Source of the DNA: a virus | Virus record (IMG/VR): IMGVR_UViG_3300009149_000012 | Span: 84,882-148,881 of that record | Reading direction: 5' to 3' (one strand) | Length of the DNA stretch: 64,000 nt | Shown: positions 1 to 64,000 of the stretch, piece after piece | Layout: each line of letters opens with the position of its first letter | Numbering within the stretch: the first letter of the stretch is position 1 | Made by a program: the position numbers and the translations under genes | The notes under the pieces: generated by a model | Seen by the model: only the letters and a program-made list of their open reading frames with translations | What the model was told of the DNA's origin: nothing | Database searches by the model: none

Positions 1-2
1 CG

Positions 3-1364
3 GACAGACGAAGAATGACGTGCCAGGAAGTCAGCACCCTCGTGGCAGTTTGAGAAGGACTCCTGAGTCGAGAAGATGACGCCGTACAGACCCGCCTGCT
101 TGAACAGGGGGCCCCACTGGGCTTGGGTGGCCTGAAGGTCACGCTCGTCGAATGCGAGCCGAAGGGCTTGGGTCAACTCTTGCTCGCTGCGTCCCTTGAG
201 CATCTCCCGCCGCAAGAGCGCGATGATGGGGGCCGCATTGTGGGCTGCCACCGCTTCCATGTCGCTTGCCTGGCGCTCGACCATGAGCCCCGAAGCATGC
301 TGGATGAATTCGTCCTGGGCAGCCTTGGAGATCTCAGGCATCGGGGGCTGCTGTCCAACCCCAGTGTAAACCGGGAGCTTGCGGGGAGCGACAGCGCCGA
401 TCGATTCCTTGACCGTGGTGAGATCCGCAGCGCTGCGTGCCGAAGCAACCGCCTTGTAGGCTGTCTGGGCTTCGACCACCGTGATGCGTCCACCACCGAA
501 AGCTTCGTCGACCGCCTCGTTGGCTTTCTTCCGCTGGACTGTCAGATCCGCTTGAATCTGAATTGGCACCGGAGCCTTGGCCGGTCGAAGATCCCGTGCC
601 GGGTCGGGCACCGGGTGGGGGGCCTGAGCGGCGACCGCCACCGGGATGTCGGAAGCCTGGTAGGCCGCACGGATCCGCTCACGGGCGTCGAGGTTCTCGG
701 ATGCCGGGACCGACTTGCCCTTGGCCCGCTGGATCTTCTCGACGGTGTCGGCGAGAGCCGGGGTGTAGGGTACCTGAAGCACGATCTGCTTGTGGAACAC
801 AGAGCAGTTGTCGTTCTTCGCATGCACACACGAACTGCATTCCGGCTTGGCCTTGATGAAAGGCGTGTCCGAGGCGTACTGCTTGACGAACGTCTGAAGT
901 TGCTTCGGGGAGTTGTGGCAACCCGGCAAGTCCGACGCGTTGATGTAGTAGTTGCCCAAAAGCCCGATCTCATTCGTCAATGCGATCAGTTCTGACCGGA
1001 CCGCTTCCAACGACTGGCGATCGAACTTGTGAGCCAAGAACGACCCAATCTTGCGGCCGTCAGATGTACGCGTGAACAGCAACCGTGCGTACTTCATGAT
1101 GTCCGCTGGCGCCGTCCGAAGCGGACCATGCACCTCCGACATGTCCCCCATCGTACGGGGGGCGCCCGCCTGATTGGGCACGAAGTAAGCCGATGGGGGC
1201 TGCCCCTCATGCGACCAAGCCGCTTCCAGGTCCGGCAGGACGTCGAGGTTCTGCCTTGGAAGCGTTTCAAGCTTCTCGTAATCCTCTTCGCTGACTTCCA
1301 GCCAATCGAGGTTCGGAACGCTGCCGTCCTTCATGAAGTTTCCGAGATCTCCTAGATCACCCAT
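3..1364 (-). CDS. Large hypothetical (probable virion) protein, runs off window edge
   Basis: Open frame from ATG 1364 (MGDLGDLGNFMKDG...) to window start, read manually; Cys cluster CSSCVHAKNDNC; absent from ORF track because truncated. Confidence 0.75.
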   Translation of the reverse strand, partial: MGDLGDLGNFMKDGSVPNLDWLEVSEEDYEKLETLPRQNLDVLPDLEAAWSHEGQPPSAYFVPNQAGAPRTMGDMSEVHGPLRTAPADIMKYARLLFTRTSDGRKIGSFLAHKFDRQSLEAVRSELIALTNEIGLLGNYYINASDLPGCHNSPKQLQTFVKQYASDTPFIKAKPECSSCVHAKNDNCSVFHKQIVLQVPYTPALADTVEKIQRAKGKSVPASENLDARERIRAAYQASDIPVAVAAQAPHPVPDPARDLRPAKAPVPIQIQADLTVQRKKANEAVDEAFGGGRITVVEAQTAYKAVASARSAADLTTVKESIGAVAPRKLPVYTGVGQQPPMPEISKAAQDEFIQHASGLMVERQASDMEAVAAHNAAPIIALLRREMLKGRSEQELTQALRLAFDERDLQATQAQWGPLFKQAGLYGVIFSTQESFSNCHEGADFLARHSSSV

Positions 1365-1373
1365 TTGTCAACC

Positions 1374-2456
1374 TCACTTCGGACGTTCCATGCCTGGTGT
1401 TGTGATGCGCTCATAGCTGTACTCGACGCCAGGCGTCGTGATGTCTCGTTGCGGACCCGACGTGTAGTCAGTGGGTAGCCCACTTTCAGGGCCGGGTCCA
1501 TCATAGTCGAGAGCTTCGCCTTCGCCCTGGCCAAGACCGAAAGAATCACCCTCTGTGGGGGTTCCTGGGTCATTGGGAAGCGCTGACTCCCCATGGTGGC
1601 CTGGCGACGGTTGCTCTTTGAGATTGTTGTCCCAATCCGAGGGATAGTCGTACTCGTTCCAACCACCACCGTCGCTCTCGGACCAATCGTCCCGAACCGG
1701 GGGCTCGTCACGGTTGTAGGATCCGAAAGGACCGTCGCCTTCGGCGGGGCCACGATGGTCGACCCGGGGGCCACCAAGCGCATCGGGATTGTTGGTCGCG
1801 TCCGCAACCTTCCACGATTTCACGTCGAGGATCATTGCGACACGAGTTTTGCCACGGGGGGAACGGAGCCGGCGAGCCTGCTTTTCCGTCGACACAGGCT
1901 CGGCTTCCGACTGGTACTTGTCCGAGGTGGGGAGCTTCGAACCGGGTTCTTCCGTGCTGGTACCACCAGGTCCGTCGTTCTCTTTCTCGATCTCGGTCAT
2001 CTCTTTCTCAGCGTCCTCGGTAGGATCGTCGAGATTCTCACGAGATTCCTCGATGAAACGCTCGACATCTTCGGCCTCGTTGTCGTCGAGAAGGGCGAGC
2101 TTGGGCTGCCAGTGGGGGCCCCGGACTTCGTCGAAGATGGTATCGCTGATCTGCGAAAGGATCTCGCAGGCGTCGTGGAGCTTTCCACGCATGGCGGTCA
2201 CTTCCATGACGTAGCCCCGCCCGCCAAGCATCCCATCTGGGCTCACCGTGGCGCTCTTGACCCGGGAAAGCTGTCGGTAGGCTGTCAAGGCATGACCCAA
2301 GCTCACGCTCGTGGCCCACAGCGCCTTAGCCATTGGCTTGAGCGCACGGGGATCAAAGGCATGGTCTTTGGGGATGTTACGTTGGCCCGGGCCCGGAGGT
2401 TCTTGAGGATCCTCCATCGGGGGGAACGCCGCCGTTTTGACCTTCCACTTGTCCAT
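1374..2456 (-). CDS. Hypothetical acidic, low-complexity protein
   Basis: ORF 1374..2537, start moved to MDKWKVKTAA just after upstream stop. Confidence 0.7.
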   Translation of the reverse strand: MDKWKVKTAAFPPMEDPQEPPGPGQRNIPKDHAFDPRALKPMAKALWATSVSLGHALTAYRQLSRVKSATVSPDGMLGGRGYVMEVTAMRGKLHDACEILSQISDTIFDEVRGPHWQPKLALLDDNEAEDVERFIEESRENLDDPTEDAEKEMTEIEKENDGPGGTSTEEPGSKLPTSDKYQSEAEPVSTEKQARRLRSPRGKTRVAMILDVKSWKVADATNNPDALGGPRVDHRGPAEGDGPFGSYNRDEPPVRDDWSESDGGGWNEYDYPSDWDNNLKEQPSPGHHGESALPNDPGTPTEGDSFGLGQGEGEALDYDGPGPESGLPTDYTSGPQRDITTPGVEYSYERITTPGMERPK

Positions 2457-2458
2457 GA

Positions 2459-2719
2459 TCAACCTTTGACCGGGCCGGAACCTGAATCGAAGAGACGCTC
2501 GATTACGAATGCTTCGCCGTCTCGCCGCATAGACCACAGATCCTGTTCGCTCTTGTGGACCAACGTATCTTCGCTCACACGGACGAAACCCGCAAGCTCT
2601 TGCAAAGACGCGATCCGTCGTCGGGCAATCGGGCGAATCAGTTCAGGTGAGGTTTCGAAAAGCGCGTCCATCCCGCATGCGCCTTGCGTTTGAATACTTC
2701 CAAGATCGAACTTGCTCAT
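2459..2719 (-). CDS. Hypothetical protein
   Basis: Tightly packed, GAGG RBS. Confidence 0.7.
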   Translation of the reverse strand: MSKFDLGSIQTQGACGMDALFETSPELIRPIARRRIASLQELAGFVRVSEDTLVHKSEQDLWSMRRDGEAFVIERLFDSGSGPVKG

Positions 2720-2726
2720 TGATTCC

Positions 2727-3629
2727 TCACGAGACGATGAGAATGATCGTGACGTCTACATGTCCGTTGCTGCTGTAACCACTGACACGAAGGATTGTCT
2801 CATAGGTGCCGGGGGTCAAGTCGTCGGGAGGCTGAACCGAAACCGTAACAAGGTCGTCAAAGCCACCGAGAACCGTGCCGGAAACCGGGGACCATCCTGA
2901 GAGCCACGATTCGATACACGTTAATGCTTGCACCTGGTAGTCGAGGACCGACGCTGCCGGTCCTGTGTTCCGTACCAAGAAAGTCTGTGTTGGGAGAGTC
3001 GGGAAGGGACCACCAGCGGGCTTGGTCACCGTAAACAGCAAAGTCGCTGGGACCACCTCGAACACGGCCTTGGGCCGAACGTTGATGGTCACCGGGAAAA
3101 CCTGTGGACTGTTGGTCGCGTCCGTGTCCTGAACGGTGATGGTCTCGGAGTACGGAGTAAGAACCGAATTCAGGTTTGTCGAGTCAACGAGAGCGCTGAA
3201 AGTTCCGCCCTCATTGGAAGCAAGATTACCCACGAGGGTCGGGGTAACCCGAAGATACGAAGCGGACGAGATCAGCGACGCGCTAAGCATCGAGCCGAAA
3301 ACGCCTGAGTTTGTAATCAGAACTTCCTGTGGAAGCGTCAAGCCTCGACCCTCATCCACATCGAAAACCAATGAGGGAGGGGGGCCCATCAAGATGGTGG
3401 GCTTGAAGTTGGCCTTGAGTTGCACGATCGAGTCATGCATCGCCGTGACGATGTCACCCGGAATCGGGATGCTGTCTCGATACAGACCCCACGGAGTCTG
3501 GAGATCCAAGACCTGAAAAATCACGCAGGCGCTTGAAACGTCCATGCGCGTAGTCCACCGCCAAACCCCAGCAGGCACGCGCTGCTCGAATTGATAGTCC
3601 TGGTGACGTAGATTGATCGCTTGGGTCAT
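2727..3629 (-). CDS. Putative structural protein with two Ig-like/BACON-like beta domains
   Basis: Repeated beta-rich pattern (ITNSG...V.P..G / VRNTG...SP.SG...PGTY). Confidence 0.55.
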   Translation of the reverse strand: MTQAINLRHQDYQFEQRVPAGVWRWTTRMDVSSACVIFQVLDLQTPWGLYRDSIPIPGDIVTAMHDSIVQLKANFKPTILMGPPPSLVFDVDEGRGLTLPQEVLITNSGVFGSMLSASLISSASYLRVTPTLVGNLASNEGGTFSALVDSTNLNSVLTPYSETITVQDTDATNSPQVFPVTINVRPKAVFEVVPATLLFTVTKPAGGPFPTLPTQTFLVRNTGPAASVLDYQVQALTCIESWLSGWSPVSGTVLGGFDDLVTVSVQPPDDLTPGTYETILRVSGYSSNGHVDVTIILIVS

Positions 3630-3680
3630 GGACGCTCCGGTTCTGTCAGAGCGCTTGTATCAAAAGAACATGACCAAACG

Positions 3681-4007
3681 CTAGCGAGGGGCCAACAGAC
3701 GATGGACCCAGTCGTGCCATTCATCCAACAAAAGGCGCTCAACGTAGGCACCAAGCGGCTTGGTACGCTTATCCTGAACAGCTACCGAAAGCAGCCCGCC
3801 CGTGGCTGAAGCCTCAACGATTGCCTCGAAGATCATGGCCGGCATGACCACCGGAACCTTTAGTTCCAAGGACACGCTGATCTCGAAAACCTCGACTTTC
3901 GAAAAGTCGTCCTCACGAGTTTTGAGGTGTTTCATCCGAAGGAACGTCACCACCGTCTCGATGCGGTCCTTGATCTTCGTGCTGGCCGTTCGATCGTAGC
4001 TGTACAT
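3681..4007 (-). CDS. Hypothetical protein
   Basis: ATG 12 nt after GGTGTA motif; N-terminal MYSYDRTA. Confidence 0.65.
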   Translation of the reverse strand: MYSYDRTASTKIKDRIETVVTFLRMKHLKTREDDFSKVEVFEISVSLELKVPVVMPAMIFEAIVEASATGGLLSVAVQDKRTKPLGAYVERLLLDEWHDWVHRLLAPR

Positions 4008-4031
4008 GGTGACTTTGATTACACCAGTGCT

Positions 4032-4667
4032 TTAACAACACTCATCGCCGCCCCGCCCCGCCCACTGCGGGAGCTTCACCTCTCGCAAGATGTTGAACTT
4101 CTTTCCAGCAATTGCCGAAAAGATTTCGAGGTAGGGTTGTAGGGATTCGTTGGTGGGGGCCTTCTCACGAAGGGCAGCGACGGCACGGAAGAAACGATGG
4201 CGCACGCGACCTTGGGTCAGGCCAAGGGCTTCGGCGACTTCGCTCTGACACGTCGTTTCCCACATGCCGACCAGGATGTTGACGTCGATGCTGTCTTTGA
4301 AGAGTGTTGGAAGATCTCGGCGAAGTTCTTCCTCGGAGACGGAGGGGATGCTCAAGAGGAACTTGATCCGTTTGATCCCCCGGTCGAGACGGTAACTGAC
4401 GGCTGCCTGCGTGATGCCAAAGATGATGGCGATGTCGGCCTGCCGCTTGTGGGAAATGAAGTACAGTTCGATGAGATCCGCTTCACGGGCTGGGATCCGG
4501 GGTAGGAGCGGGGCGACCTGTTCCTCGAAGGTTGGAACGTCGTCCGTTAGCTGTTCTGGCAGCGACTCCCCGTCCCACTCCTCGAAGAATTGGAGCAGTG
4601 TGTCGGGAGCAGCGAAGCGTGTTGCGATTTGTGCGGGGTCGAGAGGGATCACATAGCCACTGCTCAC
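4032..4667 (-). CDS. Sigma-70 region-4-like protein with tandem HTHs
   Basis: RQADIAIIFGITQAAVSYRL and QSEVAEALGLTQGRVRHR. Confidence 0.75.
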   Translation of the reverse strand: MSSGYVIPLDPAQIATRFAAPDTLLQFFEEWDGESLPEQLTDDVPTFEEQVAPLLPRIPAREADLIELYFISHKRQADIAIIFGITQAAVSYRLDRGIKRIKFLLSIPSVSEEELRRDLPTLFKDSIDVNILVGMWETTCQSEVAEALGLTQGRVRHRFFRAVAALREKAPTNESLQPYLEIFSAIAGKKFNILREVKLPQWAGRGGDECC

Positions 4668-4676
4668 GAGGGCCTC

Positions 4677-6452
4677 CTACTTGGCCCGGTTTCCACTCTT
4701 GAGGAACCCGGCAGACGGTCGAAAGAACGTTTCGAGAAAATCTTCGGGGTTCACATCTACATCTTGGAGGTGCTGCGTAGCAGCGGCCTCATCTTCACTC
4801 GGATCGACGGTCTCGAACGGAATGTCTGTCCGAATGGACATGAGATCTGCATTCAGCTTGACCCTGATCTCGGCATCACGCAATCGTTGGTACTGAGATT
4901 TGGTCACCCCGGCGAGTCCAGAAGCGAAGATTCCGTCGACAGTATCATGAGAACGTACCAGTGATGCAAGAATTTTCTTAGGAACACGGCCCACTCCGGG
5001 GAGATTGTCCGACGTATCCCCCGCAAGTGCCCGAAGAGAAACCATTTTCTCTGGGGGAACGTTGTACTCGAATTCGACCAAGTCAGGATCGAATAGGATC
5101 TCTTTTCGACCACCGACGGACGGGACGAGAAGCACATCCGTGCGCGTCACAAGTTGAAGGAAGTCTCGGTCCGTCGAGATGATCACGTTCCGGTCGCCCT
5201 TGAGAGGGCCTCGAACCAACGTTCCGATGACGTCGTCGGCCTCTTCCTCAGGGTGAAACGCCTGTGCAATGCCCAGGTTGGGGAGCAAGTTGTCTCGCAG
5301 GTAGGTAATCTGATCGAAAAGCGGCACCCCATGGGGCTTTCGATTGGCCTTGTACTCGGGATTCAAAGCCTTTCGCCGTTGACTCGACCCATCCCAGCAC
5401 ACGAAGAACATCGCGTCGTGATAGCGCTTGCGCAGTGCGCCAAGGCTTCGCAAAAACGCGTAGATCACACCGGTCGGCCGACCTTTTGAATCCGCTAGAT
5501 CTTGCATGCCCGGTGCGTACAACGCACGGAACGCCATGTTATGCCCGTCTACGATGATGTTGCTGATCATGTCGTCACCCTCGAATTCCTGACACCGTTG
5601 GTTTACACCGTCGATCCAGGACCACTTTCGGAAAGCGTCTCGAAGCGGAACCAAATCGAGACTGGGGATGGGCTTGTTCAAGATTTGAGTTTGTTCAAGC
5701 CACTGAGTCAGCATATGCCAGCGCTGTAGAAGGGCTGCCGCCTGAGACATGTCGAGCATGTCGACATCCTCTGCGATCTTCGAAGGCTGAAGCTGTTGGT
5801 AGAAGGACAATACCCGGGAGTATTCTTGAAAACCGTCCCGGATGGGCACGATCTGACCCGCCCACCCGGCTACGACCTGAGCCTCTTGTGCCCAAGCCTT
5901 CAACTCCTGCACTCGTTTCAAAAACGTCATAGGGCGAGCTTTACGAACCAGTTGCAAGAACGAACGGGGAAGGGTGAGCAGTGACTGCTTGGACCGAAGC
6001 TGCACGAAGACCTGGACGGACTGTTTCTCTGGGATTTCCTCGACCACCGTCGCCTGAATGTTTCGGTAGGGGCCCGAAAGAATCAGAACTGTGTCGTCGA
6101 CGCCGATCCCTTGATCTACCTCAGCATTGGCCTGTTTTTTGAACTTGTTGATCTCCCGATCCGATATGGTCGCCAGGCAACGACACCGCCCCGTGCCTTG
6201 GGTTAAGATCGCCGCAACGTAACGATTCGAATTGGGGAGACGAAGGTAGTCGGAGTCGGGGCGCGTTCGCTGAGCAAACGCGTAGCCATCCACCAAGTAG
6301 TGCACCATGCGGTCGTCGCCGATCTGCGTGACGACGGCTGGGATGTACACCTCGGTGCCTCTCAACGCCTTGGAGATTGACCGTTGGAGAATCTCTGGAT
6401 CCTCCCCATCACTTTTTGAGTTGAGGGCCAGCACGACCCAATCAGTCGTCAT
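4677..6452 (-). CDS. NusG-like (NGN+KOW) domain fused in-frame to PolI-type 5'-3' exonuclease
   Basis: KOW-like VDDTVLILSGPY; nuclease motifs IVDGHN, YKANR, EADDVIG, STDRD, GDTSDNLPGV; possible internal start at 5570. Confidence 0.85.
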   Translation of the reverse strand: MTTDWVVLALNSKSDGEDPEILQRSISKALRGTEVYIPAVVTQIGDDRMVHYLVDGYAFAQRTRPDSDYLRLPNSNRYVAAILTQGTGRCRCLATISDREINKFKKQANAEVDQGIGVDDTVLILSGPYRNIQATVVEEIPEKQSVQVFVQLRSKQSLLTLPRSFLQLVRKARPMTFLKRVQELKAWAQEAQVVAGWAGQIVPIRDGFQEYSRVLSFYQQLQPSKIAEDVDMLDMSQAAALLQRWHMLTQWLEQTQILNKPIPSLDLVPLRDAFRKWSWIDGVNQRCQEFEGDDMISNIIVDGHNMAFRALYAPGMQDLADSKGRPTGVIYAFLRSLGALRKRYHDAMFFVCWDGSSQRRKALNPEYKANRKPHGVPLFDQITYLRDNLLPNLGIAQAFHPEEEADDVIGTLVRGPLKGDRNVIISTDRDFLQLVTRTDVLLVPSVGGRKEILFDPDLVEFEYNVPPEKMVSLRALAGDTSDNLPGVGRVPKKILASLVRSHDTVDGIFASGLAGVTKSQYQRLRDAEIRVKLNADLMSIRTDIPFETVDPSEDEAAATQHLQDVDVNPEDFLETFFRPSAGFLKSGNRAK

Positions 6453-7801
6453 CAAGGCCACGTCCGATCAAAGAGGGCCGTCCACTCGGCTGGCGACATG
6501 GTGGTGTTGAAGCCAACCGAGTCAAAGCGGGGTGGTGCGATAGCCTTCGCAGGCCGTGAGCCCCGGGGATGGTCCGCTGGAATCCCGTACGTGTCGACTT
6601 CCGTATGTGCGTACGGGTCGTCGCCCAGATTCCCAATGGTCTGGGGAAGCTTGGGTGCCGGTGTCGGGGTTGGTGCAGGGGTGGGCTGTGGTGCCACCTC
6701 GGAAGCCGCTTGTGGGGCAACCGGTTGGGGAGCGGCAGGGACCATGAGCGGCGCGCTGAGAACCGGCTGCGCTACCGGAGCGGTCACAACCAAGATCGCC
6801 TCACACACGAGCGACGTTCGGGTAACAGATCGCAAGTTGGCGAACCTCGAAGCCAACCTGATCACTGAATCGCCGTACTTCTTGTGAACCTCTTCCGCCA
6901 AGGTTTTGTCCAGGGCAGAATGGTCGACGAACATGTTGTTCGCCCACCGATACGAGTTCATGGCGGCTTCAGCGATTCCAGCGGCGACGTCACCGGGTTG
7001 CACCTGTTCACAAGCTGACTCGATGAATGCCGCTGCTTGAGCCGGCGTGTCGAGCTTGAGCAAGATCTCGAAGTAAGTCTTGGTGAGGGACAGGCGCAGA
7101 TAGCCCCGAACCGATTCGAGGGTGACGGGGCCCATCTGGGAGATCATCTCCAAACGGTTCATGACGTCCCGGACGTGACCCTGACAGTAGTCGATGACCG
7201 TGAGCACACCCTCATCCTCAAACTCGACGCCTTCAGCCTTGAGGATGAAAGCCATCCGCTCGAAGATGTCTTCCGGTGTGATGCGCCGAATCGAATGTTC
7301 TTCACAGCGAGAACGGATCGTCCCCCGGATCTTCTCGGGCTCGGTCGTGCAAAAGATGCCCACCATTCGCTTGTCTTCGATGGGCTTGAGCAAGACATCC
7401 TGCGAATCCCGACTCATTCGGTGCATTTCGTCGAACAGGAAGATCCGTTTGATGGCGTCAAGTACCGCAAAGGGCAGGTTGTCCACGATCGCCCGGATGT
7501 GCTCGATCGTTCCTTTGCTCGCTGCATCCAACTCGCTGAACGCCTGGCTGTTTTCCTCCAGGATGCTTATGCAGTTGTCGCATTCGTTGCAGGGCTCCTG
7601 ATCCTCCGTCAAAGCCTGGCAGAGCAGTGCTCTCGCCAGAATTCGGCTAAGAGTTGTCTTGCCCTGTCCATGCCCCCCGCTGAAGATGTAGCTCGTGTTC
7701 AGGGCAGAACCGGACTTAAGGCGCGCTTTGAGGATTTGGATCGCACCTTCCTGCCCCAACACATCCGAGAACCTCAGCGGTCGGTACTTGACGTCCCACA
7801 T
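6452..7801 (-). CDS. dnaX: DNA polymerase III gamma/tau subunit
   Basis: KYRP..F..VLGQ, GGHGQGKTT, PCNECDNC, ELDAAS, DEMH, IRSRC. Confidence 0.93.
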   Translation of the reverse strand: MWDVKYRPLRFSDVLGQEGAIQILKARLKSGSALNTSYIFSGGHGQGKTTLSRILARALLCQALTEDQEPCNECDNCISILEENSQAFSELDAASKGTIEHIRAIVDNLPFAVLDAIKRIFLFDEMHRMSRDSQDVLLKPIEDKRMVGIFCTTEPEKIRGTIRSRCEEHSIRRITPEDIFERMAFILKAEGVEFEDEGVLTVIDYCQGHVRDVMNRLEMISQMGPVTLESVRGYLRLSLTKTYFEILLKLDTPAQAAAFIESACEQVQPGDVAAGIAEAAMNSYRWANNMFVDHSALDKTLAEEVHKKYGDSVIRLASRFANLRSVTRTSLVCEAILVVTAPVAQPVLSAPLMVPAAPQPVAPQAASEVAPQPTPAPTPTPAPKLPQTIGNLGDDPYAHTEVDTYGIPADHPRGSRPAKAIAPPRFDSVGFNTTMSPAEWTALFDRTWP

Positions 7802-7813
7802 GGGATAGACCCC

Positions 7814-8311
7814 CTAGCCGTGAGATTCCTGGCGTTCTTGCGTTGCCTCCGTTTGCTCGGGCTCGTCGAAATCGGCGATGTCGATCTGGGAGGCGATTTC
7901 GGTGAAGCCCTGCAAGTCCTCGTTCCATGCGCCGTGCCGACGAAGAATGGACGAGAATTCCTGCACGTCGTGGCTGCGCATGGACCACTTCATGGTGGCG
8001 CCCGGATCTTCCGGATCTTCCTCGCCGAAGCAATGCTCCAACTCGTGGTCGACAAGCGCCGTCCGTTGCTCGGCCGTCATGGGGTTCCACTGGTCCAGCG
8101 CGACCATGACCACGAAGTCCAGGTCCAACAGGAACTGGTTGACGCCCGTGATCTTTGTTGCGCTGGCTGCCGTGATCTTGCCGCCCTTCGTCGACGCCTT
8201 GTCAACGAACACGTACCGGATCCTTGCCGTTGCCAGGTGGGGGTGATGGGTTGGGATGAGCACGTTCGCCAATGCCTCAACCGCTTCTGCATTCTCGTAA
8301 GTCTTAGCCAT
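7814..8311 (-). CDS. Putative phage metallopeptidase
   Basis: LVDHELEHC (HExxH) and HDVQEF...RHG motif. Confidence 0.75.
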   Translation of the reverse strand: MAKTYENAEAVEALANVLIPTHHPHLATARIRYVFVDKASTKGGKITAASATKITGVNQFLLDLDFVVMVALDQWNPMTAEQRTALVDHELEHCFGEEDPEDPGATMKWSMRSHDVQEFSSILRRHGAWNEDLQGFTEIASQIDIADFDEPEQTEATQERQESHG

Positions 8312-8993
8312 CTGTCATTTTCTCCTGAAGAAACGCCTGAAGCTTGTCATCTCCCCAGGCGAGCCACAAATCAGCGGGATCCTTCGCCAGCTTCCCATCT
8401 ACAAGGAACGCCTCAGGATACCGCAAGCTCTCGATATGGAAAAGGTCTCCATGTGCACTTTTCGCCTCATCGAAACCTTTCCTCCCAGCACTGTCCCTGT
8501 CGTACAAGAACCACGCCTTGCCCACGAGTCGGTGAAGCAAGCGAGCGAATGAATTGGTCAAAGTCGCCGTCTGCGTCGCAACCGTGGCGGGTTCAGCACG
8601 TTGGCATGGAAACAAGTCAAAGGCACCCTCAACGAGCAAGACCTTCTCGCTCTCCCAGATATGAGGGGCGGCTTGTCCAAGCCCAAAGAAGGTGGGTTCC
8701 GGGAAGTCGGGGGCATGCCACGTCATGTAGCCCTTGATCTTCTCGTGAATACTCCGGAATTGGATCCCCGTGAGGTTTCCGAGAATGTTGGTCAGGGGTA
8801 GGACGTGGGACTGCTTGATGTCGTACCGGCGAATGAAACGACCAAGGGACGGCGGGGTATTGTCGGGAGCCCCTTCCATGTACCCAAGTCGAAATAGCTC
8901 GATTTGGTCATCCGACACCCCTCGACTCCAAAGGGCATCGAGTGCTTCCGACGTCAGGGCGTCATGCGCGCAATCGACAAACGAGTCCAACAT
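8304..8993 (-). CDS. dnaG: DnaG-like primase catalytic/TOPRIM domain
   Basis: LWSRG...FRLGY, VEGAFD, YDRDSAG, KDPAD; lacks N-terminal Zn finger; start reassigned. Confidence 0.8.
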   Translation of the reverse strand: MLDSFVDCAHDALTSEALDALWSRGVSDDQIELFRLGYMEGAPDNTPPSLGRFIRRYDIKQSHVLPLTNILGNLTGIQFRSIHEKIKGYMTWHAPDFPEPTFFGLGQAAPHIWESEKVLLVEGAFDLFPCQRAEPATVATQTATLTNSFARLLHRLVGKAWFLYDRDSAGRKGFDEAKSAHGDLFHIESLRYPEAFLVDGKLAKDPADLWLAWGDDKLQAFLQEKMTDG

Positions 8994-9004
8994 GTCCCCA
9001 TGTC

Positions 9005-9523
9005 CTACACCTTGTCGCCGGACGAAAGCAATTTTCCGATGTCCACAGGGTCTTTTTTCGCTCGGCCCGTGACCCAGTGCCAGATTCGGCGCCACCACGG
9101 TACCTGAAGCTCGATTTGCCCGATGACCCACAGAAGGTTGTAGGCATGAGGCATGTGCTCCTGCACCCACTCGATCGACGTGATGTCCTGCTTGAACTGC
9201 GAGACAATCTGTTCCTGTGAGACAATCGGCGTGAAATATGGGCAACGCTCTGCGTCAATCTGATCCTCGCAGATGGTGCCACCCCACACTTCTGGATCTT
9301 CGGAGCCGTAGAGGCATAGCCCAATCGTCTTGGTGGTGCCCTCAATCCGGTTATACATGGGGTTCGAACCACCATCGACCCCCTGCTTTTGGACGTCGAG
9401 GGGTTGGCGATGGTTGTATTTGCAGCGCTCCGGGAAACGGGCAGCCGCATCCTGGAAGCGACGGTTCAACTCCTCTTGGAACACTTCCCTGATTCGGTCC
9501 CGAACTTCATTCTCGCTTCGCAT
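9005..9523 (-). CDS. Hypothetical Cys-containing protein
   Basis: Start reassigned to MRSENEVR. Confidence 0.65.
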   Translation of the reverse strand: MRSENEVRDRIREVFQEELNRRFQDAAARFPERCKYNHRQPLDVQKQGVDGGSNPMYNRIEGTTKTIGLCLYGSEDPEVWGGTICEDQIDAERCPYFTPIVSQEQIVSQFKQDITSIEWVQEHMPHAYNLLWVIGQIELQVPWWRRIWHWVTGRAKKDPVDIGKLLSSGDKV

Positions 9524-10208
9524 CTGACCCCCTTGCCAGCCGAATGGAGAGGTGTCTGGCGCCGTCCTCGACCACCTGAGAGCAATGGTAGGCTCTCTTG
9601 GCATAGGTGGCGTAGGAGCGTTGCTGCGTCACGAGAAGCACATCCAAAGCGCTGCGGTCGGCTAGCTTTCGCAAAAACTCAGCGGCGCCCTCGATATATT
9701 CCGGGGAGATGGCACCAAGCGTCTCGTCAAGAAACAGCATTGGAGCCCGACGAAGCCGTAGCAAAGTGAGGATTCGAAGAATCAGGGAGGCCACGCTTGA
9801 GGGACCACCCCCGAACGCTTCCAAGGGGTTGTCTCGGATCTCGACCCGATCCCCCTGTTGAACGACGAAAAACTCGATCGAAACCTTGTTGTACTTCGTC
9901 GAGACTTCTGCCTCGAAGCGTAGGTTCTGATCTGGGAAGATTGCCTGAAGCCCCTCAGTGACGATCGACTCGATGCTGCGCATGTGATCGACCACCAACT
10001 GATCCATGAGCGCACGGAAAAGCTCACCGACCTTGAGGAGGCGTGTCTGACGCTCTTCAAGGTCCGTGATCTCCTGCCTTTTGGCACCTAATTCCGTCGC
10101 TACGTGATCCCGAAGCGTGATGAGACGAGTCCGGTTGGCTGACAAACGCTCGACACGCCCGGATAGATCACTCAGAGGTAGGACGGCATGTACCGAGTCA
10201 GCACACAC
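9507..10208 (-). CDS. SbcC/Rad50-like ATPase, C-terminal half
   Basis: Coiled coil, signature-like FGGG, Walker B LFLDE; start uncertain. Confidence 0.8.
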   Translation of the reverse strand: MCADSVHAVLPLSDLSGRVERLSANRTRLITLRDHVATELGAKRQEITDLEERQTRLLKVGELFRALMDQLVVDHMRSIESIVTEGLQAIFPDQNLRFEAEVSTKYNKVSIEFFVVQQGDRVEIRDNPLEAFGGGPSSVASLILRILTLLRLRRAPMLFLDETLGAISPEYIEGAAEFLRKLADRSALDVLLVTQQRSYATYAKRAYHCSQVVEDGARHLSIRLARGSDAKRE

Positions 10209-11419
10209 TTGTGTACACCGTCCTTCGTGCTGTCGGCTTCGACCTTGCCTGCGTCGTCCAAGAGGTACTCATCGATGGTCCGGAACAGGGCGGTCTCGCG
10301 CCCATCCTTCGTCACCAAATACACCCGAAGCTCAACTTGGTGGCTGCGCATGCTGTCGACGAGCTTCATGAAGTGCTCGAAATGCACATTTGCAGCGAAA
10401 CCACCCACATGACCCCCGCCTTCGCCGACGTCGGTGTTGTGGTGAGTCAGTTCAACCGGAAGGTGGCTGGTACCCTTGCTGGAGCTTGCCGCCGCATGGA
10501 ACACGAGCGTCGATTTATCGAGATCGAACGTCACACGCATCTTGGTGGACTTGCCCAGGTACGGACGAACCAGGTTTAGACAGCCGAGAAGCGCTGCCCG
10601 GTCGACCATCAAAACGTACTGGTCGTACTTGCGGTGATAGTAGGTGAACTTCGGGAAAACCTCTGCCAGATGCGTCCAGCCAAGGAAGGCGCCCGTCTCG
10701 TCCTCCAAGAACGAATAGCCCTTCCCGATCCGGAGCTTGACAGTCTTGCCGCACTTACCGAGGAACGAGATGATGCTGGGCAAGTGCTCCGAAAACAGAG
10801 CCATGTGCTTGCCCTTGAAGATATCCGTCTTGAAGTAGAAGCTGCGGGTGCCGTCCGACGTCTGAAGGAAGCCGTCGCCCTTGGCGAAATCCTTCACGTT
10901 CTTGTCGAACATCTGAGCCGTGTTCCAGGTCGACACCTCACCCGTGTACTTGGCAAGGTACGGACGCGACCCCGACAGCGCCTCGACCAGGATGGCCGTG
11001 GGGAACTCCTGCACATCGGTCGCCGCAGCGTAGTCCTTGTCCCGGGTTGAGACCATCCGAGGATCGATCGTGGATGTCTCGGCGCTGCCATGGTCGCTGC
11101 TATGGGAGACCGTGTGGCCTTCCGCCTTCGCAACCACCTCGAAGCTCAAGATATCACCCGCATGCTGCAAGGACGCTGCGAGAGCCGCTGGGAAAGTGAA
11201 CGAACCTTCCCCGTCCTCTTTCTCCACATCCGACACCTTGAACGAGGCTCGTGCGACTCGCTGAACATCCGTGGAGTAGACTTCGCAAGTGTCGTCCTTG
11301 ACGTTGAACAGGTACGCAACCCCCTCCATGGAATCGCTACTCGTGATGGGGCTGGGTGTCACCACCCCCACCACAGCGGTCGCTGCCAACAGGTCGTTTT
11401 TGTGAACCTTGAACTTCAT
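10172..11419 (-). CDS. dnaN: DNA polymerase III beta sliding clamp-like protein
   Basis: MKFKVHKNDLL start, STD/SDG motifs, FPKF, 415 aa, context with clamp loader. Confidence 0.65.
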   Translation of the reverse strand: MKFKVHKNDLLAATAVVGVVTPSPITSSDSMEGVAYLFNVKDDTCEVYSTDVQRVARASFKVSDVEKEDGEGSFTFPAALAASLQHAGDILSFEVVAKAEGHTVSHSSDHGSAETSTIDPRMVSTRDKDYAAATDVQEFPTAILVEALSGSRPYLAKYTGEVSTWNTAQMFDKNVKDFAKGDGFLQTSDGTRSFYFKTDIFKGKHMALFSEHLPSIISFLGKCGKTVKLRIGKGYSFLEDETGAFLGWTHLAEVFPKFTYYHRKYDQYVLMVDRAALLGCLNLVRPYLGKSTKMRVTFDLDKSTLVFHAAASSSKGTSHLPVELTHHNTDVGEGGGHVGGFAANVHFEHFMKLVDSMRSHQVELRVYLVTKDGRETALFRTIDEYLLDDAGKVEADSTKDGVHKCVLTRYMPSYL

Positions 11420-11427
11420 CTAAATCC

Positions 11428-11727
11428 TCATTTGTCCGCTGATTCGTACGCTGCCAACGATTTCTCAACCGCCTCAAGCTCCGTTTCAAATTTGGTTAGC
11501 TCTGCAATGAGAGCCCCCTTCGCCTTCTCGACTTCCGCTGGGAGATTGGTAGGATCGTACCCAGCTTCCTTGACTTCCTTGACTAGCTGCGCCAGCGCCC
11601 CCTTCTTTTCGTCGAGTTTGCGCTGAAACTTGCCCTTGCGGTCTCGGACGTTTCGATGCCGCACGATCAAGCCTTGGATCTTCTCGCGCAACTGTTCCGG
11701 AGTCATGCTGTCACATGGAGATGTCAT
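11428..11727 (-). CDS. Coiled-coil hypothetical protein
   Basis: Packed ORF, heptad pattern. Confidence 0.65.
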   Translation of the reverse strand: MTSPCDSMTPEQLREKIQGLIVRHRNVRDRKGKFQRKLDEKKGALAQLVKEVKEAGYDPTNLPAEVEKAKGALIAELTKFETELEAVEKSLAAYESADK

Positions 11728-12535
11728 CTACACCACCTCTAGTCTTGGAACAGTTCCCCTCGTACTCGCAGAACCTACACGAGTCGCCGACCTTTGGCCT
11801 GAAGAAATGCTCGGCTGATTCCTCATCGATCGCCGCCTGTATTCCGTCTAAAGCGGACACAATATCGGACTGAAGCTTGTCGAGATCTTCTGGATTGAAG
11901 TCGACCCAATCGATGCTTTCGTTCGGCTCGAACCGCCAATAGAGAAACCCTGCCTTGTCGGCGGTCTCGTCATGCAGGCGGAAAAGCATGGCATACCAGA
12001 AGATCTGCATGGGGTCGATGTATTTGTGCCGCCACTTCGATCCCTTGCCATCGATGATCACAAGATCTGAGAACGGCGCGACCCGGTGGAAAATGAAGTC
12101 GGCGCGACCCCCGATCTGGTGCGGACCAACCCGCTTGTCCAGCTTCACCTCAGCGTCGGCTCGTGGACCGAGCAACTTGTGCTGTTTGACAGAACGAAGG
12201 CCACGAGGAATCGCTTCCCGCACGTCAACGAGCAACTCCTCTCGGCTGTCATAGTTCGCCCGCTTCTCATCCCAGTCGATCTTGTCACCCTTTTTCAAGC
12301 GGTTCTTGATCTCCCGGTCCGTGTAGGGCTCGACCATCGTCAGAAGCCGCTGCCGGGCATCTGGACGCCGCCAGATCTTTTTCGTGTAGAAATCTTCGAA
12401 GATCTCCCCCACGATGGACCCGTACAGGGCGTTGACGGCGTTGTCGGCTGGTATCTTGGTCTTGTTCACATACCGATGCCAGTACGCCTCACGGCACATG
12501 AGAAAAAGCTTGAAGCCCGAGTAGGAGATGTACAA
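11711..12535 (-). CDS. PD-(D/E)XK nuclease (RecB/Cas4-like, Fe-S Cys motif)
   Basis: SYS...C, GRAD, IIDGK, Q...YA, CRFCEYEGNC; TTG start after GAGG. Confidence 0.85.
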   Translation of the reverse strand: MYISYSGFKLFLMCREAYWHRYVNKTKIPADNAVNALYGSIVGEIFEDFYTKKIWRRPDARQRLLTMVEPYTDREIKNRLKKGDKIDWDEKRANYDSREELLVDVREAIPRGLRSVKQHKLLGPRADAEVKLDKRVGPHQIGGRADFIFHRVAPFSDLVIIDGKGSKWRHKYIDPMQIFWYAMLFRLHDETADKAGFLYWRFEPNESIDWVDFNPEDLDKLQSDIVSALDGIQAAIDEESAEHFFRPKVGDSCRFCEYEGNCSKTRGGVDDISM

Positions 12536-12536
12536 C

Positions 12537-13499
12537 TTAGCCCTCGCGCGCCTTTTCCAGATAGTCCAACGCCAAGCTGCGCACGTCGTCTGCGAAGTCC
12601 AGCGCCCGCACATTATCTGCAATCGCTCGTGAAGGGTCAAGCACCGTGTCGTTCTGTAAGCGCAACACGAATTGGTCGATGTTGTCTTGCTCTTGCTCTC
12701 GGCGTTGTTTGGCTTCGATATCGAACACTTCCGTGGCAGGCGCCACTGCAAGTGAGAAAGGCTCCATCCCCAAACCATGTTCGTCGATTCGGATGATCGC
12801 AACCTTGGGGATTCGATCGAGGTTGTCTTTGATGAGAGCCCCCCGGCTGATCGCACCCAAGTTCACGAAGTGCTTACCGTCGATGATCGTGATGCCCTGA
12901 TCCTTGTGCCAGTGACCAAAGAGCCAGCAATCAGGACCGTTCTCGCTCACCATGTCGCCGTAGCGGAAAACAGTCTCGTTGAACAAGTCATCGACGTGGG
13001 AGGGTGGGTTCTCTGCCGCCAGGGCATGCACAACAGCAATCAGGATCTCGTCACCAGTCTTTTGGATGGCGAGAAGGTCTTCCAGCTTGAGCGACGTGCT
13101 GTACGGCACCCCCACCACCCGCACGACGCGCTCGCCGGGAAAGGTCACCTCCCCCAACCGTTTGAACACCCCTGAGGCGTACAGGACCCCCAAGGGCTGC
13201 CGTTCCAAGGTCTCCAGGTTGCTGTAGGCGATGTCGTGGTTGCCCGGCACCGCCCACACTGGGCATGGATACGCTGCGTGGATCTCGGCGGTCTTTGCTA
13301 CGAGCGCATGACTGTTGCGGCTCGCTGCCTTGGTGTGGAAGAAATCGCCACCGTCGAGCACCGCAATCGCCTTTTCATCCCGGGCGAGCTTGCCGATCTG
13401 CTCAAGATTGCTCCAAATCTCCCCGGGATAGTCCCCCTTCCATGAGGCGGGGTTCCGGTCGCACGCATGCACGTCGGTTCGAAAGATGATGTTGGCCAT
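12537..13499 (-). CDS. sbcD: SbcD/Mre11-like metallophosphoesterase nuclease
   Basis: TDVH, GGDFFH, GNHD, GHWH. Confidence 0.85.
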   Translation of the reverse strand: MANIIFRTDVHACDRNPASWKGDYPGEIWSNLEQIGKLARDEKAIAVLDGGDFFHTKAASRNSHALVAKTAEIHAAYPCPVWAVPGNHDIAYSNLETLERQPLGVLYASGVFKRLGEVTFPGERVVRVVGVPYSTSLKLEDLLAIQKTGDEILIAVVHALAAENPPSHVDDLFNETVFRYGDMVSENGPDCWLFGHWHKDQGITIIDGKHFVNLGAISRGALIKDNLDRIPKVAIIRIDEHGLGMEPFSLAVAPATEVFDIEAKQRREQEQDNIDQFVLRLQNDTVLDPSRAIADNVRALDFADDVRSLALDYLEKAREG

Positions 13500-13500
13500 G

Positions 13501-14565
13501 CTACTCCAGCGGTTTCATACACGTCGGGCAGTAGCCAAGTGCGTCAAGCTCGGCCTGAGCTTCCAATTCCTGACGCTCCCCTTCTTCAAAGTCCGTCTGT
13601 GCCGTCGACACCTCTGAGTCTAACGCACTGTGCCGTCGATGTAACGCACGAACCTTTTCGAAGTCTTTGAGCGCATTGAGTAGCGCTTGGGGTTCCGGGG
13701 GCTCACCGATGGGAGGCCGAGATTTGAAGAACCGTTTGAACCGTCGAAGGGTACCAAGCCGAACGGCGATCCAATCGAACGTCTCCCAGAGCCCTTCCAA
13801 CCGGGCGATGTCCGGGATCACGATGTCACCGAGCCCCTCAAGATAGCGCAAATCCAGCGCCTTGTCCTTGATCTGGCTCGTGTACTGCTGAAGAACAGAC
13901 AAGCTCCCCTGCAAACCCTGAAGCCCTTCTAGGCGCTTCTGGACGTCATCCACGGGCCTGGCGGCATCGTCCAAGCCTTCGTATGTGTCGAGCCCCTCTT
14001 GGAGCCCCTGGACGTCCTTGCGGCGCACCTTGAGCGTCGCCCTTGCGTCTCGAAGATCCTTGTCGGCCAACCGGCTCGCCACGTTGATCTGATCGAGCCG
14101 GGCCACGTCGGACAGGGTGTCCGCTACCGCTGGACCTGAGGCGTCGAGAAGGAAGATTGGCCGGAACTGATCGGCGACTTGTAGGAGAACTTGCTTGTCT
14201 GAGACACGTAAAGGAAGGAAGTCAGGCGAAAGGAAGGAAGGGGTGCCTCGTTCGACCTTGTCGTAAGTCGTTCCGTTGACGATGTAGCGATTGACCGCAT
14301 CGCCCTTTTCCCACAGAAGATCCAGCCCAGGCGCTTTGATGTGAACGGAAGCAAAGCACTTGCACTTCTTTTGGCCTACGAGCCGGGCACACGTCGCGCC
14401 ATGACGCACGAAGTTGTTGCCCGCCCGACCTGTCAGGGCTGACTTGACCGCACGAATGACGGCTGTTTTGCCAATGTTACTTCGTCCAACGAGCGTGGTG
14501 AACCCGTTGATTGGGAGCACCACATGCTCGATGGATTGGAAGTTACTGATTTCGACTTCAATCAT
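13501..14565 (-). CDS. SbcC/Rad50-like ATPase, N-terminal half
   Basis: ISNFQS, Walker A GRSNIGKT, Q-loop, C-terminal zinc hook CPTC. Confidence 0.85.
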   Translation of the reverse strand: MIEVEISNFQSIEHVVLPINGFTTLVGRSNIGKTAVIRAVKSALTGRAGNNFVRHGATCARLVGQKKCKCFASVHIKAPGLDLLWEKGDAVNRYIVNGTTYDKVERGTPSFLSPDFLPLRVSDKQVLLQVADQFRPIFLLDASGPAVADTLSDVARLDQINVASRLADKDLRDARATLKVRRKDVQGLQEGLDTYEGLDDAARPVDDVQKRLEGLQGLQGSLSVLQQYTSQIKDKALDLRYLEGLGDIVIPDIARLEGLWETFDWIAVRLGTLRRFKRFFKSRPPIGEPPEPQALLNALKDFEKVRALHRRHSALDSEVSTAQTDFEEGERQELEAQAELDALGYCPTCMKPLE

Positions 14566-15805
14566 CGCCTTCGGGGTTGTCGACTTCCTCCTCCATGTCC
14601 TCTACACCGCACTGCTCCATCATTTGGTCATCGTCGAACACGCCGACTTCCGAAAGGATTTGGTCGGTCTCCGAAAGATCCGTGATGGGCTGCGGGGCCG
14701 TAGCGAGGATGGCAGCTTCCAAATCACTCTGAACCTGCTTGAACAGGGCGGGGTCCTCCATGAGAAGCTTGCGGAGTTGCTCACGGCCACGGACCTTCAC
14801 TTCGCCGATGGTGTAGTTGCCGCCGCCACCCGCCTGGATCACCTTGTGGGCCGAAGCCGCTTCGATCACCGACAGGTAGTTGTCCACCCCGTAGCCGTAC
14901 CGAATGAAGATGTGACCGCCCTGTCCCTGGTTGGCGTCGACCTTGGTCTTGACGATCTTCGCCTCGACCACGTTGCCGAACGGAAGGGAAACCTTCTTTT
15001 TCGTGACTGGGTCAATCCGTTCGACCTTCTCGGAGCGGACTCGCACGAGGCGCGTCCGACCATAGGCATAGAACTTGAGCGCCTTACCACCGGCCGAATC
15101 GCTCTGAGGCCCCTTGGCGCCGCCGCCCGTGTTGATCTTGGCTCGTTCCTGGTTGATGAACACGATCGCCGTTCCCGGGTGATCCGGGTAGTTCTTCGGC
15201 GGTTCGCTGAGCCAGTGAACCATCTTGGGAAGAACCTCGGACAGCTTGGATGCCCGAGCACCGACCTTGGCCGGGTCGTCGAGCTTCTTTTGCATTTCGG
15301 CCAGAGGCACCATGGCGGCAACCGAGTCAGCCACGACCAGGTCAATACCGGCTCGCATGCCGATAACCGCCATCTTGAAGCCCTCTTCCATGCTTTGGGG
15401 GGCGTAGTACAGAAGCTTGCTGGGATCGAAGCTCACGCCCACTTGCTTGGCGTACGCATGATGCAGGGCGTGCTCCCAGTCGAGGAACATGGCGACCCCT
15501 CCCGCTTGCTGACATGCGGCGATGGCAGCAAGCGTGAGGGTCGTCTTGCCGCTGGATTCAGGGCCGTACACCTCCCAAATCCGTTTGCGTGGGAAGCCGG
15601 GGCACAGCGGCGTGCCGGTTTCCGTCTTGGAACCTCCGATGAGGAAGTCAACGATCAAACTCCCCGTCGACACGTGTGGCAACGTATCGTACGAAGGGGT
15701 GAGGGGATCTTCTCCCGTCGCCTTCCGGATCAAGCTCATCGTCATATCGGCGATGATGGCTGACTCGGAGGTTGGTTTCGGTTCAGCCTTTTTACGTGGG
15801 GCCAT
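14558..15805 (-). CDS. recA: RecA recombinase
   Basis: STGS, EVYGPESSGKTTL, DSVAAM, FINQER, GGKALKFYA. Confidence 0.97.
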   Translation of the reverse strand: MAPRKKAEPKPTSESAIIADMTMSLIRKATGEDPLTPSYDTLPHVSTGSLIVDFLIGGSKTETGTPLCPGFPRKRIWEVYGPESSGKTTLTLAAIAACQQAGGVAMFLDWEHALHHAYAKQVGVSFDPSKLLYYAPQSMEEGFKMAVIGMRAGIDLVVADSVAAMVPLAEMQKKLDDPAKVGARASKLSEVLPKMVHWLSEPPKNYPDHPGTAIVFINQERAKINTGGGAKGPQSDSAGGKALKFYAYGRTRLVRVRSEKVERIDPVTKKKVSLPFGNVVEAKIVKTKVDANQGQGGHIFIRYGYGVDNYLSVIEAASAHKVIQAGGGGNYTIGEVKVRGREQLRKLLMEDPALFKQVQSDLEAAILATAPQPITDLSETDQILSEVGVFDDDQMMEQCGVEDMEEEVDNPEGDD

Positions 15806-15807
15806 GA

Positions 15808-16452
15808 CTACTCCATTAGAGAGAATTGGAAAAAGCGGTCATTTTCCCGATACATCGTTCCTTTTCGGGTGGTCATCCCCGCACGCTTACCTCTCGTGTA
15901 GGTGTGCGTTCGGGTGAAGGTGTGCGTTTCAGCCGGGGACAAGTCCTCGACCGAAAGGCATCCCTTCTGAAGCAACCAGAACCGGGCGGCGAACCGAGCA
16001 ATGTGGTACGCATCCGCCATGTTGTGGTTGAAGGGCCCCGTGATTCCGGTGTCGGCCTTGGCTGCGTCCACCATGTCGGCCTTGGTCATTTTGCCCTTGA
16101 TGACTGAAGGATCAACCTTCGTGAGGGCTTTGACTGTGACCGGATCGAAGTAAACTACATCCTTGCGCCGAGAGTAGATCGCCTCGTTGGTGTACAAGAA
16201 CAACCCGTAGAGCCCCTCAGACCACAACTCCCCGAAAGGGGGCGACTCGACACCCACGGCCTCGATCGCCGGGTAGGTATCGAGAAGCTCACCCACCTTT
16301 TCCCGCATGAACATGTACCGGGAAACGAAGATCTGCTTGGCGTTCGTCTTGAACATCCCACGTTCGACGACGCGTAGCGGTCCGGAGGCATCCGAGTCGT
16401 GAATACACCACCCGAAGCCCCGCAGAGACGGATCGAGCCCCAAGCAGATCAT
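15808..16452 (-). CDS. ruvC: RuvC-like Holliday junction resolvase
   Basis: LGLDPS, VE, K.DM, NMADAY. Confidence 0.8.
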   Translation of the reverse strand: MICLGLDPSLRGFGWCIHDSDASGPLRVVERGMFKTNAKQIFVSRYMFMREKVGELLDTYPAIEAVGVESPPFGELWSEGLYGLFLYTNEAIYSRRKDVVYFDPVTVKALTKVDPSVIKGKMTKADMVDAAKADTGITGPFNHNMADAYHIARFAARFWLLQKGCLSVEDLSPAETHTFTRTHTYTRGKRAGMTTRKGTMYRENDRFFQFSLME

Positions 16453-16455
16453 GGG

Positions 16456-17310
16456 CTAGACGTTTTCGAGGATACTGTCGAAGTCGTCGCTGCCCACGTT
16501 GCCAGGTCCGTCCATGCCGAGCTTCGCCCGAAGATCCGGCGTCGACATCTCACGGAAGGGAACGATCTTCTCGTACAGTGGGAAAGCCTTCTCCAAGACC
16601 TTCGCCTTGAACGAGTCGCTGCGTGTCCACAGAGCCGGGCCGGCGCCGCTCACGTCAACGTTCTTGAATTCCTCGTTCTTGCACTCCAACAGCAAGTCCT
16701 GCGAGGCGAGGCTCACCTTGTTCTCACGCAGGCTCTTGGCAGTCTTCCAGATGCCTTCGTAGATCTTGGAACCGAAACGCCAAGGGATGACGTCCCACTT
16801 CTTGGCGAGCAGATCAGGGTCGACGGTGCCGTCCTTGTCGGTCGGGTAGATGAGCAACACGGTCGTGAAGAACTTGCGCGACTCTGGGAGTTTCTTCCAG
16901 ACTTCGTCCGCTTCCGGTCCGTCGAGGCCAAGCCGGCTGATCACGTATCCGAGCCCGTCCTGGTAGTGCGCGATCAGCTTCTTGAACTGAACGGTACCAG
17001 TGTTGAGCTTCTGGATCTCGGTCATAGCATCCACGCCGACACCCAACTTCTCGGAGTAGGCTGCCATCGCCTTCGACCCGATGTCGCGCATCTCGTCCTG
17101 CGTCAACTCCCGTCCTTCCTTTTTGGCTTTCTTGACGGCCAAGCGGACAGCCGTCACGTGCACTGGGTGGAAGTACACCAGCGCCACACGGTCGATCTGC
17201 CCCTTGCGTGGGCTGTACCAGTCGGGACGGGCGTTTGAGACGCCTTCCTTGCGGTCGTCATCATCCAAGCCGATGTCGTCGAGAAAGTCGTTGTAATCGA
17301 AGTCAGGCAT
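16456..17310 (-). CDS. Putative single-stranded DNA-binding protein
   Basis: Position beside recA/ruvC, aromatic core, acidic tail DDFDSILENV. Confidence 0.5.
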   Translation of the reverse strand: MPDFDYNDFLDDIGLDDDDRKEGVSNARPDWYSPRKGQIDRVALVYFHPVHVTAVRLAVKKAKKEGRELTQDEMRDIGSKAMAAYSEKLGVGVDAMTEIQKLNTGTVQFKKLIAHYQDGLGYVISRLGLDGPEADEVWKKLPESRKFFTTVLLIYPTDKDGTVDPDLLAKKWDVIPWRFGSKIYEGIWKTAKSLRENKVSLASQDLLLECKNEEFKNVDVSGAGPALWTRSDSFKAKVLEKAFPLYEKIVPFREMSTPDLRAKLGMDGPGNVGSDDFDSILENV

Positions 17311-17425
17311 TGTGCGATCCTTTCGCAGTAGGGTTGCCCAAGGTCCACAAATGCTAAGCGGGTAAACCTCGGACAAGCATCCGGTTTCTTCTACACCAAT
17401 AGTTTGGGGATTCTGGTAGAAATCG

Positions 17426-18157
17426 TCACAGGTTGTCGAGAATCTGGTCGTACTCGTCGTCCGTCATGGCGTCCGCAATCAGATCCTCTTCCGGCTCGTC
17501 GGCGGGGAGGCTCGACACTAGGGTCAGAACAGGCTTTTCCGGCACCTCAACGGGCACTTCAGGCGCGTTTTGCTCGGCCTCGTGCTCTTGGAACAAGCGA
17601 TCGATGTCATCGCCACTGAACCCGTCGTCGACCGCTTGCTTCGAAATCGGGAAGTTGTTCGATGTCATCGTCTCGCGCTCGTCCCCGAAGTAGGACTTGG
17701 TGTCCAACTCGTCACGAAGGAGACTCCGCTGAAGCCGGATTTCGCTCATCGTCGACTTCAACTCCCGGTGCACCATCCGCACAGCCTTATCGACGAAGTC
17801 TACGTTCTGGATTTCGGCCTTCAAAACGGAAATTCGCGCCAGGTTGTCTCGGAGCCGGACGTTGATCGACGCTTCACGGTCCTTGATGTTCGGTAGGTTC
17901 CGGATGACGACGTCGCCCTGCAAGATCTGATCGGCTTCGACGGAGAAAACGGTCTCTTCCCCTTGTAGACCCGTCGACAGGTTGTGCTTTTCCTCGTTCA
18001 ACTGTTGCAGAAGGCGAGCGACGTTGTTGAGGTAATTCCGGCACGTAGCGATCAACTCGTTGAGGTACCCAGCCCCGTGCCCCCCTGGGTTTTTTACCAA
18101 GGTGATCCGGTAGCCGTCGATCTCATCGTAGATCTCTTTGGCTCGCTTGGCATCCAT
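17426..18157 (-). CDS. Coiled-coil protein with acidic tail (possible recombination mediator)
   Basis: Long helices; tail DDEYDQILDNL. Confidence 0.6.
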   Translation of the reverse strand: MDAKRAKEIYDEIDGYRITLVKNPGGHGAGYLNELIATCRNYLNNVARLLQQLNEEKHNLSTGLQGEETVFSVEADQILQGDVVIRNLPNIKDREASINVRLRDNLARISVLKAEIQNVDFVDKAVRMVHRELKSTMSEIRLQRSLLRDELDTKSYFGDERETMTSNNFPISKQAVDDGFSGDDIDRLFQEHEAEQNAPEVPVEVPEKPVLTLVSSLPADEPEEDLIADAMTDDEYDQILDNL

Positions 18158-18160
18158 AGG

Positions 18161-18577
18161 TCAGTCCTCACCCAACAGCTTCAACAGACGGTTGTCGTAG
18201 ACTCGAAGGATACCACCCAACTCGTTGCGAGCCGAGTTGGTCGCCAGGAACCCCCGTGCCACGGCATCCATGTAGCACATCGAAACGACCTGCTTGGACA
18301 TGAGCGCATGCACGATGTTGGACTCATCCCTCGTGAAGTTGGCCGGGGGAGCGTCCTCGTGGAGTTGCTGCACTTCGGCGCCATGACCCCGGCTACTGGT
18401 CAGGCTAATGAACGCCGACTTCTTTCGACCGGAGCGGTCACGGTCCTCGATCGAGAAGCTAACCGTGATCTTGTCCGTAGCGATCTCGGATTGAAGCTTG
18501 TCGAGTCGCGCTCGTTGCGCCTTGGTCAGAGACTCCAAAGGCTTCTGGGGCGACTCAGTCTGGGGCTTGTTGGGCAT
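18161..18577 (-). CDS. Hypothetical protein
   Basis: GGAG RBS, packed. Confidence 0.65.
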   Translation of the reverse strand: MPNKPQTESPQKPLESLTKAQRARLDKLQSEIATDKITVSFSIEDRDRSGRKKSAFISLTSSRGHGAEVQQLHEDAPPANFTRDESNIVHALMSKQVVSMCYMDAVARGFLATNSARNELGGILRVYDNRLLKLLGED

Positions 18578-18597
18578 GTAAATCTCCTGCCCAGTAT

Positions 18598-20748
18598 CTA
18601 CACCGAATCGCAGACAATCGACGGTACTTCAGACGGGGTTGATGCAGAAAACTGTGCGGAAACACGAGACCCAAATACGGTGTTCCGATGCTGCACCCGG
18701 TCATTGTCAATCGCCCGGCTGATCGCCCGTCCCTCACCCAAGAGCCAGACCTTCTCACGAGCCCGAGTCAGCGCCGTATAGAACAGGTTTCGTTGGAGCA
18801 TCTGCCCTTGACCATTGAAGATCGGCAGGATGATCGTGTCGAACTCGGAGCCCTGGCACTTGTGGACCGTGATCGCGTAGGCAAGCCGCAAGATGTTCCA
18901 AACGCCGGCTTTGGAGAACACCACCTCTTGCTCTGGGGTGTTGCCCTCAGCATGAATCCGCATATGCAAGCCGTAGCGGGTGATGGCGACCAACTTGCCC
19001 ACGTCCCCATTGTACACGCCAAGGTTGTAGTCGTTTCGGATCACCATGAGGCGGTCGCCGACCCGGACTTGAAGGGGGCCAAACTTACCCTCCGTCTGAC
19101 CACGCGCCGGGTTGAGCCGCTCTCGAAGCGCCTCGTTGAGCCGATCCACCCCGGCGACACCCTTGTACATGGGGCTTAGCACCTGGAAATTCTCGTCTCG
19201 CTCTTTGAGCTTGGCGCAGATCTCGACCACCAGCCGAACAGCGTCCTCTTGAGACGCCATCGAAACGAATTGAAACTCGGATTTCTTGGGGTACTTCAGG
19301 GGAATCATGTGCCCACCGTGAATTCGGTGAGCATTGACCACGATCTCTCCCTTGTCGTCTTGCCGGAAGATGCGGGTGAGCCGAACGTGCTCCACCTCTG
19401 GGCAGCTTAGAAGCTCTCGCAGGACATTTCCAGGACCCACGGACGGTAGCTGTGCATCGTCACCAACGAATACGACCCGGGTACCAGGCTTGAGCGCTGC
19501 CAGAAGCCGATACAGCAATTCTTGGTCGACCATGCTGACTTCGTCCACGATGACGACGTCGGCATCAATCGGCAGCCCCCCTCCATGCCCCCAATTGGAA
19601 CCATCGTACTTGAGCCCCCGATGAACCGTCATGGCAGGCTGGTCAACGATGCCGCCAAGACGCTTGGCAGCGATTCCGGTAGGGGCGAACAATCGAAGGG
19701 TCAGCCCGGCTCGTTGGAATACGTCTGCGAAGCACTTGACCAGCGTGGTCTTGCCGGTACCGGGGAGCCCCGTCAGGACCAAGACGTTGTGCTTGAGCAG
19801 TTTATCCACAGCAGAACGTTGAATCTCGTCCAACTGTATCTGGTTTGCCTTCTCGTACTGGGCAAGGAACGTTGGGACGTCCACGCTGAGCGAGACCTGG
19901 GTTCTAACGAGACGGCTGATCAGATCAGCAGATTCCTGTTCATACTCGTGAAGGGTCCGCAAGTAGACGCCAACGCCACGTTCCTGGACGATGAGGTGTC
20001 GCTGCGCCAGGGTCTCCAACCCCACATCCAGGTCATGATCCAGCACCTCACGGTCCTCGAACTTGAGGTTCCGCAAGACATGAGGAAGCTCCCACCGACC
20101 AATGTACAGATGCCCCCGGTGGGACTGCTCCCTGAGCGCCCACAGGATCAACCCACCGAACCGTCTTGGGTCATCCGCTGGTACCCCGACCACCTTGGCG
20201 ATCCGGTCGACCATGTCGAAGGACAACGATGGGACGGTCATCAACTGGTAGGGGTCCCGAGAAATGATCTCTGGTGCTTCCACTCCGAAGACAGCGAGGA
20301 TATCCCGGATCTCTCGACCTGAAACTTCGCAGGCTTGAAAGGTGCTCGCGAGGCGGCGGGTGACGTTGAGCCGCTCCCAAGCCAACAGGAACGCCGTCAA
20401 CTGGTCATAGGTGGCGTTGGGACCGGACATTGCCAGAATCTCGTCCGGCTTTTCGTCGATGGTCTGGTATGCGTCCGTACCGAAACGGCGGGAGATCCCG
20501 TAGGCCACGCCGGATGGCAGGATGCGATTCGAAAAGGCGTTCGTCAGGAAGACCTGAACGTCTTGATAGTCCTGTGCCCAGGGCTCCCAAGACTCGATCT
20601 TGACCTGACGCCCGTACTTGCGATGGTCGATCCACTCACCCGTGAGACGAAGCGGCATCTTTGGGACCGCCCGAGACAACCCCGGGAGGTACCCACACGC
20701 CTTGATCACACGATCGGGGGCACCGTCCGTGTCATAGACTTCGAACAC
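18598..20748 (-). CDS. recD2: RecD2-like SF1B helicase
   Basis: GLPGTGKT, APTGIAAKRL, VDEVSM, GDDAQLPSVG, YAITVHKCQGSE; frame stays open about 65 nt upstream of this start. Confidence 0.93.
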   Translation of the reverse strand: MFEVYDTDGAPDRVIKACGYLPGLSRAVPKMPLRLTGEWIDHRKYGRQVKIESWEPWAQDYQDVQVFLTNAFSNRILPSGVAYGISRRFGTDAYQTIDEKPDEILAMSGPNATYDQLTAFLLAWERLNVTRRLASTFQACEVSGREIRDILAVFGVEAPEIISRDPYQLMTVPSLSFDMVDRIAKVVGVPADDPRRFGGLILWALREQSHRGHLYIGRWELPHVLRNLKFEDREVLDHDLDVGLETLAQRHLIVQERGVGVYLRTLHEYEQESADLISRLVRTQVSLSVDVPTFLAQYEKANQIQLDEIQRSAVDKLLKHNVLVLTGLPGTGKTTLVKCFADVFQRAGLTLRLFAPTGIAAKRLGGIVDQPAMTVHRGLKYDGSNWGHGGGLPIDADVVIVDEVSMVDQELLYRLLAALKPGTRVVFVGDDAQLPSVGPGNVLRELLSCPEVEHVRLTRIFRQDDKGEIVVNAHRIHGGHMIPLKYPKKSEFQFVSMASQEDAVRLVVEICAKLKERDENFQVLSPMYKGVAGVDRLNEALRERLNPARGQTEGKFGPLQVRVGDRLMVIRNDYNLGVYNGDVGKLVAITRYGLHMRIHAEGNTPEQEVVFSKAGVWNILRLAYAITVHKCQGSEFDTIILPIFNGQGQMLQRNLFYTALTRAREKVWLLGEGRAISRAIDNDRVQHRNTVFGSRVSAQFSASTPSEVPSIVCDSV

Positions 20749-20810
20749 CAGGACGTAAAAACCGTCGGCGTCGTGGATGACTTTTTGAATCCGTCCGGCA
20801 ACATATATGG

Positions 20811-22658
20811 TTACTTGCCGAGTATCTCCAACAAATGATCCTCAGAGATGCATTCAGTGCCGTTCTTCCGGGCAGCCTTGGCTTTCGCCGTCGTGGAGTT
20901 GGGGTCTGCCAGAACCAAGTAGGTGACCCCCTTCGAAACGCTTTTCTTCACCAGTGCTCCCGCTGCTTCCGCCATGGCTGCTAGCTCTGCTCTCTTATAG
21001 CGCGTTTTCCCCGTAATACACAAGGATTTCCCGCTCAAGACCCCTTTTGCCTGGGTCTTGATCTTGACCCCGGTGTCCAGGATGGCTTGAATGATCAAGG
21101 TATTGGTCCTGAACCACAAGGACAGGGTCATCGCCTTCGTGGGGCCAATTGTCGGGATGGCTTCGAATTCCGAAATCGTCCGGGTTTGGATCTTCTCGAC
21201 CGTGTCGTAACCCGCTTGGATGATCGGCTGGAAGGTCGACGCACCACAGAGCGGAATAGAGAGCCCACCAAGGAACTTGTCCAGGGGGATAGGGTTGACC
21301 TTCCAAAGCTCCATGTGCGCAATCTCGGCCGAGCGAGGCCCCATACCCGGGAGGTTGTTGATGTCGGACAGATCGAGCTTGTACAGATCCGGAACCGACT
21401 TGACGAGCCCCTTCGTGACGAGAAGCTCGATCAAAGACTCGCCCCACTCCATGATTCCCTGGACCGAAATCCATCGCAGAAGCCGGCCTTGAACCTGAGC
21501 CGGGCACCCATACGTGTTGGGGCAGATGAGATATTCACCGTCGATGTCCAAGGGATGGTCACACTCAGGACAGCGGGTGGGGGGCTTGATCACCTCAGCA
21601 ACGTGCTGGACGACTTCCTCAACCCGGGGAATCACGTCGTTGGCCCGAACCACGAGGATGGTAGCCCCCTCATGATAGCCGATCTCGTTGACGTAGGCGT
21701 AGTTGTAGAGGCTCGCGTACGTCACCGTGGCACCTAGAAGGTCGACCGGCTCGAAGACCGCCACGGGGGTAATGCGGCCGGTACCGCCCACCTGGTTCTC
21801 GATTCCCTTGGCGATGGTCACCTTGCCCGGCGAGGCGAACTTGAACGCCCGAGCCCCCTTAGGCCGTCCGTCATGCTCACCCATCTCAAGCCGGGTTTCC
21901 ATATCGTTGACAACCACGACCATTCCGTCGATATCGTAATCGAGAGCATCCCGGTCGTGATTCTGCACAAGGTGCTTGGGCTCGGTCGTGACGGTCCACC
22001 AGGGCGTCTCGAAGCCGTGTTCGTCAAGCCAACGAAACTGTTCGTGCTCCTCCTCGCAATCGACGGTGGGCACCTGGTAGCAGATGACGGTCAGGTGTTC
22101 ACAACGGGTACCGTCGAAGCGCTTGGCCGTCCCAGCCGCCGCATTCCGGGTGTTTTTCTTGTCTTGGAAGTGCTTGGCGAAGTCACTCTTGCGAAGGATG
22201 ATCTCGCCCCTGACTTCGGCGTCGACGTCGAGCGAAACCGGGAGACCCTTCATCTTCAGGACGTTGGGGGTGATGTCCTCACCCACCTCCCCGTCTCCAC
22301 GGGTGACCGCTTGCACGAGGGTGCCGCCTTCATACTTCAGGCTGATACTGATTCCGTCAAGCTTTTCGCTCACGCAGTAGGAGTCGACCCCTGTGGTTTT
22401 GGCCCACGTGTCGAACTCCTCATCGGTCTTAACCTTTTCGAGCGACCCCATGGGGATCGTATGGTTAACCTTGGGCCATGCGCTCGAAGGGGTGTGACCA
22501 ACGGTTTTGAGAACCGGGTTGTCAGGGTCCCGCTCTTTGATCTCGTCCTTGACCGCATCGTAGGCGTCGTCGGACAGGTCGGGCTCATCGCCGTCGTGGT
22601 ATTGCTTGTCGGCCTTACCAACTTCGTCCATCAACTCGAAGATCGATCGTTGAGTCAT
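20811..22658 (-). CDS. ligA: NAD-dependent DNA ligase
   Basis: KLDG, TRGDG, EVRGE, DG.V, Zn finger, HhH, BRCT. Confidence 0.97.
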   Translation of the reverse strand: MTQRSIFELMDEVGKADKQYHDGDEPDLSDDAYDAVKDEIKERDPDNPVLKTVGHTPSSAWPKVNHTIPMGSLEKVKTDEEFDTWAKTTGVDSYCVSEKLDGISISLKYEGGTLVQAVTRGDGEVGEDITPNVLKMKGLPVSLDVDAEVRGEIILRKSDFAKHFQDKKNTRNAAAGTAKRFDGTRCEHLTVICYQVPTVDCEEEHEQFRWLDEHGFETPWWTVTTEPKHLVQNHDRDALDYDIDGMVVVVNDMETRLEMGEHDGRPKGARAFKFASPGKVTIAKGIENQVGGTGRITPVAVFEPVDLLGATVTYASLYNYAYVNEIGYHEGATILVVRANDVIPRVEEVVQHVAEVIKPPTRCPECDHPLDIDGEYLICPNTYGCPAQVQGRLLRWISVQGIMEWGESLIELLVTKGLVKSVPDLYKLDLSDINNLPGMGPRSAEIAHMELWKVNPIPLDKFLGGLSIPLCGASTFQPIIQAGYDTVEKIQTRTISEFEAIPTIGPTKAMTLSLWFRTNTLIIQAILDTGVKIKTQAKGVLSGKSLCITGKTRYKRAELAAMAEAAGALVKKSVSKGVTYLVLADPNSTTAKAKAARKNGTECISEDHLLEILGK

Positions 22659-22684
22659 ACCCTTGGTTTACACCAGGGAAGCGA

Positions 22685-23290
22685 TCATTTCTTCGGAATC
22701 AGAGCGTCCTCAACCGAAAGTTCGCCCTCTGCCACGAGCTTGGCAACACGCTCGACGGTTTCAAGAGAGGCGATGATGAGGCGAACCTCTTGCCCTTTGT
22801 ACTGCTTGAGCGTTTCCTGCACGTCGAACACCTTCACTTCGCCGCCCGGCACCTCGTACCGGATCACGAAGCGGTCCGACATCGGATCCTGTTCAACGAT
22901 TCCTTCAACCAGGTTCCCAAAGTCTTTCGGATCGATCATGGCTCTCCGGGGGCGGGGTTGGGTCGTGAAATCTGTCCACGAGCCTTCATGCTTGCAAGCC
23001 AGACATAGCACGAAGCTCAAATGGGGGGAATCCTGCTTGGGCCTCGTTCCGGCAGGAATGTCGTACCGACCAGAGAATACCACCCGGATGCTCCCGCACT
23101 TGGGGCAGCCATAGGGACGTGCCGCATCACAGGCGGCTTCTTCCTCAGCATCCCTTTGCTCTTCATAGCATTCGTAGCAGGCACCATCTTGCATTTCCTT
23201 CCCGGTCACGACCGGGCAATCGTCATAGCCGTACTTGCAGCCGTGGATGAGGCAACAGTGACTGGCACAGGAAGGATGCTTCTTGCTCAT
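22685..23290 (-). CDS. Cys-rich hypothetical protein (possibly two fused genes)
   Basis: HCCLIHGCKYG and CxxC pairs; internal GGAG-ATG at MIDPKDFG. Confidence 0.6.
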   Translation of the reverse strand: MSKKHPSCASHCCLIHGCKYGYDDCPVVTGKEMQDGACYECYEEQRDAEEEAACDAARPYGCPKCGSIRVVFSGRYDIPAGTRPKQDSPHLSFVLCLACKHEGSWTDFTTQPRPRRAMIDPKDFGNLVEGIVEQDPMSDRFVIRYEVPGGEVKVFDVQETLKQYKGQEVRLIIASLETVERVAKLVAEGELSVEDALIPKK

Positions 23291-23340
23291 CCTCTCCTCT
23301 ACACCGGGGAGAGATCCAGATTGGTAATGTTGGGGAGACT

Positions 23341-26190
23341 CTAGCGAACGGGGCAGACGCCGCTCTTGCATTCTTCAGTTTCGAAGTCACCACCGTGAGC
23401 AAGTTGGTGCGTTCCATCAATTCCGGCTGTGATGGAATTGTAGGTGGCTTCGTCGATTTCTTCGTAGGGGGGCTGTTCGTAGCCATGAGCCTTCGAAAGG
23501 ACGCTCGTTGACTTGAGACGGGGCACGAACTCTTTGAACAAACCCGCCAACTGGTCACGCTCGCTGGCCTCAAATGAGATGGTCGACGACACGGCGTTGT
23601 CAGCCCAGAACTCTTGAACCTGTTGTTGGCGCTCGAACTGGTCACGCACAGTCTCGGTCACGACCATGTGCCGAGTGTGTCGAGCCTTCGAGGGGAAGCT
23701 GAACACGAGGGTGTTGCCGGTCTTGTCGTAGACGTCACGCTCGTAGGGGACGCCGGCTTCCATCAATGCGGGAACGAGCGGGTCGTTCTTGGCGTGACGG
23801 GTCCGACGAATGTAGAAGGGGGCGTAGGGAGCGTGAATGCCAGGACTTGAGCCGTTCAGGAGGCTGATTGTGCCTGAAGGTTTGACCGTCGTGGTTGTGA
23901 TCGGGGGACGAACGCCCATGGTCTCGGCGTATTGGTCGGCTTCGTTGCGGCATGTGTTGAACCAACTCGAAAGCTGGTCTGGGGTCCACTTGAAGTCGCA
24001 GATGCCGCCCAGGCCCACACCGATCCGGTTGTTGCGCTCGCCAACGGCTTGGCTCTTGGCGTCGGTCAGGGGGGTGAGGCGTTGACGCATCGTGTAGCGG
24101 GTGAGGAGACGGAACGCTGTCGCCGGATCCGTGCTGGCCTCGAACATGGCGGGGAACGCTTCGGCGAGGTTGCAGGACTCACGATCGTGCAAGCTCTGCT
24201 CACCACACGGGTTGACTCCGGTCGCCCCTGGGTCTGTGCGCCACACGAGCGGCAGATTGAGAACGCCGGGCTCACCGTAGTCGACGACGTCGTTGGCAAG
24301 CCCTTCCCAATCGAAATTCGCAATCTGATCCCAAGACCGGAAGACGATCGAGTTGTTGCTTGTGTGCCGGTGGGTCTTGACCGCCTCATAATCTTTCTTG
24401 GCGTTGCGGAAGTCGTGATCCTCAGCATCCCCAAGAACGATAAGAGCCGAGCGACGGACATTGCCCGCCTTGATGCACAGGCCAATGTGGTTGGTGATGT
24501 CGAGGGCCTCAACGCTGCGTAGCTTGCGTCCGGCTGCTCCACGGATGATTTCCCATGCGGCACGCATAAGCTGCACCAGGGGGCCGGGACCGGCTGCGAT
24601 GCCCCCAAATGTACGGATGGGAGCCCCTCGCTCACGCACCTCTGAGACGTCGATGATCTGATCACGGTTTTCGAACGCCGCTTGCATGGTCAGGCGAATG
24701 GCCTCGACCCAACCGCTGCGTGAATCATCAACCCGGTAAATAGGCGTCTGGCCGTTGAGGAAGCTGCGGTCTTGGGGCTTAACTTCGTCGATGTTCGGAT
24801 GTGAGTTGCCACACCAAACAGCAAAACGAGCTTCGCCATTCTTCACGACTGGGAAGTCGTTAATCCCAGCGAGACCGACACCAACGCCGCCGCCGAGCAT
24901 CAACTGATTGGCAACCCAGCACCAGTCATCGATCTCGTGAAGTGTGGTGTACCAACAATTTCCTGTGACGACGCCGCCCTCCAGCGTGAACGAACCCGTT
25001 TCAGGTTCCGTAACGCAGAAGGTTTCTTCTTCCCGTCCCTCATCCACCATTTCACGAACCGTGTATTCCACTGGCTCATTTCGAAGGGTCAAGATCTCCA
25101 AGCGAGAAGAGCGGGGGCCAAAGTTGGTTTCCATGCTGGGATCCAAGGATCGACCCGTCACGCAGTAGCCCAAGAACGGAGCACGCTCGACTGCCCAATC
25201 AAGAGCAGAGGCATTCTGCGAAGCCAATCGGTTGCCGCCACGCCCGTCAGAACGAATTGAACCATCCGCCGCCAACCAGCCTGCCAAGAAGCCAGCTTGA
25301 TATGATGATGGAGTGCCGTCGCCTGGAAGTTCTTTCCAATTCCGATCCGAACGGAAGAACAAAACAGGGTCGCCGTTGCAGGAAGGGGGTGTGCAAGTGT
25401 TCGTGTGCTGAATGACGCTTTCAAGGCGAGCTTGATGTTGGCGATCTTTCTCAGCACACAAGCGAATCTTGAACACCCCGGGCTTAAGGGTCTCACGCGA
25501 GCCGTCACCGAAAACGATGCCATGAGCAAAACCCTCTTCAAAGAGTTCCTTGTCATGCTCGGACGTCAGAAATGACTCGACTGGCGTAGGCGACACCAGG
25601 ATTCGGTCGCCAACCTTGAGATCTGTCACCTCACCCCGATTGGAAGTGAACCAACGGTGATTGGCCGTGGCTGAAAACTCAAAGGCAAAGTTCGTGCGAC
25701 CTGGAGGCTTCATCCGATAGCGAAGCAACTTCTGCACGCCGAACGATTTGACTTCCGCTGGACGCCATTGGCCGTCCTTTGCCAAAACCTCAACCGTTTG
25801 ACCAACCGCTTCCTCGAACGTCGTCAGAACGCCATTTGCCCAGAACCGGGTTTCCTTGGCGAAGCAATTGTACCTTGCGTCCGCTGGGATGCCTTCGATG
25901 CCGCCGACCCAGAGGCTTCGACCAGGGGGCAAAAGCTGGCCGGTCCAAAACAGGTGGAAGAGCATTTGCGCTTCCCGGCGCTCGACGTGTCGCTGAGCCA
26001 AATTGATGTTGGACTCGACCACCCGTTGGATGGTCGATGACCACACCTCCCCCTCACGGCAATACTTCGTGAGGTAGGTCGATCGAGAGAGAAGAGACTC
26101 GAATGGGTCACCCTTTTCAAAGTAGGGAGCCAAAAAAAGTCGCTGGAAGCGAAAACGCTCCATTTCCGTAGCCTGGTGAGTAATCAGCAT
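23341..26190 (-). CDS. nrdJ: Class II (B12-dependent) ribonucleotide reductase with intein
   Basis: PPGR, GGGVG, GNVRRSA, NPCGE, TVKPSGT, C-terminal CKSGVCP. Confidence 0.93.
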   Translation of the reverse strand: MLITHQATEMERFRFQRLFLAPYFEKGDPFESLLSRSTYLTKYCREGEVWSSTIQRVVESNINLAQRHVERREAQMLFHLFWTGQLLPPGRSLWVGGIEGIPADARYNCFAKETRFWANGVLTTFEEAVGQTVEVLAKDGQWRPAEVKSFGVQKLLRYRMKPPGRTNFAFEFSATANHRWFTSNRGEVTDLKVGDRILVSPTPVESFLTSEHDKELFEEGFAHGIVFGDGSRETLKPGVFKIRLCAEKDRQHQARLESVIQHTNTCTPPSCNGDPVLFFRSDRNWKELPGDGTPSSYQAGFLAGWLAADGSIRSDGRGGNRLASQNASALDWAVERAPFLGYCVTGRSLDPSMETNFGPRSSRLEILTLRNEPVEYTVREMVDEGREEETFCVTEPETGSFTLEGGVVTGNCWYTTLHEIDDWCWVANQLMLGGGVGVGLAGINDFPVVKNGEARFAVWCGNSHPNIDEVKPQDRSFLNGQTPIYRVDDSRSGWVEAIRLTMQAAFENRDQIIDVSEVRERGAPIRTFGGIAAGPGPLVQLMRAAWEIIRGAAGRKLRSVEALDITNHIGLCIKAGNVRRSALIVLGDAEDHDFRNAKKDYEAVKTHRHTSNNSIVFRSWDQIANFDWEGLANDVVDYGEPGVLNLPLVWRTDPGATGVNPCGEQSLHDRESCNLAEAFPAMFEASTDPATAFRLLTRYTMRQRLTPLTDAKSQAVGERNNRIGVGLGGICDFKWTPDQLSSWFNTCRNEADQYAETMGVRPPITTTTVKPSGTISLLNGSSPGIHAPYAPFYIRRTRHAKNDPLVPALMEAGVPYERDVYDKTGNTLVFSFPSKARHTRHMVVTETVRDQFERQQQVQEFWADNAVSSTISFEASERDQLAGLFKEFVPRLKSTSVLSKAHGYEQPPYEEIDEATYNSITAGIDGTHQLAHGGDFETEECKSGVCPVR
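24958..25866 (-). mobile_element. Intein (about 303 aa) with LAGLIDADG homing endonuclease
   Basis: YN|CFAKET... to ...VVTGN|CWY; GIVFGDG and GWLAADG motifs. Confidence 0.9.
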
Positions 26191-27164
26191 GCCCCTAAAC
26201 CCGCTATTGACAGAACAGCCAGTTCGACAAGCGTCCGTTTTGAAACGCTCGCGCCCTTCACATCTGAATCCAATTCGCACAACCGCTGCATGTGCCCGAT
26301 GAGCGCATTCACGGTGTGTAGTTTCGCTTGGGGAAGAATGGCGTTTTTGCAACGCCATGGGTTCATGTCCAAGCGAGCGGCAATGTCCTCGTGCTTGCTT
26401 CCCTTGTCGAGCATATGACGTGCCACGAGAAGCGTCTCAGCACGTTTCATGAGAGATCCAAGCACCTGGACATGCGCGCCGGGGCCCTCTTGCTGGTAGA
26501 GATGACCAAGAACGCGTGTTGCTTTCCTGGAGTCCTTTTGAAAAGCCGCTTCAGAGACCTGGTACGGGGCTGCCGGAAAGACCCGGGTCAAAACCAGAGC
26601 GAGATGCTCTTGCATGACCTTGCCGTCAACTCCGACCAGGAACTGAAACTTACGAAGCTCGTTTGACAAGCGGTACAAGTCGTTGCCGACGACTCGATAC
26701 ATTGAATCGGCGATGCCCTTGTCGAGCTTGATCCGCAGCCGGGTAGCTTCGGCGTCGATCCACCGAACCACCTGGTTGTTGTTCTCCCAGTCCTTAAGCT
26801 GCATGCACTTGGAGGACATGCCCTTGGCAGCGGCGAGCTTCCACACAGCAGGAAGATCCTTGTGCCGAACGATGGCTACGAGGATCGTTTGGTTTCCACC
26901 ATCATGGTCCTCGATGTACGCCTTCAGACTTCCATCATCCTTGAGCTTCTGAGCATCGTCGACAATGACCGTCTTGGACGACTGCTCCTGCCAAAGAGAG
27001 ATCTGAGAACACGCTGAGATCACTTCCGAGACAACCGGTGGGACGTGGACAACGAGCCGACCCTGTTTTTTCGAGGTGTTTTTGACCTTGAGAAGCTCCC
27101 GGTCTAGGAGCAATGACTCCGTTCCGTAGGACACAAAAAAGGCGGGAAGCTTGCTTTTGCCCAT
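26184..27164 (-). CDS. holA: DNA polymerase III delta subunit
   Basis: YGTE..LL, VIVDDA, GNDLYRLSNELRK, D.DVK.. C-terminus. Confidence 0.8.
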   Translation of the reverse strand: MGKSKLPAFFVSYGTESLLLDRELLKVKNTSKKQGRLVVHVPPVVSEVISACSQISLWQEQSSKTVIVDDAQKLKDDGSLKAYIEDHDGGNQTILVAIVRHKDLPAVWKLAAAKGMSSKCMQLKDWENNNQVVRWIDAEATRLRIKLDKGIADSMYRVVGNDLYRLSNELRKFQFLVGVDGKVMQEHLALVLTRVFPAAPYQVSEAAFQKDSRKATRVLGHLYQQEGPGAHVQVLGSLMKRAETLLVARHMLDKGSKHEDIAARLDMNPWRCKNAILPQAKLHTVNALIGHMQRLCELDSDVKGASVSKRTLVELAVLSIAGLGAC

Positions 27165-27171
27165 CGTGGCC

Positions 27172-28119
27172 TCAACCAGCGAAGGCGCGAAGCAGCGCCG
27201 TTTTGATGTGGAACGGGTATTTGATGGAGGGGGACCGTCCCTTCAGGGATAGAAGGTCCCGATGCAGTGAGAGCAGAATGGCATCGCTCGTGGTTTCCCG
27301 CATCCTCGCGACATCCTCAATGATGTCGACGTTGATTAGGCGAGAAACGTCGTGAGTTACCATTAGTAAATCGTGAATCAAGTGCTCCAGAAACCGGACG
27401 CCGAGAGGAAGGTCTTTGATGCCGTTGAGTTCTTCGAGAAGAGACGACAAGTCACCATGCAAGCCCATCCTAAACAACGAGACGACCTGGTTTCGAAGCT
27501 GTATTCGTTTGGAGCCCCAGAGCCTCAATGCATGGCCGACGGAGCCCTCAGCTATACGAGCATACACAAGTGCTTTCGCAGGATCCTTCTCACGCTTCGA
27601 AACCTCGGAAAGGACATAGCTTTCCGGGAGCTTACGGCACCAAACCAATCCGCACCGTGATCGGATGGTGGGAATTATTCTTTCCAGGGATGTCGCAAGT
27701 AGGAAAAACCTGATCGTACTTGGGGGTTCTTCCAGGGTTTTGAGAAGAGCATTTGCAGCGGCGCTTGTGATTCTGTCAATTCCATCAATGACGAAAAAAC
27801 GGACAGGGGCGCTGGTCGGGAAGAACTTGGAGTTTCCGACAACCTGTCGAATGCTGTCGACCTTGATGTCCTTGCCTTCGGGGTCGCTGACGTACACGAA
27901 GTCAGGATGCAACTCCTTGCGCATCTGAAAACAGGACGCGCATTGACAATCAGGCGCCCTATCCTCGGTACAAAACATCTGCATCGCCGCCTGTGAAACA
28001 GCGAACTTGCGGCCCACCCCTTCAGGTCCGACAAGTAGCAGAGGGGTTGTCAGATGCCCTTGCACCACCCGGGTCAGAACAGCGACAGCCTCATCCTGAC
28101 CCTTTACTTCGTCCAACAT
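27172..28119 (-). CDS. holB: DNA polymerase III delta-prime subunit
   Basis: GPEGVGR, C..C..C, HPDF, AANALLKTLEEPP, PTIRSRC. Confidence 0.9.
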   Translation of the reverse strand: MLDEVKGQDEAVAVLTRVVQGHLTTPLLLVGPEGVGRKFAVSQAAMQMFCTEDRAPDCQCASCFQMRKELHPDFVYVSDPEGKDIKVDSIRQVVGNSKFFPTSAPVRFFVIDGIDRITSAAANALLKTLEEPPSTIRFFLLATSLERIIPTIRSRCGLVWCRKLPESYVLSEVSKREKDPAKALVYARIAEGSVGHALRLWGSKRIQLRNQVVSLFRMGLHGDLSSLLEELNGIKDLPLGVRFLEHLIHDLLMVTHDVSRLINVDIIEDVARMRETTSDAILLSLHRDLLSLKGRSPSIKYPFHIKTALLRAFAG

Positions 28120-28270
28120 CCGAAGCCTCCGGTAACGATGGAATACGGAGAGGGTCCACCGGAACGAGTCGCATCTCAGCCACGTAATTCTGGCCGCACT
28201 TCTCGCAAACGAACCGCTGGGGTTCCTGCCCACTCGGCGCAAGGAAACCCTTACACCGGAGACATCGCAT
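28091..28270 (-). CDS. Small zinc-ribbon protein
   Basis: CLRC...CEKC. Confidence 0.55.
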   Translation of the reverse strand: MRCLRCKGFLAPSGQEPQRFVCEKCGQNYVAEMRLVPVDPLRIPSLPEASDVGRSKGSG

Positions 28271-28278
28271 CAAACTCG

Positions 28279-28482
28279 TCAACCGAGGTTTACTCCCCCA
28301 CCGACATCGATCCCCCACGCCTGCTTGCACTTCACACACTGGTACATTCGCCCACGAGCACCTTTGGGTGTGATCTCGATCGCCACCATGTGACCGCAAC
28401 TCTTGCAGCGGATGTGAACTTCGTCGGGCTTCTTTTCGTTCGAAACGAGACCAGGCTTGGTACCGGTGGGGTCGACGGGCAT
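28279..28482 (-). CDS. Small zinc-ribbon protein
   Basis: CKSC...CVKC, GGAG RBS. Confidence 0.65.
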   Translation of the reverse strand: MPVDPTGTKPGLVSNEKKPDEVHIRCKSCGHMVAIEITPKGARGRMYQCVKCKQAWGIDVGGGVNLG

Positions 28483-28491
28483 CGTGGGCTC

Positions 28492-29001
28492 CTAGTAAAC
28501 GGAAATCGGGAAGTCTTCGGGAAACAACTCCGTGAGCTTGTCCAAGATGCGCTGATACATCGACTTGTCCCCTACGAGGCTTCCATCCCTCACCGACTTG
28601 TTGCCCAGGGCAATAAGCTCATCGGAGGGAGGACCAGTGTACACAGAAAAGATACCCGCATCAAACCCTTCCCGTGCCTTCTCAACGAGCCTCAGATAGT
28701 CGGTTCCTGAAACGGGTTTTTGCACTGAAGCCGAATCCGGACCGATCGCCGTAGCCACCATGGGAGTCGAAAAGTATCCGTCCATGATGTACGGAAGAAT
28801 CTTGCTCCAATCCTCCCACATGATGACGACGTCGCCGTCATCGTGCTTGATCCTGACGAAGAAATCATCGTGGAAGGCTCCCTTGTCGATCCATGCGCGC
28901 TTGCGCAAAGCAGCCATGAGCGCAGAAGCAACAGCGGGGAGATCTGGCTTACGGAGTCGGTGCAGCCGACCGGGGCCGACCTGACGGAGACGAACGTCCA
29001 T
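28492..29001 (-). CDS. Hypothetical protein
   Basis: GAGG RBS, packed. Confidence 0.65.
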   Translation of the reverse strand: MDVRLRQVGPGRLHRLRKPDLPAVASALMAALRKRAWIDKGAFHDDFFVRIKHDDGDVVIMWEDWSKILPYIMDGYFSTPMVATAIGPDSASVQKPVSGTDYLRLVEKAREGFDAGIFSVYTGPPSDELIALGNKSVRDGSLVGDKSMYQRILDKLTELFPEDFPISVY

Positions 29002-29024
29002 ACCTCAGTCAGGTGATAGGAAAA

Positions 29025-30608
<1,584 letters not shown>

Positions 30609-30965
30609 CTAAATCTCCCCTTTCTCCTGATAGCACTTCCGAATCTCTTCGGGGTCAATATCAGGGGGATCCTCGACTTCGTTTGCTTTGCGAACGACAT
30701 CGCTCGTTGACAACTCGCTCGTTCGAGGCGCCCAGGCATTTGTTGGTGCTGGCTTCCCACGCACCTTGAGCCAACCCCAAGCATGGAAGGAAAGCAGACG
30801 CAAGTCTGGGTCGGCTCTCTCCCACACGACAGTTTCACCATCCAAAATAGCAGCCGACGCCGTCTCGGGATAGATCTCGTAGGACCAATCTTCCGGGAGG
30901 GCGTCTCGCACAGCCTGGACCGTTTGATCGACGGTCCATAGGGTCATTTCTTGGAGTGTGGGCAC
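30609..30965 (-). CDS. Hypothetical protein
   Basis: Downstream of sigma70-like promoter. Confidence 0.6.
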   Translation of the reverse strand: MPTLQEMTLWTVDQTVQAVRDALPEDWSYEIYPETASAAILDGETVVWERADPDLRLLSFHAWGWLKVRGKPAPTNAWAPRTSELSTSDVVRKANEVEDPPDIDPEEIRKCYQEKGEI

Positions 30966-30975
30966 CGGACGGATG

Positions 30976-31005
30976 ATGATAGCCGGTGCCCCGGGGGGTG
31001 GTCAA
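30976..31005 (-). promoter_or_regulatory. Sigma70-like promoter
   Basis: TTGACC-N18-TATCAT. Confidence 0.5.
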
Positions 31006-31178
31006 CCGCTTCCGTAATAGAAGCGATTCTCGGCTCGGAACACCTCGTTCCGAATCGCCGCCTGCACCATCTTGCGATGGGCCTTGCCCTGGATGCGGGG
31101 GGGATTGGCAGACGCCACCTTGTAGGTGATGACCACGGTGGGGACGGTCACGAGGCGGCGGGTGGTGTTGGTGTTCAT
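31002..31178 (-). CDS. Small hypothetical protein (MNTNTTRR...)
   Basis: ATG 7 nt after CTTAG motif. Confidence 0.5.
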   Translation of the reverse strand: MNTNTTRRLVTVPTVVITYKVASANPPRIQGKAHRKMVQAAIRNEVFRAENRFYYGSG

Positions 31179-31185
31179 GCCCCTT

Positions 31186-31212
31186 CTAAGGCACGAGCCT
31201 GGTACCGATCAA
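31186..31212 (-). promoter_or_regulatory. TTGATY-N16-CTTAG promoter motif
   Basis: One of 7 identically spaced copies. Confidence 0.7.
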
Positions 31213-31385
31213 CTCTTTGATCGATATTCGTCACGAAGTAGCGGGAGGGAGTAGCGAAACGATTGCTCGGCCATGGCGCTTCGGGACAGACCCTTGGCCT
31301 TGGCGGCGGCTTCCAACAGTTCCAAGGCTTCCTCACTCAGCGCGATGGAAAGCTTGACCTTCTTCTTTCGCTTCGGAGCTTTCAT
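31209..31385 (-). CDS. Ribbon-helix-helix (CopG-like) protein
   Basis: VKLSIALSEEALELLEAAAKAKGLSRS. Confidence 0.7.
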   Translation of the reverse strand: MKAPKRKKKVKLSIALSEEALELLEAAAKAKGLSRSAMAEQSFRYSLPLLRDEYRSKS

Positions 31386-31470
31386 GGCGGAAAACAGAGG
31401 AGTCGAACCCCCAACCTTTCGGTCGCCCCGGTGTTCAAGACCGGTTGCCCACCACTGAGCAGTGTCTTCC
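31385..31470 (-). tRNA. tRNA-Ser(TGA), 8/4-type
   Basis: Loop CT-TGA-AC, V-arm, CCA. Confidence 0.85.
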
Positions 31471-31474
31471 GTAG

Positions 31475-31557
31475 AGGAGAATAGAGGAGTCGAACCTCCG
31501 ACCTTGCGGTCGCCCCAGTGTTCGAAACTGGTTGCCAGCCACCTAGCGGTATTCTCC
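31475..31557 (-). tRNA. tRNA-Ser(CGA), 8/4-type
   Basis: Loop TT-CGA-AC, V-arm, U73. Confidence 0.85.
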
Positions 31558-31579
31558 ATGGGCCTTGCGGCCCAACCCA

Positions 31580-33085
31580 TCACCAGTTCTTGCTAATGCG
31601 GTTCTTGGTGATGCGTTTCTTGACGGGATCCGAGTTTGTGCTTTCCGATTCAGGCGGGGAAACCTCGTAGACGGGCGTGTTGGCATCCGGCGTGTGGACT
31701 GCCGGGACCACGAACATCGAAGCCGCAGCATCCGAGTCGACCGCAAAGTCCTCCGAAAGCTGCTGTTGAGAAGCGTTGCAGGACACAACCCCAAGCTCCT
31801 GAAGGTCGGCAGAGGCATCCGAATCGGCCGAGAAGGTTCCGTAGCCTGCCGACATGCCCCGGCCCACGCTGCGCAGGTAGCCTTGGCCTTCGTTGAAGTT
31901 CTCGCTGGTTGCCATCCGTTGACCAAGACGCTGGCTCACGTTGGCGACCCCGACATGACCCCGGCGCTGGGCGCTTTCAGTGTGGACACGCATGATTGAC
32001 TGCGCCTGGGCGAAGTTGCCGTTGTTGGCCTGTTCTTCGGCTTCAAGCTGCGCCTTGGCCGTTTGAGCCAAGACCACGATGGCGTCGACGTCCTTGGTCG
32101 GCAAGTCCTGCTGTTCGCCGTTCTTGACGAACCGGACCTTGGCTTTGATGTCTTCGTTGTGATCCAACTTTTTGCCGTCCTTGTCGAGGCAACTGTACTT
32201 GACGTTCACCTCGAAGGCGTTGACGGCACGAGGGAAAGCTTGCTTTTGCTCTTTGAACTTGATCAAGAACACGAGGTGACGCGTTTCCTCAGCGAGAAGG
32301 TCAGGCGTCTGGACACTCACTTCGCCGGTCACTTCCTCTTCAACGTCGGCATCCGAGATGCACTCAACGATCTGGTGACCGTTGAGGGGTTTGACTTCCA
32401 ACGTGACGTCGGTTGCGTAGGTCGACACCAGCCCGCCAAGCTCTTTGCCGAAGGCGGCGAGAGCCGAGTCAGGGTTCTCGATGTAGGCGTAGTTGCCCTT
32501 GCCCTCTTTGGACCACTCGGTCAGAAGCTTTTGGTCGCAGTCACGGGCGTTGCCGTAGCCGAAAGCGCTGACAGACACCCGACCTCGGTTGGCTTCCAAG
32601 AGCTTGAGCAGTTCAGGAGCGCGCTGAGCGACGCCGCAGTTGGCGTAGCCGTCCGTGAACATGATGGCCCGGTGGATGATGTCCGAGCCCAGGTCCATGG
32701 AGTTCATCAACTCGACGGCCTTCAGGAAGCCGCCAGAAAAGTTGGTGCTCCCGCCAGGGGTGAGCTTGTTGACTTCGGCCTTGAGCAGTTCCTTGGTCTG
32801 AGGCGTGATCTCGGTCGGGGGGTAGGACCGCACACGGTCATCAAACGCCACGAGCCCACAGTAGTCGCCTTCCTGAAGGTGGTCGATGAGCTTGAGGACG
32901 GAACGCTTGGCGTACTCCATCTTGTTGCCCATGCCCATGCTGCCGGACACGTCCATGACCGGCATCACGAAGATGCGGGGCCGTTTGGCGGTCGCCGACG
33001 GGGCGGTGAGGCTGATCACAAGGTGGGCGTCGGTGTCGACGTCATGACGGACTTGGTCAAATGTATGGCGAGCTTCAATCTTCAT
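31580..33085 (-). CDS. vWA domain protein
   Basis: MIDAS DVSGSM, GGSTN, FTDGYAN. Confidence 0.9.
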   Translation of the reverse strand: MKIEARHTFDQVRHDVDTDAHLVISLTAPSATAKRPRIFVMPVMDVSGSMGMGNKMEYAKRSVLKLIDHLQEGDYCGLVAFDDRVRSYPPTEITPQTKELLKAEVNKLTPGGSTNFSGGFLKAVELMNSMDLGSDIIHRAIMFTDGYANCGVAQRAPELLKLLEANRGRVSVSAFGYGNARDCDQKLLTEWSKEGKGNYAYIENPDSALAAFGKELGGLVSTYATDVTLEVKPLNGHQIVECISDADVEEEVTGEVSVQTPDLLAEETRHLVFLIKFKEQKQAFPRAVNAFEVNVKYSCLDKDGKKLDHNEDIKAKVRFVKNGEQQDLPTKDVDAIVVLAQTAKAQLEAEEQANNGNFAQAQSIMRVHTESAQRRGHVGVANVSQRLGQRMATSENFNEGQGYLRSVGRGMSAGYGTFSADSDASADLQELGVVSCNASQQQLSEDFAVDSDAAASMFVVPAVHTPDANTPVYEVSPPESESTNSDPVKKRITKNRISKNW

Positions 33086-33633
33086 GGGATTCCTCCGTAC
33101 ACGTTATCGGTCGGTGCCATCAACGCAGAGCCGGACATGCTCCCATAATCAATGACGTGCCTTACGATCGTCCTCAGTGTCTCCAAAACCCTTTCGGGCG
33201 CGATTCACTGTACGGGGACTCAACCTATGAAGGCGCATCCCCTTGCAGAAGCCATCCTCTCAAAGATGACTTTTGATGTCAAGCGTGTTTTTCACACCGC
33301 CACTGAAGTCGACCAAGAGAGTCTCGGCCGATGATCCGACGTGTCGCCGGTTCTCCACACAGAAACTTGAGTTTGCTAGACCGACACTTGTAAATCTTCA
33401 CATGGCGCCTGCCCCGGGGCAGGCCCCCGGTTTGAGCGTAACCGCACACGAGGCACTTGGAGCACTGCCAGTAGCGATCTGGCTTTTCACCAAGCGGGAT
33501 TCCTCGAAGGGGCTGCCAGTCATGTTCGCAATCCATGCGGCCGACACTAGCACAGCGGAAGCAGGAGGTATCGATCCCCAAGCAGCGTGAGCCGCTCGTA
33601 CACGTTTCCAACGTGTCCCGTACCCTGTACGGT

Positions 33634-33903
33634 TCAGCTTCCAGGCAGGGTCTCGTAGGTCGCCAATTGCTGGGACCACAAGACCCCTTCGATCCACCCA
33701 AGGGCTCCCGCTGCGGCGAGCGAGTTGCCTTCCCGGGCGATTCTCAAAACGTTCGGGATCATCCAGAGCACGTGGCACAGGACTTCCATCCGTTCCGGGA
33801 TCTTGCCCGGGAGCGTGTATTGCTTCGGAGTAGCACCCGCCTCTTGAAGCAAATCACGGTACTTCTCAAGAGCCCGCTCGAAATGAGGATCACTTGGTGC
33901 CAA
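33634..33903 (-). CDS. Hypothetical protein
   Basis: Coupled to HNH gene; LGWIEGVLW. Confidence 0.55.
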   Translation of the reverse strand: MAPSDPHFERALEKYRDLLQEAGATPKQYTLPGKIPERMEVLCHVLWMIPNVLRIAREGNSLAAAGALGWIEGVLWSQQLATYETLPGS

Positions 33904-34405
33904 GGTACCACGTCCATTGCTCGGGAGCGTTGTTCATCGGGATGGGAGGCGGGGTGAGCGGCAGCGTCTTGGGCTGGACCGGCTTTTTCAGCAGCCGCAT
34001 CCCTGCTTGCTGCGGCGTGCGACCCGCTTTGCGGTTGTTGCACGGGTAGCAACACGTCACGATGTTCGTCCACACAGTCTTCCCACCTTGGGAGCGAGGG
34101 ATGACGTGGTCGTAGTTGAGCTTGCTCATCGTCGCCTTCGTTCCGCAATACTGGCAAACGAACTTGTCCCGGGTCATCACGTTGATCCGAGAGAACTTCA
34201 CAGCCTTTTTGCGAGCCGAAACCGTCTTCGTGAGTCGAGCCACGGCGGGAATGCTCATCTCCACCGAAGGACTACGGACCGTTTCCTCATACTCTTCCAG
34301 CACCTCGATCTTGCCCATCCACAGCAAGCACACGGCTTGCTCCCAGGGTACGATCCGGTGAGGCTGGAAGCCTTGAGTCAGGATAAGTGTGTGGGATGAA
34401 GCCAT
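33890..34405 (-). CDS. HNH endonuclease (McrA-like)
   Basis: RD..CQYCG, DHVIPRSQGG, NIVTCCYPCNNRK. Confidence 0.9.
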   Translation of the reverse strand: MASSHTLILTQGFQPHRIVPWEQAVCLLWMGKIEVLEEYEETVRSPSVEMSIPAVARLTKTVSARKKAVKFSRINVMTRDKFVCQYCGTKATMSKLNYDHVIPRSQGGKTVWTNIVTCCYPCNNRKAGRTPQQAGMRLLKKPVQPKTLPLTPPPIPMNNAPEQWTWYLGTK

Positions 34406-34463
34406 GATAAGCCTACCGTTTCTTTTTCCGCATCATTCAGCCTTGTTTACACCGTGGAATTAG

Positions 34464-34820
34464 TGGAGTCGCCGGGAATCGAACCCGGGTCCGAAAAACA
34501 TCGTTTCAATCCGTCTACGTGCGTAGCCCTTCTACCCTCGGGCGGGGTTTGCCGATCTTCCAACCGACATGGGGATTTTCATTGTCTTGATCGGGGGTTA
34601 TCGACACGTCCCTCAATTTTGCCCCGAAGCATCCTGTGTGGGTTGACGTCGCCGGGGTACTCAGGACCCTTCCCGTTTGACGGACACTACGCTGCTGCGA
34701 GCATCAGGTTACCATTATCGTTGGCAATTGACGTTCCACCTGTTTGATCATGGCTGTTCAGGTGGCTCAGCCAGCACGCGAGATCGAACCTCCATCCTCC
34801 GTCGAAACCAAGTCGACCCC
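34464..34820 (-). ncRNA. ssrA: tmRNA, tag ANDNGNLMLAAA
   Basis: GGGGTCGAC..GGTTTCGAC 5' end, G3:U70, T-arm; tag ORF 34687-34725. Confidence 0.95.
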
Positions 34821-34865
34821 AAATGAGTCAAGAGAAGTTACACCGAGTTGATGCACCCGGCAAGC

Positions 34866-34952
34866 TGGTAGGGGTGACAGGAGTCGAACCTGCACGCCAC
34901 GAAGGGCACCTGAACTTAAACCAGGCGTGTCTGCCAGTTTCACCACACCCCC
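34866..34952 (-). tRNA. tRNA-Leu(TAA)
   Basis: Cloverleaf, V-arm, CCA. Confidence 0.9.
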
Positions 34953-34953
34953 G

Positions 34954-35157
34954 TCAGACGCAGGCTTCCCCAGCCTGGGAGAGCCTCAAGACACTGTGAG
35001 GCACGTCGCACTGCAAGACGTAGTCGAACCGAGTCGAGACCACGTAGTGCAGCAACCCCTTCTCGACCAAGGCATCCCGCACCCGCTTGGTGGGGAAGCG
35101 ACCCTGCATGGTCTTGAAGTATTCGAGAGCGGCTCGTTGGGGGGTTGTGATCTTCAT
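34954..35157 (-). CDS. Small hypothetical protein
   Basis: ATG 7 nt after CTTAG motif. Confidence 0.55.
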   Translation of the reverse strand: MKITTPQRAALEYFKTMQGRFPTKRVRDALVEKGLLHYVVSTRFDYVLQCDVPHSVLRLSQAGEACV

Positions 35158-35164
35158 GCACCCT

Positions 35165-35191
35165 CTAAGACAGCCGAGCCGCCTCAATCAA
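35165..35191 (-). promoter_or_regulatory. TTGATY-N16-CTTAG promoter motif
   Basis: Repeat motif. Confidence 0.7.
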
Positions 35192-35199
35192 CCGAAAGT

Positions 35200-35286
35200 T
35201 GGTGGCAACGGGGGGAGTCGAACCCCCACGCTCACATGGAGCACCTGGGTTTGAGCCAGGCGTGTCTGCCATTTCACCACGTTGCC
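35200..35286 (-). tRNA. tRNA-Leu(CAA)
   Basis: Cloverleaf, V-arm, CCA. Confidence 0.9.
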
Positions 35287-35289
35287 AAA

Positions 35290-35470
35290 AGCGAGAGCTA
35301 ACAGGACGGAGCAGAGATGCTCGGGTAGGGGCGATGAAAATGGAGTAACCGACTTGATAGTGGAAGAACTGTCGGTGTTCCAGATTGAAGTTTTTCGCAC
35401 ACTTTCCCGATTTGCCGTGAGCGTCTTTCAACGCTTATTGTAGGTAGGTCTTCTCTCGCCTCGTTTCCGC
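35290..35470 (-). ncRNA. Candidate structured ncRNA (element A)
   Basis: Closing helix GCGAGAG/CTCTCGC, hairpins, complementarity to 48228-48464. Confidence 0.55.
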
Positions 35471-35477
35471 CCCCGGA

Positions 35478-35981
35478 TTACTCCGGGAGGGTTACGTTCA
35501 TTTCGATTTCGGTCAGGTTGCCCTTGGCGATGGCGGCTCGAATGACCGCCGCTTCTTTCGCCGCCTGGTTGGCGAACTTCAAGGCTTGTGCCTGGGTGAC
35601 CATGCGCTTGGCCCGGACCTCGTTGGGGTCACGGGTGAGCGTTTCGTCCCGGTAGCTGTAGCGGTCTTTCTTGACCCCGGCGACGCTTCGCCACATCTTC
35701 TCCAACCGACCCGCACCGCCGACGCTCTTGATCGCTTCGGTGAGGGTCATCGTGTCGGAGCCAACTTCAACACGAACCTGCATGTTGTAGTCGGTCTGCG
35801 CCGTCTGAAGCTTGGCGACCATCACATCATACGCATGGAACTTGTCAGCGATCTGCTGAGGCGTTTCCTTGTCGTCATCCTCGAAGGCGTGAAGCGAGCC
35901 ATCGAAAAGGGAAGCCGTCGTGTCTCGAACCATCACAGTTCGTTTGATTGCGTCTTTCAGAATGTGTCCGGTAACTTTCAT
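35478..35981 (-). CDS. Helical protein, DIP1984-like family (tentative)
   Basis: L..AQ..YN..V, MTL.EAI, I...N pattern. Confidence 0.55.
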   Translation of the reverse strand: MKVTGHILKDAIKRTVMVRDTTASLFDGSLHAFEDDDKETPQQIADKFHAYDVMVAKLQTAQTDYNMQVRVEVGSDTMTLTEAIKSVGGAGRLEKMWRSVAGVKKDRYSYRDETLTRDPNEVRAKRMVTQAQALKFANQAAKEAAVIRAAIAKGNLTEIEMNVTLPE

Positions 35982-36000
35982 GGTCGTCCTCTGATCTGAT

Positions 36001-36729
36001 CTACACCGACGGGTCAGTGTCGGCTGAATTTTCGGTCGTGAAAGAAGCGCCCGCCTGGTTCAAATGATGAGCTTGGGCCGACGTCAACGCAAATTCGGTG
36101 GGAATCCCATCCATAAGGGCGGCAGCGGCATGAAGCGGCACGTCAGGGAAAAGCTGGCGGTACGCTCGAAGGAAAGCGATCCGGTCTGACACCGAAGTGA
36201 GGGTGAGATTGAAACGTTCCTCTTGAATACCGACGGTCAGTTCCTGGTTATTCTCTTGGTAGGGCTCATCGGGTACCCCAGCCGTAGTCACAGACGGAAG
36301 AGCCTCCCGATACGGTGCAGGAGCAAGCCCAGAGAGCCTGCCAATACGGGGTGAGCGTCGAACAGGCGGGTGGTCGCCCTCTCGAAAGGGTGTCGGGGCC
36401 GAACCTCGAATCGGCTGCACCATGGCTTCAGCAAGGTCTGCCATCGCTTGCGGGTCGTGTATGATCTGTTCGACAAGGCTCGGATCCATGATCGGAGCGC
36501 GAGGTTCCGTACGGGTCTCCGTGAAGGGAGGCGCAACGTCTCCGCTCATGACCAACCCCCGGGGCCTCACATCACTGATATCGCCCGAATACTGAATCGG
36601 CTCACCCGGTTGCCGGGGGTACCCAGGCGGCGCCAAGCTCGAATAGATCCGAGCACTTTGGTCACGGAGCTTGAGCGCTGCCTTGTCCTCGGCTTCCTGC
36701 ACGAGTTGTATCAACCGCTGCTTGCTCAC
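36001..36729 (-). CDS. Hypothetical protein
   Basis: 242-aa ORF in operon. Confidence 0.6.
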   Translation of the reverse strand: MSKQRLIQLVQEAEDKAALKLRDQSARIYSSLAPPGYPRQPGEPIQYSGDISDVRPRGLVMSGDVAPPFTETRTEPRAPIMDPSLVEQIIHDPQAMADLAEAMVQPIRGSAPTPFREGDHPPVRRSPRIGRLSGLAPAPYREALPSVTTAGVPDEPYQENNQELTVGIQEERFNLTLTSVSDRIAFLRAYRQLFPDVPLHAAAALMDGIPTEFALTSAQAHHLNQAGASFTTENSADTDPSV

Positions 36730-37234
36730 GATGTAATTCCTTCCAGATCCACGTTGCCCAAATCTCTCGTCCCTTGAAGGTCGGGTGAAGTTGGTCCTCC
36801 CACATGGGAATGGTCACAGGCCTGGAATCAAGATACACCACGCCGGTTTCCAAGATGAGGTTGCGGACGTAGGTCGGACGGATCGACAAGGGAAGCTTGG
36901 GCATCCCCACCCACACGAGCCGTATGCCAGTTTGCCCCATCCGACGGTGGAACCGAGCCATGAAGGGCCCCGTCTGCACGTGAGGCTTCATGTAGGCGTC
37001 GTTGGCGCCGAGCACGATGACGACCAACGTAGGCCGAAACCGGCGCAAAGGCGTCAGGTCTGCTGTCGACCACGAGATGATGCTGGTACCTGGCACCGTG
37101 TCAGATCCGAAGGCATGGCCCTCGGTGACCGCAAGCTTTCACAAGGGCTCCACGAGACCATGCGCCAGCGAATCACCCGTGAGCCAGATTCGGTCCCCCG
37201 GATGCACGAGCGCTGCGAGTAGCAACGGCCACAT
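36662..37234 (-). pseudogene. SGNH/GDSL hydrolase interrupted by in-frame TGA at 37139-37141
   Basis: GDSLA upstream of the stop; GAND and DQLHP downstream in the same frame. Confidence 0.75.
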
Positions 37235-37404
37235 CAATAGCCGTCGCTCATGTAGCGTTTCCGCCATTGGGCGTAGTTGAGCCACTCGACGAGAATGCTT
37301 TCACATTCGGGGCAGTGCTCAACGTATCGCCGATGTTGGTGCCACACGTGCTTGCACTTGCAACACTTGAAGCGGGGTTTGATTTTCTTGCTAACTAATC
37401 CCAT
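37234..37404 (-). CDS. Small zinc-ribbon protein
   Basis: CCKC...CPEC; TGATG coupling. Confidence 0.55.
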   Translation of the reverse strand: MGLVSKKIKPRFKCCKCKHVWHQHRRYVEHCPECESILVEWLNYAQWRKRYMSDGY

Positions 37405-37485
37405 GGTCCGCTGAGAAGGAATCGAACCTTAAGCTCTGGCACCTTATAAGGATGCTGCTGGCAAGCCCAGCCAGCGCCTCAGCGG
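37404..37485 (-). tRNA. tRNA-Ile(TAT), 8/4-type
   Basis: Loop CT-TAT-AA, 6-bp D-stem, CCA. Confidence 0.8.
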
Positions 37486-37685
37486 GCAGCCTCAAGCTCT
37501 TCCACTATGATGAGCTTGTCCAGCCGCCGCCGACCCCGCCGAAGCCCCTTCTTCAGTCCCCATTGACACGGGTGACCGGGCTTGGAGTACCTTGCCAGGC
37601 TATGGGTTCCTGTGAGGCCACGGTTGACGCGAGCTTGTTTGATGACGCGTCTTCCAGCACCCATTACGAGGCCCCTTTCTGGCAC
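37479..37685 (-). CDS. Small basic protein
   Basis: Arg-rich ORF. Confidence 0.4.
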   Translation of the reverse strand: MPERGLVMGAGRRVIKQARVNRGLTGTHSLARYSKPGHPCQWGLKKGLRRGRRRLDKLIIVEELEAAR

Positions 37686-37861
37686 TGTTTGCAGAGCGCC
37701 CTGTTGTCAGGGGCCGTGCCCCGGTAAACCTTTTTGTGGCCGCATTCCAACGTCAAGGTGAAGATGTCGATCCCCCGCCGCCAGTTGAGGGTCTTGGGGG
37801 TGACGGACATCGAGTCACGTTCCTTGGTGACCTTACAGTCGACGATCTTGCGATAAGGCAT
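37664..37861 (-). CDS. Small Cys-containing protein
   Basis: LECGH...CKQC; ATG 9 nt after GGTGTA. Confidence 0.55.
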   Translation of the reverse strand: MPYRKIVDCKVTKERDSMSVTPKTLNWRRGIDIFTLTLECGHKKVYRGTAPDNRALCKQCQKGAS

Positions 37862-37881
37862 GCGATGTCCTACACCGGGCC

Positions 37882-38196
37882 TCAATCCCCAATCAAATGG
37901 TCCCAAGTGGTCTTCAGAGATTCGGGGGGCTCGGGAGGCTCGGGGGGTTCCAAGGGTTTGACTTCAACGTGAATGGTTCCGCCTGCATCGACGATGATCT
38001 TGATCCCACGTTGAGCCCAACTCAAGGAAGGCTCAACGATAATGAGCTTCGGAAAGGGGCCTTCTGCGACCACCGCTGCCGCACGTGGTGACAGATTGAA
38101 TGCATTGATCATGGCCGACACCATGCACTGGTTTGCCGGTGCCAAAGGGTACCGTGTCTGCGGCTCCCAACCATCGAGATAGACTTTGAGCGGCAT
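37882..38196 (-). CDS. Hypothetical protein with C-terminal TTWDHL
   Basis: ATG 10 nt after GGTGTA. Confidence 0.6.
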   Translation of the reverse strand: MPLKVYLDGWEPQTRYPLAPANQCMVSAMINAFNLSPRAAAVVAEGPFPKLIIVEPSLSWAQRGIKIIVDAGGTIHVEVKPLEPPEPPEPPESLKTTWDHLIGD

Positions 38197-38214
38197 GGGG
38201 TTGATTTACACCGG

Positions 38215-38288
38215 TACCCAGAGCGGGATTCGAACCCGCACCTGTACACGTTCTAAGCGTGTTGCCTCTGCCGTTGGGCTACCTGGGC
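38215..38288 (-). tRNA. tRNA-Leu(TAG) lacking long V-arm
   Basis: Loop CT-TAG-AA, short variable loop. Confidence 0.85.
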
Positions 38289-38302
38289 TCTTCTGAGAAA
38301 TG

Positions 38303-38377
38303 TGGTGCACGGCGTGGGAATCGAACCCACCTAAACTAGCATGTCGAGCTAGCGCTCTCCCAGAGAGCGAGCCGTGC
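38303..38377 (-). tRNA. tRNA-Val(GAC)
   Basis: Loop TC-GAC-AT, CCA. Confidence 0.85.
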
Positions 38378-38381
38378 GTAG

Positions 38382-38453
38382 TCGGGGTGACGAGAATCGA
38401 ACTCGTCATCGCTTCTACCCGAAAGAAGTGGCCCACCCTGAGCCTTCACCCCG
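38382..38453 (-). tRNA. tRNA-Pro(CGG)
   Basis: Loop TT-CGG-GT. Confidence 0.85.
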
Positions 38454-38466
38454 TATCTCAAAACAT

Positions 38467-38486
38467 TGGAACCAGAGGAGAGAATC
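38467..38486 (-). pseudogene. 3' remnant of disrupted tRNA-Gln
   Basis: GATT-CTCTC-CTCTGGT-T-CCA; pairs with GCCAGGG at 39301. Confidence 0.65.
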
Positions 38487-39144
38487 ACCTTAGCCATTTC
38501 CGAATGGCGTTATCGCTCACACCATACTTCCGACCCACCCCAGTGAATCCCAGTTTTTTGATTTCCTCTTGAAGCACGGATAGGGTTGGCCGCTTGACTC
38601 TCCGGTATGGGAACTGGGCACACCTCCCGCACTGACCCCCCTGTTGCCCTACAAGAGCACCACACTTGCAAGAATGTATTTTTCTCGCATTTCTTCCTGC
38701 ATGTGTCGGTAGCTGGCTGGCACAATTGGGGCAAACAAGACGTAGATTCTCTATACGATGATCGTCGGCCACACCGTTTTTATGATCCAGCACCATAACC
38801 AAGGACTGCCCACGCCAAACGGGGGGCAGCCCGCAGACAGAGCACTCATTTTCCAGCACTTTTTCTTGTAGCAATCGCCGCTTTAAGTGACCACGACCAA
38901 AGGACGAGTTTTCAACTAGAACAGAATCAAGGGGTTTCTTAGGCCGAATCCCATGAGGATGCACTCCGAAATGAGAAACATCGACACCCTCCTCAGCCAA
39001 ACGACGGTGAAGGGTTCGACAGTTTCCCCCTTTGTTAACCAAACCGAAATGTGCCAAAACCTCGGTATAAGTGTGGCTTGAAGCTACCAAAGACCTGAAT
39101 TCATCCGAGGTCAGGCCCCAAATAGGGCTGGTCCGTTTACGCAT
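38485..39144 (-). CDS. HNH homing endonuclease
   Basis: CSVCG, LDHKNG, ENLRLVCPNC, C-terminal HTH. Confidence 0.9.
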   Translation of the reverse strand: MRKRTSPIWGLTSDEFRSLVASSHTYTEVLAHFGLVNKGGNCRTLHRRLAEEGVDVSHFGVHPHGIRPKKPLDSVLVENSSFGRGHLKRRLLQEKVLENECSVCGLPPVWRGQSLVMVLDHKNGVADDHRIENLRLVCPNCASQLPTHAGRNARKIHSCKCGALVGQQGGQCGRCAQFPYRRVKRPTLSVLQEEIKKLGFTGVGRKYGVSDNAIRKWLR

Positions 39145-39187
39145 GGGGTAGAGCTTACTCCACACCGCAAACAAAGTCTACCCCTAG

Positions 39188-39258
39188 CACCGAGAGCTAG
39201 ATTCGAACTAGCACAAAGGGCTTCAAAGGCCCTCGTCCTACCATTAGACGATCCCGGC
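39188..39258 (-). tRNA. tRNA-Gln(TTG)
   Basis: Loop CT-TTG-AA. Confidence 0.9.
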
Positions 39259-39266
39259 ATTGGTCG

Positions 39267-39301
39267 CAAAGTCCGGTGTCTTGCCGTTAGACGACCCTGG
39301 C
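39267..39301 (-). pseudogene. 5' remnant of disrupted tRNA-Gln(TTG)
   Basis: GCCAGGG, D-arm, stem ending at CT-TTG. Confidence 0.75.
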
Positions 39302-39306
39302 AATAG

Positions 39307-39375
39307 TCGCGACGAAGGGACACGATCCCTTGCGGTGCCGGGTATGGACCGGCCCTCCAACCTCTGGACGTCGCG
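39307..39375 (-). tRNA. Atypical tRNA with CAT anticodon
   Basis: Loop TC-CAT-AC; T-loop ATCGTGT. Confidence 0.6.
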
Positions 39376-39377
39376 TT

Positions 39378-39453
39378 TGGAGTCTCCGGTGGGAGTCGAA
39401 CCCACAATCATCTGGTTCGAAGCCAGAAGCTCTGTCCATTGAGCCACGGAGAC
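39378..39453 (-). tRNA. tRNA-Arg(TCG)
   Basis: Cloverleaf, CCA. Confidence 0.9.
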
Positions 39454-39457
39454 GTAG

Positions 39458-39529
39458 CCCCCACGGAAGGATTCGAACCTTCATTGCAGGATTCGTAGTC
39501 CTGGATCCTATCCATTGGATGACGTGGGG
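39458..39529 (-). tRNA. tRNA-Arg(ACG)
   Basis: Cloverleaf. Confidence 0.9.
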
Positions 39530-39533
39530 TTGT

Positions 39534-39609
39534 TGGAACCTACACCGGGACTCGAACCCGGATTTCAGCCGTCGGAAGGCTACGTGATGATCCATTTCAC
39601 TATGTAGGC
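39534..39609 (-). tRNA. tRNA-Arg(CCG)
   Basis: Cloverleaf, CCA. Confidence 0.9.
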
Positions 39610-39615
39610 ATTCAG

Positions 39616-39686
39616 CGCCCCCGGCAGGACTCGAACCCGCACCGAACCAGATAGAAGCTGGCTTGCCGTCCATCGGCGTCAGGGGC
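39616..39686 (-). tRNA. tRNA-Arg(TCT)
   Basis: Loop CT-TCT-AT. Confidence 0.8.
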
Positions 39687-39944
39687 TTATTTCAGCAGGT
39701 CGGTAGCCTTGATGGGCTTACCCTTCTCGGTCTCGACCAACTCGAACTCGACCACTTCCCAAGATGCAGGGATCTTGGCGGGCCGGACAACCGAACCTCG
39801 GTACCCTCTAAGGTGAAGCTTGAAGTGGGTTTTCACACCGCACAACCGATCCCAGGACTTGCCAATTTCGGTGAAGTGGGGGTTGTAGCCACCGGATGAG
39901 AAGAGCCCGGTTTTCGTGTCCCGAACCTTGAAGATGGTCTTCAT
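39687..39944 (-). CDS. Hypothetical protein
   Basis: MKTIFKVRD..TGLFS.GG. Confidence 0.6.
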   Translation of the reverse strand: MKTIFKVRDTKTGLFSSGGYNPHFTEIGKSWDRLCGVKTHFKLHLRGYRGSVVRPAKIPASWEVVEFELVETEKGKPIKATDLLK

Positions 39945-39963
39945 GTAGGGGACTACACTGAAT

Positions 39964-40039
39964 TGGAAGCACGGGTGGGAATCGAACCCACGAATACCTG
40001 TTTTGCAAACAGGGCCCTTTGCCATTTGGGTACCGTGCC
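39964..40039 (-). tRNA. tRNA-Cys(GCA)
   Basis: U73, CCA. Confidence 0.9.
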
Positions 40040-40061
40040 AAGTTTTCATCTATGAAACGGG

Positions 40062-40892
40062 ATGGGCATGTCGTTCCCATCCAATCTTCAAGAACGTGAG
40101 CAATACATCCTGGACCAAGTCCAGGCTGGAAAGTACGAGATCGACTGGGTCCCGATCAAGTCGATGAATGACGATGACGAAGTCACCTTGTGGGTGAGCG
40201 CCGACGCCTTGAAGGTCGAAGGCACCCGGGTCAACGTCATGGCCGAGACGCAGCAAAAGATCGCTGACGTGTTGGGGGCCAAGCTTCTCACTGCCAAGAT
40301 CGCCGACCTGATCTGGTTGCAAGCAGACCTGATCTTGCCGCCCTTCCCTCGTGCCATCACGTCCTCAACGGAAGCGATGATCGAGCACAGCGGCAAGATC
40401 GACAACGCCATCGAGGCGCTTGGCGGGGCCGCTCCCGGCAACCTCATCTCGACCGTCGGCAAGCATTGGCTCATCGACAACAAGCTGGCCCAAAAGACCG
40501 TTGGTACCGCCATGAACTATGGCTGGCATTTCTTCGGTCAGAGCTACCAGGGGATCAACGGGGAGGCGGTCGCCTCTCTGGAGAAGGATCCCAAGACCGG
40601 CATGTACTACCGGCTCATCCAAGGCCGGGGGACCGCTCACGACATGCACCATGTCGACTACAGCCAGACCGCCATGTTCGTCCTGCGTGCCTGTCACGTC
40701 AACGGAGAGGCTGCCTGGCTCGACGACGTCATGGTCGATGAGAAGTATGCCAAGCTCGTCAACGTCGAAGGCGTCATGACCGTTCTACGCCAGCCCGGGG
40801 TACCTGAACCCGAAAACCCGGTCTGCGTTCTGCCTGAACAGATCATCACCGTTCCGCCCCCGCCGACATCTCGACGTTTCCGCAACTCCTAG
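40062..40892 (+). CDS. Hypothetical protein, antisense to tRNA operon
   Basis: Strong GC3 bias; NYGWH and H.DYSQ motifs. Confidence 0.8.
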   Translation: MGMSFPSNLQEREQYILDQVQAGKYEIDWVPIKSMNDDDEVTLWVSADALKVEGTRVNVMAETQQKIADVLGAKLLTAKIADLIWLQADLILPPFPRAITSSTEAMIEHSGKIDNAIEALGGAAPGNLISTVGKHWLIDNKLAQKTVGTAMNYGWHFFGQSYQGINGEAVASLEKDPKTGMYYRLIQGRGTAHDMHHVDYSQTAMFVLRACHVNGEAAWLDDVMVDEKYAKLVNVEGVMTVLRQPGVPEPENPVCVLPEQIITVPPPPTSRRFRNS

Positions 40893-41352
40893 TCCAAAAC
40901 CACGTCGAAACGGGTCCTCGCTTGAACACGAGGCGGAAGCCTTGTGTCTCGTTCAGGTGCACGATGGAAGGATCCGACTTGCTTCCCGAACCCGTCAGGA
41001 TGCTGCGAAAGTCCTCTTGGAGTCTCGCTCGAAGGGCCCTGCCGTAGCCTTTGCCCCGGTGCTCGGGATGGACCGCCGTGGCGCTGATCGCAACCTCTGG
41101 ATCGAGAGCCTTGATGACGGCAAAGTTCTCGTCCTTTCGCCACAAAAGCAATGGTCTATGGTTGACCCGGCTCGTGGCTACGATGCTGCCGTTATCAAAA
41201 ACCCCGTAGGATGTGTATATCTTGGCAGAGAAGGGTTGACGACTACAAACCCGGGTACCGAAAACGAAAGCCTCTAGAACTCGGGCTTCGTACTTGTCAC
41301 TTGGCTCTTGAAGTTGGTGAACGCTATTCAGGGTATCTCTCAGCAAGTCCAC
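40846..41352 (-). CDS. GNAT acetyltransferase-like protein
   Basis: AVHPEHRGKGYGRAL; start uncertain. Confidence 0.55.
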   Translation of the reverse strand: MDLLRDTLNSVHQLQEPSDKYEARVLEAFVFGTRVCSRQPFSAKIYTSYGVFDNGSIVATSRVNHRPLLLWRKDENFAVIKALDPEVAISATAVHPEHRGKGYGRALRARLQEDFRSILTGSGSKSDPSIVHLNETQGFRLVFKRGPVSTWFWTRSCGNVEMSAGAER

Positions 41353-41656
41353 GCCTCACCATCTCCTCATTGACGTCGATGGTCTTTACACCGTCGTCAA
41401 CGTAGAGGGTGCCAATCCACCGACCATACTTACCAGTTTTCGTGGTTTTAACCGTGATCTGACCCTCTGCGAGAAGGTCTGTGATGACCGCCTTGGCAAC
41501 GAGCCCGGCTTCACGTTCAGAGCCACGAATCTCCGGGGTGTCTATCCCTCGAAGCCGAAAGGATTGGACCGTCGTGATGTGGAAGCCCAGATCGACTTTG
41601 AGGTAGACGGTGTCGCCATCGACGACGCGCACCAACTCGGCCTTGTATTCGTACAT
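41324..41656 (-). CDS. Thermonuclease (SNase-like)
   Basis: RVVDGDT, RL.GIDTPE, GKYGR, NEEMV..GLA. Confidence 0.9.
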   Translation of the reverse strand: MYEYKAELVRVVDGDTVYLKVDLGFHITTVQSFRLRGIDTPEIRGSEREAGLVAKAVITDLLAEGQITVKTTKTGKYGRWIGTLYVDDGVKTIDVNEEMVRRGLAERYPE

Positions 41657-41683
41657 GCCCTAAGCCTTGGCACAAGATGATTT

Positions 41684-41758
41684 TGGTGGACCAGATGGGT
41701 GTCGAACCCACAATAGACGGCTTGTAAAACCGCTGCCTTACCGTTTGGCTACCGGTCC
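41684..41758 (-). tRNA. tRNA-Val(TAC)
   Basis: Cloverleaf, CCA. Confidence 0.9.
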
Positions 41759-41825
41759 AAATTGATGGCCGGGCCCTATTACGGGCCTCTTCATAGCGGC
41801 TCCGCAAAGCAGAGCACGCAGCCTG

Positions 41826-41897
41826 AGCGGACGACGAGAATCGAACTCGCAACCGTCTGGATGGGAACCAGATGCGCTACCGTTGCGCCACATCCGC
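41826..41897 (-). tRNA. tRNA-Gly(CCC)
   Basis: Cloverleaf. Confidence 0.9.
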
Positions 41898-41899
41898 AA

Positions 41900-41960
41900 T
41901 AGTTGGCGTACTCTTTCGAGCGTAGGGGCAGTGTGTAGCGACGCCAGTATCCCTACCTTT
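41900..41960 (-). ncRNA. Pseudoknotted tRNA 3' trailer element (C)
   Basis: Crossing helices GTAGGG/CCCTAC and TGGCGT/ACGCCA plus GAAA hairpin. Confidence 0.45.
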
Positions 41961-41963
41961 CGG

Positions 41964-42046
41964 AGCGGACGACCGGGATCGAACCGGCCTGTGCTTTCGC
42001 ACGCCAGGGTGGAAACCTGGTGCCCCGCCATTGAGGCTTCGTCCGC
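41964..42046 (-). tRNA. tRNA-Gly(TCC) with long V-arm
   Basis: Loop TT-TCC-AC; V-arm GTGC-GAAA-GCAC. Confidence 0.85.
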
Positions 42047-42049
42047 AAC

Positions 42050-42209
42050 AGATGGGTTGTAGGGGATCTAATCCTACTTCCCACCAGGTCTTTGACTCAT
42101 CTTCCCCTCGTGCTGGTGATACATGAGCCTTCCCCTTCCATGGCACGAACCAGGTTGAGGCAAGTGCAGCCGTGCTTAATGGCACGCGACATGACGGCGA
42201 CAGCCGCCC
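42050..42209 (-). ncRNA. Candidate spacer ncRNA (D)
   Basis: 160-nt non-coding spacer; 3' hairpin resembling 16S 790 loop. Confidence 0.4.
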
Positions 42210-42283
42210 TGGTGGAGTTGGGGGGAATCGAACCCCCATCCGAGGCTTGCAAAGCCCCTGTACTCCCGTTGTACTACAACCCC
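42210..42283 (-). tRNA. tRNA-Ala(TGC)
   Basis: G3:U70, CCA. Confidence 0.9.
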
Positions 42284-42285
42284 AA

Positions 42286-42549
42286 TCATGATTTTCTATA
42301 CACCGCCCGAAGCACCCCCGCTTTCTCGCGAGGATGGTCGTCGATGATTTGGTCGGCTAGGCTCTCCATGAGCCGATTGACCGACGTCAGAGCCTTCTCA
42401 GCGGGCTCTTGCATCCCAAGCTTGGCATTGTAGTGGTCATCAACGATCACCAGAATGCTGAAAATCTCATCACGAACCGCCCGGAGTCGTACTCCAAGCG
42501 CCTCGTGCTGGATCATCTCAAGTTTTGGTTTCTTTACCGAGCCTGACAT
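42286..42549 (-). CDS. Hypothetical protein
   Basis: GGAG RBS before MSGSVKK. Confidence 0.5.
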   Translation of the reverse strand: MSGSVKKPKLEMIQHEALGVRLRAVRDEIFSILVIVDDHYNAKLGMQEPAEKALTSVNRLMESLADQIIDDHPREKAGVLRAVYRKS

Positions 42550-43303
42550 CGCTCCACTCCACCGGTTTGACATTGGCAAACCGCCTGTCCAAATCAACAG
42601 CGATTTCCGCAGCGTATCGCCGTGCTTGCTGGTACCTCTTGCGCTCCTCGTGCGTGTCGTCTGAAGGGGTCGCTCGGTTGCGGTACATGAGCGCCGCCAT
42701 GTAGGCCGCTGCCACCCAGTCTGAACGAGCATCGTCGGGCACCAAGCACAGGTTCGAATGTTGGTCACTCAAGGGGTAGAAGAACCGGGGTTCCCCCTTG
42801 TCCTCGATAGGCCCAATCGGAAGAGCTTCGTTCTCGGCCTCGACCTTCTCGAAGACGTCCCGGATCTCTTTGGGGAACTTGCTCGTGTCCGTTCGGAAGT
42901 GCTTGCCAGGGTCAGGCTCCTGATTTGTTCGGATGATCGCCCCGTCAAGCCACTCGTACCCATTGCCAATGGTGAAGAAAAGCTGGCCGTCCGCATCCGC
43001 AATCGTCCGGAAGAGAGTCTTGTACTCACGGAACATGGTCTCAAGGGTCGCCTCATAGCTCGTGGGACCATCCTTGAGGTACATCTCGACCCAAGCCAAA
43101 CCGGCCTGCATGGATTCTTCCATGGTTGGGCGAGCCCCAAGGTTGATCCCAACCTCATTTTTGGTGCCGACCTTGTTGACCCAGACCTTCACACTCCACT
43201 CGGGCTCGTCACCGTAAGGCCACACCCCAATGAAGAATCTTTCATGGACCGTCGTTGCGTAGCCGTCATCCCAACGGTCCCATTTGTGTCCGAGCTTTTC
43301 CAT
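42518..43303 (-). CDS. Hypothetical protein
   Basis: 261-aa ORF after GTGTA motif. Confidence 0.7.
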   Translation of the reverse strand: MEKLGHKWDRWDDGYATTVHERFFIGVWPYGDEPEWSVKVWVNKVGTKNEVGINLGARPTMEESMQAGLAWVEMYLKDGPTSYEATLETMFREYKTLFRTIADADGQLFFTIGNGYEWLDGAIIRTNQEPDPGKHFRTDTSKFPKEIRDVFEKVEAENEALPIGPIEDKGEPRFFYPLSDQHSNLCLVPDDARSDWVAAAYMAALMYRNRATPSDDTHEERKRYQQARRYAAEIAVDLDRRFANVKPVEWSDVRLGKETKT

Positions 43304-43354
43304 GAGGTATCCTACACGAGTTTAATATGAGGCCTTCAAGCACAGGAGATCATC

Positions 43355-43792
43355 ATGGACCCGAAAGACCGTCGTTGGAAAACATCCCGTACCGCCATGC
43401 TTGCTGATAGCCACCCCGTTGGCAAAGCGGTCTTGGAAGCCGCCGAAAAGGATATGCACCAGAAGTATCCCGACGCCGGCTTTGAAGGACATGAGGACGA
43501 GTCCAAAGAATCACGCGATGATGGTGCCATGTACCAAGCGTGGTTCGAGGGCGGATTCGAACGAGCCGAAGATGTTGGTGAGGATCTCGACAAGCTCATC
43601 AAACGGATCGGGAAGATCGAGCCCAAGCGGCTAAGCCGCTGGATCCCGGCTGCACGAGAACTGCAAACCGCATATGTCCAGGCTCAAAAGGCTCTTCGGG
43701 AAGCCAAAGGCGCCGTAGACGGCTTGGAGATGGCCTATCGTGGTGGACAAGATGGCATCCAAACCTTCCTGGAATCCACCGAAGACGATTAG
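43355..43792 (+). CDS. Hypothetical protein
   Basis: AGGAG RBS. Confidence 0.7.
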   Translation: MDPKDRRWKTSRTAMLADSHPVGKAVLEAAEKDMHQKYPDAGFEGHEDESKESRDDGAMYQAWFEGGFERAEDVGEDLDKLIKRIGKIEPKRLSRWIPAARELQTAYVQAQKALREAKGAVDGLEMAYRGGQDGIQTFLESTEDD

Positions 43793-43863
43793 AGCCAACA
43801 GTGGGAGTTGAACCCACACCTCACCCATACCAAGGGCGTGCTCTGCCTCTGAGCTATGCTGGC
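43793..43863 (-). tRNA. tRNA-Thr(GGT)
   Basis: Cloverleaf. Confidence 0.9.
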
Positions 43864-43885
43864 AAGTTCTGGTACCTACACCAGA

Positions 43886-43959
43886 TGGTGGAGCCGGGGG
43901 GAATCGAACCCCCATTCTGAGACTGCCAGTCTCATGTCTTCCCGTTGGACGACGGCCCC
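43886..43959 (-). tRNA. tRNA-Ala(GGC)
   Basis: G3:U70, CCA. Confidence 0.9.
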
Positions 43960-44005
43960 ATGCAGATTCTTTTAATAGGTTGCTGTAAAGCAAAGGAACC
44001 TGGAA

Positions 44006-44473
44006 ATGCATTCGCAAGATCCTCGCTGGAAGTATGCCGACACACAACGTGAAGGCACCACCACGTTCAATTTCAAGTCCCCCTTCCCCAAGCAAAATGC
44101 ATACGATGAAGCCTACAAGGGCTGCATCAAGGCGTTTCCAGACTGGTGGCGGCAACGTGAACGGCAAGCCCGTCCCCCCGAATTCGTAAGGGAAGTTCAA
44201 AATCAACTGGGCGGGATCATCGCAGAGTATCAAAAGGCCATCGCCGAGCGCAAGCGAATGGAAAAGCAGGCTTGGGAATTGCAGAAGGCGCACATGGATA
44301 GCCTAAAGCCCTGGAACAAGGGGCTGAAGCTGGCACACGCTGATCTTGTGGACGTGGGGTGGTACTCCGTGTCGATCACAAAAGGTGCCAGGGACGCGAT
44401 CATCGAAACCATCAAACATCTGGAGGAAGCCATCGAGGGCATCGAAGCGTTCCAGATGGACGTGACCGACTAG
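44006..44473 (+). CDS. Hypothetical coiled-coil protein
   Basis: AAGGA RBS. Confidence 0.65.
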   Translation: MHSQDPRWKYADTQREGTTTFNFKSPFPKQNAYDEAYKGCIKAFPDWWRQRERQARPPEFVREVQNQLGGIIAEYQKAIAERKRMEKQAWELQKAHMDSLKPWNKGLKLAHADLVDVGWYSVSITKGARDAIIETIKHLEEAIEGIEAFQMDVTD

Positions 44474-44505
44474 TGGAATCACGGGGATTCGAACCCCCGT
44501 GGCTC
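44474..44505 (-). pseudogene. tRNA 3' fragment / minihelix (T-arm plus acceptor strand)
   Basis: GGGG-TTCGAAT-CCCC-GTGATTCC-A. Confidence 0.5.
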
Positions 44506-44507
44506 AG

Positions 44508-44578
44508 TGGAGCTAGCGGGAATCGAACCCGCATTTCTAGCATGCGACGCTAGCGTCTTCCCGTTGGACAATAGCCCC
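44508..44578 (-). tRNA. tRNA-Ala(CGC)
   Basis: G3:U70. Confidence 0.9.
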
Positions 44579-44621
44579 AATCGAAGCCAATCACCGTTCG
44601 GCCGAACGGTGACCAGCCTCT

Positions 44622-44676
44622 AAGTTCCGCTGAGGATTTGAACCTCTTGACGCGTCTGCCTGCCAGGCACGGAACC
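44622..44676 (-). ncRNA. Mini tRNA-like RNA lacking anticodon loop (E)
   Basis: Acceptor GGTTCCG/CGGAACT, D-like arm, 3-bp stub, T-arm. Confidence 0.55.
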
Positions 44677-44679
44677 TAG

Positions 44680-44750
44680 TTGCGGGAGATGGATTCGAAC
44701 CAACCAAGGAATGGCTTATGAGGCCATCCCGGGCGCCAGCCCTTCCCGCA
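44680..44750 (-). tRNA. tRNA with CAT anticodon (Met/Ile2), minimal D-arm
   Basis: Loop CT-CAT-AA. Confidence 0.75.
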
Positions 44751-44751
44751 C

Positions 44752-44865
44752 AAGTGATCGCATTTGTTTCATGACTACAGGGGCAGTCCGCAAACCCCTC
44801 ATGTGTCACCGGGCTCTCCCCGGGCACCATACTGCGATCAAGCCCAAGCATAGCATGGGCTGAAA
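44752..44865 (-). ncRNA. Candidate spacer ncRNA (G)
   Basis: Closing helix TGATCGCA/TGCGATCA, internal hairpins. Confidence 0.45.
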
Positions 44866-44867
44866 CT

Positions 44868-45323
44868 CTAGTAATCGTAATCGGCACGGGGACTTGAATC
44901 CGTCATGCCGTACCCTCGAAGCCACCTTCGGTTCTGCTCCGTGTGGGTGAACTGGGAAAAGGTTTCCCATGCGTCCGTTCGGCCTTCGCCCGGCTTTCGC
45001 TTGGGTAGGGGCTTGGCTTCCCCTGTGAGGTGGTCGTACTGCGTGGGGCCCGGGATGTGGTCCTCCGTGATCGAGAGAAGCTTCGTGGGAGGAAGCCCCG
45101 GGAAGATCGGATGCTCGTAGATACGCATGCCGTAGCCACCGAACATCTTGCTCGGGAACATCTGCGTCAGGAGTCGATGCGTTTTGATGACCTTGAGCAC
45201 CCGGTCGAAGTCAAGCTGGGGAAGCTCCCCCTCGGGTTTCCAATCAAGCGAACAGTTGTCGCCATGCTTGGGCCAAAGTCGAGCATGAAGCTCCCGCATC
45301 CATTCTAAGTCAGTTTCTTCCAT
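44868..45323 (-). CDS. Hypothetical protein
   Basis: 151-aa ORF; ATG overlaps upstream CCA. Confidence 0.65.
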   Translation of the reverse strand: MEETDLEWMRELHARLWPKHGDNCSLDWKPEGELPQLDFDRVLKVIKTHRLLTQMFPSKMFGGYGMRIYEHPIFPGLPPTKLLSITEDHIPGPTQYDHLTGEAKPLPKRKPGEGRTDAWETFSQFTHTEQNRRWLRGYGMTDSSPRADYDY

Positions 45324-45449
45324 GGTGGAGTCGGCCGGAATCGAACCGGCACCTGGGAGTTAGCGCCCCCTGCTCTACCTGCACCAGGGCCCCCGGGGAA
45401 CAGCGCTATTCTTGCCGGGTAGCATCCGATGAACTTGAGCTACAACCCC
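45323..45449 (-). ncRNA. Ala-type tRNA-like RNA with about 54-nt D-loop insertion (H)
   Basis: G3:U70, A73, CCA, intact D- and T-stems. Confidence 0.75.
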
Positions 45450-45452
45450 TTC

Positions 45453-45603
45453 TGGTGGAGTAGACGGGATTCGAACCCGCCGTGAAGCTACGGTATGCCT
45501 AAAGGCTGTTCTCCAGCCATCCAGAGCCACTGGGTCGCGAACACCAGCTTGATCCCTGGTCCTAGTTTTCGTTTGCAGCAAGGCGACCATGCCTTCCTAC
45601 CCC
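45453..45603 (-). ncRNA. Ala-type tRNA-like RNA with about 83-nt anticodon-loop insertion (I)
   Basis: GGGGTAG/CTACTCC, A73, CCA, T-arm. Confidence 0.75.
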
Positions 45604-45617
45604 ATGTTGTGTTCCTT

Positions 45618-45644
45618 CTAAGGGGTCTACACCGACAGGATCAA
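45618..45644 (-). promoter_or_regulatory. TTGATY-N16-CTTAG promoter motif
   Basis: Repeat motif, upstream of elements I and H. Confidence 0.7.
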
Positions 45645-45654
45645 CCACAATCGG

Positions 45655-45727
45655 AGCCCCCACTGGGATTCGAACCCAGAGCCTTCGGTGTAGGAAACCG
45701 CTGCACGATCCGTCGTGCTATAGGGAC
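45655..45727 (-). tRNA. tRNA-Arg(CCT)
   Basis: Loop TT-CCT-AC. Confidence 0.85.
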
Positions 45728-46144
45728 CTAGTCTTCCAGGATGCGCTGCCACAGGGTAGGGCGAACGATGGTGGGAGGGGCCGAAGCAAACAACGGGTCG
45801 AACCACTCGGTACCCGTCTTGGTCCAGATCTCAGCTAGCTTCCTACGACCCTCAGCGTGGCTGAAAAGCCCAGAAGTCCGAATCTTCTGCTTGACGTCGT
45901 CAGGGACCCGCTTCTCGTCATCAGTGAAGAACTCCTGGACTGCCGAAATAGGGCAACCCACCCACACCTGATCTTCGCCTTCGGTGGTTACCTCAAAGCC
46001 GATCTGCCTTCGAAACGGGATGTCGGCTGCGTAAACCCGATGCGCGCTGGGAAGCGACAGAACGCCCCGGATGCCCGCAAGCATGGCGAACAAGGACTTG
46101 TAGACCAGTTCATTGGAATAGGTGATGTCGTTGACGTCAGGCAT
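45728..46144 (-). CDS. Hypothetical protein with C-terminal TLWQRI
   Basis: ATG 10 nt after GTGTA. Confidence 0.65.
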   Translation of the reverse strand: MPDVNDITYSNELVYKSLFAMLAGIRGVLSLPSAHRVYAADIPFRRQIGFEVTTEGEDQVWVGCPISAVQEFFTDDEKRVPDDVKQKIRTSGLFSHAEGRRKLAEIWTKTGTEWFDPLFASAPPTIVRPTLWQRILED

Positions 46145-46159
46145 CTGTTGAGTCTACAC

Positions 46160-46294
46160 ATTGCAGGTATCGGACTGCACTCCAAAATTGAGGGGATTGC
46201 CCCCAGCCCCCTACAGTTAGCCGCTGAACACGGTCCGGCTATAGGGAGGTGGCGGGGGCGCTGTTCCATTCCAGGGATCCCCTTCCCTGGCAGC
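46160..46294 (-). ncRNA. Candidate spacer ncRNA (J)
   Basis: Hairpins; several 9-11 nt complementarities to other elements. Confidence 0.45.
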
Positions 46295-46297
46295 TAG

Positions 46298-46369
46298 GGT
46301 GACCGACGGGATTCGAACCCGCACATACCTGGACCACAACCAGGCGCTCTACCATTGAGCAACGGCCAC
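46298..46369 (-). tRNA. tRNA-His(GTG)
   Basis: C73; G-1 not encoded. Confidence 0.9.
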
Positions 46370-46371
46370 AG

Positions 46372-46452
46372 CGGAGAGTGTAGGATTCGAACCCGGCCTT
46401 TCGGCACCCGGTTTTCAAGACCGGTGTGGGGACCTTTCCCACCTCACTCTCC
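46372..46452 (-). tRNA. tRNA-Ser(TGA), 8/4-type
   Basis: 8-bp acceptor, V-arm. Confidence 0.8.
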
Positions 46453-46460
46453 AAACGCAG

Positions 46461-46532
46461 CGGAGACGACGGGAATCGAACCCGCACAGCCCACATCGAC
46501 AGTGTGGTGCCCTTCCATTAGGCTACGCCTCC
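46461..46532 (-). tRNA. tRNA-Asp(GTC)
   Basis: Cloverleaf. Confidence 0.9.
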
Positions 46533-46551
46533 AAATTCCTATGATTCTTGA

Positions 46552-46795
46552 ACGGTCTGGGTGGGATTCGAACCCACACCTCCGAGTTTACCACAGCATA
46601 CGCTTCTCGGCATTCTACCGTTAAACCACCTCTCGAACTGCCCTCATAGGCGTCACCACCATCCTCTTCCCACCCTGATCCGATGTCTCCAAGCATGACC
46701 TGTCCAGGCCCTTCCCCTGGCTCACGGTTTTTATAGCGTTAGCTGTGGTTATCATGCGAGTGAACACCGGGGGCTTTCCGCATCCGATGGCTACT
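46552..46795 (-). ncRNA. ncRNA with 3' tRNA-like domain and 19-nt anticodon loop (K)
   Basis: D-arm, CCGAG/CTCGG stem, T-arm; loop pairs upstream. Confidence 0.55.
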
Positions 46796-46872
46796 TGGTG
46801 GGGAAAGGCGGAATCGAACCGCCGACGACGGAGATCTTCAGTCTCCCGCTCTTCCAACTGAGCTACTTCCCC
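46796..46872 (-). tRNA. tRNA-Phe(GAA)
   Basis: Cloverleaf, CCA. Confidence 0.9.
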
Positions 46873-46873
46873 A

Positions 46874-46976
46874 TGGACTCCGGGGTTGGGATCGAACCAG
46901 ACATCCCCCGGTGTGCGCAGCGCCCTTCCAACGACGCCCGCCTACACCAGATGCTCTTCCATTGAGCTACCCGAAT
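46874..46976 (-). ncRNA. tRNA-like RNA with extended anticodon arm (L)
   Basis: D-arm, about 45-nt hairpin, T-loop, CCA. Confidence 0.6.
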
Positions 46977-46979
46977 ACT

Positions 46980-47232
46980 TGTGGGTGCTACCATGCTCTG
47001 GGCACGCACCCGGCACCCTGGTCCCTGCACGGCTGGGGGCTTCGGCTTATCGGGCAGCCTACACCATCACTGTTTTTGAGTCTGTCGACACCCCGAAGTG
47101 AGAACTGGACGTTCCTGCAAGGCGATTCGAACGCCATCCAGATCGCCCCCCTTTGCAGGGGACGTCGCCGCCAGGTACCATGCGACGACGACGCTGGTCC
47201 CTTCAGGATGGTACCACCCTGAAGTGCAGAAA
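46980..47232 (-). ncRNA. Candidate spacer ncRNA with T-arm module (M)
   Basis: GACGT.CCTGCAA/TTGCAGG.ACGTC enclosing GGCG-TTCGAAT-CGCC. Confidence 0.5.
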
Positions 47233-47235
47233 CGG

Positions 47236-47307
47236 TCGGGGTAGTGGGGATCGAACCCACCAACGCCTGGACCCAAACCAGGTGGCCCTCCCTGAGCCCT
47301 CACCCCG
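47236..47307 (-). tRNA. tRNA-Pro(TGG)
   Basis: Cloverleaf. Confidence 0.85.
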
Positions 47308-47309
47308 TA

Positions 47310-47675
47310 ATGTCACGACGAAAACTGCAAGACAACAGCCTTTCGGCTCCGGAGAGGCTACCAATTTCTCCACGTATCAGCCATCTCAGCGAACCGAGAG
47401 GACCGACCCGACGGGACTTGAACCCGCACGCCCTTTCGGGCACCGGTTTGCGATTGTAGTCCGACATGCATTCGTGACAAGTAGTAGGTCTCGACGAAAA
47501 TCGACGAAAGTCTTGGTTATGGCCGGCACATTGGGGTCTGGCTCTTTCGAGTAACCCCCGTTCGCCCCGCACCCGTCTGGTCAGAGACCTGAAAGGTGCC
47601 ATCACGCTACCTCAGTCGCCTGAAGATCGCTACCTTAGGACCATTGTAGTATTGTACTTCCGTCCGCATTCGAAA
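47310..47675 (-). ncRNA. About 365-nt candidate ncRNA with Leu-like V/T arms and 23S-like segment (N)
   Basis: GCCC-GAAA-GGGC plus T-arm; GGTCCTAAGGTAGCGA. Confidence 0.55.
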
Positions 47676-47679
47676 CCAG

Positions 47680-47764
47680 TGCGTAGAGCGGGGCTCGAAC
47701 CCGCACGCCCACTATGGAGCACGAGCATCTCAAGCTCGCGTGTCTGCCATTCCACCACCTACGC
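47680..47764 (-). tRNA. tRNA-Leu(GAG)
   Basis: V-arm. Confidence 0.9.
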
Positions 47765-47791
47765 ATAAAATATTTGTACGCTTTGATAAGC

Positions 47792-48148
47792 ATGAACAAG
47801 TTTGCAACTCCACGAGAACTCCTCGTTGAACTTCGCAGTCTGATTGCCACCATCCAAAGTTATGGTGAAGACGGCAAACCTGACCGTCATATGGTCGCCG
47901 AAAAACTTGATGGCTTGGCGAATCGGATGGCCGGGGATCTTCGTCCAAAAAAGATGGCCCCCATCAGCTACACGTACGACCACCCAAGTCTCGGCAAACT
48001 TCTCGTGAACTGGGTAGGCCGAGATGGATGGGTTGTAATTGACGCATCACACAAGGTTTTGGTTGCAAAACTGCTGCCTGGTTTGCAACCCATGGACAAC
48101 CCACGAGCCGCAGACATCCTTCAAAGAGCCGTGGACAAGGCTCTCTAG
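47792..48148 (+). CDS. Hypothetical protein
   Basis: Start MNKFATP after TTTGATA. Confidence 0.65.
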   Translation: MNKFATPRELLVELRSLIATIQSYGEDGKPDRHMVAEKLDGLANRMAGDLRPKKMAPISYTYDHPSLGKLLVNWVGRDGWVVIDASHKVLVAKLLPGLQPMDNPRAADILQRAVDKAL

Positions 48149-48221
48149 AGCGGGTGACGAGAATCGAACTCGCCGGGGACTGCGATGGCAACGCAGCGCT
48201 CCACCTTGGAGCATCACCCGC
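48149..48221 (-). tRNA. tRNA-Gly(GCC)
   Basis: Loop TT-GCC-AT, 6-bp D-stem. Confidence 0.85.
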
Positions 48222-48227
48222 AATTTG

Positions 48228-48464
48228 TCGGTCTGACGGGACTCGAACCCGCATAACCACTCCGTACCTGTTAGGAAAACGCGCTTCCCTACAGAACCCT
48301 CTCGAACCCTGTCCGGTGCATCCGCAAACCCGGCACACGCTTGCTGGTTCTCCCTACCCGAGCATCACCCTGAAGGGTTTCCCCAGTTCACGTCGGAGCG
48401 TCAACCTTCCGATTGACCACGTTAACCGTTTTTCGTGGTGCGTACCCATTTTCGCCACAGACCG
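48228..48464 (-). ncRNA. tRNA-shell RNA with about 170-nt insertion in anticodon arm (O)
   Basis: CGGTCTG/CAGACCG, D-arm, CCAC/GTGG, T-arm, A73. Confidence 0.75.
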
Positions 48465-48473
48465 AGAAATTGA

Positions 48474-48580
48474 AGCTTCGAAGACCCAGGCCCGACGGGC
48501 GTTCATGAGAAGGTGCTTCGGCCGAAGTCCTAACTCCCGATGGGAGAGCCTTGCTACTCTCTTTCCTGAATCTTCGAAGC
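48474..48580 (-). ncRNA. Candidate spacer ncRNA (P)
   Basis: 16-bp terminal helix GCTTCGAAGATTCAGG/CCTGGGTCTTCGAAGC. Confidence 0.55.
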
Positions 48581-48582
48581 AG

Positions 48583-48667
48583 TGCCATCGGTGGGAGTTG
48601 AACCCACACGCCCACTATGGAGCACCAGATTCTGAGTCTGGCGTGTCTGCCGTTTCACCACGATGGC
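48583..48667 (-). tRNA. tRNA-Leu(CAG)
   Basis: V-arm. Confidence 0.9.
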
Positions 48668-48673
48668 AATCAG

Positions 48674-48748
48674 TCGGGACGGCCGGATTCGAACCGGCGA
48701 TCTCCTGTCCCCCAGACAGGCGCTTTTGCCAGGCTAAGCTACACCCCG
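48674..48748 (-). tRNA. tRNA-Pro(GGG)
   Basis: Cloverleaf. Confidence 0.9.
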
Positions 48749-48753
48749 TAGTC

Positions 48754-48825
48754 CCAACGAGCCAGCCGACATTTCCGCACGAGACGGGATGACAGAACCG
48801 GCCAGGTCCTGAACTGACTCGTTGG
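48754..48825 (-). ncRNA. Candidate spacer ncRNA (Q)
   Basis: 12-bp terminal helix CCAACGAGTCAG/CTGGCTCGTTGG. Confidence 0.45.
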
Positions 48826-48902
48826 TGGTGGGCGCACCGAGAATTGAACTCGAATTTCTCGGATATCAGCCGAGCGTGGAGAAACCACCCTACTATACGC
48901 CC
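48826..48902 (-). tRNA. tRNA-Ile(GAT)
   Basis: CCA. Confidence 0.85.
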
Positions 48903-48914
48903 ATTCAGTCTCAG

Positions 48915-48986
48915 TGGTCAGAGCGGGAATTGAACCCGCATTGCTGGATTTTCAATCCAGAGCACTTCCAATTGTACTATCTGACC
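48915..48986 (-). tRNA. tRNA-Phe(GAA), second copy
   Basis: Overlaps HNH stop. Confidence 0.85.
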
Positions 48987-49447
48987 TGGTCTGACTTGTA
49001 ACCCCAAGTAGCCAATTGTGTATGGCAATTAGGGCAAACAAATCTCAAGTTCTCACGACGACAGTCCAAAGAATCGCCATTCACGTGGTCGATTTGAAGC
49101 GTCAAAGAAGCTCCCTCCCACATTGGGGGCAACCCGCATCGTGAGCAGATATGGGGCACCCCTGATTCGAGAAGGGCTCTACGCAGCCTGTGTGTGTCCT
49201 CCCGTCGAGCCTTCCGCTTCACCAAGATCAACTCTGGTGGCTTCTTATGCGACGGCGGTCGCCCAACACCAGTTCGATGCCCAACAAAATGGGAGGTATC
49301 AATCCCAAAAACACGAAGTTTTGACCGAATCAAAGATGATGAGGCACCCGAATAGGTCTTGAACCCCATCCGACGCATCATTTCTGACACCGAAGTCGAA
49401 ACGGCAGCCACCTCTTCAAGCAGTTCCTTTGTGTACTTCCGCTTCAT
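48977..49447 (-). CDS. HNH homing endonuclease
   Basis: CSRCG, IDHVNG, ENLRFVCPNCH. Confidence 0.9.
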   Translation of the reverse strand: MKRKYTKELLEEVAAVSTSVSEMMRRMGFKTYSGASSSLIRSKLRVFGIDTSHFVGHRTGVGRPPSHKKPPELILVKRKARREDTHRLRRALLESGVPHICSRCGLPPMWEGASLTLQIDHVNGDSLDCRRENLRFVCPNCHTQLATWGYKSDQVR

Positions 49448-49486
49448 GGGACAAGGTACCTAGCATTGACGCAGTACCTTGTCCAG

Positions 49487-49561
49487 CGGTCCTGACGAGA
49501 TTTGAACTCGCGATCTTCACCGTGACAGGGTGACGGGGACTCCAGGCTCCCCTACAGGACC
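49487..49561 (-). tRNA. tRNA-Asp(GTC), second copy
   Basis: Cloverleaf. Confidence 0.9.
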
Positions 49562-49567
49562 AAATTT

Positions 49568-49637
49568 GCTGGGAAGAGGCTGGAAGTGAACCAGCCCACC
49601 GCACGCTGATCATACGTGTGTGCTCAACCGAGCTTCC
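49568..49637 (-). pseudogene. Degenerate tRNA-like element (GAT loop)
   Basis: D-arm, anticodon arm, T-loop TTCACTT; poor acceptor. Confidence 0.4.
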
Positions 49638-49667
49638 TGGCAGAGGTGAAAGGAATCGAACCTTCCC
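49638..49667 (-). pseudogene. 3' remnant of disrupted tRNA-Trp
   Basis: T-arm + CACCTCT-G-CCA pairs with AGGGGTG at 50239. Confidence 0.75.
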
Positions 49668-49671
49668 TTAG

Positions 49672-49742
49672 CGAGCCAGGCAGGAATCGAACCTGCTACC
49701 AGCGGTTTTGGAGACCGCCGAGCTGCCTCAGCATTCTGACCC
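49672..49742 (-). tRNA. tRNA-Trp(CCA)
   Basis: Loop CT-CCA-AA, G73; overlaps HNH 3' end. Confidence 0.85.
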
Positions 49743-50159
49743 TCGTGTCCATCCATTTTCCTTCGCTGTCTTGCGACGATGGCAGTTGGCACAACGTATC
49801 TCACACTTCTCAAGCTCTTTCTGTACGGCTTCCCATGTGCGACCGGAAGTCAGCATCTTGGCGATCCCCGAAGCCTTCCGGCCACGCACATGGTCGGCAT
49901 CGAGTACCACCGGGTCTGATTCACCGCAATCCACACACTTCTGGGTAGCCAGCCACACCCGGTACGCTTTTTTGACCTTGCGCTTGTTCGCAAGAGCACG
50001 GTCTTTGTATGGTTGCGGATGGTTGCGGTAGTGCTCCTTGCGGTACAACCGAAGACAATCAGGACAGGCCGATTGCCTCCAGCCTTTCGCTTGGTTCTTA
50101 AAGGCGTAGGTTTCTTCGGGAAGATCGTCCCCACACCGAGAGCAATGCTTCATACCCAT
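49728..50159 (-). CDS. HNH endonuclease with N-terminal Zn finger
   Basis: CSRC..CPDC, CVDCG, DH, CANCHR. Confidence 0.85.
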   Translation of the reverse strand: MGMKHCSRCGDDLPEETYAFKNQAKGWRQSACPDCLRLYRKEHYRNHPQPYKDRALANKRKVKKAYRVWLATQKCVDCGESDPVVLDADHVRGRKASGIAKMLTSGRTWEAVQKELEKCEIRCANCHRRKTAKENGWTRGSEC

Positions 50160-50196
50160 GAGCGAAGTGTAGCACATGGTACTCCAAAGGCAAGAC

Positions 50197-50239
50197 TCGG
50201 TTTTGGAGACCAATTCGCCGCCTTGGAACATGCACCCCT
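50197..50239 (-). pseudogene. 5' remnant of disrupted tRNA-Trp(CCA)
   Basis: AGGGGTG through TTGGT-CTCCAAA-ACCGA. Confidence 0.75.
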
Positions 50240-50245
50240 AAATAG

Positions 50246-50317
50246 TGACTCGCACGGGAATTGAACCCGTCTTTGCAGAATGAAAACCTGCCGTCCTTGC
50301 CGATAGACGAGCGAGCC
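50246..50317 (-). tRNA. tRNA-Glu(TTC)
   Basis: Cloverleaf. Confidence 0.9.
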
Positions 50318-50321
50318 TTGG

Positions 50322-50547
50322 TTGGTGTTGGTCTCAGCGGACCCGAGAGCGGGGGCTGGGGAATTTGGAATTTGTCAACGACCATGGCACTCCCTGCTTC
50401 CCAAGCGAGGAGATTAGAGCACGTACGACCCGAGTAATAGGTACCTTTCGGCATTGCTGTTTTAACCAGACATCGCATCGTAAGGTTGGGAGCCCTACTC
50501 ACAAAGTCGTGCCCAAGTACCATGGTAGAGGCCCACGACCAACACCA
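50322..50547 (-). ncRNA. Candidate spacer ncRNA (S)
   Basis: 11-bp terminal helix TGGTGTTGGTC/GACCAACACCA; inner ACCATGGTACT/AGTGCCATGGT. Confidence 0.6.
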
Positions 50548-50548
50548 G

Positions 50549-50631
50549 CGGAAACAGGAGGAGTCGAACCCCACACCTTGCGGTGCACTTCGGTTAGCAG
50601 CCGAGCCTTGGGCCATCCAAGTGCAGTTTCC
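50549..50631 (-). tRNA. tRNA-Ser(GCT), 8/4-type
   Basis: V-arm, G73. Confidence 0.85.
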
Positions 50632-50688
50632 AATGAGCCAGCGGGCGATCCAGATCGGGGGGCTTGAGAGGACCCACCCACGGCTCGG

Positions 50689-50762
50689 CGTTCCCAAGGG
50701 GAATCGAACCCCTGTTTTCAGATTGAGAATCTGACGTCCTTGCCGGACTAGACGATGGGAAC
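50689..50762 (-). tRNA. tRNA-Glu(CTC)
   Basis: Cloverleaf. Confidence 0.9.
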
Positions 50763-50814
50763 AATCGGTGATGGGCAAGCCGTTGAGCAAGCCCGCCACC
50801 TTCACAATTGCGGG

Positions 50815-50887
50815 AGCTACCGACAGGATTCGAACCTGCTGACTCCGGTTTACAAAACCGGTGCACGACCTATCGTGCTTCGGTAGC
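50815..50887 (-). tRNA. tRNA-Thr(TGT)
   Basis: Cloverleaf. Confidence 0.9.
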
Positions 50888-50889
50888 AC

Positions 50890-51243
50890 AGGGCCCACAA
50901 GTTGGGCCCCTTCGAACTTCTTACCCTTGACTTAGTGTCAGGAAAACAATAGGTTGCCACTCAGACGGACCTTGGAAGTGCAAATTCTAGGAGACGCCCA
51001 AGTGGCGTCCGGTTTGCGACACGTCCGAGAACTTCGGTGACTCCGAAGAGTTTTCGCCCCTGTCAGGTCATGACGGGAACACCGATACCCAAACACGCGA
51101 CCCCCGGCAGGAGCGTTCTCGTAGGGCACATTCCACGCACTTTCACATGCGGGTCGACACCCGGTACTTGCCCCCAAACTTAGGGCCGGCAAAGAGTGAC
51201 GAGACGTAATGTTGTTGGATTGTAGTCTCGTCGGCATCCGGCC
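50890..51243 (-). ncRNA. About 350-nt candidate ncRNA (V)
   Basis: Many hairpins, no credible ORF; shares 10-11-mers with N. Confidence 0.5.
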
Positions 51244-51246
51244 TAG

Positions 51247-51319
51247 AGCCGCCAGGGGGAATCGAACCCACCTTACACTCGCTTACGAAACGAGGACTCG
51301 ACCATCGAGAATTAGCGGC
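51247..51319 (-). tRNA. tRNA-Thr(CGT)
   Basis: Loop TT-CGT-AA. Confidence 0.8.
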
Positions 51320-51409
51320 AATGCCTATTCGGTTGTCAAGGGTCAGGGGGGCGACGCCCCCATCGTCTCATGGTATACACCGAATGTTCAGTGTTCGGCC
51401 AGACTTTCT

Positions 51410-51784
51410 TCAGACCCAACGAGAATCGTTGTTGGCAGGCTTCGTGCAAGCGAGGTGGCGGCAGACGTCGATGCCCTTGAAGGTCACGAAGTCATCGTTG
51501 GGAAGCCCTTCACGCTTGACCATGCGGCGGGTAGCGCTGCGCATGTACTCTTGCGCGAGCTTGTTGACGTCATTGTCGAAGTATTCTGTCATGACTTCGT
51601 CATCGGCCAAGTTGGCGTAGACGTGGACGACGTGCTTGTAGCCGGTGAGCATGTTGCCCTTGCGGCCCCCATACACGGGGATCTGAAAGTGGTACCTCAG
51701 CCCGATGACTTCTTCGCACTCGGCGATGGTCAACTGGGGGGAGGTGGGCTCTTTGGGGGCGGGGAAGTTGATTTCGGTCTGCAT
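51410..51784 (-). CDS. Hypothetical protein
   Basis: ATG 7 nt after CTTAG. Confidence 0.7.
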   Translation of the reverse strand: MQTEINFPAPKEPTSPQLTIAECEEVIGLRYHFQIPVYGGRKGNMLTGYKHVVHVYANLADDEVMTEYFDNDVNKLAQEYMRSATRRMVKREGLPNDDFVTFKGIDVCRHLACTKPANNDSRWV

Positions 51785-51791
51785 GGACCCT

Positions 51792-51818
51792 CTAAGGAAC
51801 GAGGGGCGAAGCGATCAA
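51792..51818 (-). promoter_or_regulatory. TTGATY-N16-CTTAG promoter motif
   Basis: Repeat motif. Confidence 0.7.
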
Positions 51819-52222
51819 CCAAGATTCGCAGGTTCTTTGGGCAAGCCCTTCGAATCACGAAGGACCCGGATGGTCGCTGCCATGTCCGCAATCGCTTCCT
51901 CGGAAGAGTCTCGGATGTGCGACCAGTCGAACAACAAGGGAGAGTCCGGGTTCTTGCCGAAGCCATCCGCCATGCTGCGGATGATCTGCTTGTCCTCATG
52001 GGTCAGAGCGTCTTGGTCCGAACCCGTGGGGGCCAGATGGCCCACCACGAGACACCAGTCACGGCTCACGAAGTCGTAACCGACGTAGACGTAGCCAAGG
52101 TCTTCCATGTCCTTGACGACCTTGTTGGCCGCATGACCATCGTCAAGGTCGCCATCACGAAGGCGGGAGACGCCTTCACCAAGGGTGCGGAGAACTTCTT
52201 TGGAGAGATTGAGCGTTGTCAT
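51815..52222 (-). CDS. Hypothetical protein
   Basis: ATG 7 nt after CTTAG. Confidence 0.7.
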   Translation of the reverse strand: MTTLNLSKEVLRTLGEGVSRLRDGDLDDGHAANKVVKDMEDLGYVYVGYDFVSRDWCLVVGHLAPTGSDQDALTHEDKQIIRSMADGFGKNPDSPLLFDWSHIRDSSEEAIADMAATIRVLRDSKGLPKEPANLG

Positions 52223-52229
52223 GCACCCC

Positions 52230-52256
52230 CTAAGAGATGGGGGCAGGACCAATCAA
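52230..52256 (-). promoter_or_regulatory. TTGATY-N16-CTTAG promoter motif
   Basis: Repeat motif. Confidence 0.7.
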
Positions 52257-52462
52257 CCGACTTGGTCACCGTAAAGCGTTTGCTGGGTCACGATCTCGAC
52301 CGTCGTGTGAACAGAAAACTGCTTTTTGGCAGCTTCCTCATCCGACAGCACTTCGTCATCCTTGCAGACGACCGTGACGCCAAGCCCATTGAGAAGGTGA
52401 TACAGATGCCAAGCCAGCTTCGACTTGCCTTCACCAGTGGTGCCTTCGATGATGACTCTCAT
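52253..52462 (-). CDS. Small P-loop-containing protein
   Basis: IIEGTTGEGKS. Confidence 0.6.
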   Translation of the reverse strand: MRVIIEGTTGEGKSKLAWHLYHLLNGLGVTVVCKDDEVLSDEEAAKKQFSVHTTVEIVTQQTLYGDQVG

Positions 52463-52556
52463 GCCACCATCTACACCAGTGGAGCTTGGATGCCTCGAAC
52501 ATCCCGCCAAGGGCTCTCTTGTCCCCCACGCTGTCGCCACCCGACAAACCCCATAG

Positions 52557-52629
52557 AGGCGGTGGTGAGAATTGAACTCACGTAGGGCAAATTAACAATT
52601 TGCTGCCTGGACCACTAGGCTACACCGCC
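52557..52629 (-). tRNA. tRNA-Asn(GTT)
   Basis: Cloverleaf. Confidence 0.9.
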
Positions 52630-52631
52630 AA

Positions 52632-52808
52632 ACTTTGCCGGGGGGCGAACCCCCCGGCGCACAAACTCGGGAGAGGACTAACCCCTTGCTGCCACCTGAC
52701 CCGCTGCCGGCTCCATGCCGGTCGTTGTGAGGTGCCCGGCCCTTATGAGGCCGATGAGGCGTTTCCAAATCCCGTCAAGTTGTCATGGATCAGCGGGGCT
52801 CGTGCCCC
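52632..52808 (-). ncRNA. Candidate spacer ncRNA (X)
   Basis: CCCGCTG/CAGCGGG and TCCATG/CATGGA helices. Confidence 0.45.
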
Positions 52809-52811
52809 TAG

Positions 52812-52882
52812 ATGGAGTGGAGAGAATCGAACTCTCATTGACTGATTCAGAGTCAGGTGTCCTACCGTTGGACGACACTCCA
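52812..52882 (-). tRNA. tRNA-Gln(CTG)
   Basis: Cloverleaf. Confidence 0.9.
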
Positions 52883-52960
52883 ATTGCTCGGCCCTCACGG
52901 GGCCTTTTCAAATTCCAAGTTTCATAAGCCTGCGTTTCATAATTTCCAAGTGATTCTCAG

Positions 52961-53031
52961 TGGGTCGTCGGGGAATCGAACCCCGCCCTGCCGGGTAAGA
53001 GCCGGATGCTCCGCCTTGGAGCTAACAACCC
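52961..53031 (-). tRNA. tRNA-Lys(CTT)
   Basis: Cloverleaf. Confidence 0.9.
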
Positions 53032-53034
53032 ATT

Positions 53035-53110
53035 TGGTAGGACCGAAGGGACTCGAACCCTCACCGAACAGATTAAAAGTCTGTCACGCTTCCAATTACG
53101 CCACGGTCCC
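53035..53110 (-). tRNA. tRNA-Lys(TTT)
   Basis: CCA. Confidence 0.9.
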
Positions 53111-53153
53111 AGGGGGACCTATTTCAACCTCGCCTTCATTCTGTTGTCCTCAG

Positions 53154-53238
53154 TGGGCCGTGAAGGAATCGAACCTCATAGTCATTAAGACGGGAGGGTT
53201 ACAACCTCCGGGCGGTCCCAGCCACCTATTCACGACCC
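53154..53238 (-). tRNA. tRNA-Tyr(GTA)
   Basis: V-arm; first gene of array. Confidence 0.85.
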
Positions 53239-53252
53239 AAAACCTATGCCCC

Positions 53253-53291
53253 AAAAACGACAAGCCGCCGTGGTTTCCCAGGGCGGCTTCG
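53253..53291 (-). terminator. Intrinsic terminator (attenuator) upstream of tRNA array
   Basis: AAGCCGCC/GGCGGCTT hairpin followed by GTCGTTTTT. Confidence 0.75.
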
Positions 53292-53314
53292 GTTTCTAGA
53301 GTACCTTTGCCGCC

Positions 53315-53479
53315 CTACGTACCCACCTCCGGATTGGCGATCATGATGGAGGTGGGAAGCTGGGAATACGCGCGATCATGCTTTGTCAAGGCTTCAGCGC
53401 TAAAGCTTCCCTGGACACACCACGACGCACAAGCCGTTTGGCTTGAGGTGCGTTTGGTTTCTTGTGTCCTGGTACTCAT
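53315..53479 (-). CDS. Putative 54-aa leader peptide of tRNA-operon attenuator
   Basis: AGGA RBS; all 20 amino acids; stop overlaps antiterminator strand. Confidence 0.65.
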   Translation of the reverse strand: MSTRTQETKRTSSQTACASWCVQGSFSAEALTKHDRAYSQLPTSIMIANPEVGT

Positions 53480-53494
53480 GGTGTCCTGTGAATG

Positions 53495-53522
53495 ATGTTA
53501 CACCTGTCAGACGTGCGGTCAA
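53495..53522 (-). promoter_or_regulatory. Sigma70-like promoter of leader/tRNA operon
   Basis: TTGACC-N16-TAACAT, includes GGTGTA. Confidence 0.65.
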
Positions 53523-53552
53523 CCCAAAAAGAGCATTTTCTTTTCAAGTCAA

Positions 53553-54203
53553 TCAGAACACTGATTCGTTGCCCACCTGGGTTCGATGAATCTCGTCGCC
53601 AAAGGCAACGGCGCCGGGCCGGAACCCTGCCATGAGCCAGGTCGGCGTGAAGGGGGCCCAAGGCGCAATGGGGTCGACCGTCCAGGTCGGTGCCGGGTCC
53701 AAGACCCCGTCGATGAGCAAGACCGCATGACGGGTCCCTGCAATGGGACTGAGCGCGTTGTAGACGATCCGAGCCTGGTGCCTACCCGCAGCCAAAATCA
53801 ATGATGACGTCACGCCAGCCCGGACGGTACCAAGCTCATCCGTCACGCTCGCGAGGATCCGGTTGGCGACGTTGATGCCCACCTCGCTGATCGCTGTCGG
53901 AGCATCCGAATCCGTCAGGGACACAATGGTCCGAGCAACGCCGAGCGTCGTGAGGGTGAAGTCGACGTCAAGCACACCATGGAACTTGCTGACTCGCCCA
54001 ACGGTTGGTACCCCCAAAACTCCCGTGGCAGGATGAGATTTTTCCAACAGATACATGCGGCCGGAACCGACCATGTCGAAAGCGTAGCCAGGGATGGTTT
54101 GTGCCCACGTGGGGTCATGCATCCGACGTCCATCGAAAGCGTTGCCAGAAACCATGGCGTAATTGATGAGGGCCCCTTGGGGGTTCACGGTGCGATGTGC
54201 CAT
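53553..54203 (-). CDS. Beta-rich hypothetical (possibly structural) protein
   Basis: Start reassigned to MAHRTVNP to avoid head-to-head overlap. Confidence 0.6.
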   Translation of the reverse strand: MAHRTVNPQGALINYAMVSGNAFDGRRMHDPTWAQTIPGYAFDMVGSGRMYLLEKSHPATGVLGVPTVGRVSKFHGVLDVDFTLTTLGVARTIVSLTDSDAPTAISEVGINVANRILASVTDELGTVRAGVTSSLILAAGRHQARIVYNALSPIAGTRHAVLLIDGVLDPAPTWTVDPIAPWAPFTPTWLMAGFRPGAVAFGDEIHRTQVGNESVF

Positions 54204-54244
54204 ACCAAGGGCAGAGCAAAAACACTTTTGCGAAACCCAAGGGT

Positions 54245-54856
54245 ATGACTCCGCTTCCGAAACCCGTTCTGGCACAACTCCGAACGGCTTCTTTCAAGGC
54301 TTCTGCCAAGTCTCCATTCCGTTGTCGGCACCTGAGCCCCGAATGGAATTCCTTCGTCGAATACTGGGCTGGCGTGTCCTACCACTTCATCGAGCAAGCT
54401 CTGGGACCCTACCAAACGCAGCCGCTTCCCCTCATCAAGTCCTTGGAGCCGGGGATGCGAGCCGTCGGGGCTACAGCCTCGTTCAATCTCAGCACGGGTC
54501 AAATCATGCTGGATTCAATCATCGAGGGGGACCCTGGCAAGACTTTGGAAAAGATCACTCATGAACTGATTCATGGGAGCCTCGCCAACTTCCCCGACGA
54601 CCCCTTTTACGATGAGGGCTACGTCGACTACACAACCTGGGTTCTGTCCCATGCCCCCATCTGGCGAGAGCACCAGGCGGCGATGAAAGTCGCTGCGGAG
54701 TACAACATCTCGGAACGGCGCCGTCGGGCCTTCCTCGACCAAAACGACTACGATCGGAAGCGTTGGGCCGGGGGCACGTTCGCAATGCTCGCCCGGGGTC
54801 CCTACATCGTCTCGATCCTGAGAATGAAGAAACTCGAAGGGGACTTCACATGGTGA
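54245..54856 (+). CDS. Zincin-like (HExxH) protein
   Basis: ITHELIHG...DEG. Confidence 0.7.
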   Translation: MTPLPKPVLAQLRTASFKASAKSPFRCRHLSPEWNSFVEYWAGVSYHFIEQALGPYQTQPLPLIKSLEPGMRAVGATASFNLSTGQIMLDSIIEGDPGKTLEKITHELIHGSLANFPDDPFYDEGYVDYTTWVLSHAPIWREHQAAMKVAAEYNISERRRRAFLDQNDYDRKRWAGGTFAMLARGPYIVSILRMKKLEGDFTW

Positions 54857-55299
54857 CCATGGCCCACGTCATTGCTTCCCGATTCCTCGACAGGATGCCC
54901 GGTGGTGTTGGCGACAAGAAAAAGCCCTCTGACTTCGACCCCGCTGCCGTTGCAAAGGGGAAGAAAGTCGAGATGGAACACACCGACGACCCTAACCGGG
55001 CAACCGAGATCGCCGTGGACCATCTCTCTGAAGACCCCAAGTATTATGACAAGCTCGAAGTCATGGAAAAAGGGGCTTCAGACGAAAGGGTCACGATCGA
55101 AGTCACCGTCTCTGCCGGACAATCGGTCAAGACCCTGAAGGAACTGCTCTTGGCGCTCAAGCACATGGGCGACATTGGCTCGACTCGGGAGATCAACATC
55201 CCCAACGACGGCCGGGAGAAGTTCTACAGCGGTGAATGGGATGGGGACGGGTCCGATCGAATCTACGAAATCAGGATCGACGGAGAACCAATCAAGTGA
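54850..55299 (+). CDS. DUF5661-like phage protein
   Basis: G.KVEMEHT...EIAVDHL.EDP.YY.KL. Confidence 0.7.
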   Translation: MVTMAHVIASRFLDRMPGGVGDKKKPSDFDPAAVAKGKKVEMEHTDDPNRATEIAVDHLSEDPKYYDKLEVMEKGASDERVTIEVTVSAGQSVKTLKELLLALKHMGDIGSTREINIPNDGREKFYSGEWDGDGSDRIYEIRIDGEPIK

Positions 55300-55430
55300 G
55301 CTATCATGATGAGGATGACGATCAGAACGTCGCCCTCATCATCTTCATCCTGGTGTTGTTCATCGGGGGGTGGATTGGCTACGCCGTCTTGGAGTTCCTT
55401 GGATTCGTCACCTTCTATGACTTGCGCTGA
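55296..55430 (+). CDS. Small membrane protein
   Basis: Hydrophobic helix, GTGA overlap. Confidence 0.5.
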   Translation: MSYHDEDDDQNVALIIFILVLFIGGWIGYAVLEFLGFVTFYDLR

Positions 55431-55686
55431 TTGGTTCGTGTACATTCTCCAAAGCGAGGCGACGGGGACCTTGTACACAGGAGTGAGCAACGACCCATGG
55501 GCACGTTTGGTGAAACACAATACTGGCAAAGGTGCCAAATTCACGCGTTCAAGACGACCGTGGAAGATGATCTATCTGGTGGGTGGACTGTCGAAGTCCG
55601 AAGCCCTGAAAGCCGAAGCGTGGATCAAGAAAATGAAGCGAGTCCAAAAGCTCAAGCTCGTTTCCGGCGCTTCTTGGGCAAGTTGA
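55417..55686 (+). CDS. GIY-YIG nuclease
   Basis: FVYIL...LYTG...RL..HN.GKGAKFTR..RPW...E..IK. Confidence 0.9.
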   Translation: MTCADWFVYILQSEATGTLYTGVSNDPWARLVKHNTGKGAKFTRSRRPWKMIYLVGGLSKSEALKAEAWIKKMKRVQKLKLVSGASWAS

Positions 55687-56185
55687 TCTCGAAGACCGGA
55701 AGAGACAACGGTTCCCGGTCGAGCCCTGCCAGGTAGGCGACCCAGCCGCCCGCCACTGTCATCCCGATCGATCTCTCCCCAAGCAGCGTCGTCGAATTCC
55801 AGGCGGCGATCTTCTGAAACCACAGCCCGTCGAGAAGCTTGGCAAGCCTCACTGCATCCACAGCAACGCCAAGTAGATTGCACGGGGCGATCCCCGTGTC
55901 CTCTTCCCTCGAAATCTGAGTCACGTCTTGTGCCCACTTGGCAAGTTCAGGAACCGAAACGGCAGCCTTGTCTTGGGGGATCTTGGATTCCAGGATGTTG
56001 GTGATCCGAGTCACTTTGTCAATTGGACCTTCGTAGGGCTCAAAGTCACCACCTCGCATGGCAACGACCCACTTGCGATCCGTGGCGACGCTCCATTGAA
56101 CCTTGTTGACTTCGAGCCGAAAAGGCCGTTTGTTCCAATCAGAAGGTCCAACGAAGTCTTTGAGCTTCGTGGTCAGGTACGTCAT
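55652..56185 (-). CDS. Hypothetical protein
   Basis: Packed behind MTase. Confidence 0.65.
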   Translation of the reverse strand: MTYLTTKLKDFVGPSDWNKRPFRLEVNKVQWSVATDRKWVVAMRGGDFEPYEGPIDKVTRITNILESKIPQDKAAVSVPELAKWAQDVTQISREEDTGIAPCNLLGVAVDAVRLAKLLDGLWFQKIAAWNSTTLLGERSIGMTVAGGWVAYLAGLDREPLSLPVFEINLPKKRRKRA

Positions 56186-56187
56186 TT

Positions 56188-57729
56188 CTAAAGATCCGGG
56201 TCACAGTCCAGGTCGTTAATCATGTCGAAGATGTTGCGGGCATGCTGCTTGTCCCGCTCGACCCCCTCAACGATAGCCAAGCGCTTGGTTGCTGTATCAT
56301 GATACACCGGGTCTCGTTCAATCCCGACATATTGCATGCCAAGCTCGACCGCCGCTGCACATGTCGTCCCGCTCCCACAATACGGGTCGAGCACGAGCCC
56401 ACCGGGCCGGGTGACGAGCTTCACAAGCCACCGCATCAAAGCGATGGGCTTGCGGGTCGGATGCTTGTTTTCAAGTTGACCACCCATCGTTGACTCCGAA
56501 GGGCTCACCTTCGCTGTGTACATGAACGGGGCGTCAGGGATCTCTTGTCCCTCGAACTGTGGGAAGAAGCGGGAAGCCCCTCCGGAATCGTCATGACTGA
56601 CTTGCGGGGTTCCCACAGGGGTAGTTCGTTCTTTATAGGTATTCCATTGGTAACCTTTAGCAGTAGCTTTGACCACAGCACCCGAACCGCTGGTGAGCAT
56701 CCCGCTTTGCTCATCCAAGGCTTTGACCGGACAACCATCGGCGCATTCGTAGACCGCTTCCTCGATCTCGCCGCCCTCGGTTGACTTGAACGAATGCCCA
56801 GCGCCATCACCGAAGGGCTTCATACCGTCATCGAAGCGGTTGATGGTCGGAGCCTTGACCTTCTTTGTTCCAACGAGCTTGCACTCAGGAAGATGAGTGA
56901 ACGTCACATTCGGAGGCCAACGCCCCTCACCCTCATTGACCCGGGCCTTGGCCCTGTCTTCGGTGCCGTCCCGCTCGTGACTCCACAGCCGGCCCCCGCC
57001 CCCTTTGAGAATCTCACCGCTGCCGACCCGGCACTCACCGATGTTCAAGGCGCCGGTTCCGTGCTTGAGGACGTTTTCGGCCACAGTGCCTTCGAGCGGC
57101 TTTCTAAAAACAAGGATTGGTTCCCACAGGGGTCTCAGAGCCGTGCCCCATCCATCCCACATCTCAGCTTCGGCCGTGGCCGGGGCTGTGACGTCAGGAA
57201 CCTCTTGCCATCCACTACCACTGGCGTGTGGACGACCCATAGTGTCAATCCGAGTAGTTGATGCGGGAGATGAATGTTTTCCAATCACCTCTCGCTCGGC
57301 TCCCGCCGCCTTGTCAATGGCTTTGCTCACGTCGTGGTTCTTCGGGAAGCCTTGGCCTCGAAGCCAGATGAGAACGCCGCCGTAGATGCTGGCGATCGTG
57401 TCCCGGTCCGTGAACCCCGCCATCCGGATCCCCATGCTCATCAAATCCCACGTCCTGGTACCTGCCAAACTCAGCAGATAGCCCCCGGGCTTCAGGACCC
57501 GGTAGCACTGGGTCCAAAGCTCAACGGGTGGAAGATCCCAATCCTTGCCCATGAAGTCCCCACCCGTGTTCAAACCGCCGCCTTGAAGGAAGGCGATGAT
57601 CTCTTCTGGGGTGGGCTCATGGTTGCCGAGCCCGTAGGGAGGGTCGGTCACGACGGAGTCGACGGATTCGTCTGGGAAGGATTTGAGAACTTCGAGGCTA
57701 TCGCCCCACAGGATGACGTCTGACTCCAT
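56188..57729 (-). CDS. N6/N4 DNA methyltransferase (beta class)
   Basis: TDPPY, HPTRKP, LDPYCGSGT. Confidence 0.92.
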   Translation of the reverse strand: MESDVILWGDSLEVLKSFPDESVDSVVTDPPYGLGNHEPTPEEIIAFLQGGGLNTGGDFMGKDWDLPPVELWTQCYRVLKPGGYLLSLAGTRTWDLMSMGIRMAGFTDRDTIASIYGGVLIWLRGQGFPKNHDVSKAIDKAAGAEREVIGKHSSPASTTRIDTMGRPHASGSGWQEVPDVTAPATAEAEMWDGWGTALRPLWEPILVFRKPLEGTVAENVLKHGTGALNIGECRVGSGEILKGGGGRLWSHERDGTEDRAKARVNEGEGRWPPNVTFTHLPECKLVGTKKVKAPTINRFDDGMKPFGDGAGHSFKSTEGGEIEEAVYECADGCPVKALDEQSGMLTSGSGAVVKATAKGYQWNTYKERTTPVGTPQVSHDDSGGASRFFPQFEGQEIPDAPFMYTAKVSPSESTMGGQLENKHPTRKPIALMRWLVKLVTRPGGLVLDPYCGSGTTCAAAVELGMQYVGIERDPVYHDTATKRLAIVEGVERDKQHARNIFDMINDLDCDPDL

Positions 57730-57745
57730 GTGGGGGAGTATACAC

Positions 57746-58606
57746 CTAGACGGCGGCTTTGATGTACTCCTCCAAGACGTCCAGAACCTTGGGCTTGTAG
57801 TTTTTGTGGAAGTTGCGGTAGGAGATCGGGTTCTGTTGGAAGAAGGGGATCATGGCCGGCTTGTCCTTGTCCTTGTCTCCCACAAGCTCGTTCGTATCGT
57901 AATCCAGAACGAGCCCCATCACGTATTCATCGGCAGGCCACTGAAAGTTGCGCTGAAGGATCCGACGAAGGTCCCGGTGAAGCTGCCCGGTGGTCCGATC
58001 GATGATGTAATCTTCGAACGCTTCCAGGTCGGAGGTGTCCTCGACGTCGACCTGAACCTCGCCACCACCCTCATCATCCGTCTTGGTCAAGGAATCCGGC
58101 TCGCCACGGCGCCGGACCTTCGTCATCCACTCACGCAGGATGTACTTCATCTTGCCGATGACGTAGTTCTCCGCTTCCGTCCGAGTGCCCGTGAGCTTTT
58201 TGAAGTTCTTGAAAAAGAAGATGTAGACCGCTTGAAGCGCGTCGTTGGCACCTTCGACCGGGTTGTTCATCCCAAGCTGCCGAGCCACGGCATAGGCTTT
58301 CTTCCATGCCTTGTCAGCAAACTGCGTTGCCTCCCGAATCGTCGGCGACGGGGGCACCCGAACGAACTGGTCATCCTTCGGAGCACGCTCGGCCCACTCG
58401 TAGAAAGGCTTGCCCTTGATTTCGGGCATGTCCTCGATCTCCGCACGCCCGAAGATCCCGTACATGGCGGTGGCCCAATTGTACTGGTTGGTGGCGGAAA
58501 GGACGTAGAAAAGGTGGGCGACGCGAACCGACCTGGGCAGGGTGGCGAAGATCCTGCGGCGGGTGTCAGCAGCCGAGCGGATGAGGTGTGCTTGTCGAAG
58601 TTCCAT
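57746..58606 (-). CDS. Divergent sigma-factor-like protein (tentative)
   Basis: Region-2-like ANDALQAVY...NYVIGKMKYILREW. Confidence 0.4.
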   Translation of the reverse strand: MELRQAHLIRSAADTRRRIFATLPRSVRVAHLFYVLSATNQYNWATAMYGIFGRAEIEDMPEIKGKPFYEWAERAPKDDQFVRVPPSPTIREATQFADKAWKKAYAVARQLGMNNPVEGANDALQAVYIFFFKNFKKLTGTRTEAENYVIGKMKYILREWMTKVRRRGEPDSLTKTDDEGGGEVQVDVEDTSDLEAFEDYIIDRTTGQLHRDLRRILQRNFQWPADEYVMGLVLDYDTNELVGDKDKDKPAMIPFFQQNPISYRNFHKNYKPKVLDVLEEYIKAAV

Positions 58607-58630
58607 CGCCTTAGCAATGGGACAAGTAAA

Positions 58631-59404
58631 TCATCCGTGTCGAACGGCCTGGAAGGTGCGGGTCGAGATCTGAAGCTTGGTCGCCACTTCGGACAGGGTG
58701 TAGCCCTGGCGCATCATGTCGAGCACGTTGACCATCTTCTCTTCACCGATGGCGTCACGCAGACGGCCCAAGGTCATGTTGCGGTCGGTCACTTCGTCCA
58801 CGCCCGTGCACTCAGTGTCGGCGACGTGGGATTCCCACGAGGTGCCGTCCTCGAAGGGGGCAAGGTACATGTCCCGGTCCTTGCGGCTCTTGGTCCGCAG
58901 CCAGTTGGCGAAGTGCCGACGCACAGACAGCGTCAGGTAGGCTTCGAACTGTCCCTTGGTCACGTCGCCAAGCTTCGCAGCAACCCGGGGCTCCGGATGC
59001 TTGCGGAAGTAGTTCGATGCGTCAAGCGCTTCGATGTCCTCGTAGGAGTAGACGGCCGACTTGGCTCCGAAGCCACCACTGAGGGGCTTGGGCATCATTC
59101 CGACAGTCTTGCGTCCCTTGTTGTTGCGGACGCCCCGCCAGATCGCGACCTTGAAGGTCGGGAAGGGTACCCCAAGGTACGCCGCAGCTTCGGCACCCGT
59201 GAAGGTCGCTTGGCATGCCGACTGCTTGAACTTCTTGAGCACGCCCACGCCGCCCGCCGACACGAGCCGCACCCAGATGTCCCCTTGGATGTCGTCGAAG
59301 TCGCTAGGGATGACGTTGTACTTGCGCAGAAGGCGAGCCACGAAGGATGCGTATCGGATGTACAGTTCTTGCTCGTCCCGAGGGACTTGGAAGGTGTCGC
59401 CCAT
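58631..59404 (-). CDS. ECF-like sigma factor with internal HTH insertion
   Basis: FDDIQGDIWVRL, FEAYL....RRHFANWLR, GYTLSEVATKLQIS. Confidence 0.65.
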   Translation of the reverse strand: MGDTFQVPRDEQELYIRYASFVARLLRKYNVIPSDFDDIQGDIWVRLVSAGGVGVLKKFKQSACQATFTGAEAAAYLGVPFPTFKVAIWRGVRNNKGRKTVGMMPKPLSGGFGAKSAVYSYEDIEALDASNYFRKHPEPRVAAKLGDVTKGQFEAYLTLSVRRHFANWLRTKSRKDRDMYLAPFEDGTSWESHVADTECTGVDEVTDRNMTLGRLRDAIGEEKMVNVLDMMRQGYTLSEVATKLQISTRTFQAVRHG

Positions 59405-59448
59405 GATGTGATCCCCTTAGCAGTCGGTGTAGTGTCGGGTTGCTACTT

Positions 59449-59475
59449 CTAAGGCACCAAGGTTGTCCCGATCAA
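59449..59475 (-). promoter_or_regulatory. TTGATY-N16-CTTAG promoter motif
   Basis: Repeat motif upstream of sigma-like gene. Confidence 0.7.
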
Positions 59476-59603
59476 CCGTGATGTCCCAATAATTGGAGCG
59501 GATTATCCGCAGCGAACAGTGAAGTTCGCACCTATTCTCGTACACCAAACGACCCACGGGGTCAATCCTTTTTTACCTCTTCCCTTGGTGTAGGAGAAGC
59601 CAT

Positions 59604-60128
59604 ATGCCCCCCGCACAACTTCCACCTGAGGTGAAATGGTATTCCAAAGAACTAAAGGCCCGAAGCGCAGCCATCGAGGCGGCAGACAAAGAAAAAGCCA
59701 TTGAGCCTGATTCCAAGGAAACCCTCGCCGAGCTACTCGGTACCATCGAAGATTCGTCGCTCTCGCACCACGTCATGCAGCATGCCATCGCTCGCCTAGC
59801 ACAAGAGACGACGCCACCCTATCCGCTCACACAACCCAAGACATACTTCGACCTTGCATGCTTCGCTTGGCTCAATCTCGAAAATGCCTCAGCGCGTCAT
59901 TGGTTCGAACGGCTCGATCCACTTTTCGAAGAGGAATCAGCCTTGTGGCAAGGACTTGAGGCTCAAGAGCTTCGGCTTTGGGTCCAGGCGATGTGGGCGT
60001 TCAAGAATGGTGAGAGGAAAGCTTCGAAGCGTTTTTGGTCTCAGGCGGTGAAGATCAGTGGTTCGTTTGGGACGGACGCTCATCCTACGATTGCTTGGAC
60101 GTATGCTTGCACTTTCGCTCACGCGTAG
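59604..60128 (+). CDS. Hypothetical helical protein
   Basis: ATG 11 nt after GGTGTA. Confidence 0.7.
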   Translation: MPPAQLPPEVKWYSKELKARSAAIEAADKEKAIEPDSKETLAELLGTIEDSSLSHHVMQHAIARLAQETTPPYPLTQPKTYFDLACFAWLNLENASARHWFERLDPLFEEESALWQGLEAQELRLWVQAMWAFKNGERKASKRFWSQAVKISGSFGTDAHPTIAWTYACTFAHA

Positions 60129-60212
60129 CGTTTCGCTCAGACTCAACGTACTCGCCAGGCTCGTACTATGGGGTGGGATGATCTTTGTATCAGGAGCAGC
60201 AAGCTTCAGACG

Positions 60213-60236
60213 CTAGGAGTCTAGAGAGACTCCTAG
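60213..60236. repeat. Inverted repeat in intergenic region
   Basis: CTAGGAGTCT-AGAG-AGACTCCTAG. Confidence 0.6.
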
Positions 60237-60450
60237 AAGTGTATCCTCTTAGGAAGGTGATCATACACTTCAAGGGAACTACTTAGCTCAACCCCCACTG
60301 AAGGCGTGGATCAACACACCGTGGGGATGTACAAGCGCGTCGATCAAATCGACCCTACTGACCCCAGATCAATCTCCAACTGGTGTAAGTACCATGGCCA
60401 AGCTCGTTTTGGCAACACCCTAATCCACCGATAGGAAACTCACCTAAGAG

Positions 60451-60771
60451 ATGATCGGACCTACTTTAATCGAGCTTTCGGACGTGAACGGCAAACCAAA
60501 AGCCCTCGTGGGGGATCTTCCCACCCCCTTGCGTGTAGGTGACCGGCTCACACTGAAGTTCACGATCCGTCGCACGAACAAGGGACGGCTCGAACAACTC
60601 GATGTAAATGGGGAATTTCGTATCACGACCGTGTCCTTCGACGCCTCAGCGAGCCCCCCTCGCCAGGTGATTTCCGTCCAGAGCGAAGACGTGCCGAAGT
60701 GGCGATCCGTGAAGAAAGCTTCCAAGAGCCGAATGGCCCCTGCGAAGTTTCCTCGAACCAAGATCAGGTAA
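60451..60771 (+). CDS. Hypothetical protein
   Basis: 106-aa ORF. Confidence 0.6.
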   Translation: MIGPTLIELSDVNGKPKALVGDLPTPLRVGDRLTLKFTIRRTNKGRLEQLDVNGEFRITTVSFDASASPPRQVISVQSEDVPKWRSVKKASKSRMAPAKFPRTKIR

Positions 60772-60774
60772 ACC

Positions 60775-61089
60775 ATGCAGCCGACGATTGAAAGCAACCG
60801 TCCTTCCCGTCCCCCGTCTGCCATTTGGATTCCCGACAAAGGCGAAGTCAGCATCTACCGTGGAACCCCTGTTGAGATGGTTCAGCAGATGGCTGAGGAG
60901 ATGACGGATACGGAAGGCACCCCTGACATCTTCGAAGCGGTCGACATGCTTTTGGAGAGTCTCGCCGATCACCGGGACATCTACGTCAATGTCGACCTTG
61001 ATGGGGTCTCTGACGAATCGGTGATGGCGTCGACGCTCATCCAAGTCCTTCTCGGCATCGGCATTGCTAAGCCAATGCCCAAAGCGTAG
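60775..61089 (+). CDS. Hypothetical protein
   Basis: Packed. Confidence 0.6.
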   Translation: MQPTIESNRPSRPPSAIWIPDKGEVSIYRGTPVEMVQQMAEEMTDTEGTPDIFEAVDMLLESLADHRDIYVNVDLDGVSDESVMASTLIQVLLGIGIAKPMPKA

Positions 61090-61108
61090 CGCCCCTTCCT
61101 GCCCTCCG

Positions 61109-61396
61109 TCAGTCTTCCAGGTCGAACAGCATCTGGAGACTGACGAGCGCCGTGTACAGGTCCCCAAGGTACGTCAGAAGCTCACACGCTCGCTGGCTCG
61201 GCAAGTCCTTGCGGCCCTTAAGCTCGGCTGCCATGCGCAAGGCCCGGGAGTCGTCGGTGTGCTCCAAGTCGAACGTGAAGAGCCGACCCGCAAGGTTGAT
61301 CGTCGAGTCGTAGGACCCAAGCTCGATCCCCTCTTGGCGGATGTAGACGGCGGCTTCGTCCACGATGGCTCGGTAGTGGTTGAGGGCGGCGTTCAT
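61109..61396 (-). CDS. Hypothetical protein
   Basis: Start MNAALNHY after upstream stop. Confidence 0.6.
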   Translation of the reverse strand: MNAALNHYRAIVDEAAVYIRQEGIELGSYDSTINLAGRLFTFDLEHTDDSRALRMAAELKGRKDLPSQRACELLTYLGDLYTALVSLQMLFDLED

Positions 61397-61397
61397 G

Positions 61398-61580
61398 TTA
61401 GCTGATATCCCAGGCGGTGACATTGTGGGTGTCGATGATGTCAGTGTCGCCACGACGGATGGCCTGGCGAGCGGCACGGCGGTTGGCACGGTGAGCCTTG
61501 CGGGCAAGGCGGGTAAGGTCACGGGCACCGCCATATACGAGGCGGGTGCTGCGGCGGGCGGCTTTGGTGACAGTGTTCAT
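61398..61580 (-). CDS. Small Arg-rich protein
   Basis: ATG 7 nt after CTTAG. Confidence 0.6.
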   Translation of the reverse strand: MNTVTKAARRSTRLVYGGARDLTRLARKAHRANRRAARQAIRRGDTDIIDTHNVTAWDIS

Positions 61581-61587
61581 GCCCCCT

Positions 61588-61614
61588 CTAAGGCGGGGGA
61601 GACGGCTCGATCAA
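61588..61614 (-). promoter_or_regulatory. TTGATY-N16-CTTAG promoter motif
   Basis: Repeat motif. Confidence 0.7.
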
Positions 61615-62243
61615 CTGCCGGGGGGCTTTTTTCTGAAGGCGTCGATATCGGTACCAACGGGGCCACGAGCTTTATCCCCGCAGTAGTGACCGGCATAGGG
61701 CTCGATATCCCCAACGACCGTGTGAAAACGCACCTGGGCGATGCGCATCCCGGGAAACACCCTCACCGGGTGCTGAACGGTGACTTCCATTGTGTATTGC
61801 CCGTCGAATCCGGGATCGATGTAGCCCGCCGTCATGTGAACTTGGATGAATAGCCGCCCCAAACTCGATTTTCCGTCGAGCACGGCGACGTAGTCCTGCG
61901 TGCACACACGCTCGTTCGTGTGCATGAGGTACCCAACACCAGGCTTGAGCACCCACCCCCGGTCCGGATCAATCTCGAAAGTCTTCGTGTCGAAGGGCTT
62001 GCGAATGTCGAGCGTCCGATCATGCGGGAAAACCCCACATCCGTCCGGCCCACGTCTTTTCTTGTCAGAAACGCCGGCCCATTCGTCGATCCACGTCCAA
62101 CCAGCATAGACCGCCACAGTCTTGCCAAGCGTCAGGTCATAGCTCGCTGGGTTGATCTGTGCCGGGTCGTACGGATCGATGAAAATCCGTCCTTGCAAGA
62201 TCTTCTGTTGGATTGCCCTGCCCGAAAGAATCCCTGCTTCCAT
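61611..62243 (-). CDS. dcd: dCTP deaminase
   Basis: INPASYDLTLG, GKSSLGRL, TAGYIDPGF.G..T.E. Confidence 0.92.
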   Translation of the reverse strand: MEAGILSGRAIQQKILQGRIFIDPYDPAQINPASYDLTLGKTVAVYAGWTWIDEWAGVSDKKRRGPDGCGVFPHDRTLDIRKPFDTKTFEIDPDRGWVLKPGVGYLMHTNERVCTQDYVAVLDGKSSLGRLFIQVHMTAGYIDPGFDGQYTMEVTVQHPVRVFPGMRIAQVRFHTVVGDIEPYAGHYCGDKARGPVGTDIDAFRKKPPGS

Positions 62244-62277
62244 GGGAGCGTACCTTACCGCATCTGATTCAGATGCC

Positions 62278-62628
62278 TCAAGAGGGGGGATTGCAGACAG
62301 GTTCGATTTCGGAACAGTACGTGATCGTATTCACGATGCACTCCGTGTTCCAAAAAACGCCGTCTTTGTGTCCTTGGATGCAGTCCATCTCACAGGTGAT
62401 GATGCCGCCGTCGCCATCATTGTAGTTCAAGGATTCCTCGCAGGCGAATGCCTCCGGGGCAGCATCCGGGTACAGGGGCATGATGCGCATCTTGGCGCAC
62501 GCCTCATCGCAAAGCTCGGCCCCTGTGACCGGAGTGACGTGCGGAGCCGGGTCACCGGAAGGGTGCCCGGAGCAAGCCGCCAAGGAAATGGCGAGGATTC
62601 CAGCGATGGTGTAAACGTGCAAAGTCAT
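62278..62628 (-). CDS. Cys-rich lipoprotein
   Basis: Signal peptide, lipobox LAAC. Confidence 0.65.
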   Translation of the reverse strand: MTLHVYTIAGILAISLAACSGHPSGDPAPHVTPVTGAELCDEACAKMRIMPLYPDAAPEAFACEESLNYNDGDGGIITCEMDCIQGHKDGVFWNTECIVNTITYCSEIEPVCNPPS

Positions 62629-63455
62629 CACAGCGCACCTCTCGTGGGGACCCAAAGGGACTTGGTCCGGCTCCACTTGACGAAGTCGGGGTTCATCCAG
62701 AAGTAGCCCTTGTCACCCCACCGTGTGCTCCAAGAATTGCGGGCACGGAACGCGTTGCGGGTTTTCGACCACCCGCAGATGACCATGGCGTGACCGCCGA
62801 CGATGGTGTCACGTGGGATTGTGACCGTAGCGGTCCCCTTGTGGGCCACGAAGCTCTTTGAGACCTTGGTACCGAACAGTACCGGGTGCTTGGCACTCAG
62901 GGCCTTGATGACGGCTTCTACGCGATCGTTGCCTGTGTCCCCGATGCAGTAGAACTTGTCGCACCGGTTTGGGCTGGCTTCCCGGAAGCTCATGATGCTC
63001 GGGCGGCGGGTAGCCTGATTCGTGTCGTAGGGCCAACGAACCTCTGTGCAGATGCCGTAGCGGGCGACCACATCCATGGCGAGCCGGTTGAAGGTGCCGG
63101 ATCGAGCGTTGCCCGTCTGGTTGGGGTTCATCAAGTTGCGGGCGCACCACCAGACGAACATCCTCGACAAGTGAGGTACCTGGCTCGGTGGGATGTCCTT
63201 CCAAATGGACTGCGCCGCCTCCCACAAGTCTGCCGTCGCGTTGCCGACGCAGCTTGGAAGGTGGAACTGATCCGAGACTTCCTTGAAGTGGGGCGTCAGG
63301 TCAATCTCCCCTTGCGGGGTCACGCCTGATCCAATCCCACTGAGGCTGAATGGAAGGTCCCGGGTGTCAGGCGGGTCGTCCACCCAACCGAACGTACGTG
63401 GAACCGTGACTTCGGCGATTCGGATTCGCCGGAACCGATTGAAGATGCTGAACAT
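62628..63455 (-). CDS. Papain-like (C1A) cysteine peptidase
   Basis: Q....SC, GGHAM, RNSW...WG..GY. Confidence 0.9.
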   Translation of the reverse strand: MFSIFNRFRRIRIAEVTVPRTFGWVDDPPDTRDLPFSLSGIGSGVTPQGEIDLTPHFKEVSDQFHLPSCVGNATADLWEAAQSIWKDIPPSQVPHLSRMFVWWCARNLMNPNQTGNARSGTFNRLAMDVVARYGICTEVRWPYDTNQATRRPSIMSFREASPNRCDKFYCIGDTGNDRVEAVIKALSAKHPVLFGTKVSKSFVAHKGTATVTIPRDTIVGGHAMVICGWSKTRNAFRARNSWSTRWGDKGYFWMNPDFVKWSRTKSLWVPTRGAL

Positions 63456-63494
63456 GTCGAGTCTCCCTATGCTGAGAGACTCTTCACAAGAGGA

Positions 63495-63641
63495 TCAACC
63501 CTTGCGAGTGGCACCGGATAGGTAGGTCGCGTTCCTGGCATCGGCAACCGCACTCAAGTCGGCAGCGCCCACGTTCACGAACACACCAGCGAGCCGAATG
63601 GCGCAGACGATGATGTGAACGTGGTGGGCGACTTTGGACAT
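63495..63641 (-). CDS. Small hypothetical protein
   Basis: MSKVAHHV..., read manually. Confidence 0.35.
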   Translation of the reverse strand: MSKVAHHVHIIVCAIRLAGVFVNVGAADLSAVADARNATYLSGATRKG

Positions 63642-63671
63642 GACACCCGTAAGGGACAGGTACCAGGCCGA

Positions 63672-63995
63672 TCAACCGAGTTTTTGCTTTAGCTGTTCAG
63701 GAGGGTATGCCCACACGCCGGGGGAGACAGCCTTGACGGAATGACCCGGTACATAGTCACTTCGGATTCGGGTCGGAACCGCTACGAGCCACCGCTGAAC
63801 GGGGATCGCCACATGCTTTCGAAAGTGCCTGACCGCCGCATCCGGCCCCTGACCGCCCTTCTCGAATCCGATGACCCTTCCTTTCGGGCCTTCCACCAAG
63901 ATCGTCCAGAAGGTCCCTCCTACCCGCTTGATGCCCCGCTTCTCAGACAAGCCATGCAGGTAGAGGACGGCTTCCCACAGCCCGGTTTTGATCAA
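63672..63995 (-). CDS. Hypothetical protein, probably 5'-truncated by window edge
   Basis: Open frame to window end. Confidence 0.5.
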   Translation of the reverse strand: MIKTGLWEAVLYLHGLSEKRGIKRVGGTFWTILVEGPKGRVIGFEKGGQGPDAAVRHFRKHVAIPVQRWLVAVPTRIRSDYVPGHSVKAVSPGVWAYPPEQLKQKLG

Positions 63996-64000
63996 CCCCA

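Follow-up and report, generated by a model that had tools for sequence, protein, structure and literature searches.

A proposed non-decoding tRNA-scaffold RNA with a conserved three-way-junction module in large uncultured phages

INTRODUCTION

The enzymes that process tRNAs also release RNAs C and D of phage T4, the ends of which resemble those of a tRNA. These small stable RNAs, also named species 1 and 2 RNAs, are encoded in the tRNA cluster of the phage, and their roles are unknown (PMC3014915). In Lak megaphages, 'enigmatic' introns were reported in the anticodon region of tRNA genes, which are highly conserved between cohorts, belong to no known class and were not classified with Rfam (PMC6784885). 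A molecule consisting only of the tRNA-like domain of tmRNA strongly inhibits tmRNA, and mycobacteriophage DS6A carries such a relic, which may titrate SmpB (PMC4131195, PMC11915505). The tRNA shell has also been employed as a laboratory scaffold by Ponchon and co-workers: RNAs engineered into the anticodon stem of a tRNA, in place of the anticodon loop, were correctly processed and highly stable in E. coli (PMC3753655).

Here, we describe an element in a phage tRNA array in which a tRNA shell encloses a conserved three-way-junction module instead of an anticodon loop. Like RNAs C and D, it is a small RNA of a phage tRNA region, but T4 is a cultured coliphage, and the module has not been reported there. 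With Lak, it has in common the oversized tRNA gene, the insert in the anticodon region and the very large uncultured phage; compared by description, however, the Lak tRNAs were called and their anticodon is recognisable after removal of the insert, whereas the loop of the element is not restorable. The alanine identity (G3:U70 and A73), the T arm, the missing anticodon and the phage origin are reminiscent of tmRNA and the DS6A relic. In contrast to these, the element has a real D stem, an anticodon-stem analogue (P0) and the conserved three-way junction; no tag ORF is conserved in it, and the phage has a full tmRNA besides. The Rfam tmRNA model (RF00023) aligned only with a T-arm piece, at 12.4 bits compared with a gathering score of 47. 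The engineered scaffolds are a laboratory design, whereas the element belongs to a natural gene family, and the stability of the former supports the scaffold logic for the latter.

The topology of YrlA-type Y RNAs is the reverse, with the RNA ending in a Ro-binding stem and not in an acceptor stem. These RNAs (Rfam RF02553) are likewise non-coding, have a tRNA-mimicking domain and are also found in phages. Assignment of the element to the Y RNAs was rejected, because it had no Rfam Y RNA match and no Ro60/TROVE gene was detected in the five carrier records searched. As far as could be tested, the module is common to none of T4 RNAs C and D, the Lak introns and the DS6A relic. To the extent of our searches, the family to which the element belongs, carried by large uncultured phages, is new to the literature.

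RESULTS

The element lies in the tRNA array of a very large phage

The window, i.e. the whole stretch of 64,000 nt that was analysed, is the final 64 kb of a 148,881-bp IMG/VR record. CheckV estimated a completeness of ∼31% for this record, which indicated that the source was a very large phage. The GC content is ∼57%, and the other genes of the phage include those for RecA, GroEL, an NAD-dependent ligase, ribonucleotide reductase and a RecD2-like helicase. A tRNA array with 44 tRNAs called by ARAGORN and one bona fide tmRNA occupies 31.3-53.2 kb of the window on the minus strand. On its 3' side, the element is followed by a second tRNA-like element (45323-45449) and then by an ORF (44868-45323), the ATG of which is fused to and overlaps the CCA of that second element. 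Among the ARAGORN calls of the window, the pair G3:U70 was restricted to the three genes for tRNA-Ala and the tRNA-like element at 45323-45449. The flanking ORFs matched neither a Pfam nor a PHROG family, no neighbour was conserved across carriers, and no recurrent partner protein was found beside the gene among the carrier records compared. The features of the locus are listed below in window coordinates.

45639-45645, minus strand: upstream promoter box GTTGATC, hexamer-like; recurrent phage motif, conserved in the relative L010
45617-45623, minus strand: downstream promoter box CCTTAGA of the same motif, 13 nt ahead of nucleotide G1
45453-45603, minus strand: whole tRNA-shell RNA, 151 nt; its part from module to 3' end (45453-45570) scored 120.4 bits with the family model R1, which follows by construction as the element is one of the six training sequences
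45597-45603, minus strand: acceptor stem 5' strand GGGGUAG, with G3 of G3:U70; 7/7 pairs with 45457-45463
45581-45594, minus strand: D arm AGGC-AUGGUC-GCCU, 4-bp stem with GG in the loop (3-4 bp in other members)
45575-45579, minus strand: 5' strand GCUGC of the anticodon-stem analogue P0, pairing with GUAGC at 45487-45491
45562-45576, minus strand: micro-ORF GCA AAC GAA AAC UAG (ANEN-stop), read from 45576 to 45562 across the stem/insert border; judged a coincidence
45560-45574, minus strand: junction J1, AAAC-GAAAAC-UAGGA; GAAARC is common to all members (AAAAAC in L033)
45521-45559, minus strand: variable hairpin P-a, CCAGGG...CUCUGG; outer 4-6 bp kept, with compensatory changes
45519-45520, minus strand: junction J2, invariant AU (6/6 members)
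45504-45518, minus strand: hairpin P-b, GGCUG-GAGAA-CAGCC; all five pairs changed on both sides across the family
45492-45503, minus strand: junction J3, UUUAGG-CAUACC; A-G/U-A-like positions after UUUAGG conserved without being required
45487-45491, minus strand: P0 3' strand GUAGC, paired in the family alignment
45464-45480, minus strand: T arm GCGGG-UUCGAAU-CCCGU; 3/5 pairs changed on both sides across the family
45453-45463, minus strand: acceptor 3' strand CUACUCC (with U70), discriminator A73 (6/6 members) and encoded CCA
34461-34820, minus strand: bona fide phage tmRNA with tag ANDNGNLMLAAA; 113 bits with the Rfam tmRNA model, 11 kb from the element

Inspection of the locus bore out the 151-nt shell that had been proposed in the initial annotation, with G3:U70, A73, CCA and both the D and T arms in place. 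The insert, given there as about 83 nt, is exactly 83 nt enclosed by the 5 bp of P0, and the frame GCA AAC GAA AAC TAG does run across the stem/insert junction. The element was called neither by ARAGORN, with introns allowed or not, nor by the Rfam tRNA model (RF00005). The acceptor, D and T arms of the cloverleaf are present; missing are the seven-base anticodon loop, its U33 and any anticodon that could be read. The element and its family matched no known family in Rfam 15, and neither ribozymes nor introns, Y RNAs or any other family were detected at E values up to 10 for the element and up to 1 for the 9.3 kb of the array around it. No second copy of the insert was found in the 149-kb record, where a search for repeats and antisense partners gave only T-arm identities and chance 12-13-mers.

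The promoter directly ahead of the element proved stronger than initially claimed. The motif GTTGATC-N15-CCTTAGA occurs in at least nine copies in the phage record, most of them 6-7 nt ahead of an ATG. The 13-nt spacing between promoter and G1 may point to a short 5' leader, which would be removed by RNase P. That the phage promoters mostly sit directly before ATG codons, and that promoter, element, tRNA-like element (45323-45449) and an ORF with its ATG fused to CCA follow one another here, could be taken to mean that the element punctuates processing or is a tRNA copy in decay. In that case, the shell alone would matter, as an RNase P/RNase Z signal freeing the downstream RNAs and the ORF, and the interior would drift. 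The comparisons with relatives described below bear on this reading.

Close relatives lack the tag-like micro-ORF

The ORF at 44868-45323 led to L010, a 2.2-kb contig with the same local gene order (tRNA-Arg(CCU), promoter, element, second tRNA-like element, ORF). It was found that the DNA around the element is ∼90-95% identical between the phage and L010. The shell is kept, with CCG instead of CCA at the end in L010, and the central 63 nt are identical, whereas ∼20 differences are found in the D loop, P0 and the flanking J1/J3 junction segments, the last two of which changed together with P0. On the 5' side of the insert, GCUGC-AAACGAAAACUAGGA of the phage corresponds to GCGAUC-UUGCGAAAACCGAUA of L010; on the 3' side, CAUACC-GUAGC is changed to UAGACC-GUGGUC. 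Both sides of P0 were altered, so that the helix has been rebuilt from different bases. A third variant, X4, was obtained from a salt-lake run and reads GCGUGC-UUGCGAAAACCGAUA. In contigs of four DNA sequencing runs, variants were found and no joints. No RNA run was among the sequencing runs listed for the stretch, and samples containing the phage include ones from the subsurface, from marine sediment and from salt lakes. The differences between these close relatives are strongly non-uniform, unlike drift, and the 63-nt core is identical where its flanks diverged; both observations speak against the reading of the element as punctuation or as a decaying tRNA copy.

In the initial annotation, it was suggested that the element might be a mini rescue RNA: the alanylated RNA would enter stalled ribosomes, translation would resume on GCA AAC GAA AAC UAG, and an ANEN tag would be added. 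G3:U70, A73 and CCA are indeed as in tmRNA, although these marks are shared with tRNA-Ala and are not discriminating. The ORF begins with GCA AAC, like many tags, and the Rfam permuted-tmRNA model weakly aligned with the T arm and the acceptor end (22.9 bits). However, the ORF was missing in L010 and X4, neither of which has GCA AAC or UAG, as well as in the more distant homologues L023, L028, L029 and L033 (see below), which have no short Ala-initiated ORF at this place; it was confined to one strain and near-identical copies. Where P0 meets J1, such Ala-initiated ORFs as there are have nothing in common from one member to the next. The J1 segment is CCGAUA in L010, X4, L023 and L033, and the UAG is part of a CUAGG variant of J1 that is also present in L028 without such an ORF.

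The anatomy of the element does not suit a tag either. The true D stem (3-4 bp) and the anticodon-stem analogue (4-5 bp) occupy the place of SmpB on tmRNA, no pseudoknot or resume-codon context was found, and GCA, the putative resume codon, has its first two bases within the P0 helix. Beyond the low RF00023 score, a full tmRNA is already present in this phage and in the 372-kb carrier record (G001). Conservation of the micro-ORF had been singled out beforehand as decisive, and relatives without the ORF were found; the tag was therefore rejected, and a mini-tmRNA is regarded as extremely improbable. The ANEN-stop micro-ORF, which even the initial annotation had allowed to be chance, was judged from its distribution to be a strain-specific accident, and no tagging would occur. 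What is supported of the initial reading is a tRNA-like RNA that bears alanine identity, does not decode and has a promoter to itself.

The element belongs to a conserved, covarying family

L023/L024 were found in ENA metagenomes with a 25-nt piece of the identical core, and L028, L029 and L031/L033 were found in IMG/VR by the pattern GAGAA-N5-TTTAGG-N14-28-T loop. The contigs of the homologues L010, L023/L024, L028, L029 and L033/L031 are otherwise unrelated. The L023 contig, with 48% GC, has essentially no protein-level similarity to the phage with the element, and L028 and L029 are carried on contigs of 372 kb and 182 kb, respectively. Because the search patterns prescribed GAGAA, UUUAGG and the T loop, ascertainment accounts for part of the invariance of these three. 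The pattern used for L028, L029 and L033 made no demand for J1 GAAARC, AU, P-b pairing, P-a, P0 or G3:U70; the first five of these features were present in all three (J1 as AAAAAC in L033), and G3:U70 in L028 and L029.

The members share the order acceptor, D arm, P0 (4-5 bp), J1, P-a, AU, P-b, J3 and P0 3' strand, followed by a short variable region, the T arm, the acceptor 3' strand and A73. J3 consists of UUUAGG and then NAGA-like bases, and the interior of P-a is 10-35 nt long, with no sequence relationship from one lineage to another. Although their sequences differ, the six helices are fully paired throughout the family. In the six members, P0 reads GCUGC/GUAGC, GAUC/GGUC, GCAU/AUGC, CGUUC/GAACG, AGCGU/GCGUU and ACACU/AGUGU, and for P-b four distinct stems were observed (GGCUG/CAGCC, GGCCC/GGGCC, UCUUG/CAAGA and UGAUG/CAUCA). 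In alignment A5, 100% of the cells were paired, and nine of the 12 pairs, including all five of P-b, had changed on both sides. None of 500 shuffles reached the observed values, and shifted registers were 31-54% paired. Judged by this recurrence of the whole design with compensatory changes in other phages, and by the rarity of G3:U70 among the tRNAs of the window, the architecture is beyond chance. P-b resembles a hairpin of the GNRNA pentaloop type, like phage boxB, which would suit a peptide or RNA receptor. P-b is also reminiscent of the L11-binding hairpin of 23S rRNA, and J1/J3 of the ssrA tag of E. coli, but both likenesses were dropped as coincidence.

The homologue covariance model proposed in the initial annotation was realised as R1, a model of the module and the T arm built from six training sequences. 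It gave exactly one match, of 81-120 bits, in each of the five searchable carrier records. The next-best matches scored 26 bits or less and were ordinary tRNAs and other oversized tRNA shells of the window. The family is known from six lineages only. Blastn of four members against deposited phage genomes yielded no family member, and blastn against E. coli genomes only a chance 21-mer. Pattern scans of one-per-species prokaryote genomes (including GTDB) gave nothing or chance matches only, and a scan with a T arm plus acceptor pattern chance matches only; the real ones among the 44 loci of a further scan were just the two already known. No further strong members were found through relatives of the neighbour genes of L029 and L033. 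As far as found, the element is best described as founding a new family of phage tRNA-scaffold RNAs, supported by covariation, of which no member had been characterised before.

Phages related to that of L033 have this shell too, in an unchanged position directly ahead of a conserved ORF of 148 aa, but what it encloses is quite different (97 nt in L101 and 166 nt in L102), which indicates that shell interiors have been exchanged over evolutionary time. Such freely varying interiors would agree with punctuation, and they also count against a working role of the module, since the shell, and not the module, could matter locally in this lineage. Yet phages without other similarity have kept both the sequence and the structure of the module, and we consider punctuation or a decaying tRNA copy to be improbable as an account of the element.

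The exchange of interiors, together with the finding that one and the same module is enclosed by an alanine-type shell in four lineages and by a shell of another type in L033, could also indicate an interrupted tRNA-Ala gene, the module being a small intron or mobile insertion that is either removed or left as a cassette scar. L010 and X4 have C-U-U-G-C-G after P0, a string resembling the UGC anticodon of tRNA-Ala, and Lak megaphages provide a precedent for conserved, unexplained tRNA introns (PMC6784885). However, no fixed anticodon was found beside P0, where AAAC, UUGC, GCA, GAGC, GU and AAGUA occur in different members. ARAGORN gave no call with introns allowed, and of eight artificial excisions, covering all possible 7-nt loops, six were uncalled at default settings and two were called in a shifted register only. 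Known group I introns are far larger than the insert of 83 nt. A group I intron was also rejected because no model match or catalytic core was found and the halves join into no functional tRNA, and Rfam gave no match to a group I intron or self-cleaving ribozyme at E values up to 10. In addition, no RtcB gene was found in the record of this phage, the insert is unique in the genome, and normal tRNA-Ala(UGC) genes coexist with the element. An interrupted tRNA gene is therefore thought to be quite unlikely.

In the 372-kb carrier (G001), the member lies ∼95 kb away from the tRNA array. This distance and the two shell identities fit either cargo moving between tRNA chassis or shells replaced by recombination within arrays.

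The shell retains alanine identity

It was observed that G1-C72, G2-C71, G3:U70 and A73 are kept in four independently diverged shells (phage/L010, L023, L028 and L029). The first three pairs are present in 5/6 members, while acceptor positions 4-7 covary with compensatory changes. That the G3:U70 wobble was kept through such divergence argues for selection and hence for recognition of the shell by AlaRS, which, given the established role of G3:U70, seems probable. L033, with A1-U72 and U3-A70, is the exception, implying that alanylation would not be essential for every member. An encoded CCA is found in the element, in L028 and in the L031 copy, which is truncated, whereas CCG, CGA, UCA or CUA stands at the end of the other members. 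No gene for a CCA-adding enzyme was found in the record of the phage with the element, the one record searched for it. Ordinary tRNA-Ala(UGC) genes are also present in three carriers, so that alanine codons can be decoded there without the element.

The retained AlaRS marks might suggest that the element is a decoy or sponge, a chargeable alanine acceptor that titrates AlaRS, EF-Tu, SmpB or a tRNA-targeting defence nuclease. A decoy for the first three had been offered as the alternative in the initial annotation. The selection argued from their persistence while positions 4-7 covary is in line with this, and the tRNA-like-domain-only molecule of DS6A provides a precedent (PMC4131195, PMC11915505). 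Nevertheless, the shell alone would suffice for a decoy, yet the inserted module is best conserved. L033 has no G3:U70, and the D stem and P0 helix are unlike the tRNA-like domain of tmRNA. A tmRNA inhibitor would also counteract the phage-encoded tmRNA that coexists with the element in two carriers. No SmpB or AlaRS gene, and no FemAB gene, was found in the carrier records searched, which are incomplete (6-86%; five records for SmpB, as for Ro60/TROVE). A decoy is accordingly considered rather unlikely.

DISCUSSION

We regard the element as a genuine gene with a promoter of its own. We consider it probable, though with clear reservation, that its product of ∼151 nt is a non-decoding and probably alanine-chargeable tRNA-scaffold RNA, of which the conserved module is the working part. 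The RNA would be transcribed from the phage promoter and excised in the manner of a tRNA, RNase P acting on the 5' end and the tRNA 3'-end enzymes on the other. Host AlaRS probably charges, or at least binds, the product, which, lacking an anticodon loop, should be unable to decode. The tRNA shell would serve as a scaffold that provides processing, stability and access to tRNA-handling proteins, and the three-way-junction module would be the functional surface for a putative protein or RNA partner.

A more speculative possibility, to which we attach a low probability, is that the RNA acts as an alanine-charged, anticodon-less adaptor. The module would then replace codon reading, either through an internal GAA/UUU minihelix that mimics a codon-anticodon pair or through docking on a partner. 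If so, alanine or the RNA itself might reach ribosomes with no need for mRNA or SmpB, or might be passed to an acceptor other than the ribosome. Such an adaptor would represent a protein-independent functional relative of tmRNA-SmpB or a new viral aminoacyl-tRNA mimicry.

Returning to the scaffold RNA with a working module, the element can be regarded as a natural counterpart of the laboratory tRNA scaffold. Its micro-ORF carries a warning for annotation, in that tag-like micro-ORFs within tRNA-scaffold RNAs may be accidents. The tRNA arrays of giant phages are usually taken as codon-usage helpers; the family described here indicates that they also hold conserved, structured, non-decoding RNAs on tRNA chassis. 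It provides a testable candidate for new ways in which phages may interfere with, or exploit, AlaRS, EF-Tu, RNase P or defence nucleases.

A second tRNA-like RNA beside the 151-nt element

It was found that the 151-nt alanine-type tRNA shell (45453-45603) is followed, after 3 nt, by another RNA:

45323-45449, minus strand: second alanine-identity tRNA-like RNA

Its acceptor stem (GGGGUUG/CGACUCC) carries G3:U70, A73 and CCA. A long hairpin is inserted in the D loop, and the 'anticodon' loop consists of 6 nt (CGCUAA). The CCA overlaps the ATG of the ORF at 44868-45323. This RNA was also kept in L010, a 2.2-kb contig of a close relative, and the search with R1, the covariance model of the 151-nt element's family, placed it outside that family.

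Two-element pairing was echoed in L023, another carrier of the family, where a second tRNA-like RNA lies directly downstream of the family member:

L023:10380-10560, minus strand: second tRNA-like RNA, ends GCCUCCU.../AGGGGGU, hairpin in the D region, without an anticodon arm

A motif resembling a phage promoter, GTTGATC-N15 followed by CCTTAGA or CCTTACA, was observed at least nine times in the whole phage record, for example at these window positions:

63676, 61615, 59476, 51819, 45645 and 31213, minus strand: promoter-like motif

Because the usual distance from the motif to the ATG was 6-7 nt, the sequences suggest that the mRNAs behind it are leaderless.

Other tRNA-like elements in the window

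Further oversized or truncated shells and stray T arms were observed, none of which matched R1:

48225-48464, minus strand: oversized tRNA shell, 240 nt, CGGUCUG/CAGACCG
44620-44675, minus strand: mini-helix, 56 nt
44485, 47414, 50560 and 53165, minus strand: T-arm motifs outside any ARAGORN tRNA call

Two tRNA-like genes with long variable arms were both missed by ARAGORN:

46373-46452, minus strand: long-variable-arm tRNA-like gene
53156-53237, minus strand: long-variable-arm tRNA-like gene

The former scored 30.3 bits, above the Rfam tRNA gathering score; with the tRNA-Sec model the two obtained 37 and 32 bits, respectively, both below threshold. Since ARAGORN called no tRNA-Tyr in the window's array, one of them may be the missing tRNA-Tyr.

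Carrier phages and exchangeable interiors

In G001, a 372-kb carrier phage record, a tmRNA precedes a tRNA array of ~46 genes:

L092:1555-1920: tmRNA, tag ANDNSAMPVAA

At the tmRNA end the order resembles that in the window (tmRNA, then Leu-CAA) and the array includes all three tRNA-Ala genes, so this carrier appears to be distantly related to the window's phage. Its family member lies ~95 kb from the array. The 182-kb carrier G002 contains a candidate amber suppressor, which hints at TAG recoding in this phage:

L094:14819-14895: tRNA with anticodon CUA, labelled 'Pyl' by ARAGORN

In relatives of the phage carrying L033, a further family locus, the tRNA shell of L033 is retained in place but encloses unrelated interiors:

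L101:1892-1988: shell, 97 nt
L102:1825-1990: shell, 166 nt

Judging from these sequences, the interiors of L033-type shells are exchangeable.

Follow-up and report, generated by a model that had tools for sequence, protein, structure and literature searches.

The tryptophan tRNA gene in a viral tRNA array is interrupted, in its variable loop, by a segment that carries an HNH endonuclease gene and a second, complete tRNA-Trp(CCA). It is quite likely, we believe, that this segment is an intron-less HNH homing cassette which makes good the loss of the gene it broke, the breakage by cleavage being an inference. The insertion itself and its boundaries are observed, as are an allele of the locus that lacks the cassette, an intact nuclease motif, the recurrence of the nuclease in company with a tRNA, and a second insertion within a different type of tRNA-Trp.

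The window, by which is meant the whole stretch of DNA that was analysed (64,000 nucleotides), is the last 64 kb of the 148.9-kb IMG/VR virus record IMGVR_UViG_3300009149_000012. CheckV puts the completeness of the record at 31%, which makes it likely to belong to a jumbo phage of which the rest is missing. Its G+C content is about 57%. No close relative was found amongst INPHARED phages, which gave tRNA-sized matches only, and no RNA dataset is listed for this stretch. An array of 45 genes (44 tRNA and 1 tmRNA), all on the minus strand, extends over positions 31385-53110 and is interspersed with small ORFs, four of them encoding HNH endonucleases (Table 1). Two tRNAs, tRNA-Phe(GAA) and tRNA-Asp(GUC), are each present twice in the array. 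Read along the minus strand, the locus of interest consists of tRNA-Glu, the 5' part of a tRNA-Trp, a promoter-like site, the HNH gene, a complete tRNA-Trp(CCA), the 3' part of the broken tRNA-Trp, and tRNA-Asp. The HNH gene beyond tRNA-Asp belongs to another family; it lies between tRNA-Asp and tRNA-Phe, its 3' end overlaps tRNA-Phe by 10 nt, and a perfect 11-bp inverted repeat (49449-49459 and 49474-49484, with a 14-nt loop) is found between tRNA-Asp and its start.

Table 1. Positions of features at the interrupted tRNA-Trp locus and of HNH genes in the array, in window coordinates
Feature	Position	Strand	Evidence
tRNA-Glu(UUC), left flank, common to all three alleles	50245-50317	minus	ARAGORN; Rfam 48.8 bits; X2 and X3 contigs
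Orphan 5' part (nt 1-43) of resident X-type tRNA-Trp	50197-50239	minus	Sequence read
Cassette left end: junction 50196-50194, -35 hexamer 50193-50188, -10 hexamer 50171-50166	50166-50196	minus	
Cassette HNH endonuclease gene, 141 aa, intact	49728-50153	minus	
Cargo Y-type tRNA-Trp(CCA), compact D arm	49672-49742	minus	ARAGORN; Rfam 34.9 bits vs 29-bit threshold
Right junction, 6 nt: filler or variable-loop remnant	49666-49671	minus	Unaligned in X2 and X3 contigs
Orphan 3' part of resident tRNA-Trp	49638-49665	minus	7/7 pairing; joined to 5' part in X2
tRNA-Asp(GUC), right flank	49486-49561	minus	ARAGORN; Rfam; Logan contigs
Second HNH gene, phrog_10822 (other family than cassette HNH)	48977-49447	minus	
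HNH endonuclease gene in array	38485-39174		
HNH endonuclease gene in array	33890-34405		

The resident gene, here called X type, survives as two orphan parts. The 5' part, separated from tRNA-Glu by a 5-nt spacer, has the acceptor strand AGGGGTG, the D region, and the whole anticodon arm with its CCA, and it stops at nucleotide 43. The 3' part has a 5-bp T stem, a 7-nt T loop, the acceptor strand CACCTCT, G73, and an encoded CCA. The two acceptor strands form seven pairs of seven, one of them G-U (P = 0.003 for a random 7-mer), and among the six T-arm hairpins that lie outside annotated tRNAs on the minus strand, no other one pairs so completely. When the two parts are joined, ARAGORN recognizes a tRNA-Trp. 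A sequence-only reading of this DNA had already described the two parts, the pairing of CACCTCT with AGGGGTG, and an insert of 530 nt. The 5' part and the pairing were borne out, and the insert measures about 529 nt. The 3' part is present as well, but it starts at 49665, not 49667, the two extra bases being ambiguous.

Elsewhere, an intact X-type gene was sought by pattern in viral contigs and none was found. The orphan 5' part is, however, 91% identical to the 5' half of the intact tRNA-Trp of Bacillus phage Mater (KM236245; L005 1470-1546). The Mater gene is annotated on the wrong strand, as "tRNA-Pseudo, codon UGG"; the intact X-type tRNA-Trp, which ARAGORN does not call, is on the opposite strand, directly upstream of an HNH homing endonuclease gene. 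Within the window, the five other T-arm-like hairpins without a called tRNA (45457-45480, 46554-46577, 47404-47427, 48229-48252, and 52481-52504, minus strand) may be further broken or interrupted tRNA genes. Four of the five fall in spacers earlier described as tRNA "shells" with large inserts.

The complete tRNA-Trp carried by the insert (the cargo, here called Y type) is the only tRNA-Trp in the whole 148.9-kb record. The overlap with the 3' end of the HNH gene that the sequence-only reading had proposed is real: the first 15 nt of the tRNA are also the last codons and the stop of the nuclease gene. That reading had called the cargo an isoacceptor, which is the wrong term; with the same CCA anticodon as the resident, it is an isodecoder. 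Its D arm is unusual, with a 4-bp stem and a 3-nt N-G-G loop that does not meet the 7-11 nt of a canonical D loop, and its first pair is G1-C72 as opposed to A1-U72 in the resident. A tRNA-Trp is found after HNH homologues of 48-61% identity in six lineages (the window, L002, L088, L087, L214, and L216), and all six share the 4-bp D stem and the 3-nt N-G-G loop, some being missed by ARAGORN. Compensatory changes are seen in 11 of the 14 predicted pairs over seven cargo tRNA sequences. The compensatory changes, together with the recurrence after the nuclease, indicate that the cargo is a conserved and selected RNA that moves together with the nuclease. Viral contigs gave no matches to a Y-type tRNA pattern.

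The relatives show some variety in this arrangement. In L216, two tRNA-Trp genes with compact D arms (1618-1686 and 1791-1857) follow the HNH gene, and in L214 (881-1411), the HNH ORF runs through the entire tRNA-Trp, giving a protein of 176 aa vs about 142. Two loci are exceptional. One (L086, 1475-1500) has a canonical complete tRNA-Trp, a remnant of a Trp anticodon loop, the cassette left end, the HNH gene, and a tRNA-Ala, and it is possibly a third case of an orphan, now decayed. The other has a tRNA-Arg downstream of the nuclease gene. We also considered a model in which the cassette brings only the 5' half of a tRNA, which would fuse to the 3' half of the resident. It was rejected, because the window cargo already includes a T arm and an acceptor strand, and L002 and L088 have this complete tRNA as well.

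The insert is 529 nt long and the nuclease gene takes up 426 nt of that; every other ORF listed within it merely overlaps this gene or the tRNA. Its assignment in the sequence-only reading is upheld: the protein matches phrog_2255 ("HNH endonuclease", E 6.4e-33), although the Pfam HNH family PF01844 scores 14.1 bits, under the cut-off of 21.4, and the protein sequence matched no solved structure. From the search for homologues, 1976 were retrieved. Across an alignment of 36 of them, D88, H89, N124, and H126 are invariant, as are C74, C77, C118, C122, and C125 (numbered from a query that begins one codon before the true start). The HNH motif is therefore intact, with the catalytic D-H, N, and H and the flanking pairs of zinc-binding cysteines. 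The gene actually starts with the ATG at 50153 and not at 50231, because the homologues have a consensus N-terminus of MKxCxxC; the 167-aa ORF from 50231 merely extends through the orphan 5' part. The protein alone found no relative in the viral contigs, and an alignment-based search was required. No tyrosine or serine recombinase or integrase is found in the cassette, and no intron family (Rfam, group I or other) was detected in 48000-52000 at E values up to 10. The HNH ORF, with its own start and promoter-like site, thus lies outside any detected intron.

The promoter attributed to the gene by the sequence-only reading stands only in part. The hexamers are present (TTGCCT-N16-TACACT), but the site is weak, matching the consensus at 8 of 12 positions, and a promoter and terminator scan of 49400-50400 called nothing, these hexamers included. 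The cassette left end aligns with the same stretch in L002 and L088, and similar hexamers stand at the same place in both relatives. Also at the left end, an 11-nt stretch (50188-50178) is the inverted complement of the anticodon loop of the orphan, and such a complement gives a hairpin of 10-11 bp across the junction in both the window and L002 (50178-50212 and 6080-6112, with z of -2.7 and -2.3). The hairpin, which lies partly over the promoter spacer, could serve the nuclease as an operator or could be a scar left by the insertion.

The locus exists in more than one form. Contigs from three metagenomes in Logan were aligned to positions 48900-50800. A subsurface sample (X1) has the same arrangement as the window. 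The contig from a sediment sample (X2; 369 nt, depth 10) aligns with 49490-49662, continues with seven other letters, and then aligns with 50197-50387, so that the 534 nt holding the cassette are skipped: this is an empty site. Depth is zero across the HNH gene and the cargo tRNA. The X2 relative is about 97% identical to the window over the aligned flanks (3 and 6 flank differences, plus a 2-nt gap), and when the letters of the window are joined as in X2, they give a canonical tRNA-Trp with an encoded CCA, between tRNA-Glu and tRNA-Asp. The contig from marine sediment (X3; 718 nt, depth 35) passes from tRNA-Glu straight into a Y-type tRNA-Trp (49742-49675, with 9 of 68 positions differing) and resumes at 49643 with the spacer, tRNA-Asp, and tRNA-Phe, having neither of the X halves and neither of the HNH genes. 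The absence of the phrog_10822 gene from X3 indicates that it too is a presence/absence element. Taken together, the three samples reveal one locus with three alleles: X alone, Y alone, and X broken by HNH plus Y. For the empty-site and Y-only alleles, the evidence consists solely of the short X2 and X3 contigs, through their alignments to the window.

Relatives, then, keep an unbroken tRNA-Trp at the same spot, which indicates that the element replaces a gene it has destroyed and is not spliced out as an intron would be. The sequence-only reading had supposed a selfish cassette that breaks tRNA-Trp and supplies a substitute, and it had named the lack of any relative without the insert as grounds for refutation. 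Such a relative is found in X2, whose allele joins into a clean tRNA-Trp, and the supposition is further supported by the cargo being the sole tRNA-Trp of the record, by the recurrence of the unit, and by the insertion in L002 described below. Four near-identical copies of the phage from other samples are all occupied, and a scan of metagenomes with the orphan 3' part found only another copy of the same phage and an unrelated AT-rich tRNA-Trp. The differences between X2 and the window are unevenly placed: all six left-side substitutions are in tRNA-Glu(UUC) (50262-50299) and none is listed in the 43-nt orphan half. Four of the six are common to the X2 and X3 contigs. This exchange patch in tRNA-Glu does not begin at the break and, so far as alignments can tell, does not look like a simple tract of co-conversion.

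The closest homologue of the nuclease (61% identical) is encoded by L002, a 263-kb jumbo-phage contig with a similarly ordered tRNA array. Here again there is an orphan 5' part of a tRNA-Trp, then the conserved cassette left end, the HNH ORF, and a complete tRNA-Trp overlapping its stop. The orphan, however, is of another tRNA-Trp type than that of the window; with the 5' half of the window cargo it shares 95% identity. The break has the same position in both, after nucleotide 43-45, in the variable loop. Each orphan retains a 3' anticodon-stem strand that matches its own 5' strand (nt 39-43), which places both junctions 3' of nucleotide 43. For the same reason, a left junction arising from a crossover in the anticodon loop was rejected. 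Two separate landings at one position of the tRNA are the simplest account of what these sequences present, but a single old insertion is not fully excluded. No orphan 3' half is present in L002. Directly upstream of its orphan Trp half (5890-6030), there is a tRNA 3' part, with T arm, acceptor strand, and CCA. A 5' part comes next, and its acceptor strand can pair with that of the 3' part, so the halves are in permuted order.

More distant members of the family have related habits. Viral loci with homologues of 35-47% identity were surveyed (80 loci, 63 of them distinct), and nearly all of the 80 lie within tRNA arrays, on the tRNA strand. In 36 of the 63 distinct loci, a tRNA starts inside the ORF or no more than 80 nt from its end, the commonest arrangement being a 10-nt overlap. 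Among the 21 loci with a tRNA on either side of the nuclease gene, the two are for the same amino acid at 13 vs 43 of 169 nuclease-free neighbour pairs (odds ratio 4.8, p = 0.0015), a statistic computed over loci that are not phylogenetically independent. No orphan halves were found beside the homologues of 35-47% identity by local alignment of the downstream tRNA with the upstream region. A pattern composed of the anticodon loop and the cassette end gave at least 119 chance matches, none of them with an HNH gene.

Could all this have come about with no targeting of tRNA-Trp? Perhaps a fragment with an HNH gene and a tRNA-Trp was captured in a random break of the resident gene, in a recombination-prone array, the nuclease being a mere passenger. 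Debris of tRNA genes is frequent enough (the five extra orphan T-arm hairpins and the permuted halves in L002), the right junction shows no homology, and no cleavage data exist to contradict a passive role. Chance capture, however, would have had to place two nucleases, 61% identical to each other, at one and the same position of two distinct types of tRNA-Trp; the stretch present or absent between alleles coincides with the boundaries of the cassette; and the family as a whole is located at tRNA 5' ends and between tRNAs of the same isotype. We therefore regard passive capture as unlikely, while not dismissing it. Less probable by a good margin is that the nuclease drove a local amplification of a unit of tRNA-Trp plus nuclease, which then decayed by partial deletions, much as might be imagined from SegB and tRNA-Tyr of phage T6. 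The SegB unit is amplified via microhomology (PMC13096335), and here too the end of the ORF overlaps the 5' end of the tRNA. But the fragments are nested round the cassette instead of lying in tandem, the resident and the cargo differ so widely outside the anticodon loop and the T loop that they are not recent copies, and in the empty allele there is a single X gene with nothing added.

It is hardly credible, finally, that the 529 nt are an intron, removed from the transcript so that an X-type tRNA is still produced. In favour of an intron, the halves are undecayed relative to the empty allele and would give a perfect tRNA if joined. Yet the search for group I and other intron families came up empty even at the permissive threshold, the insert is in the variable loop and not the anticodon loop, it holds a complete tRNA of its own, and L002 has no 3' half to ligate.

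The reading that we prefer, a homing cassette that compensates for the gene it breaks, would work as follows. The cassette would comprise a weak promoter, the HNH gene, and the cargo tRNA-Trp fused to the end of that gene. The resident gene would amount to two dead halves, with the decoding of UGG presumably taken over by the cargo, for which there are no charging data. The nuclease is supposed to cut intact X-type genes near the variable loop or T arm, an inference in the absence of cleavage data, and the break would be repaired from a cassette-bearing genome in the same infected cell, as in intron homing. For that repair, the homology arms may be provided by both halves of the broken tRNA and by the flanking Glu and Asp genes. 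The cargo itself would escape cutting, there being many differences from X between nucleotide 43 and the T stem, but its resistance is likewise inferred. The first landing in a new tRNA type was evidently of a different nature. Since the right junction has no homology and a 6-nt filler, that landing is inferred to have been illegitimate and was not classical homologous homing.

Y is the cargo in the window and the victim in L002, which suggests a successive replacement of tRNA-Trp alleles. One may go further and imagine that natural "cleave-and-rescue" cassettes drive a serial turnover of tRNA-Trp, each lineage sparing its own tRNA and attacking the types of others, but this is a tentative extension, and we rather doubt that it will hold in full. 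The determinant of immunity could be the minimal 3-nt D loop of the cargo together with its altered variable region. Alternatively, the same features could also resist host defences that cut tRNA, and if the shape of the cargo does so, a selfish element would be useful to the phage.

Three alleles, and a tRNA type that is both cargo and victim, make a compact natural system in which to study how a target is chosen and how the spare escapes. The system may also tell to what extent phage tRNA sets owe their diversity and their oddities to selfish replacement as against codon adaptation. For annotation, there is a warning: dead halves of tRNAs occur in phage arrays, and standard finders overlook some working tRNAs on account of their shape.

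Searches of full-text literature found no description of such a cassette of nuclease plus spare tRNA. The nearest described system is SegB of phages T4 and T6, a free-standing GIY-YIG homing endonuclease encoded in a tRNA cluster and absent from close relatives (PMC2330249; PMC13096335). SegB recognizes a conserved T-loop motif and cuts the tRNA-Asn gene of T2L (PMC2330249). It is widely associated with tRNAs and amplifies a unit of tRNA plus segB through microhomology of the tRNA 5' end with the 3' end of the gene (PMC13096335). The likeness is considerable: in both cases, a free-standing nuclease gene lies in a phage tRNA cluster, is lacking in close relatives, and can move or amplify an adjacent tRNA along with itself, as the cassette travels with its tRNA. 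The folds differ, however, GIY-YIG in the one and HNH in the other. Also, segB has tRNA genes on either side and is passed on when homologous flanks are converted, whereas the cassette sits inside a tRNA gene. SegB has not been reported to split a tRNA into halves or to bring a substitute with the same anticodon, and the cassette does both.

Other systems resemble the cassette in one respect or another. The F-TflI, F-TflII, and F-TflIV endonucleases of the tRNA region of phage T5, reportedly described by Akulenko et al. in 2004, are like it in being HNH genes interspersed among phage tRNA genes, but we know of no target tRNA that they split and replace with another copy. Homing endonuclease genes in group I introns of tRNA genes are mobile nuclease genes inside a tRNA gene whose function is kept, but they keep it by RNA splicing, at a site in the anticodon loop, while the cassette does so with a second gene and has no intron fold that could be found. 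In the Aeromonas phage Aeh1, mobE is said (Friedrich et al., 2007) to be a free-standing endonuclease gene that splits nrdA. It too is an intron-less nuclease gene inside a useful gene, but the protein halves of nrdA stay functional and reassemble, while the tRNA halves here would be dead, with a spare gene provided in their stead.

Elements of the integrase type, which insert in tRNA genes, have in their attP the end of the tRNA that they displace, so that, as with the cassette, the function of the interrupted gene is restored. They carry only a tRNA end, however, where the cassette carries a whole tRNA and does so without an integrase. Synthetic "cleave and rescue" gene drives restore the function of the gene they cut, but they are engineered, and the likeness to the cassette is in logic only. 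Homing endonuclease genes are generally held either to invade useful genes safely, hidden in a self-splicing intron or an intein, or to occupy the space between genes. The cassette would represent a third way, in which the gene is broken and a spare comes with the element that breaks it.

Follow-up and report, generated by a model that had tools for sequence, protein, structure and literature searches.

How large tRNA arrays of phages are switched on and off, and what a short open reading frame (ORF) followed by a terminator-like hairpin contributes in front of the first gene of such an array, is the question raised by the locus described here. We know of no account of how phages regulate these arrays or of why the largest ones carry complete tRNA sets and, to our knowledge, translation-driven closed-loop control of tRNA supply has not been described for tRNA genes, either in cells or in viruses. 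The locus lies in a window of 64,000 nucleotides (the whole stretch of DNA analysed, which is part of a huge-phage contig), and all features of the cassette are located on its minus strand (Table 1). With a probability of roughly 70%, we regard this cassette as a ribosome-mediated transcription attenuator heading the tRNA array, whose control codons comprise the whole amino acid set. It combines the elements by which attenuators are recognized, namely an ORF with its own promoter and ribosome-binding site, an antiterminator excluding the terminator, and an appropriately placed stop codon, and it contains control codons in an altered form, as a complete set of amino acids without runs of single codons. 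The evidence is computational and concerns the anatomy of the cassette, its conservation, the coding frame of the leader, the selection on its amino acid coverage, the competing and covarying pairings, and the link to the tRNA array.

Table 1. Positions of the cassette and array features within the window.
Feature	Position	Strand	Details
Sigma-70-like promoter	53495..53522	(-)	-35 TTGACC 53522-53517; 16-nt spacer ending GGTG; -10 TAACAT 53500-53495
Shine-Dalgarno-like AGGA	53484..53487	(-)	4 nt before ATG at 53479
Leader ORF, 54 codons + TAG	53315..53479	(-)	all 20 amino acids, 36 distinct codons
Hairpin 1, 9 bp	53322..53356	(-)	5' arm CCCACCUCC 53356-53348; 3' arm GGAGGUGGG 53330-53322; inside last 14 leader codons
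Region 2 (antiterminator 5' strand)	53304..53317	(-)	starts at stop codon; core UAGGGCGGC 53317-53309
Region 3 (terminator 5' arm)	53278..53289	(-)	pairs with region 2 or region 4
Terminator hairpin	53262..53289	(-)	8-bp + 3-bp stem, one C-C mismatch, GAAA loop, -19.4 kcal/mol
Tail GUCGUUUUUGG with U tract	53251..53261	(-)	GUCG, then five U (53257-53253)
tRNA-Tyr (GUA)	53154..53238	(-)	first array gene, sole Tyr tRNA in window; long variable arm, unusual 5-bp D stem
Rest of tRNA array	31385..53110	(-)	43 tRNA genes and one tmRNA gene, ORFs interspersed

The promoter (TTGACC-N16-TAACAT), the ribosome-binding site and the ORF with its complete set of amino acids and 36 codons, which had been pointed out in a preliminary description of the window, are all present, as is the 9-bp hairpin claimed for the end of the leader (hairpin 1), the 3' arm of which doubles as a Shine-Dalgarno-like GGAGG located 8 nt before the stop. 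The same description had placed the stop codon within a box complementary to the terminator, which was confirmed: the TAG (53317-53315) opens UAGGGCGGC, which forms complementary pairs, one of them G-U, with GCCGCCCUG (53287-53279) of the terminator 5' arm. The duplex between region 2 and this arm amounts to -21.3 kcal/mol in the window, and 99.0-99.5% of the dinucleotide shuffles made from the 40-100 nt upstream give a weaker complement. The tRNA-Tyr gene starts at 53238, 14 nt past the last U of the tail; the corresponding gap in the related locus L002 is 12 nt, leaving no room for another promoter in either case. ARAGORN missed this gene in the window, and Rfam returned just a sub-threshold match of the tRNA-Sec type; an orthologue is called by ARAGORN in L002 (2352-2436), as well as in 22 out of 30 arrays that were scanned, and the D-stem differences between the window and L002 are compensatory. 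Together with tRNA-Tyr, the array serves all 20 amino acids. Given that it extends over 22 kb and contains interspersed ORFs and promoter-like sites, the switch may govern just its first block.

Viewed alone, the leader ORF of the window looks weakly coding, its codon-usage score falling at the 4th percentile of windows from real genes. The codons had been described as A/U-ending and unlike those of the GC3-rich genes, which turned out to be mildly true: the codon adaptation ranks at the 9th percentile, but the GC3 value of 0.62 is still within the range of the long genes (0.62-0.82). No Pfam family was matched by the peptide, a search of a protein collection with an alignment of two leader peptides yielded no homologue, and the ORF is not reported by gene callers. 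The chance of finding all 20 amino acids in 54 codons is 2-6% for a single ORF, so the complete coverage becomes significant only by comparison with related cassettes.

Such relatives were identified with an nhmmer profile and a covariance model, which detected the cassette in 29 IMG/VR loci and three assembly contigs besides the window. These are 33 distinct sequences, each of them with exactly one copy. In the cassette, a promoter is followed by a short ORF and a hairpin, then by a stop codon that merges into a GGCGG box, a predicted terminator hairpin with a GAAA cap, and finally a tRNA array starting from Tyr-Lys-Lys. An absence of conservation in relatives had been named beforehand as grounds for abandoning the attenuator; instead, the leader, both hairpins and the complement overlapping the stop codon recur in the 33 sequences. 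The arrangement of leader and terminator upstream of related arrays, which the preliminary description had suggested looking for, was seen in all 30 elements checked, each being located directly upstream of an array that starts with Tyr/Lys-Lys-Gln/Asn and, within the DNA present there, contains 5-33 tRNAs. In L002, an extra gene coding for 149 amino acids is found between the upstream gene and the cassette, indicating that it is the array which the cassette accompanies, rather than the upstream gene; for this reason, a plain terminator of the upstream gene was rejected. L002 shares both promoter hexamers and the GGTG before the -10 box with the window, and L046 has near-identical ones; 16 of the 33 elements show a TTGAC-type/TAnnnT pair no more than 110 nt upstream of the start. 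Most relatives also contain a purine-rich GGAG, AGGA, or GAGA motif 5-12 nt 5' of the start. L002 has no such Shine-Dalgarno-like motif and its ATG follows 8 nt after the -10 box, so it may be leaderless.

A covariance-model scan of ten further related loci recovered no element. Eight of these have no tRNA array beside the anchor gene, and two (L030 and L044) do carry an array near it, an observation that was counted against the attenuator reading. No match to the element was obtained among phage records in a distant DNA search, and nothing was found by protein-pattern scans of viral contigs (for the upstream 240-aa protein and the leader peptide) or by exact-pattern scans of viral and metagenome contigs for the terminator and the tRNA-Tyr. 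The record LR745208.1, which is the best phage-record match of the neighbouring methylase, contains neither an element nor, within 12 kb of the methylase gene, any tRNAs.

The leader peptides of the family comprise 47-78 amino acids and show a median pairwise identity of 25%. The leader frame is open over at least 50 codons in all 33 sequences, and the two other frames contain stops in 28-31 of them; an exclusively non-coding RNA was rejected because of this uniquely open frame. The position of the start (ATG or GTG, mostly with a Shine-Dalgarno-like motif) and an N-terminal M-S/T-S/T are conserved, as are the short peptide motifs WCV, YPTS, and NPEVG, and a WCVQGS motif is kept between the window and L002 through four synonymous changes. 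Beyond the WCV-type motif, the sequence is barely conserved, whereas the composition is strictly so. All 20 amino acids occur in 28 leaders and 19 in the other five (the initiator not being counted), as compared to 0.95 complete leaders out of 33 expected from the pooled composition of the family. Zero counts of an amino acid were observed five times across the leaders, versus about 100 expected from a Poisson distribution, and simulated drift of 75% of the sites retained all 20 amino acids in only 4.6% of the cases. Even if the last 50 codons are considered regardless of the start, 22 of the 33 leaders contain all 20 amino acids and 30 at least 19. Exactly one Trp is present in 32 leaders, one Tyr in 31, and one Met in 29; this use of one codon per rare amino acid, as opposed to the runs in classical attenuators, was counted against the attenuator reading. 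Codon diversity, whose conservation had been proposed as a check, is likewise increased, with 39.8 distinct codons per leader, the expectation for these peptides being 36.0 (summed z = 10.4). Full amino acid coverage combined with high codon coverage is a selected property of the family, in agreement with the earlier claim that the peptide covers all amino acids to sense any shortage. In the case of the five leaders short of one amino acid, the array still has the respective tRNA, and no match between leader and array content was found. In some leaders, an amino acid is encoded only once and at a distance of just 2-5 codons from the stop (three of them have Asp at -2); such late codons may escape sensing because a ribosome halted at this point would keep region 2 covered.

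The competition between the two pairings of the terminator 5' arm is equally general. A duplex between region 2 and the arm of -15 kcal/mol or better is formed in all 33 sequences, with a median of -21.8 kcal/mol as compared to -22.3 kcal/mol for the terminator hairpin, the strength of which ranges from -14 to -33 kcal/mol across the family. Region 2 varies in register, with two, three, or four G, which makes column-wise counting unsuitable, and its covariation with the arm was tested alignment-free by duplexes and run lengths, replacing column-wise counts from MAFFT and model-based alignments. Duplexes within an element are stronger than those between elements (-21.7 versus -18.3 kcal/mol), with none of 20,000 permutations reaching the observed value. 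By script, 27 of the 33 sequences have a C run in the arm that equals the G run of region 2 in length, and 29 do so with three mis-parses read by eye, versus 13.4 expected, and an A in region 2 of L046 is matched by a U in the arm. Over the 33 sequences, 89.7% of the cells of hairpin 1 and 92.8% of those of the terminator are paired, with compensatory changes at seven of nine and ten of twelve pairs, respectively; none of 500 shuffles reached the values observed for both helices together (17 of 21 pairs). All three helices, including the antiterminator pairing, covary, as the preliminary description had asked to be checked. As judged from the medians, region 2 extends from 0 to +14 relative to the stop (5' end -14 to +4, 3' end -2 to +17), and in all cases it is located within the stretch that a ribosome positioned on the stop codon would cover. 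In the minimum free energy structures computed for the nascent transcripts, the arm is engaged by region 2 in all 33 sequences, which represents the antiterminator state, and forbidding any pairing from -15 to +15 around the stop leads to the terminator fold in all 33, as would be required for a ribosome at the stop to mask the antiterminator. The tail follows the family consensus GUCGUUUYAGGG and mostly contains 3-5 U, starting 3-4 nt after the stem. Its conservation as a motif with a weak U tract hints at a second or different role, e.g., in processing.

From this arrangement we infer a switch that depends on translation of the leader in vivo, on the coupling of transcription and translation, and on termination at the hairpin, with a shortage in decoding as physiological trigger. 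Transcription would start from the promoter in front of the leader (53522-53495), and the 54 codons would be translated behind the polymerase, with hairpin 1 possibly serving as pause hairpin. In the case of smooth decoding, the ribosome would arrive at the TAG and cover the GGCGG box in region 2, leaving the terminator 5' arm to pair only with its 3' arm, and the GAAA-capped hairpin would stop transcription before tRNA-Tyr. If the ribosome stalled at any upstream codon because the charged tRNA is scarce, or if no ribosome was loaded at all, region 2 would stay free and capture the terminator 5' arm on its emergence, so that no terminator would form and transcription would read through into the genes for tRNA-Tyr, Lys, Lys, Gln, Asn, and onward. 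Slow decoding of any amino acid would thereby cause the phage to raise its own tRNA supply. On balance, we lean toward regarding the leader as a universal decoding sensor, i.e., a test message of about 55 codons with all amino acids, the rare ones in single copy, and an unusually wide set of codons, in which a slowdown at any codon would turn on the complete tRNA set of the phage. Such a slowdown could be caused by starvation, by a mismatch to the codon usage of the host, or by host defence nucleases cutting tRNAs; a link to host anticodon nucleases is speculative.

The conserved tail may also be read as part of an RNA processing or stability module, in which leader and tRNAs are always co-transcribed and the hairpin and tail represent a site where the tRNA precursor or the leader mRNA is cleaved or protected at its 3' end. 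Leader translation would then alter the fold and hence processing or decay, rather than termination. The tail being conserved as a motif instead of a plain U run, with a short U tract set back from the stem, is consistent with such a module, as is the tRNA of L002 starting 12 nt downstream of the stem, which requires an adjoining cut by RNase P. We consider such a module unlikely, since attenuators typically display this very layout, with an alternative pairing ahead of a strong GC stem and U's behind it, and since region 2 coincides exactly with the footprint of the terminating ribosome in 33 of 33 sequences. The cassette would even then be a translation-sensing switch, differing only in its output step. 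It is still less probable that the leader senses the general status of translation, such as ribosome availability, initiation, or coupling to the polymerase, rather than individual tRNAs, with the full amino acid set adding little. The ribosome-free fold is indeed the antiterminator in all 33 sequences, so a global loss of translation would switch the array on, and the upstream ORF (uORF) of whiB7 also answers to ribosome-targeting drugs and many other insults (PMC10274678). However, a pure sensor of ribosome presence needs no particular composition, which leaves the occurrence of all 20 amino acids, the single rare residues, and the extra codon diversity at 25% identity unexplained.

We find it quite improbable that the leader represents a common gene for a small protein, equipped with a promoter and happening to precede the array with its leaky terminator, whose peptide serves a function of its own. 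The ORF is conserved together with the motifs WCV, YPTS, and NPEVG, but the C-terminal motifs may reflect RNA constraints because they are encoded by both arms of hairpin 1. The low sequence conservation next to the strict composition, the lack of a Pfam family or of a homologue in the protein collection, and the covarying antiterminator at the stop codon are not what a gene of this kind would explain. A chance ORF with a chance complement beside a plain terminator of the upstream gene would be compatible with the window by itself, where the probabilities are 2-6% for all 20 amino acids and about 1% for the complement and the coding score is weak. This explanation is refuted by the conservation and covariation of all features in 33 distinct sequences and by a cassette that moves with the array instead of the upstream gene, as seen from the insertion in L002.

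If the attenuator reading is correct, all 20 amino acids have to be decoded before the array is shut off, and tRNA output would follow the state of translation. Leader-peptide attenuation would then extend from enzymes of amino acid metabolism to tRNA genes, and the leader would provide a small natural read-out of how fast each amino acid is decoded. If it acts as universal sensor, translation itself would close the loop on tRNA supply. The first tRNAs behind the switch, those for Tyr, Lys, Gln, and Asn, are frequently attacked by anticodon nucleases, and the arrays would be linked to codon supply and possibly to tRNA-cleaving defences of the host. The signature of one Trp, one Tyr, and one Met in about 55 residues at 25% identity represents a rare case of a function that can be read from the content of a peptide and not from its sequence.

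No published description was found of a leader that covers all amino acids and gates a phage tRNA array. The classical attenuators, represented by trpL, hisL, leuL, thrL, pheL, and the multivalent ilvGMEDA, resemble the phage cassette in the short leader ORF, the possible pause hairpin, the mutually exclusive antiterminator and terminator, and a stop codon placed for the ribosome to block the antiterminator strand. In their leaders, one to three amino acids are represented by runs of codons, and the genes controlled encode biosynthetic enzymes, whereas the leader of the phage contains about one codon per amino acid and precedes tRNAs. The untranslated state also differs: classical attenuators terminate via 1:2 pairing, whereas the phage element is expected to read through because hairpin 1 does not sequester region 2. 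T-box riboswitches (RF00230 clan) likewise use a terminator/antiterminator switch to report tRNA charging and adjust the supply for translation, but they sense a single uncharged tRNA by direct binding, lack an ORF, and govern synthetase or amino acid genes, unlike the cassette with its ORF and its tRNA genes. No T-box or other Rfam family was detected in positions 52500-54000 at E values up to 1, where only tRNAs and chance matches were found, and such an assignment was rejected.

Drug-sensing attenuators such as mef/mel (PMC4335068) are similar in that a ribosome stalled on the leader ORF prevents the terminator. The stall is caused in these leaders by a drug and a specific nascent peptide, and they show neither compositional completeness nor downstream tRNA genes. 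The whiB7 attenuator of mycobacteria and other actinobacteria also consists of a promoter-proximal, diverse uORF followed by a Rho-independent terminator and a competing antiterminator. Its efficient translation leads to termination and stalling to read-through, a single Trp codon within the diverse uORF suffices to sense Trp starvation, and the amino acids present determine which starvations are sensed, with 19 of the 20 contained in the uORF of Mycobacterium smegmatis (PMC10274678). We regard this likeness as an analogy in mechanism rather than membership, since the cassette shows neither the location at a WhiB-family gene nor the Ala enrichment of that group, Ala accounting for 11% of the residues next to 12.5% for Ser and 10% for Thr. 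The output of whiB7 is a transcription factor gene and that of the phage cassette are tRNA genes; moreover, the whiB7 uORF is enriched in Ala and full coverage is not conserved in it, several amino acids being absent in M. tuberculosis, whereas the phage leaders have conserved full coverage with the rare residues in single copy.

The window makes up the final 64 kb of an IMG/VR virus record of 148.9 kb, which should be regarded as a huge-phage fragment because its CheckV completeness amounts to only 31%. Nearly all genes of the window lie on the minus strand, and ARAGORN places 43-44 tRNA genes and a tmRNA gene in one long array, which also contains ORFs and promoter-like sites; no further tRNA genes were found by ARAGORN elsewhere in the record. 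A tRNA-Tyr(GUA) gene with an odd 5-bp D stem, missed by ARAGORN in the window but called as an orthologue in relatives, completes the set, so that all 20 amino acids are served. At the upstream edge of this array lies a cassette proposed in the preliminary description to sense the depletion of any tRNA by a leader ORF and to gate the array by attenuation, and all features described for it were found in place (see table). The G-rich box at the leader stop codon is referred to as region 2, the 5' strand of an antiterminator, which competes with the terminator 3' arm for the terminator 5' arm.

Features of the cassette, its surroundings and related loci (positions refer to the window unless another sequence is named)
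Feature	Position	Strand
Promoter TTGACC-N16-TAACAT	53522-53495	minus
AGGA	4 nt 5' of ATG at 53479	minus
Leader ORF, 54 codons	ATG 53479 to TAG 53317-53315	minus
Hairpin 1, 9 bp	53356-53348 with 53330-53322	minus
Leader stop within UAGGGCGGC, complementary to GCCGCCCUG in terminator 5' arm		minus
Predicted terminator hairpin, GAAA-capped	53289-53262	minus
Five U	53257-53253	minus
Conserved tail	53251-53261	
tRNA-Tyr(GUA) gene	starts 53238	minus
tRNA array with tmRNA	31385-53110	
Conserved stretch 3' of tRNA-Asn	52431-52547; L002:2840-2920	minus (window)
Upstream ORF, 240 aa	53553-54275	minus
Anchor gene, 203 aa	54197-54856	plus
GIY-YIG nuclease gene	55306-55686; L005:7603-7893	plus (window)
Endonuclease VII-family gene	L005:6281-6651	minus
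Gene in place of cassette	L003:1216-1359	opposite
tRNA, anticodon UUA	L004:810-883	
Two tRNAs, anticodon CUA	L056/L057 arrays of L043 phage	

Taken without relatives, the evidence from the window is suggestive, not compelling. All 20 amino acids would occur by chance in 54 codons with a probability of 2-6%, the codon usage of the ORF falls on the 4th percentile of real-gene windows, and the upstream complement to the terminator arm is stronger than 99.0-99.5% of shuffles; an 86-nt RNA is predicted to fold into the antiterminator and a 251-nt RNA into the terminator. The U tract is short and embedded in a conserved motif, the tails of the window and of 32 relatives sharing GUCGUUUYAGGG rather than a plain U run. 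The tRNA-Tyr gene follows this tail at 14 nt in the window and 12 nt in the assembly contig L002, so its transcription must pass through the terminator hairpin; in many relatives, tail and tRNA-Tyr gene are separated by an unassigned stretch of 80-200 nt.

Conservation in relatives, which had been named as a check on the proposal, is evident. The 240-aa protein encoded upstream of the cassette has a 62% identical homologue on the 26.9-kb contig L002, which holds a complete cassette; an extra 149-aa gene lies there between homologue and cassette, which argues that the cassette belongs to the array and not to the upstream gene. The divergently transcribed neighbour, a 203-aa protein used as an anchor for finding relatives, is a member of a large family whose contigs measure 0.1-0.6 Mb, and its homologues on the contigs L004 and L005 (59-61% identity) are likewise accompanied by the cassette. 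Scanning IMG/VR with an anchor alignment yielded 44 loci. A search by nhmmer profile, followed by a covariance model, recovered a single cassette per sequence in 33 distinct sequences, without exception on the opposite strand from the anchor, and none in 10 further loci. In eight of these ten, the anchor gene has no tRNA array nearby; the other two (L030 and L044) possess such arrays without a detectable cassette. In all 30 elements checked, a same-strand array directly follows the cassette and opens with Tyr (where called), Lys(UUU), Lys(CUU), then Gln or Asn, with 5-33 tRNAs within the DNA available per locus, and five complete arrays comprise 40-47 tRNAs serving 18-20 amino acids.

Some features of the surroundings deserve mention. 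The anchor protein matches no Pfam family. It carries an invariant HExxH-type motif, has over 200 homologues on contigs of huge phages up to 620 kb in length, and is possibly a small metallopeptidase characteristic of these phages. The true start of the upstream ORF probably lies further into the frame: its 240-aa form overlaps the anchor gene by 79 nt, while the protein collection contains a 189-aa form and the homologues measure 214-215 aa. In the 1.4-kb contig carrying the closest relative of this protein (79% identity), an opposite-strand gene occupies the place of the cassette, indicating that the neighbourhood 5' of the cassette is fluid. L005 and, identically, L006 contain an Endonuclease VII-family gene between terminator tail and tRNA-Tyr, which looks like a mobile nuclease inserted into the controlled unit, so that the switch there would control a protein gene as well. 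A free-standing GIY-YIG nuclease gene adjoins the anchor gene in several relatives and joins the nuclease genes of HNH and Endo VII type present around the array. A short stretch just 3' of tRNA-Asn, conserved between the window and L002, may represent either a structured RNA or a small gene; its conserved frame differs from the longest local ORF, with 92% identity over 25 residues in one blast frame.

Judged from its sequence pattern, the leader ORF is probably translated. In all 33 sequences, its frame runs uninterrupted through at least 50 codons up to the conserved stop, while stops interrupt the other two frames in 28-31 sequences; the start position is conserved (ATG or GTG, then Ser or Thr) and preceded by an SD-like motif in most elements. 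Between the window and L002, a WCVQGS motif persists despite four synonymous changes, and an indel of 12 codons preserves the frame. The peptides (47-78 aa, median 55) have diverged to a median pairwise identity of 25%, yet the claim that they cover all amino acids holds well beyond the window: 28 of the 33 leaders contain all 20, not counting the initiator, and the other five contain 19, as compared to 0.95 complete leaders expected for random peptides of the family's pooled composition. Only five zero counts were observed where a Poisson expectation gives about 100, and completeness survives in just 4.6% of cases when 75% of sites are substituted in silico. The rare residues are mostly present as single copies (Trp in 32, Tyr in 31, Met in 29, His in 26 and Asp in 25 of the 33), and their positions shift: where the WCV motif lacks its Trp, this residue appears in PWYPTS. 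Completeness does not depend on the choice of start codon, since the last 50 codons alone are complete in 22 leaders and include at least 19 amino acids in 30. The leaders also use more distinct codons than expected for the same peptides (39.8 versus 36.0; summed z = 10.4). These counts argue that the leader is selected for amino-acid completeness, and we see no RNA-level reason for a pattern which is readable by the ribosome alone. Some leaders have amino acids confined to their last 2-5 codons, and a ribosome stalled there would leave region 2 covered; the residue missing from each of the five leaders with 19 amino acids does not match a tRNA absent from the array.

The helices of the cassette are conserved as well. 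Hairpin 1 and the terminator show 91.5% paired cells and compensatory changes in 17 of 21 pairs over the 33 sequences, values reached by none of 500 shuffles and dropping to about 50% in slid controls; their covariation was also examined with RNAalifold. The duplex of region 2 with the terminator 5' arm reaches -15 kcal/mol or better in every sequence, with a median of -21.8 versus -22.3 kcal/mol for the terminator hairpin. Each region 2 pairs better with its own arm than across elements (-21.7 versus -18.3; 0 of 20,000 permutations reach the observed value), and its G count (two, three or four) agrees with the C count of the arm in 27 of 33 cases by script, against 13.4 expected, rising to 29 once three mis-parses were corrected by eye. 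The terminators of the window and of L002 leave the third C of the arm mismatched, suggesting that this base serves antiterminator pairing there; an A in region 2 of the relative L046 is matched by U in the arm while the terminator settles for G-U, and L004 has both strands rewritten (AGGCGGUUCUUCC versus GGAAGACCGCCU) with pairing retained. Counted from the first base of the stop codon, the median limits of region 2 are 0 and +14, inside the stretch covered by a terminating ribosome. The proposal that such a ribosome masks the antiterminator is supported by fold predictions: the arm pairs with region 2 in all 33 nascent transcripts ending before the 3' arm, while the terminator results in all 33 when positions -15 to +15 relative to the stop are kept unpaired. 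The free full-length RNAs are predicted to form the terminator in 23 cases and the antiterminator in 10, an eleventh scoring for both, which indicates two states close in energy.

Ribosome-mediated attenuation of the tRNA array by an all-amino-acid leader is therefore supported by strong comparative evidence. Smooth translation to the leader stop would mask region 2 and allow the terminator to form, whereas a ribosome stalled at any point within about the first 40-45 codons would leave region 2 free, so that the antiterminator would form first and the polymerase would proceed into the array. Given the length of the array and the ORFs and promoter-like sites along it, this control may be confined to its first block. 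As hairpin 1 does not sequester region 2, an untranslated leader is expected to read through. Hairpin 1 may act as a pause hairpin synchronising polymerase and ribosome, and its 3' arm contains GGAGG 8 nt before the leader stop, a motif that might keep the terminating ribosome from moving on. Suppressor-type tRNAs are encoded in the arrays of two relatives, L004 and the L043 phage, with anticodons matching the stop of their own leader (TAA and TAG, respectively); if expressed, they would carry ribosomes past this stop into the terminator, but the match may be coincidence, because most leaders end in TAG. Any link between the switch and host defences that cleave tRNAs is speculative.

In its layout the cassette corresponds to a trp-type attenuator, differing in the control codons and in the role of hairpin 1: a run of one control codon is replaced by the entire amino-acid set. 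A literature search revealed no account of phage tRNA genes being controlled by a leader peptide, and a complete-alphabet leader over a complete phage tRNA set would represent a new form of leader-peptide attenuation. Among described systems, the uORF attenuator of whiB7 comes closest; in it, efficient uORF translation leads to termination and stalling to read-through; the uORF composition sets which starvations are sensed, one Trp codon being enough, and the M. smegmatis uORF contains 19 of the 20 amino acids (PMC10274678). However, the output of whiB7 attenuation is a regulator gene instead of a tRNA array, its uORF is enriched in Ala, unlike the phage leader, and completeness of the amino-acid set is not conserved among whiB7 uORFs, whereas it is conserved among the phage leaders.
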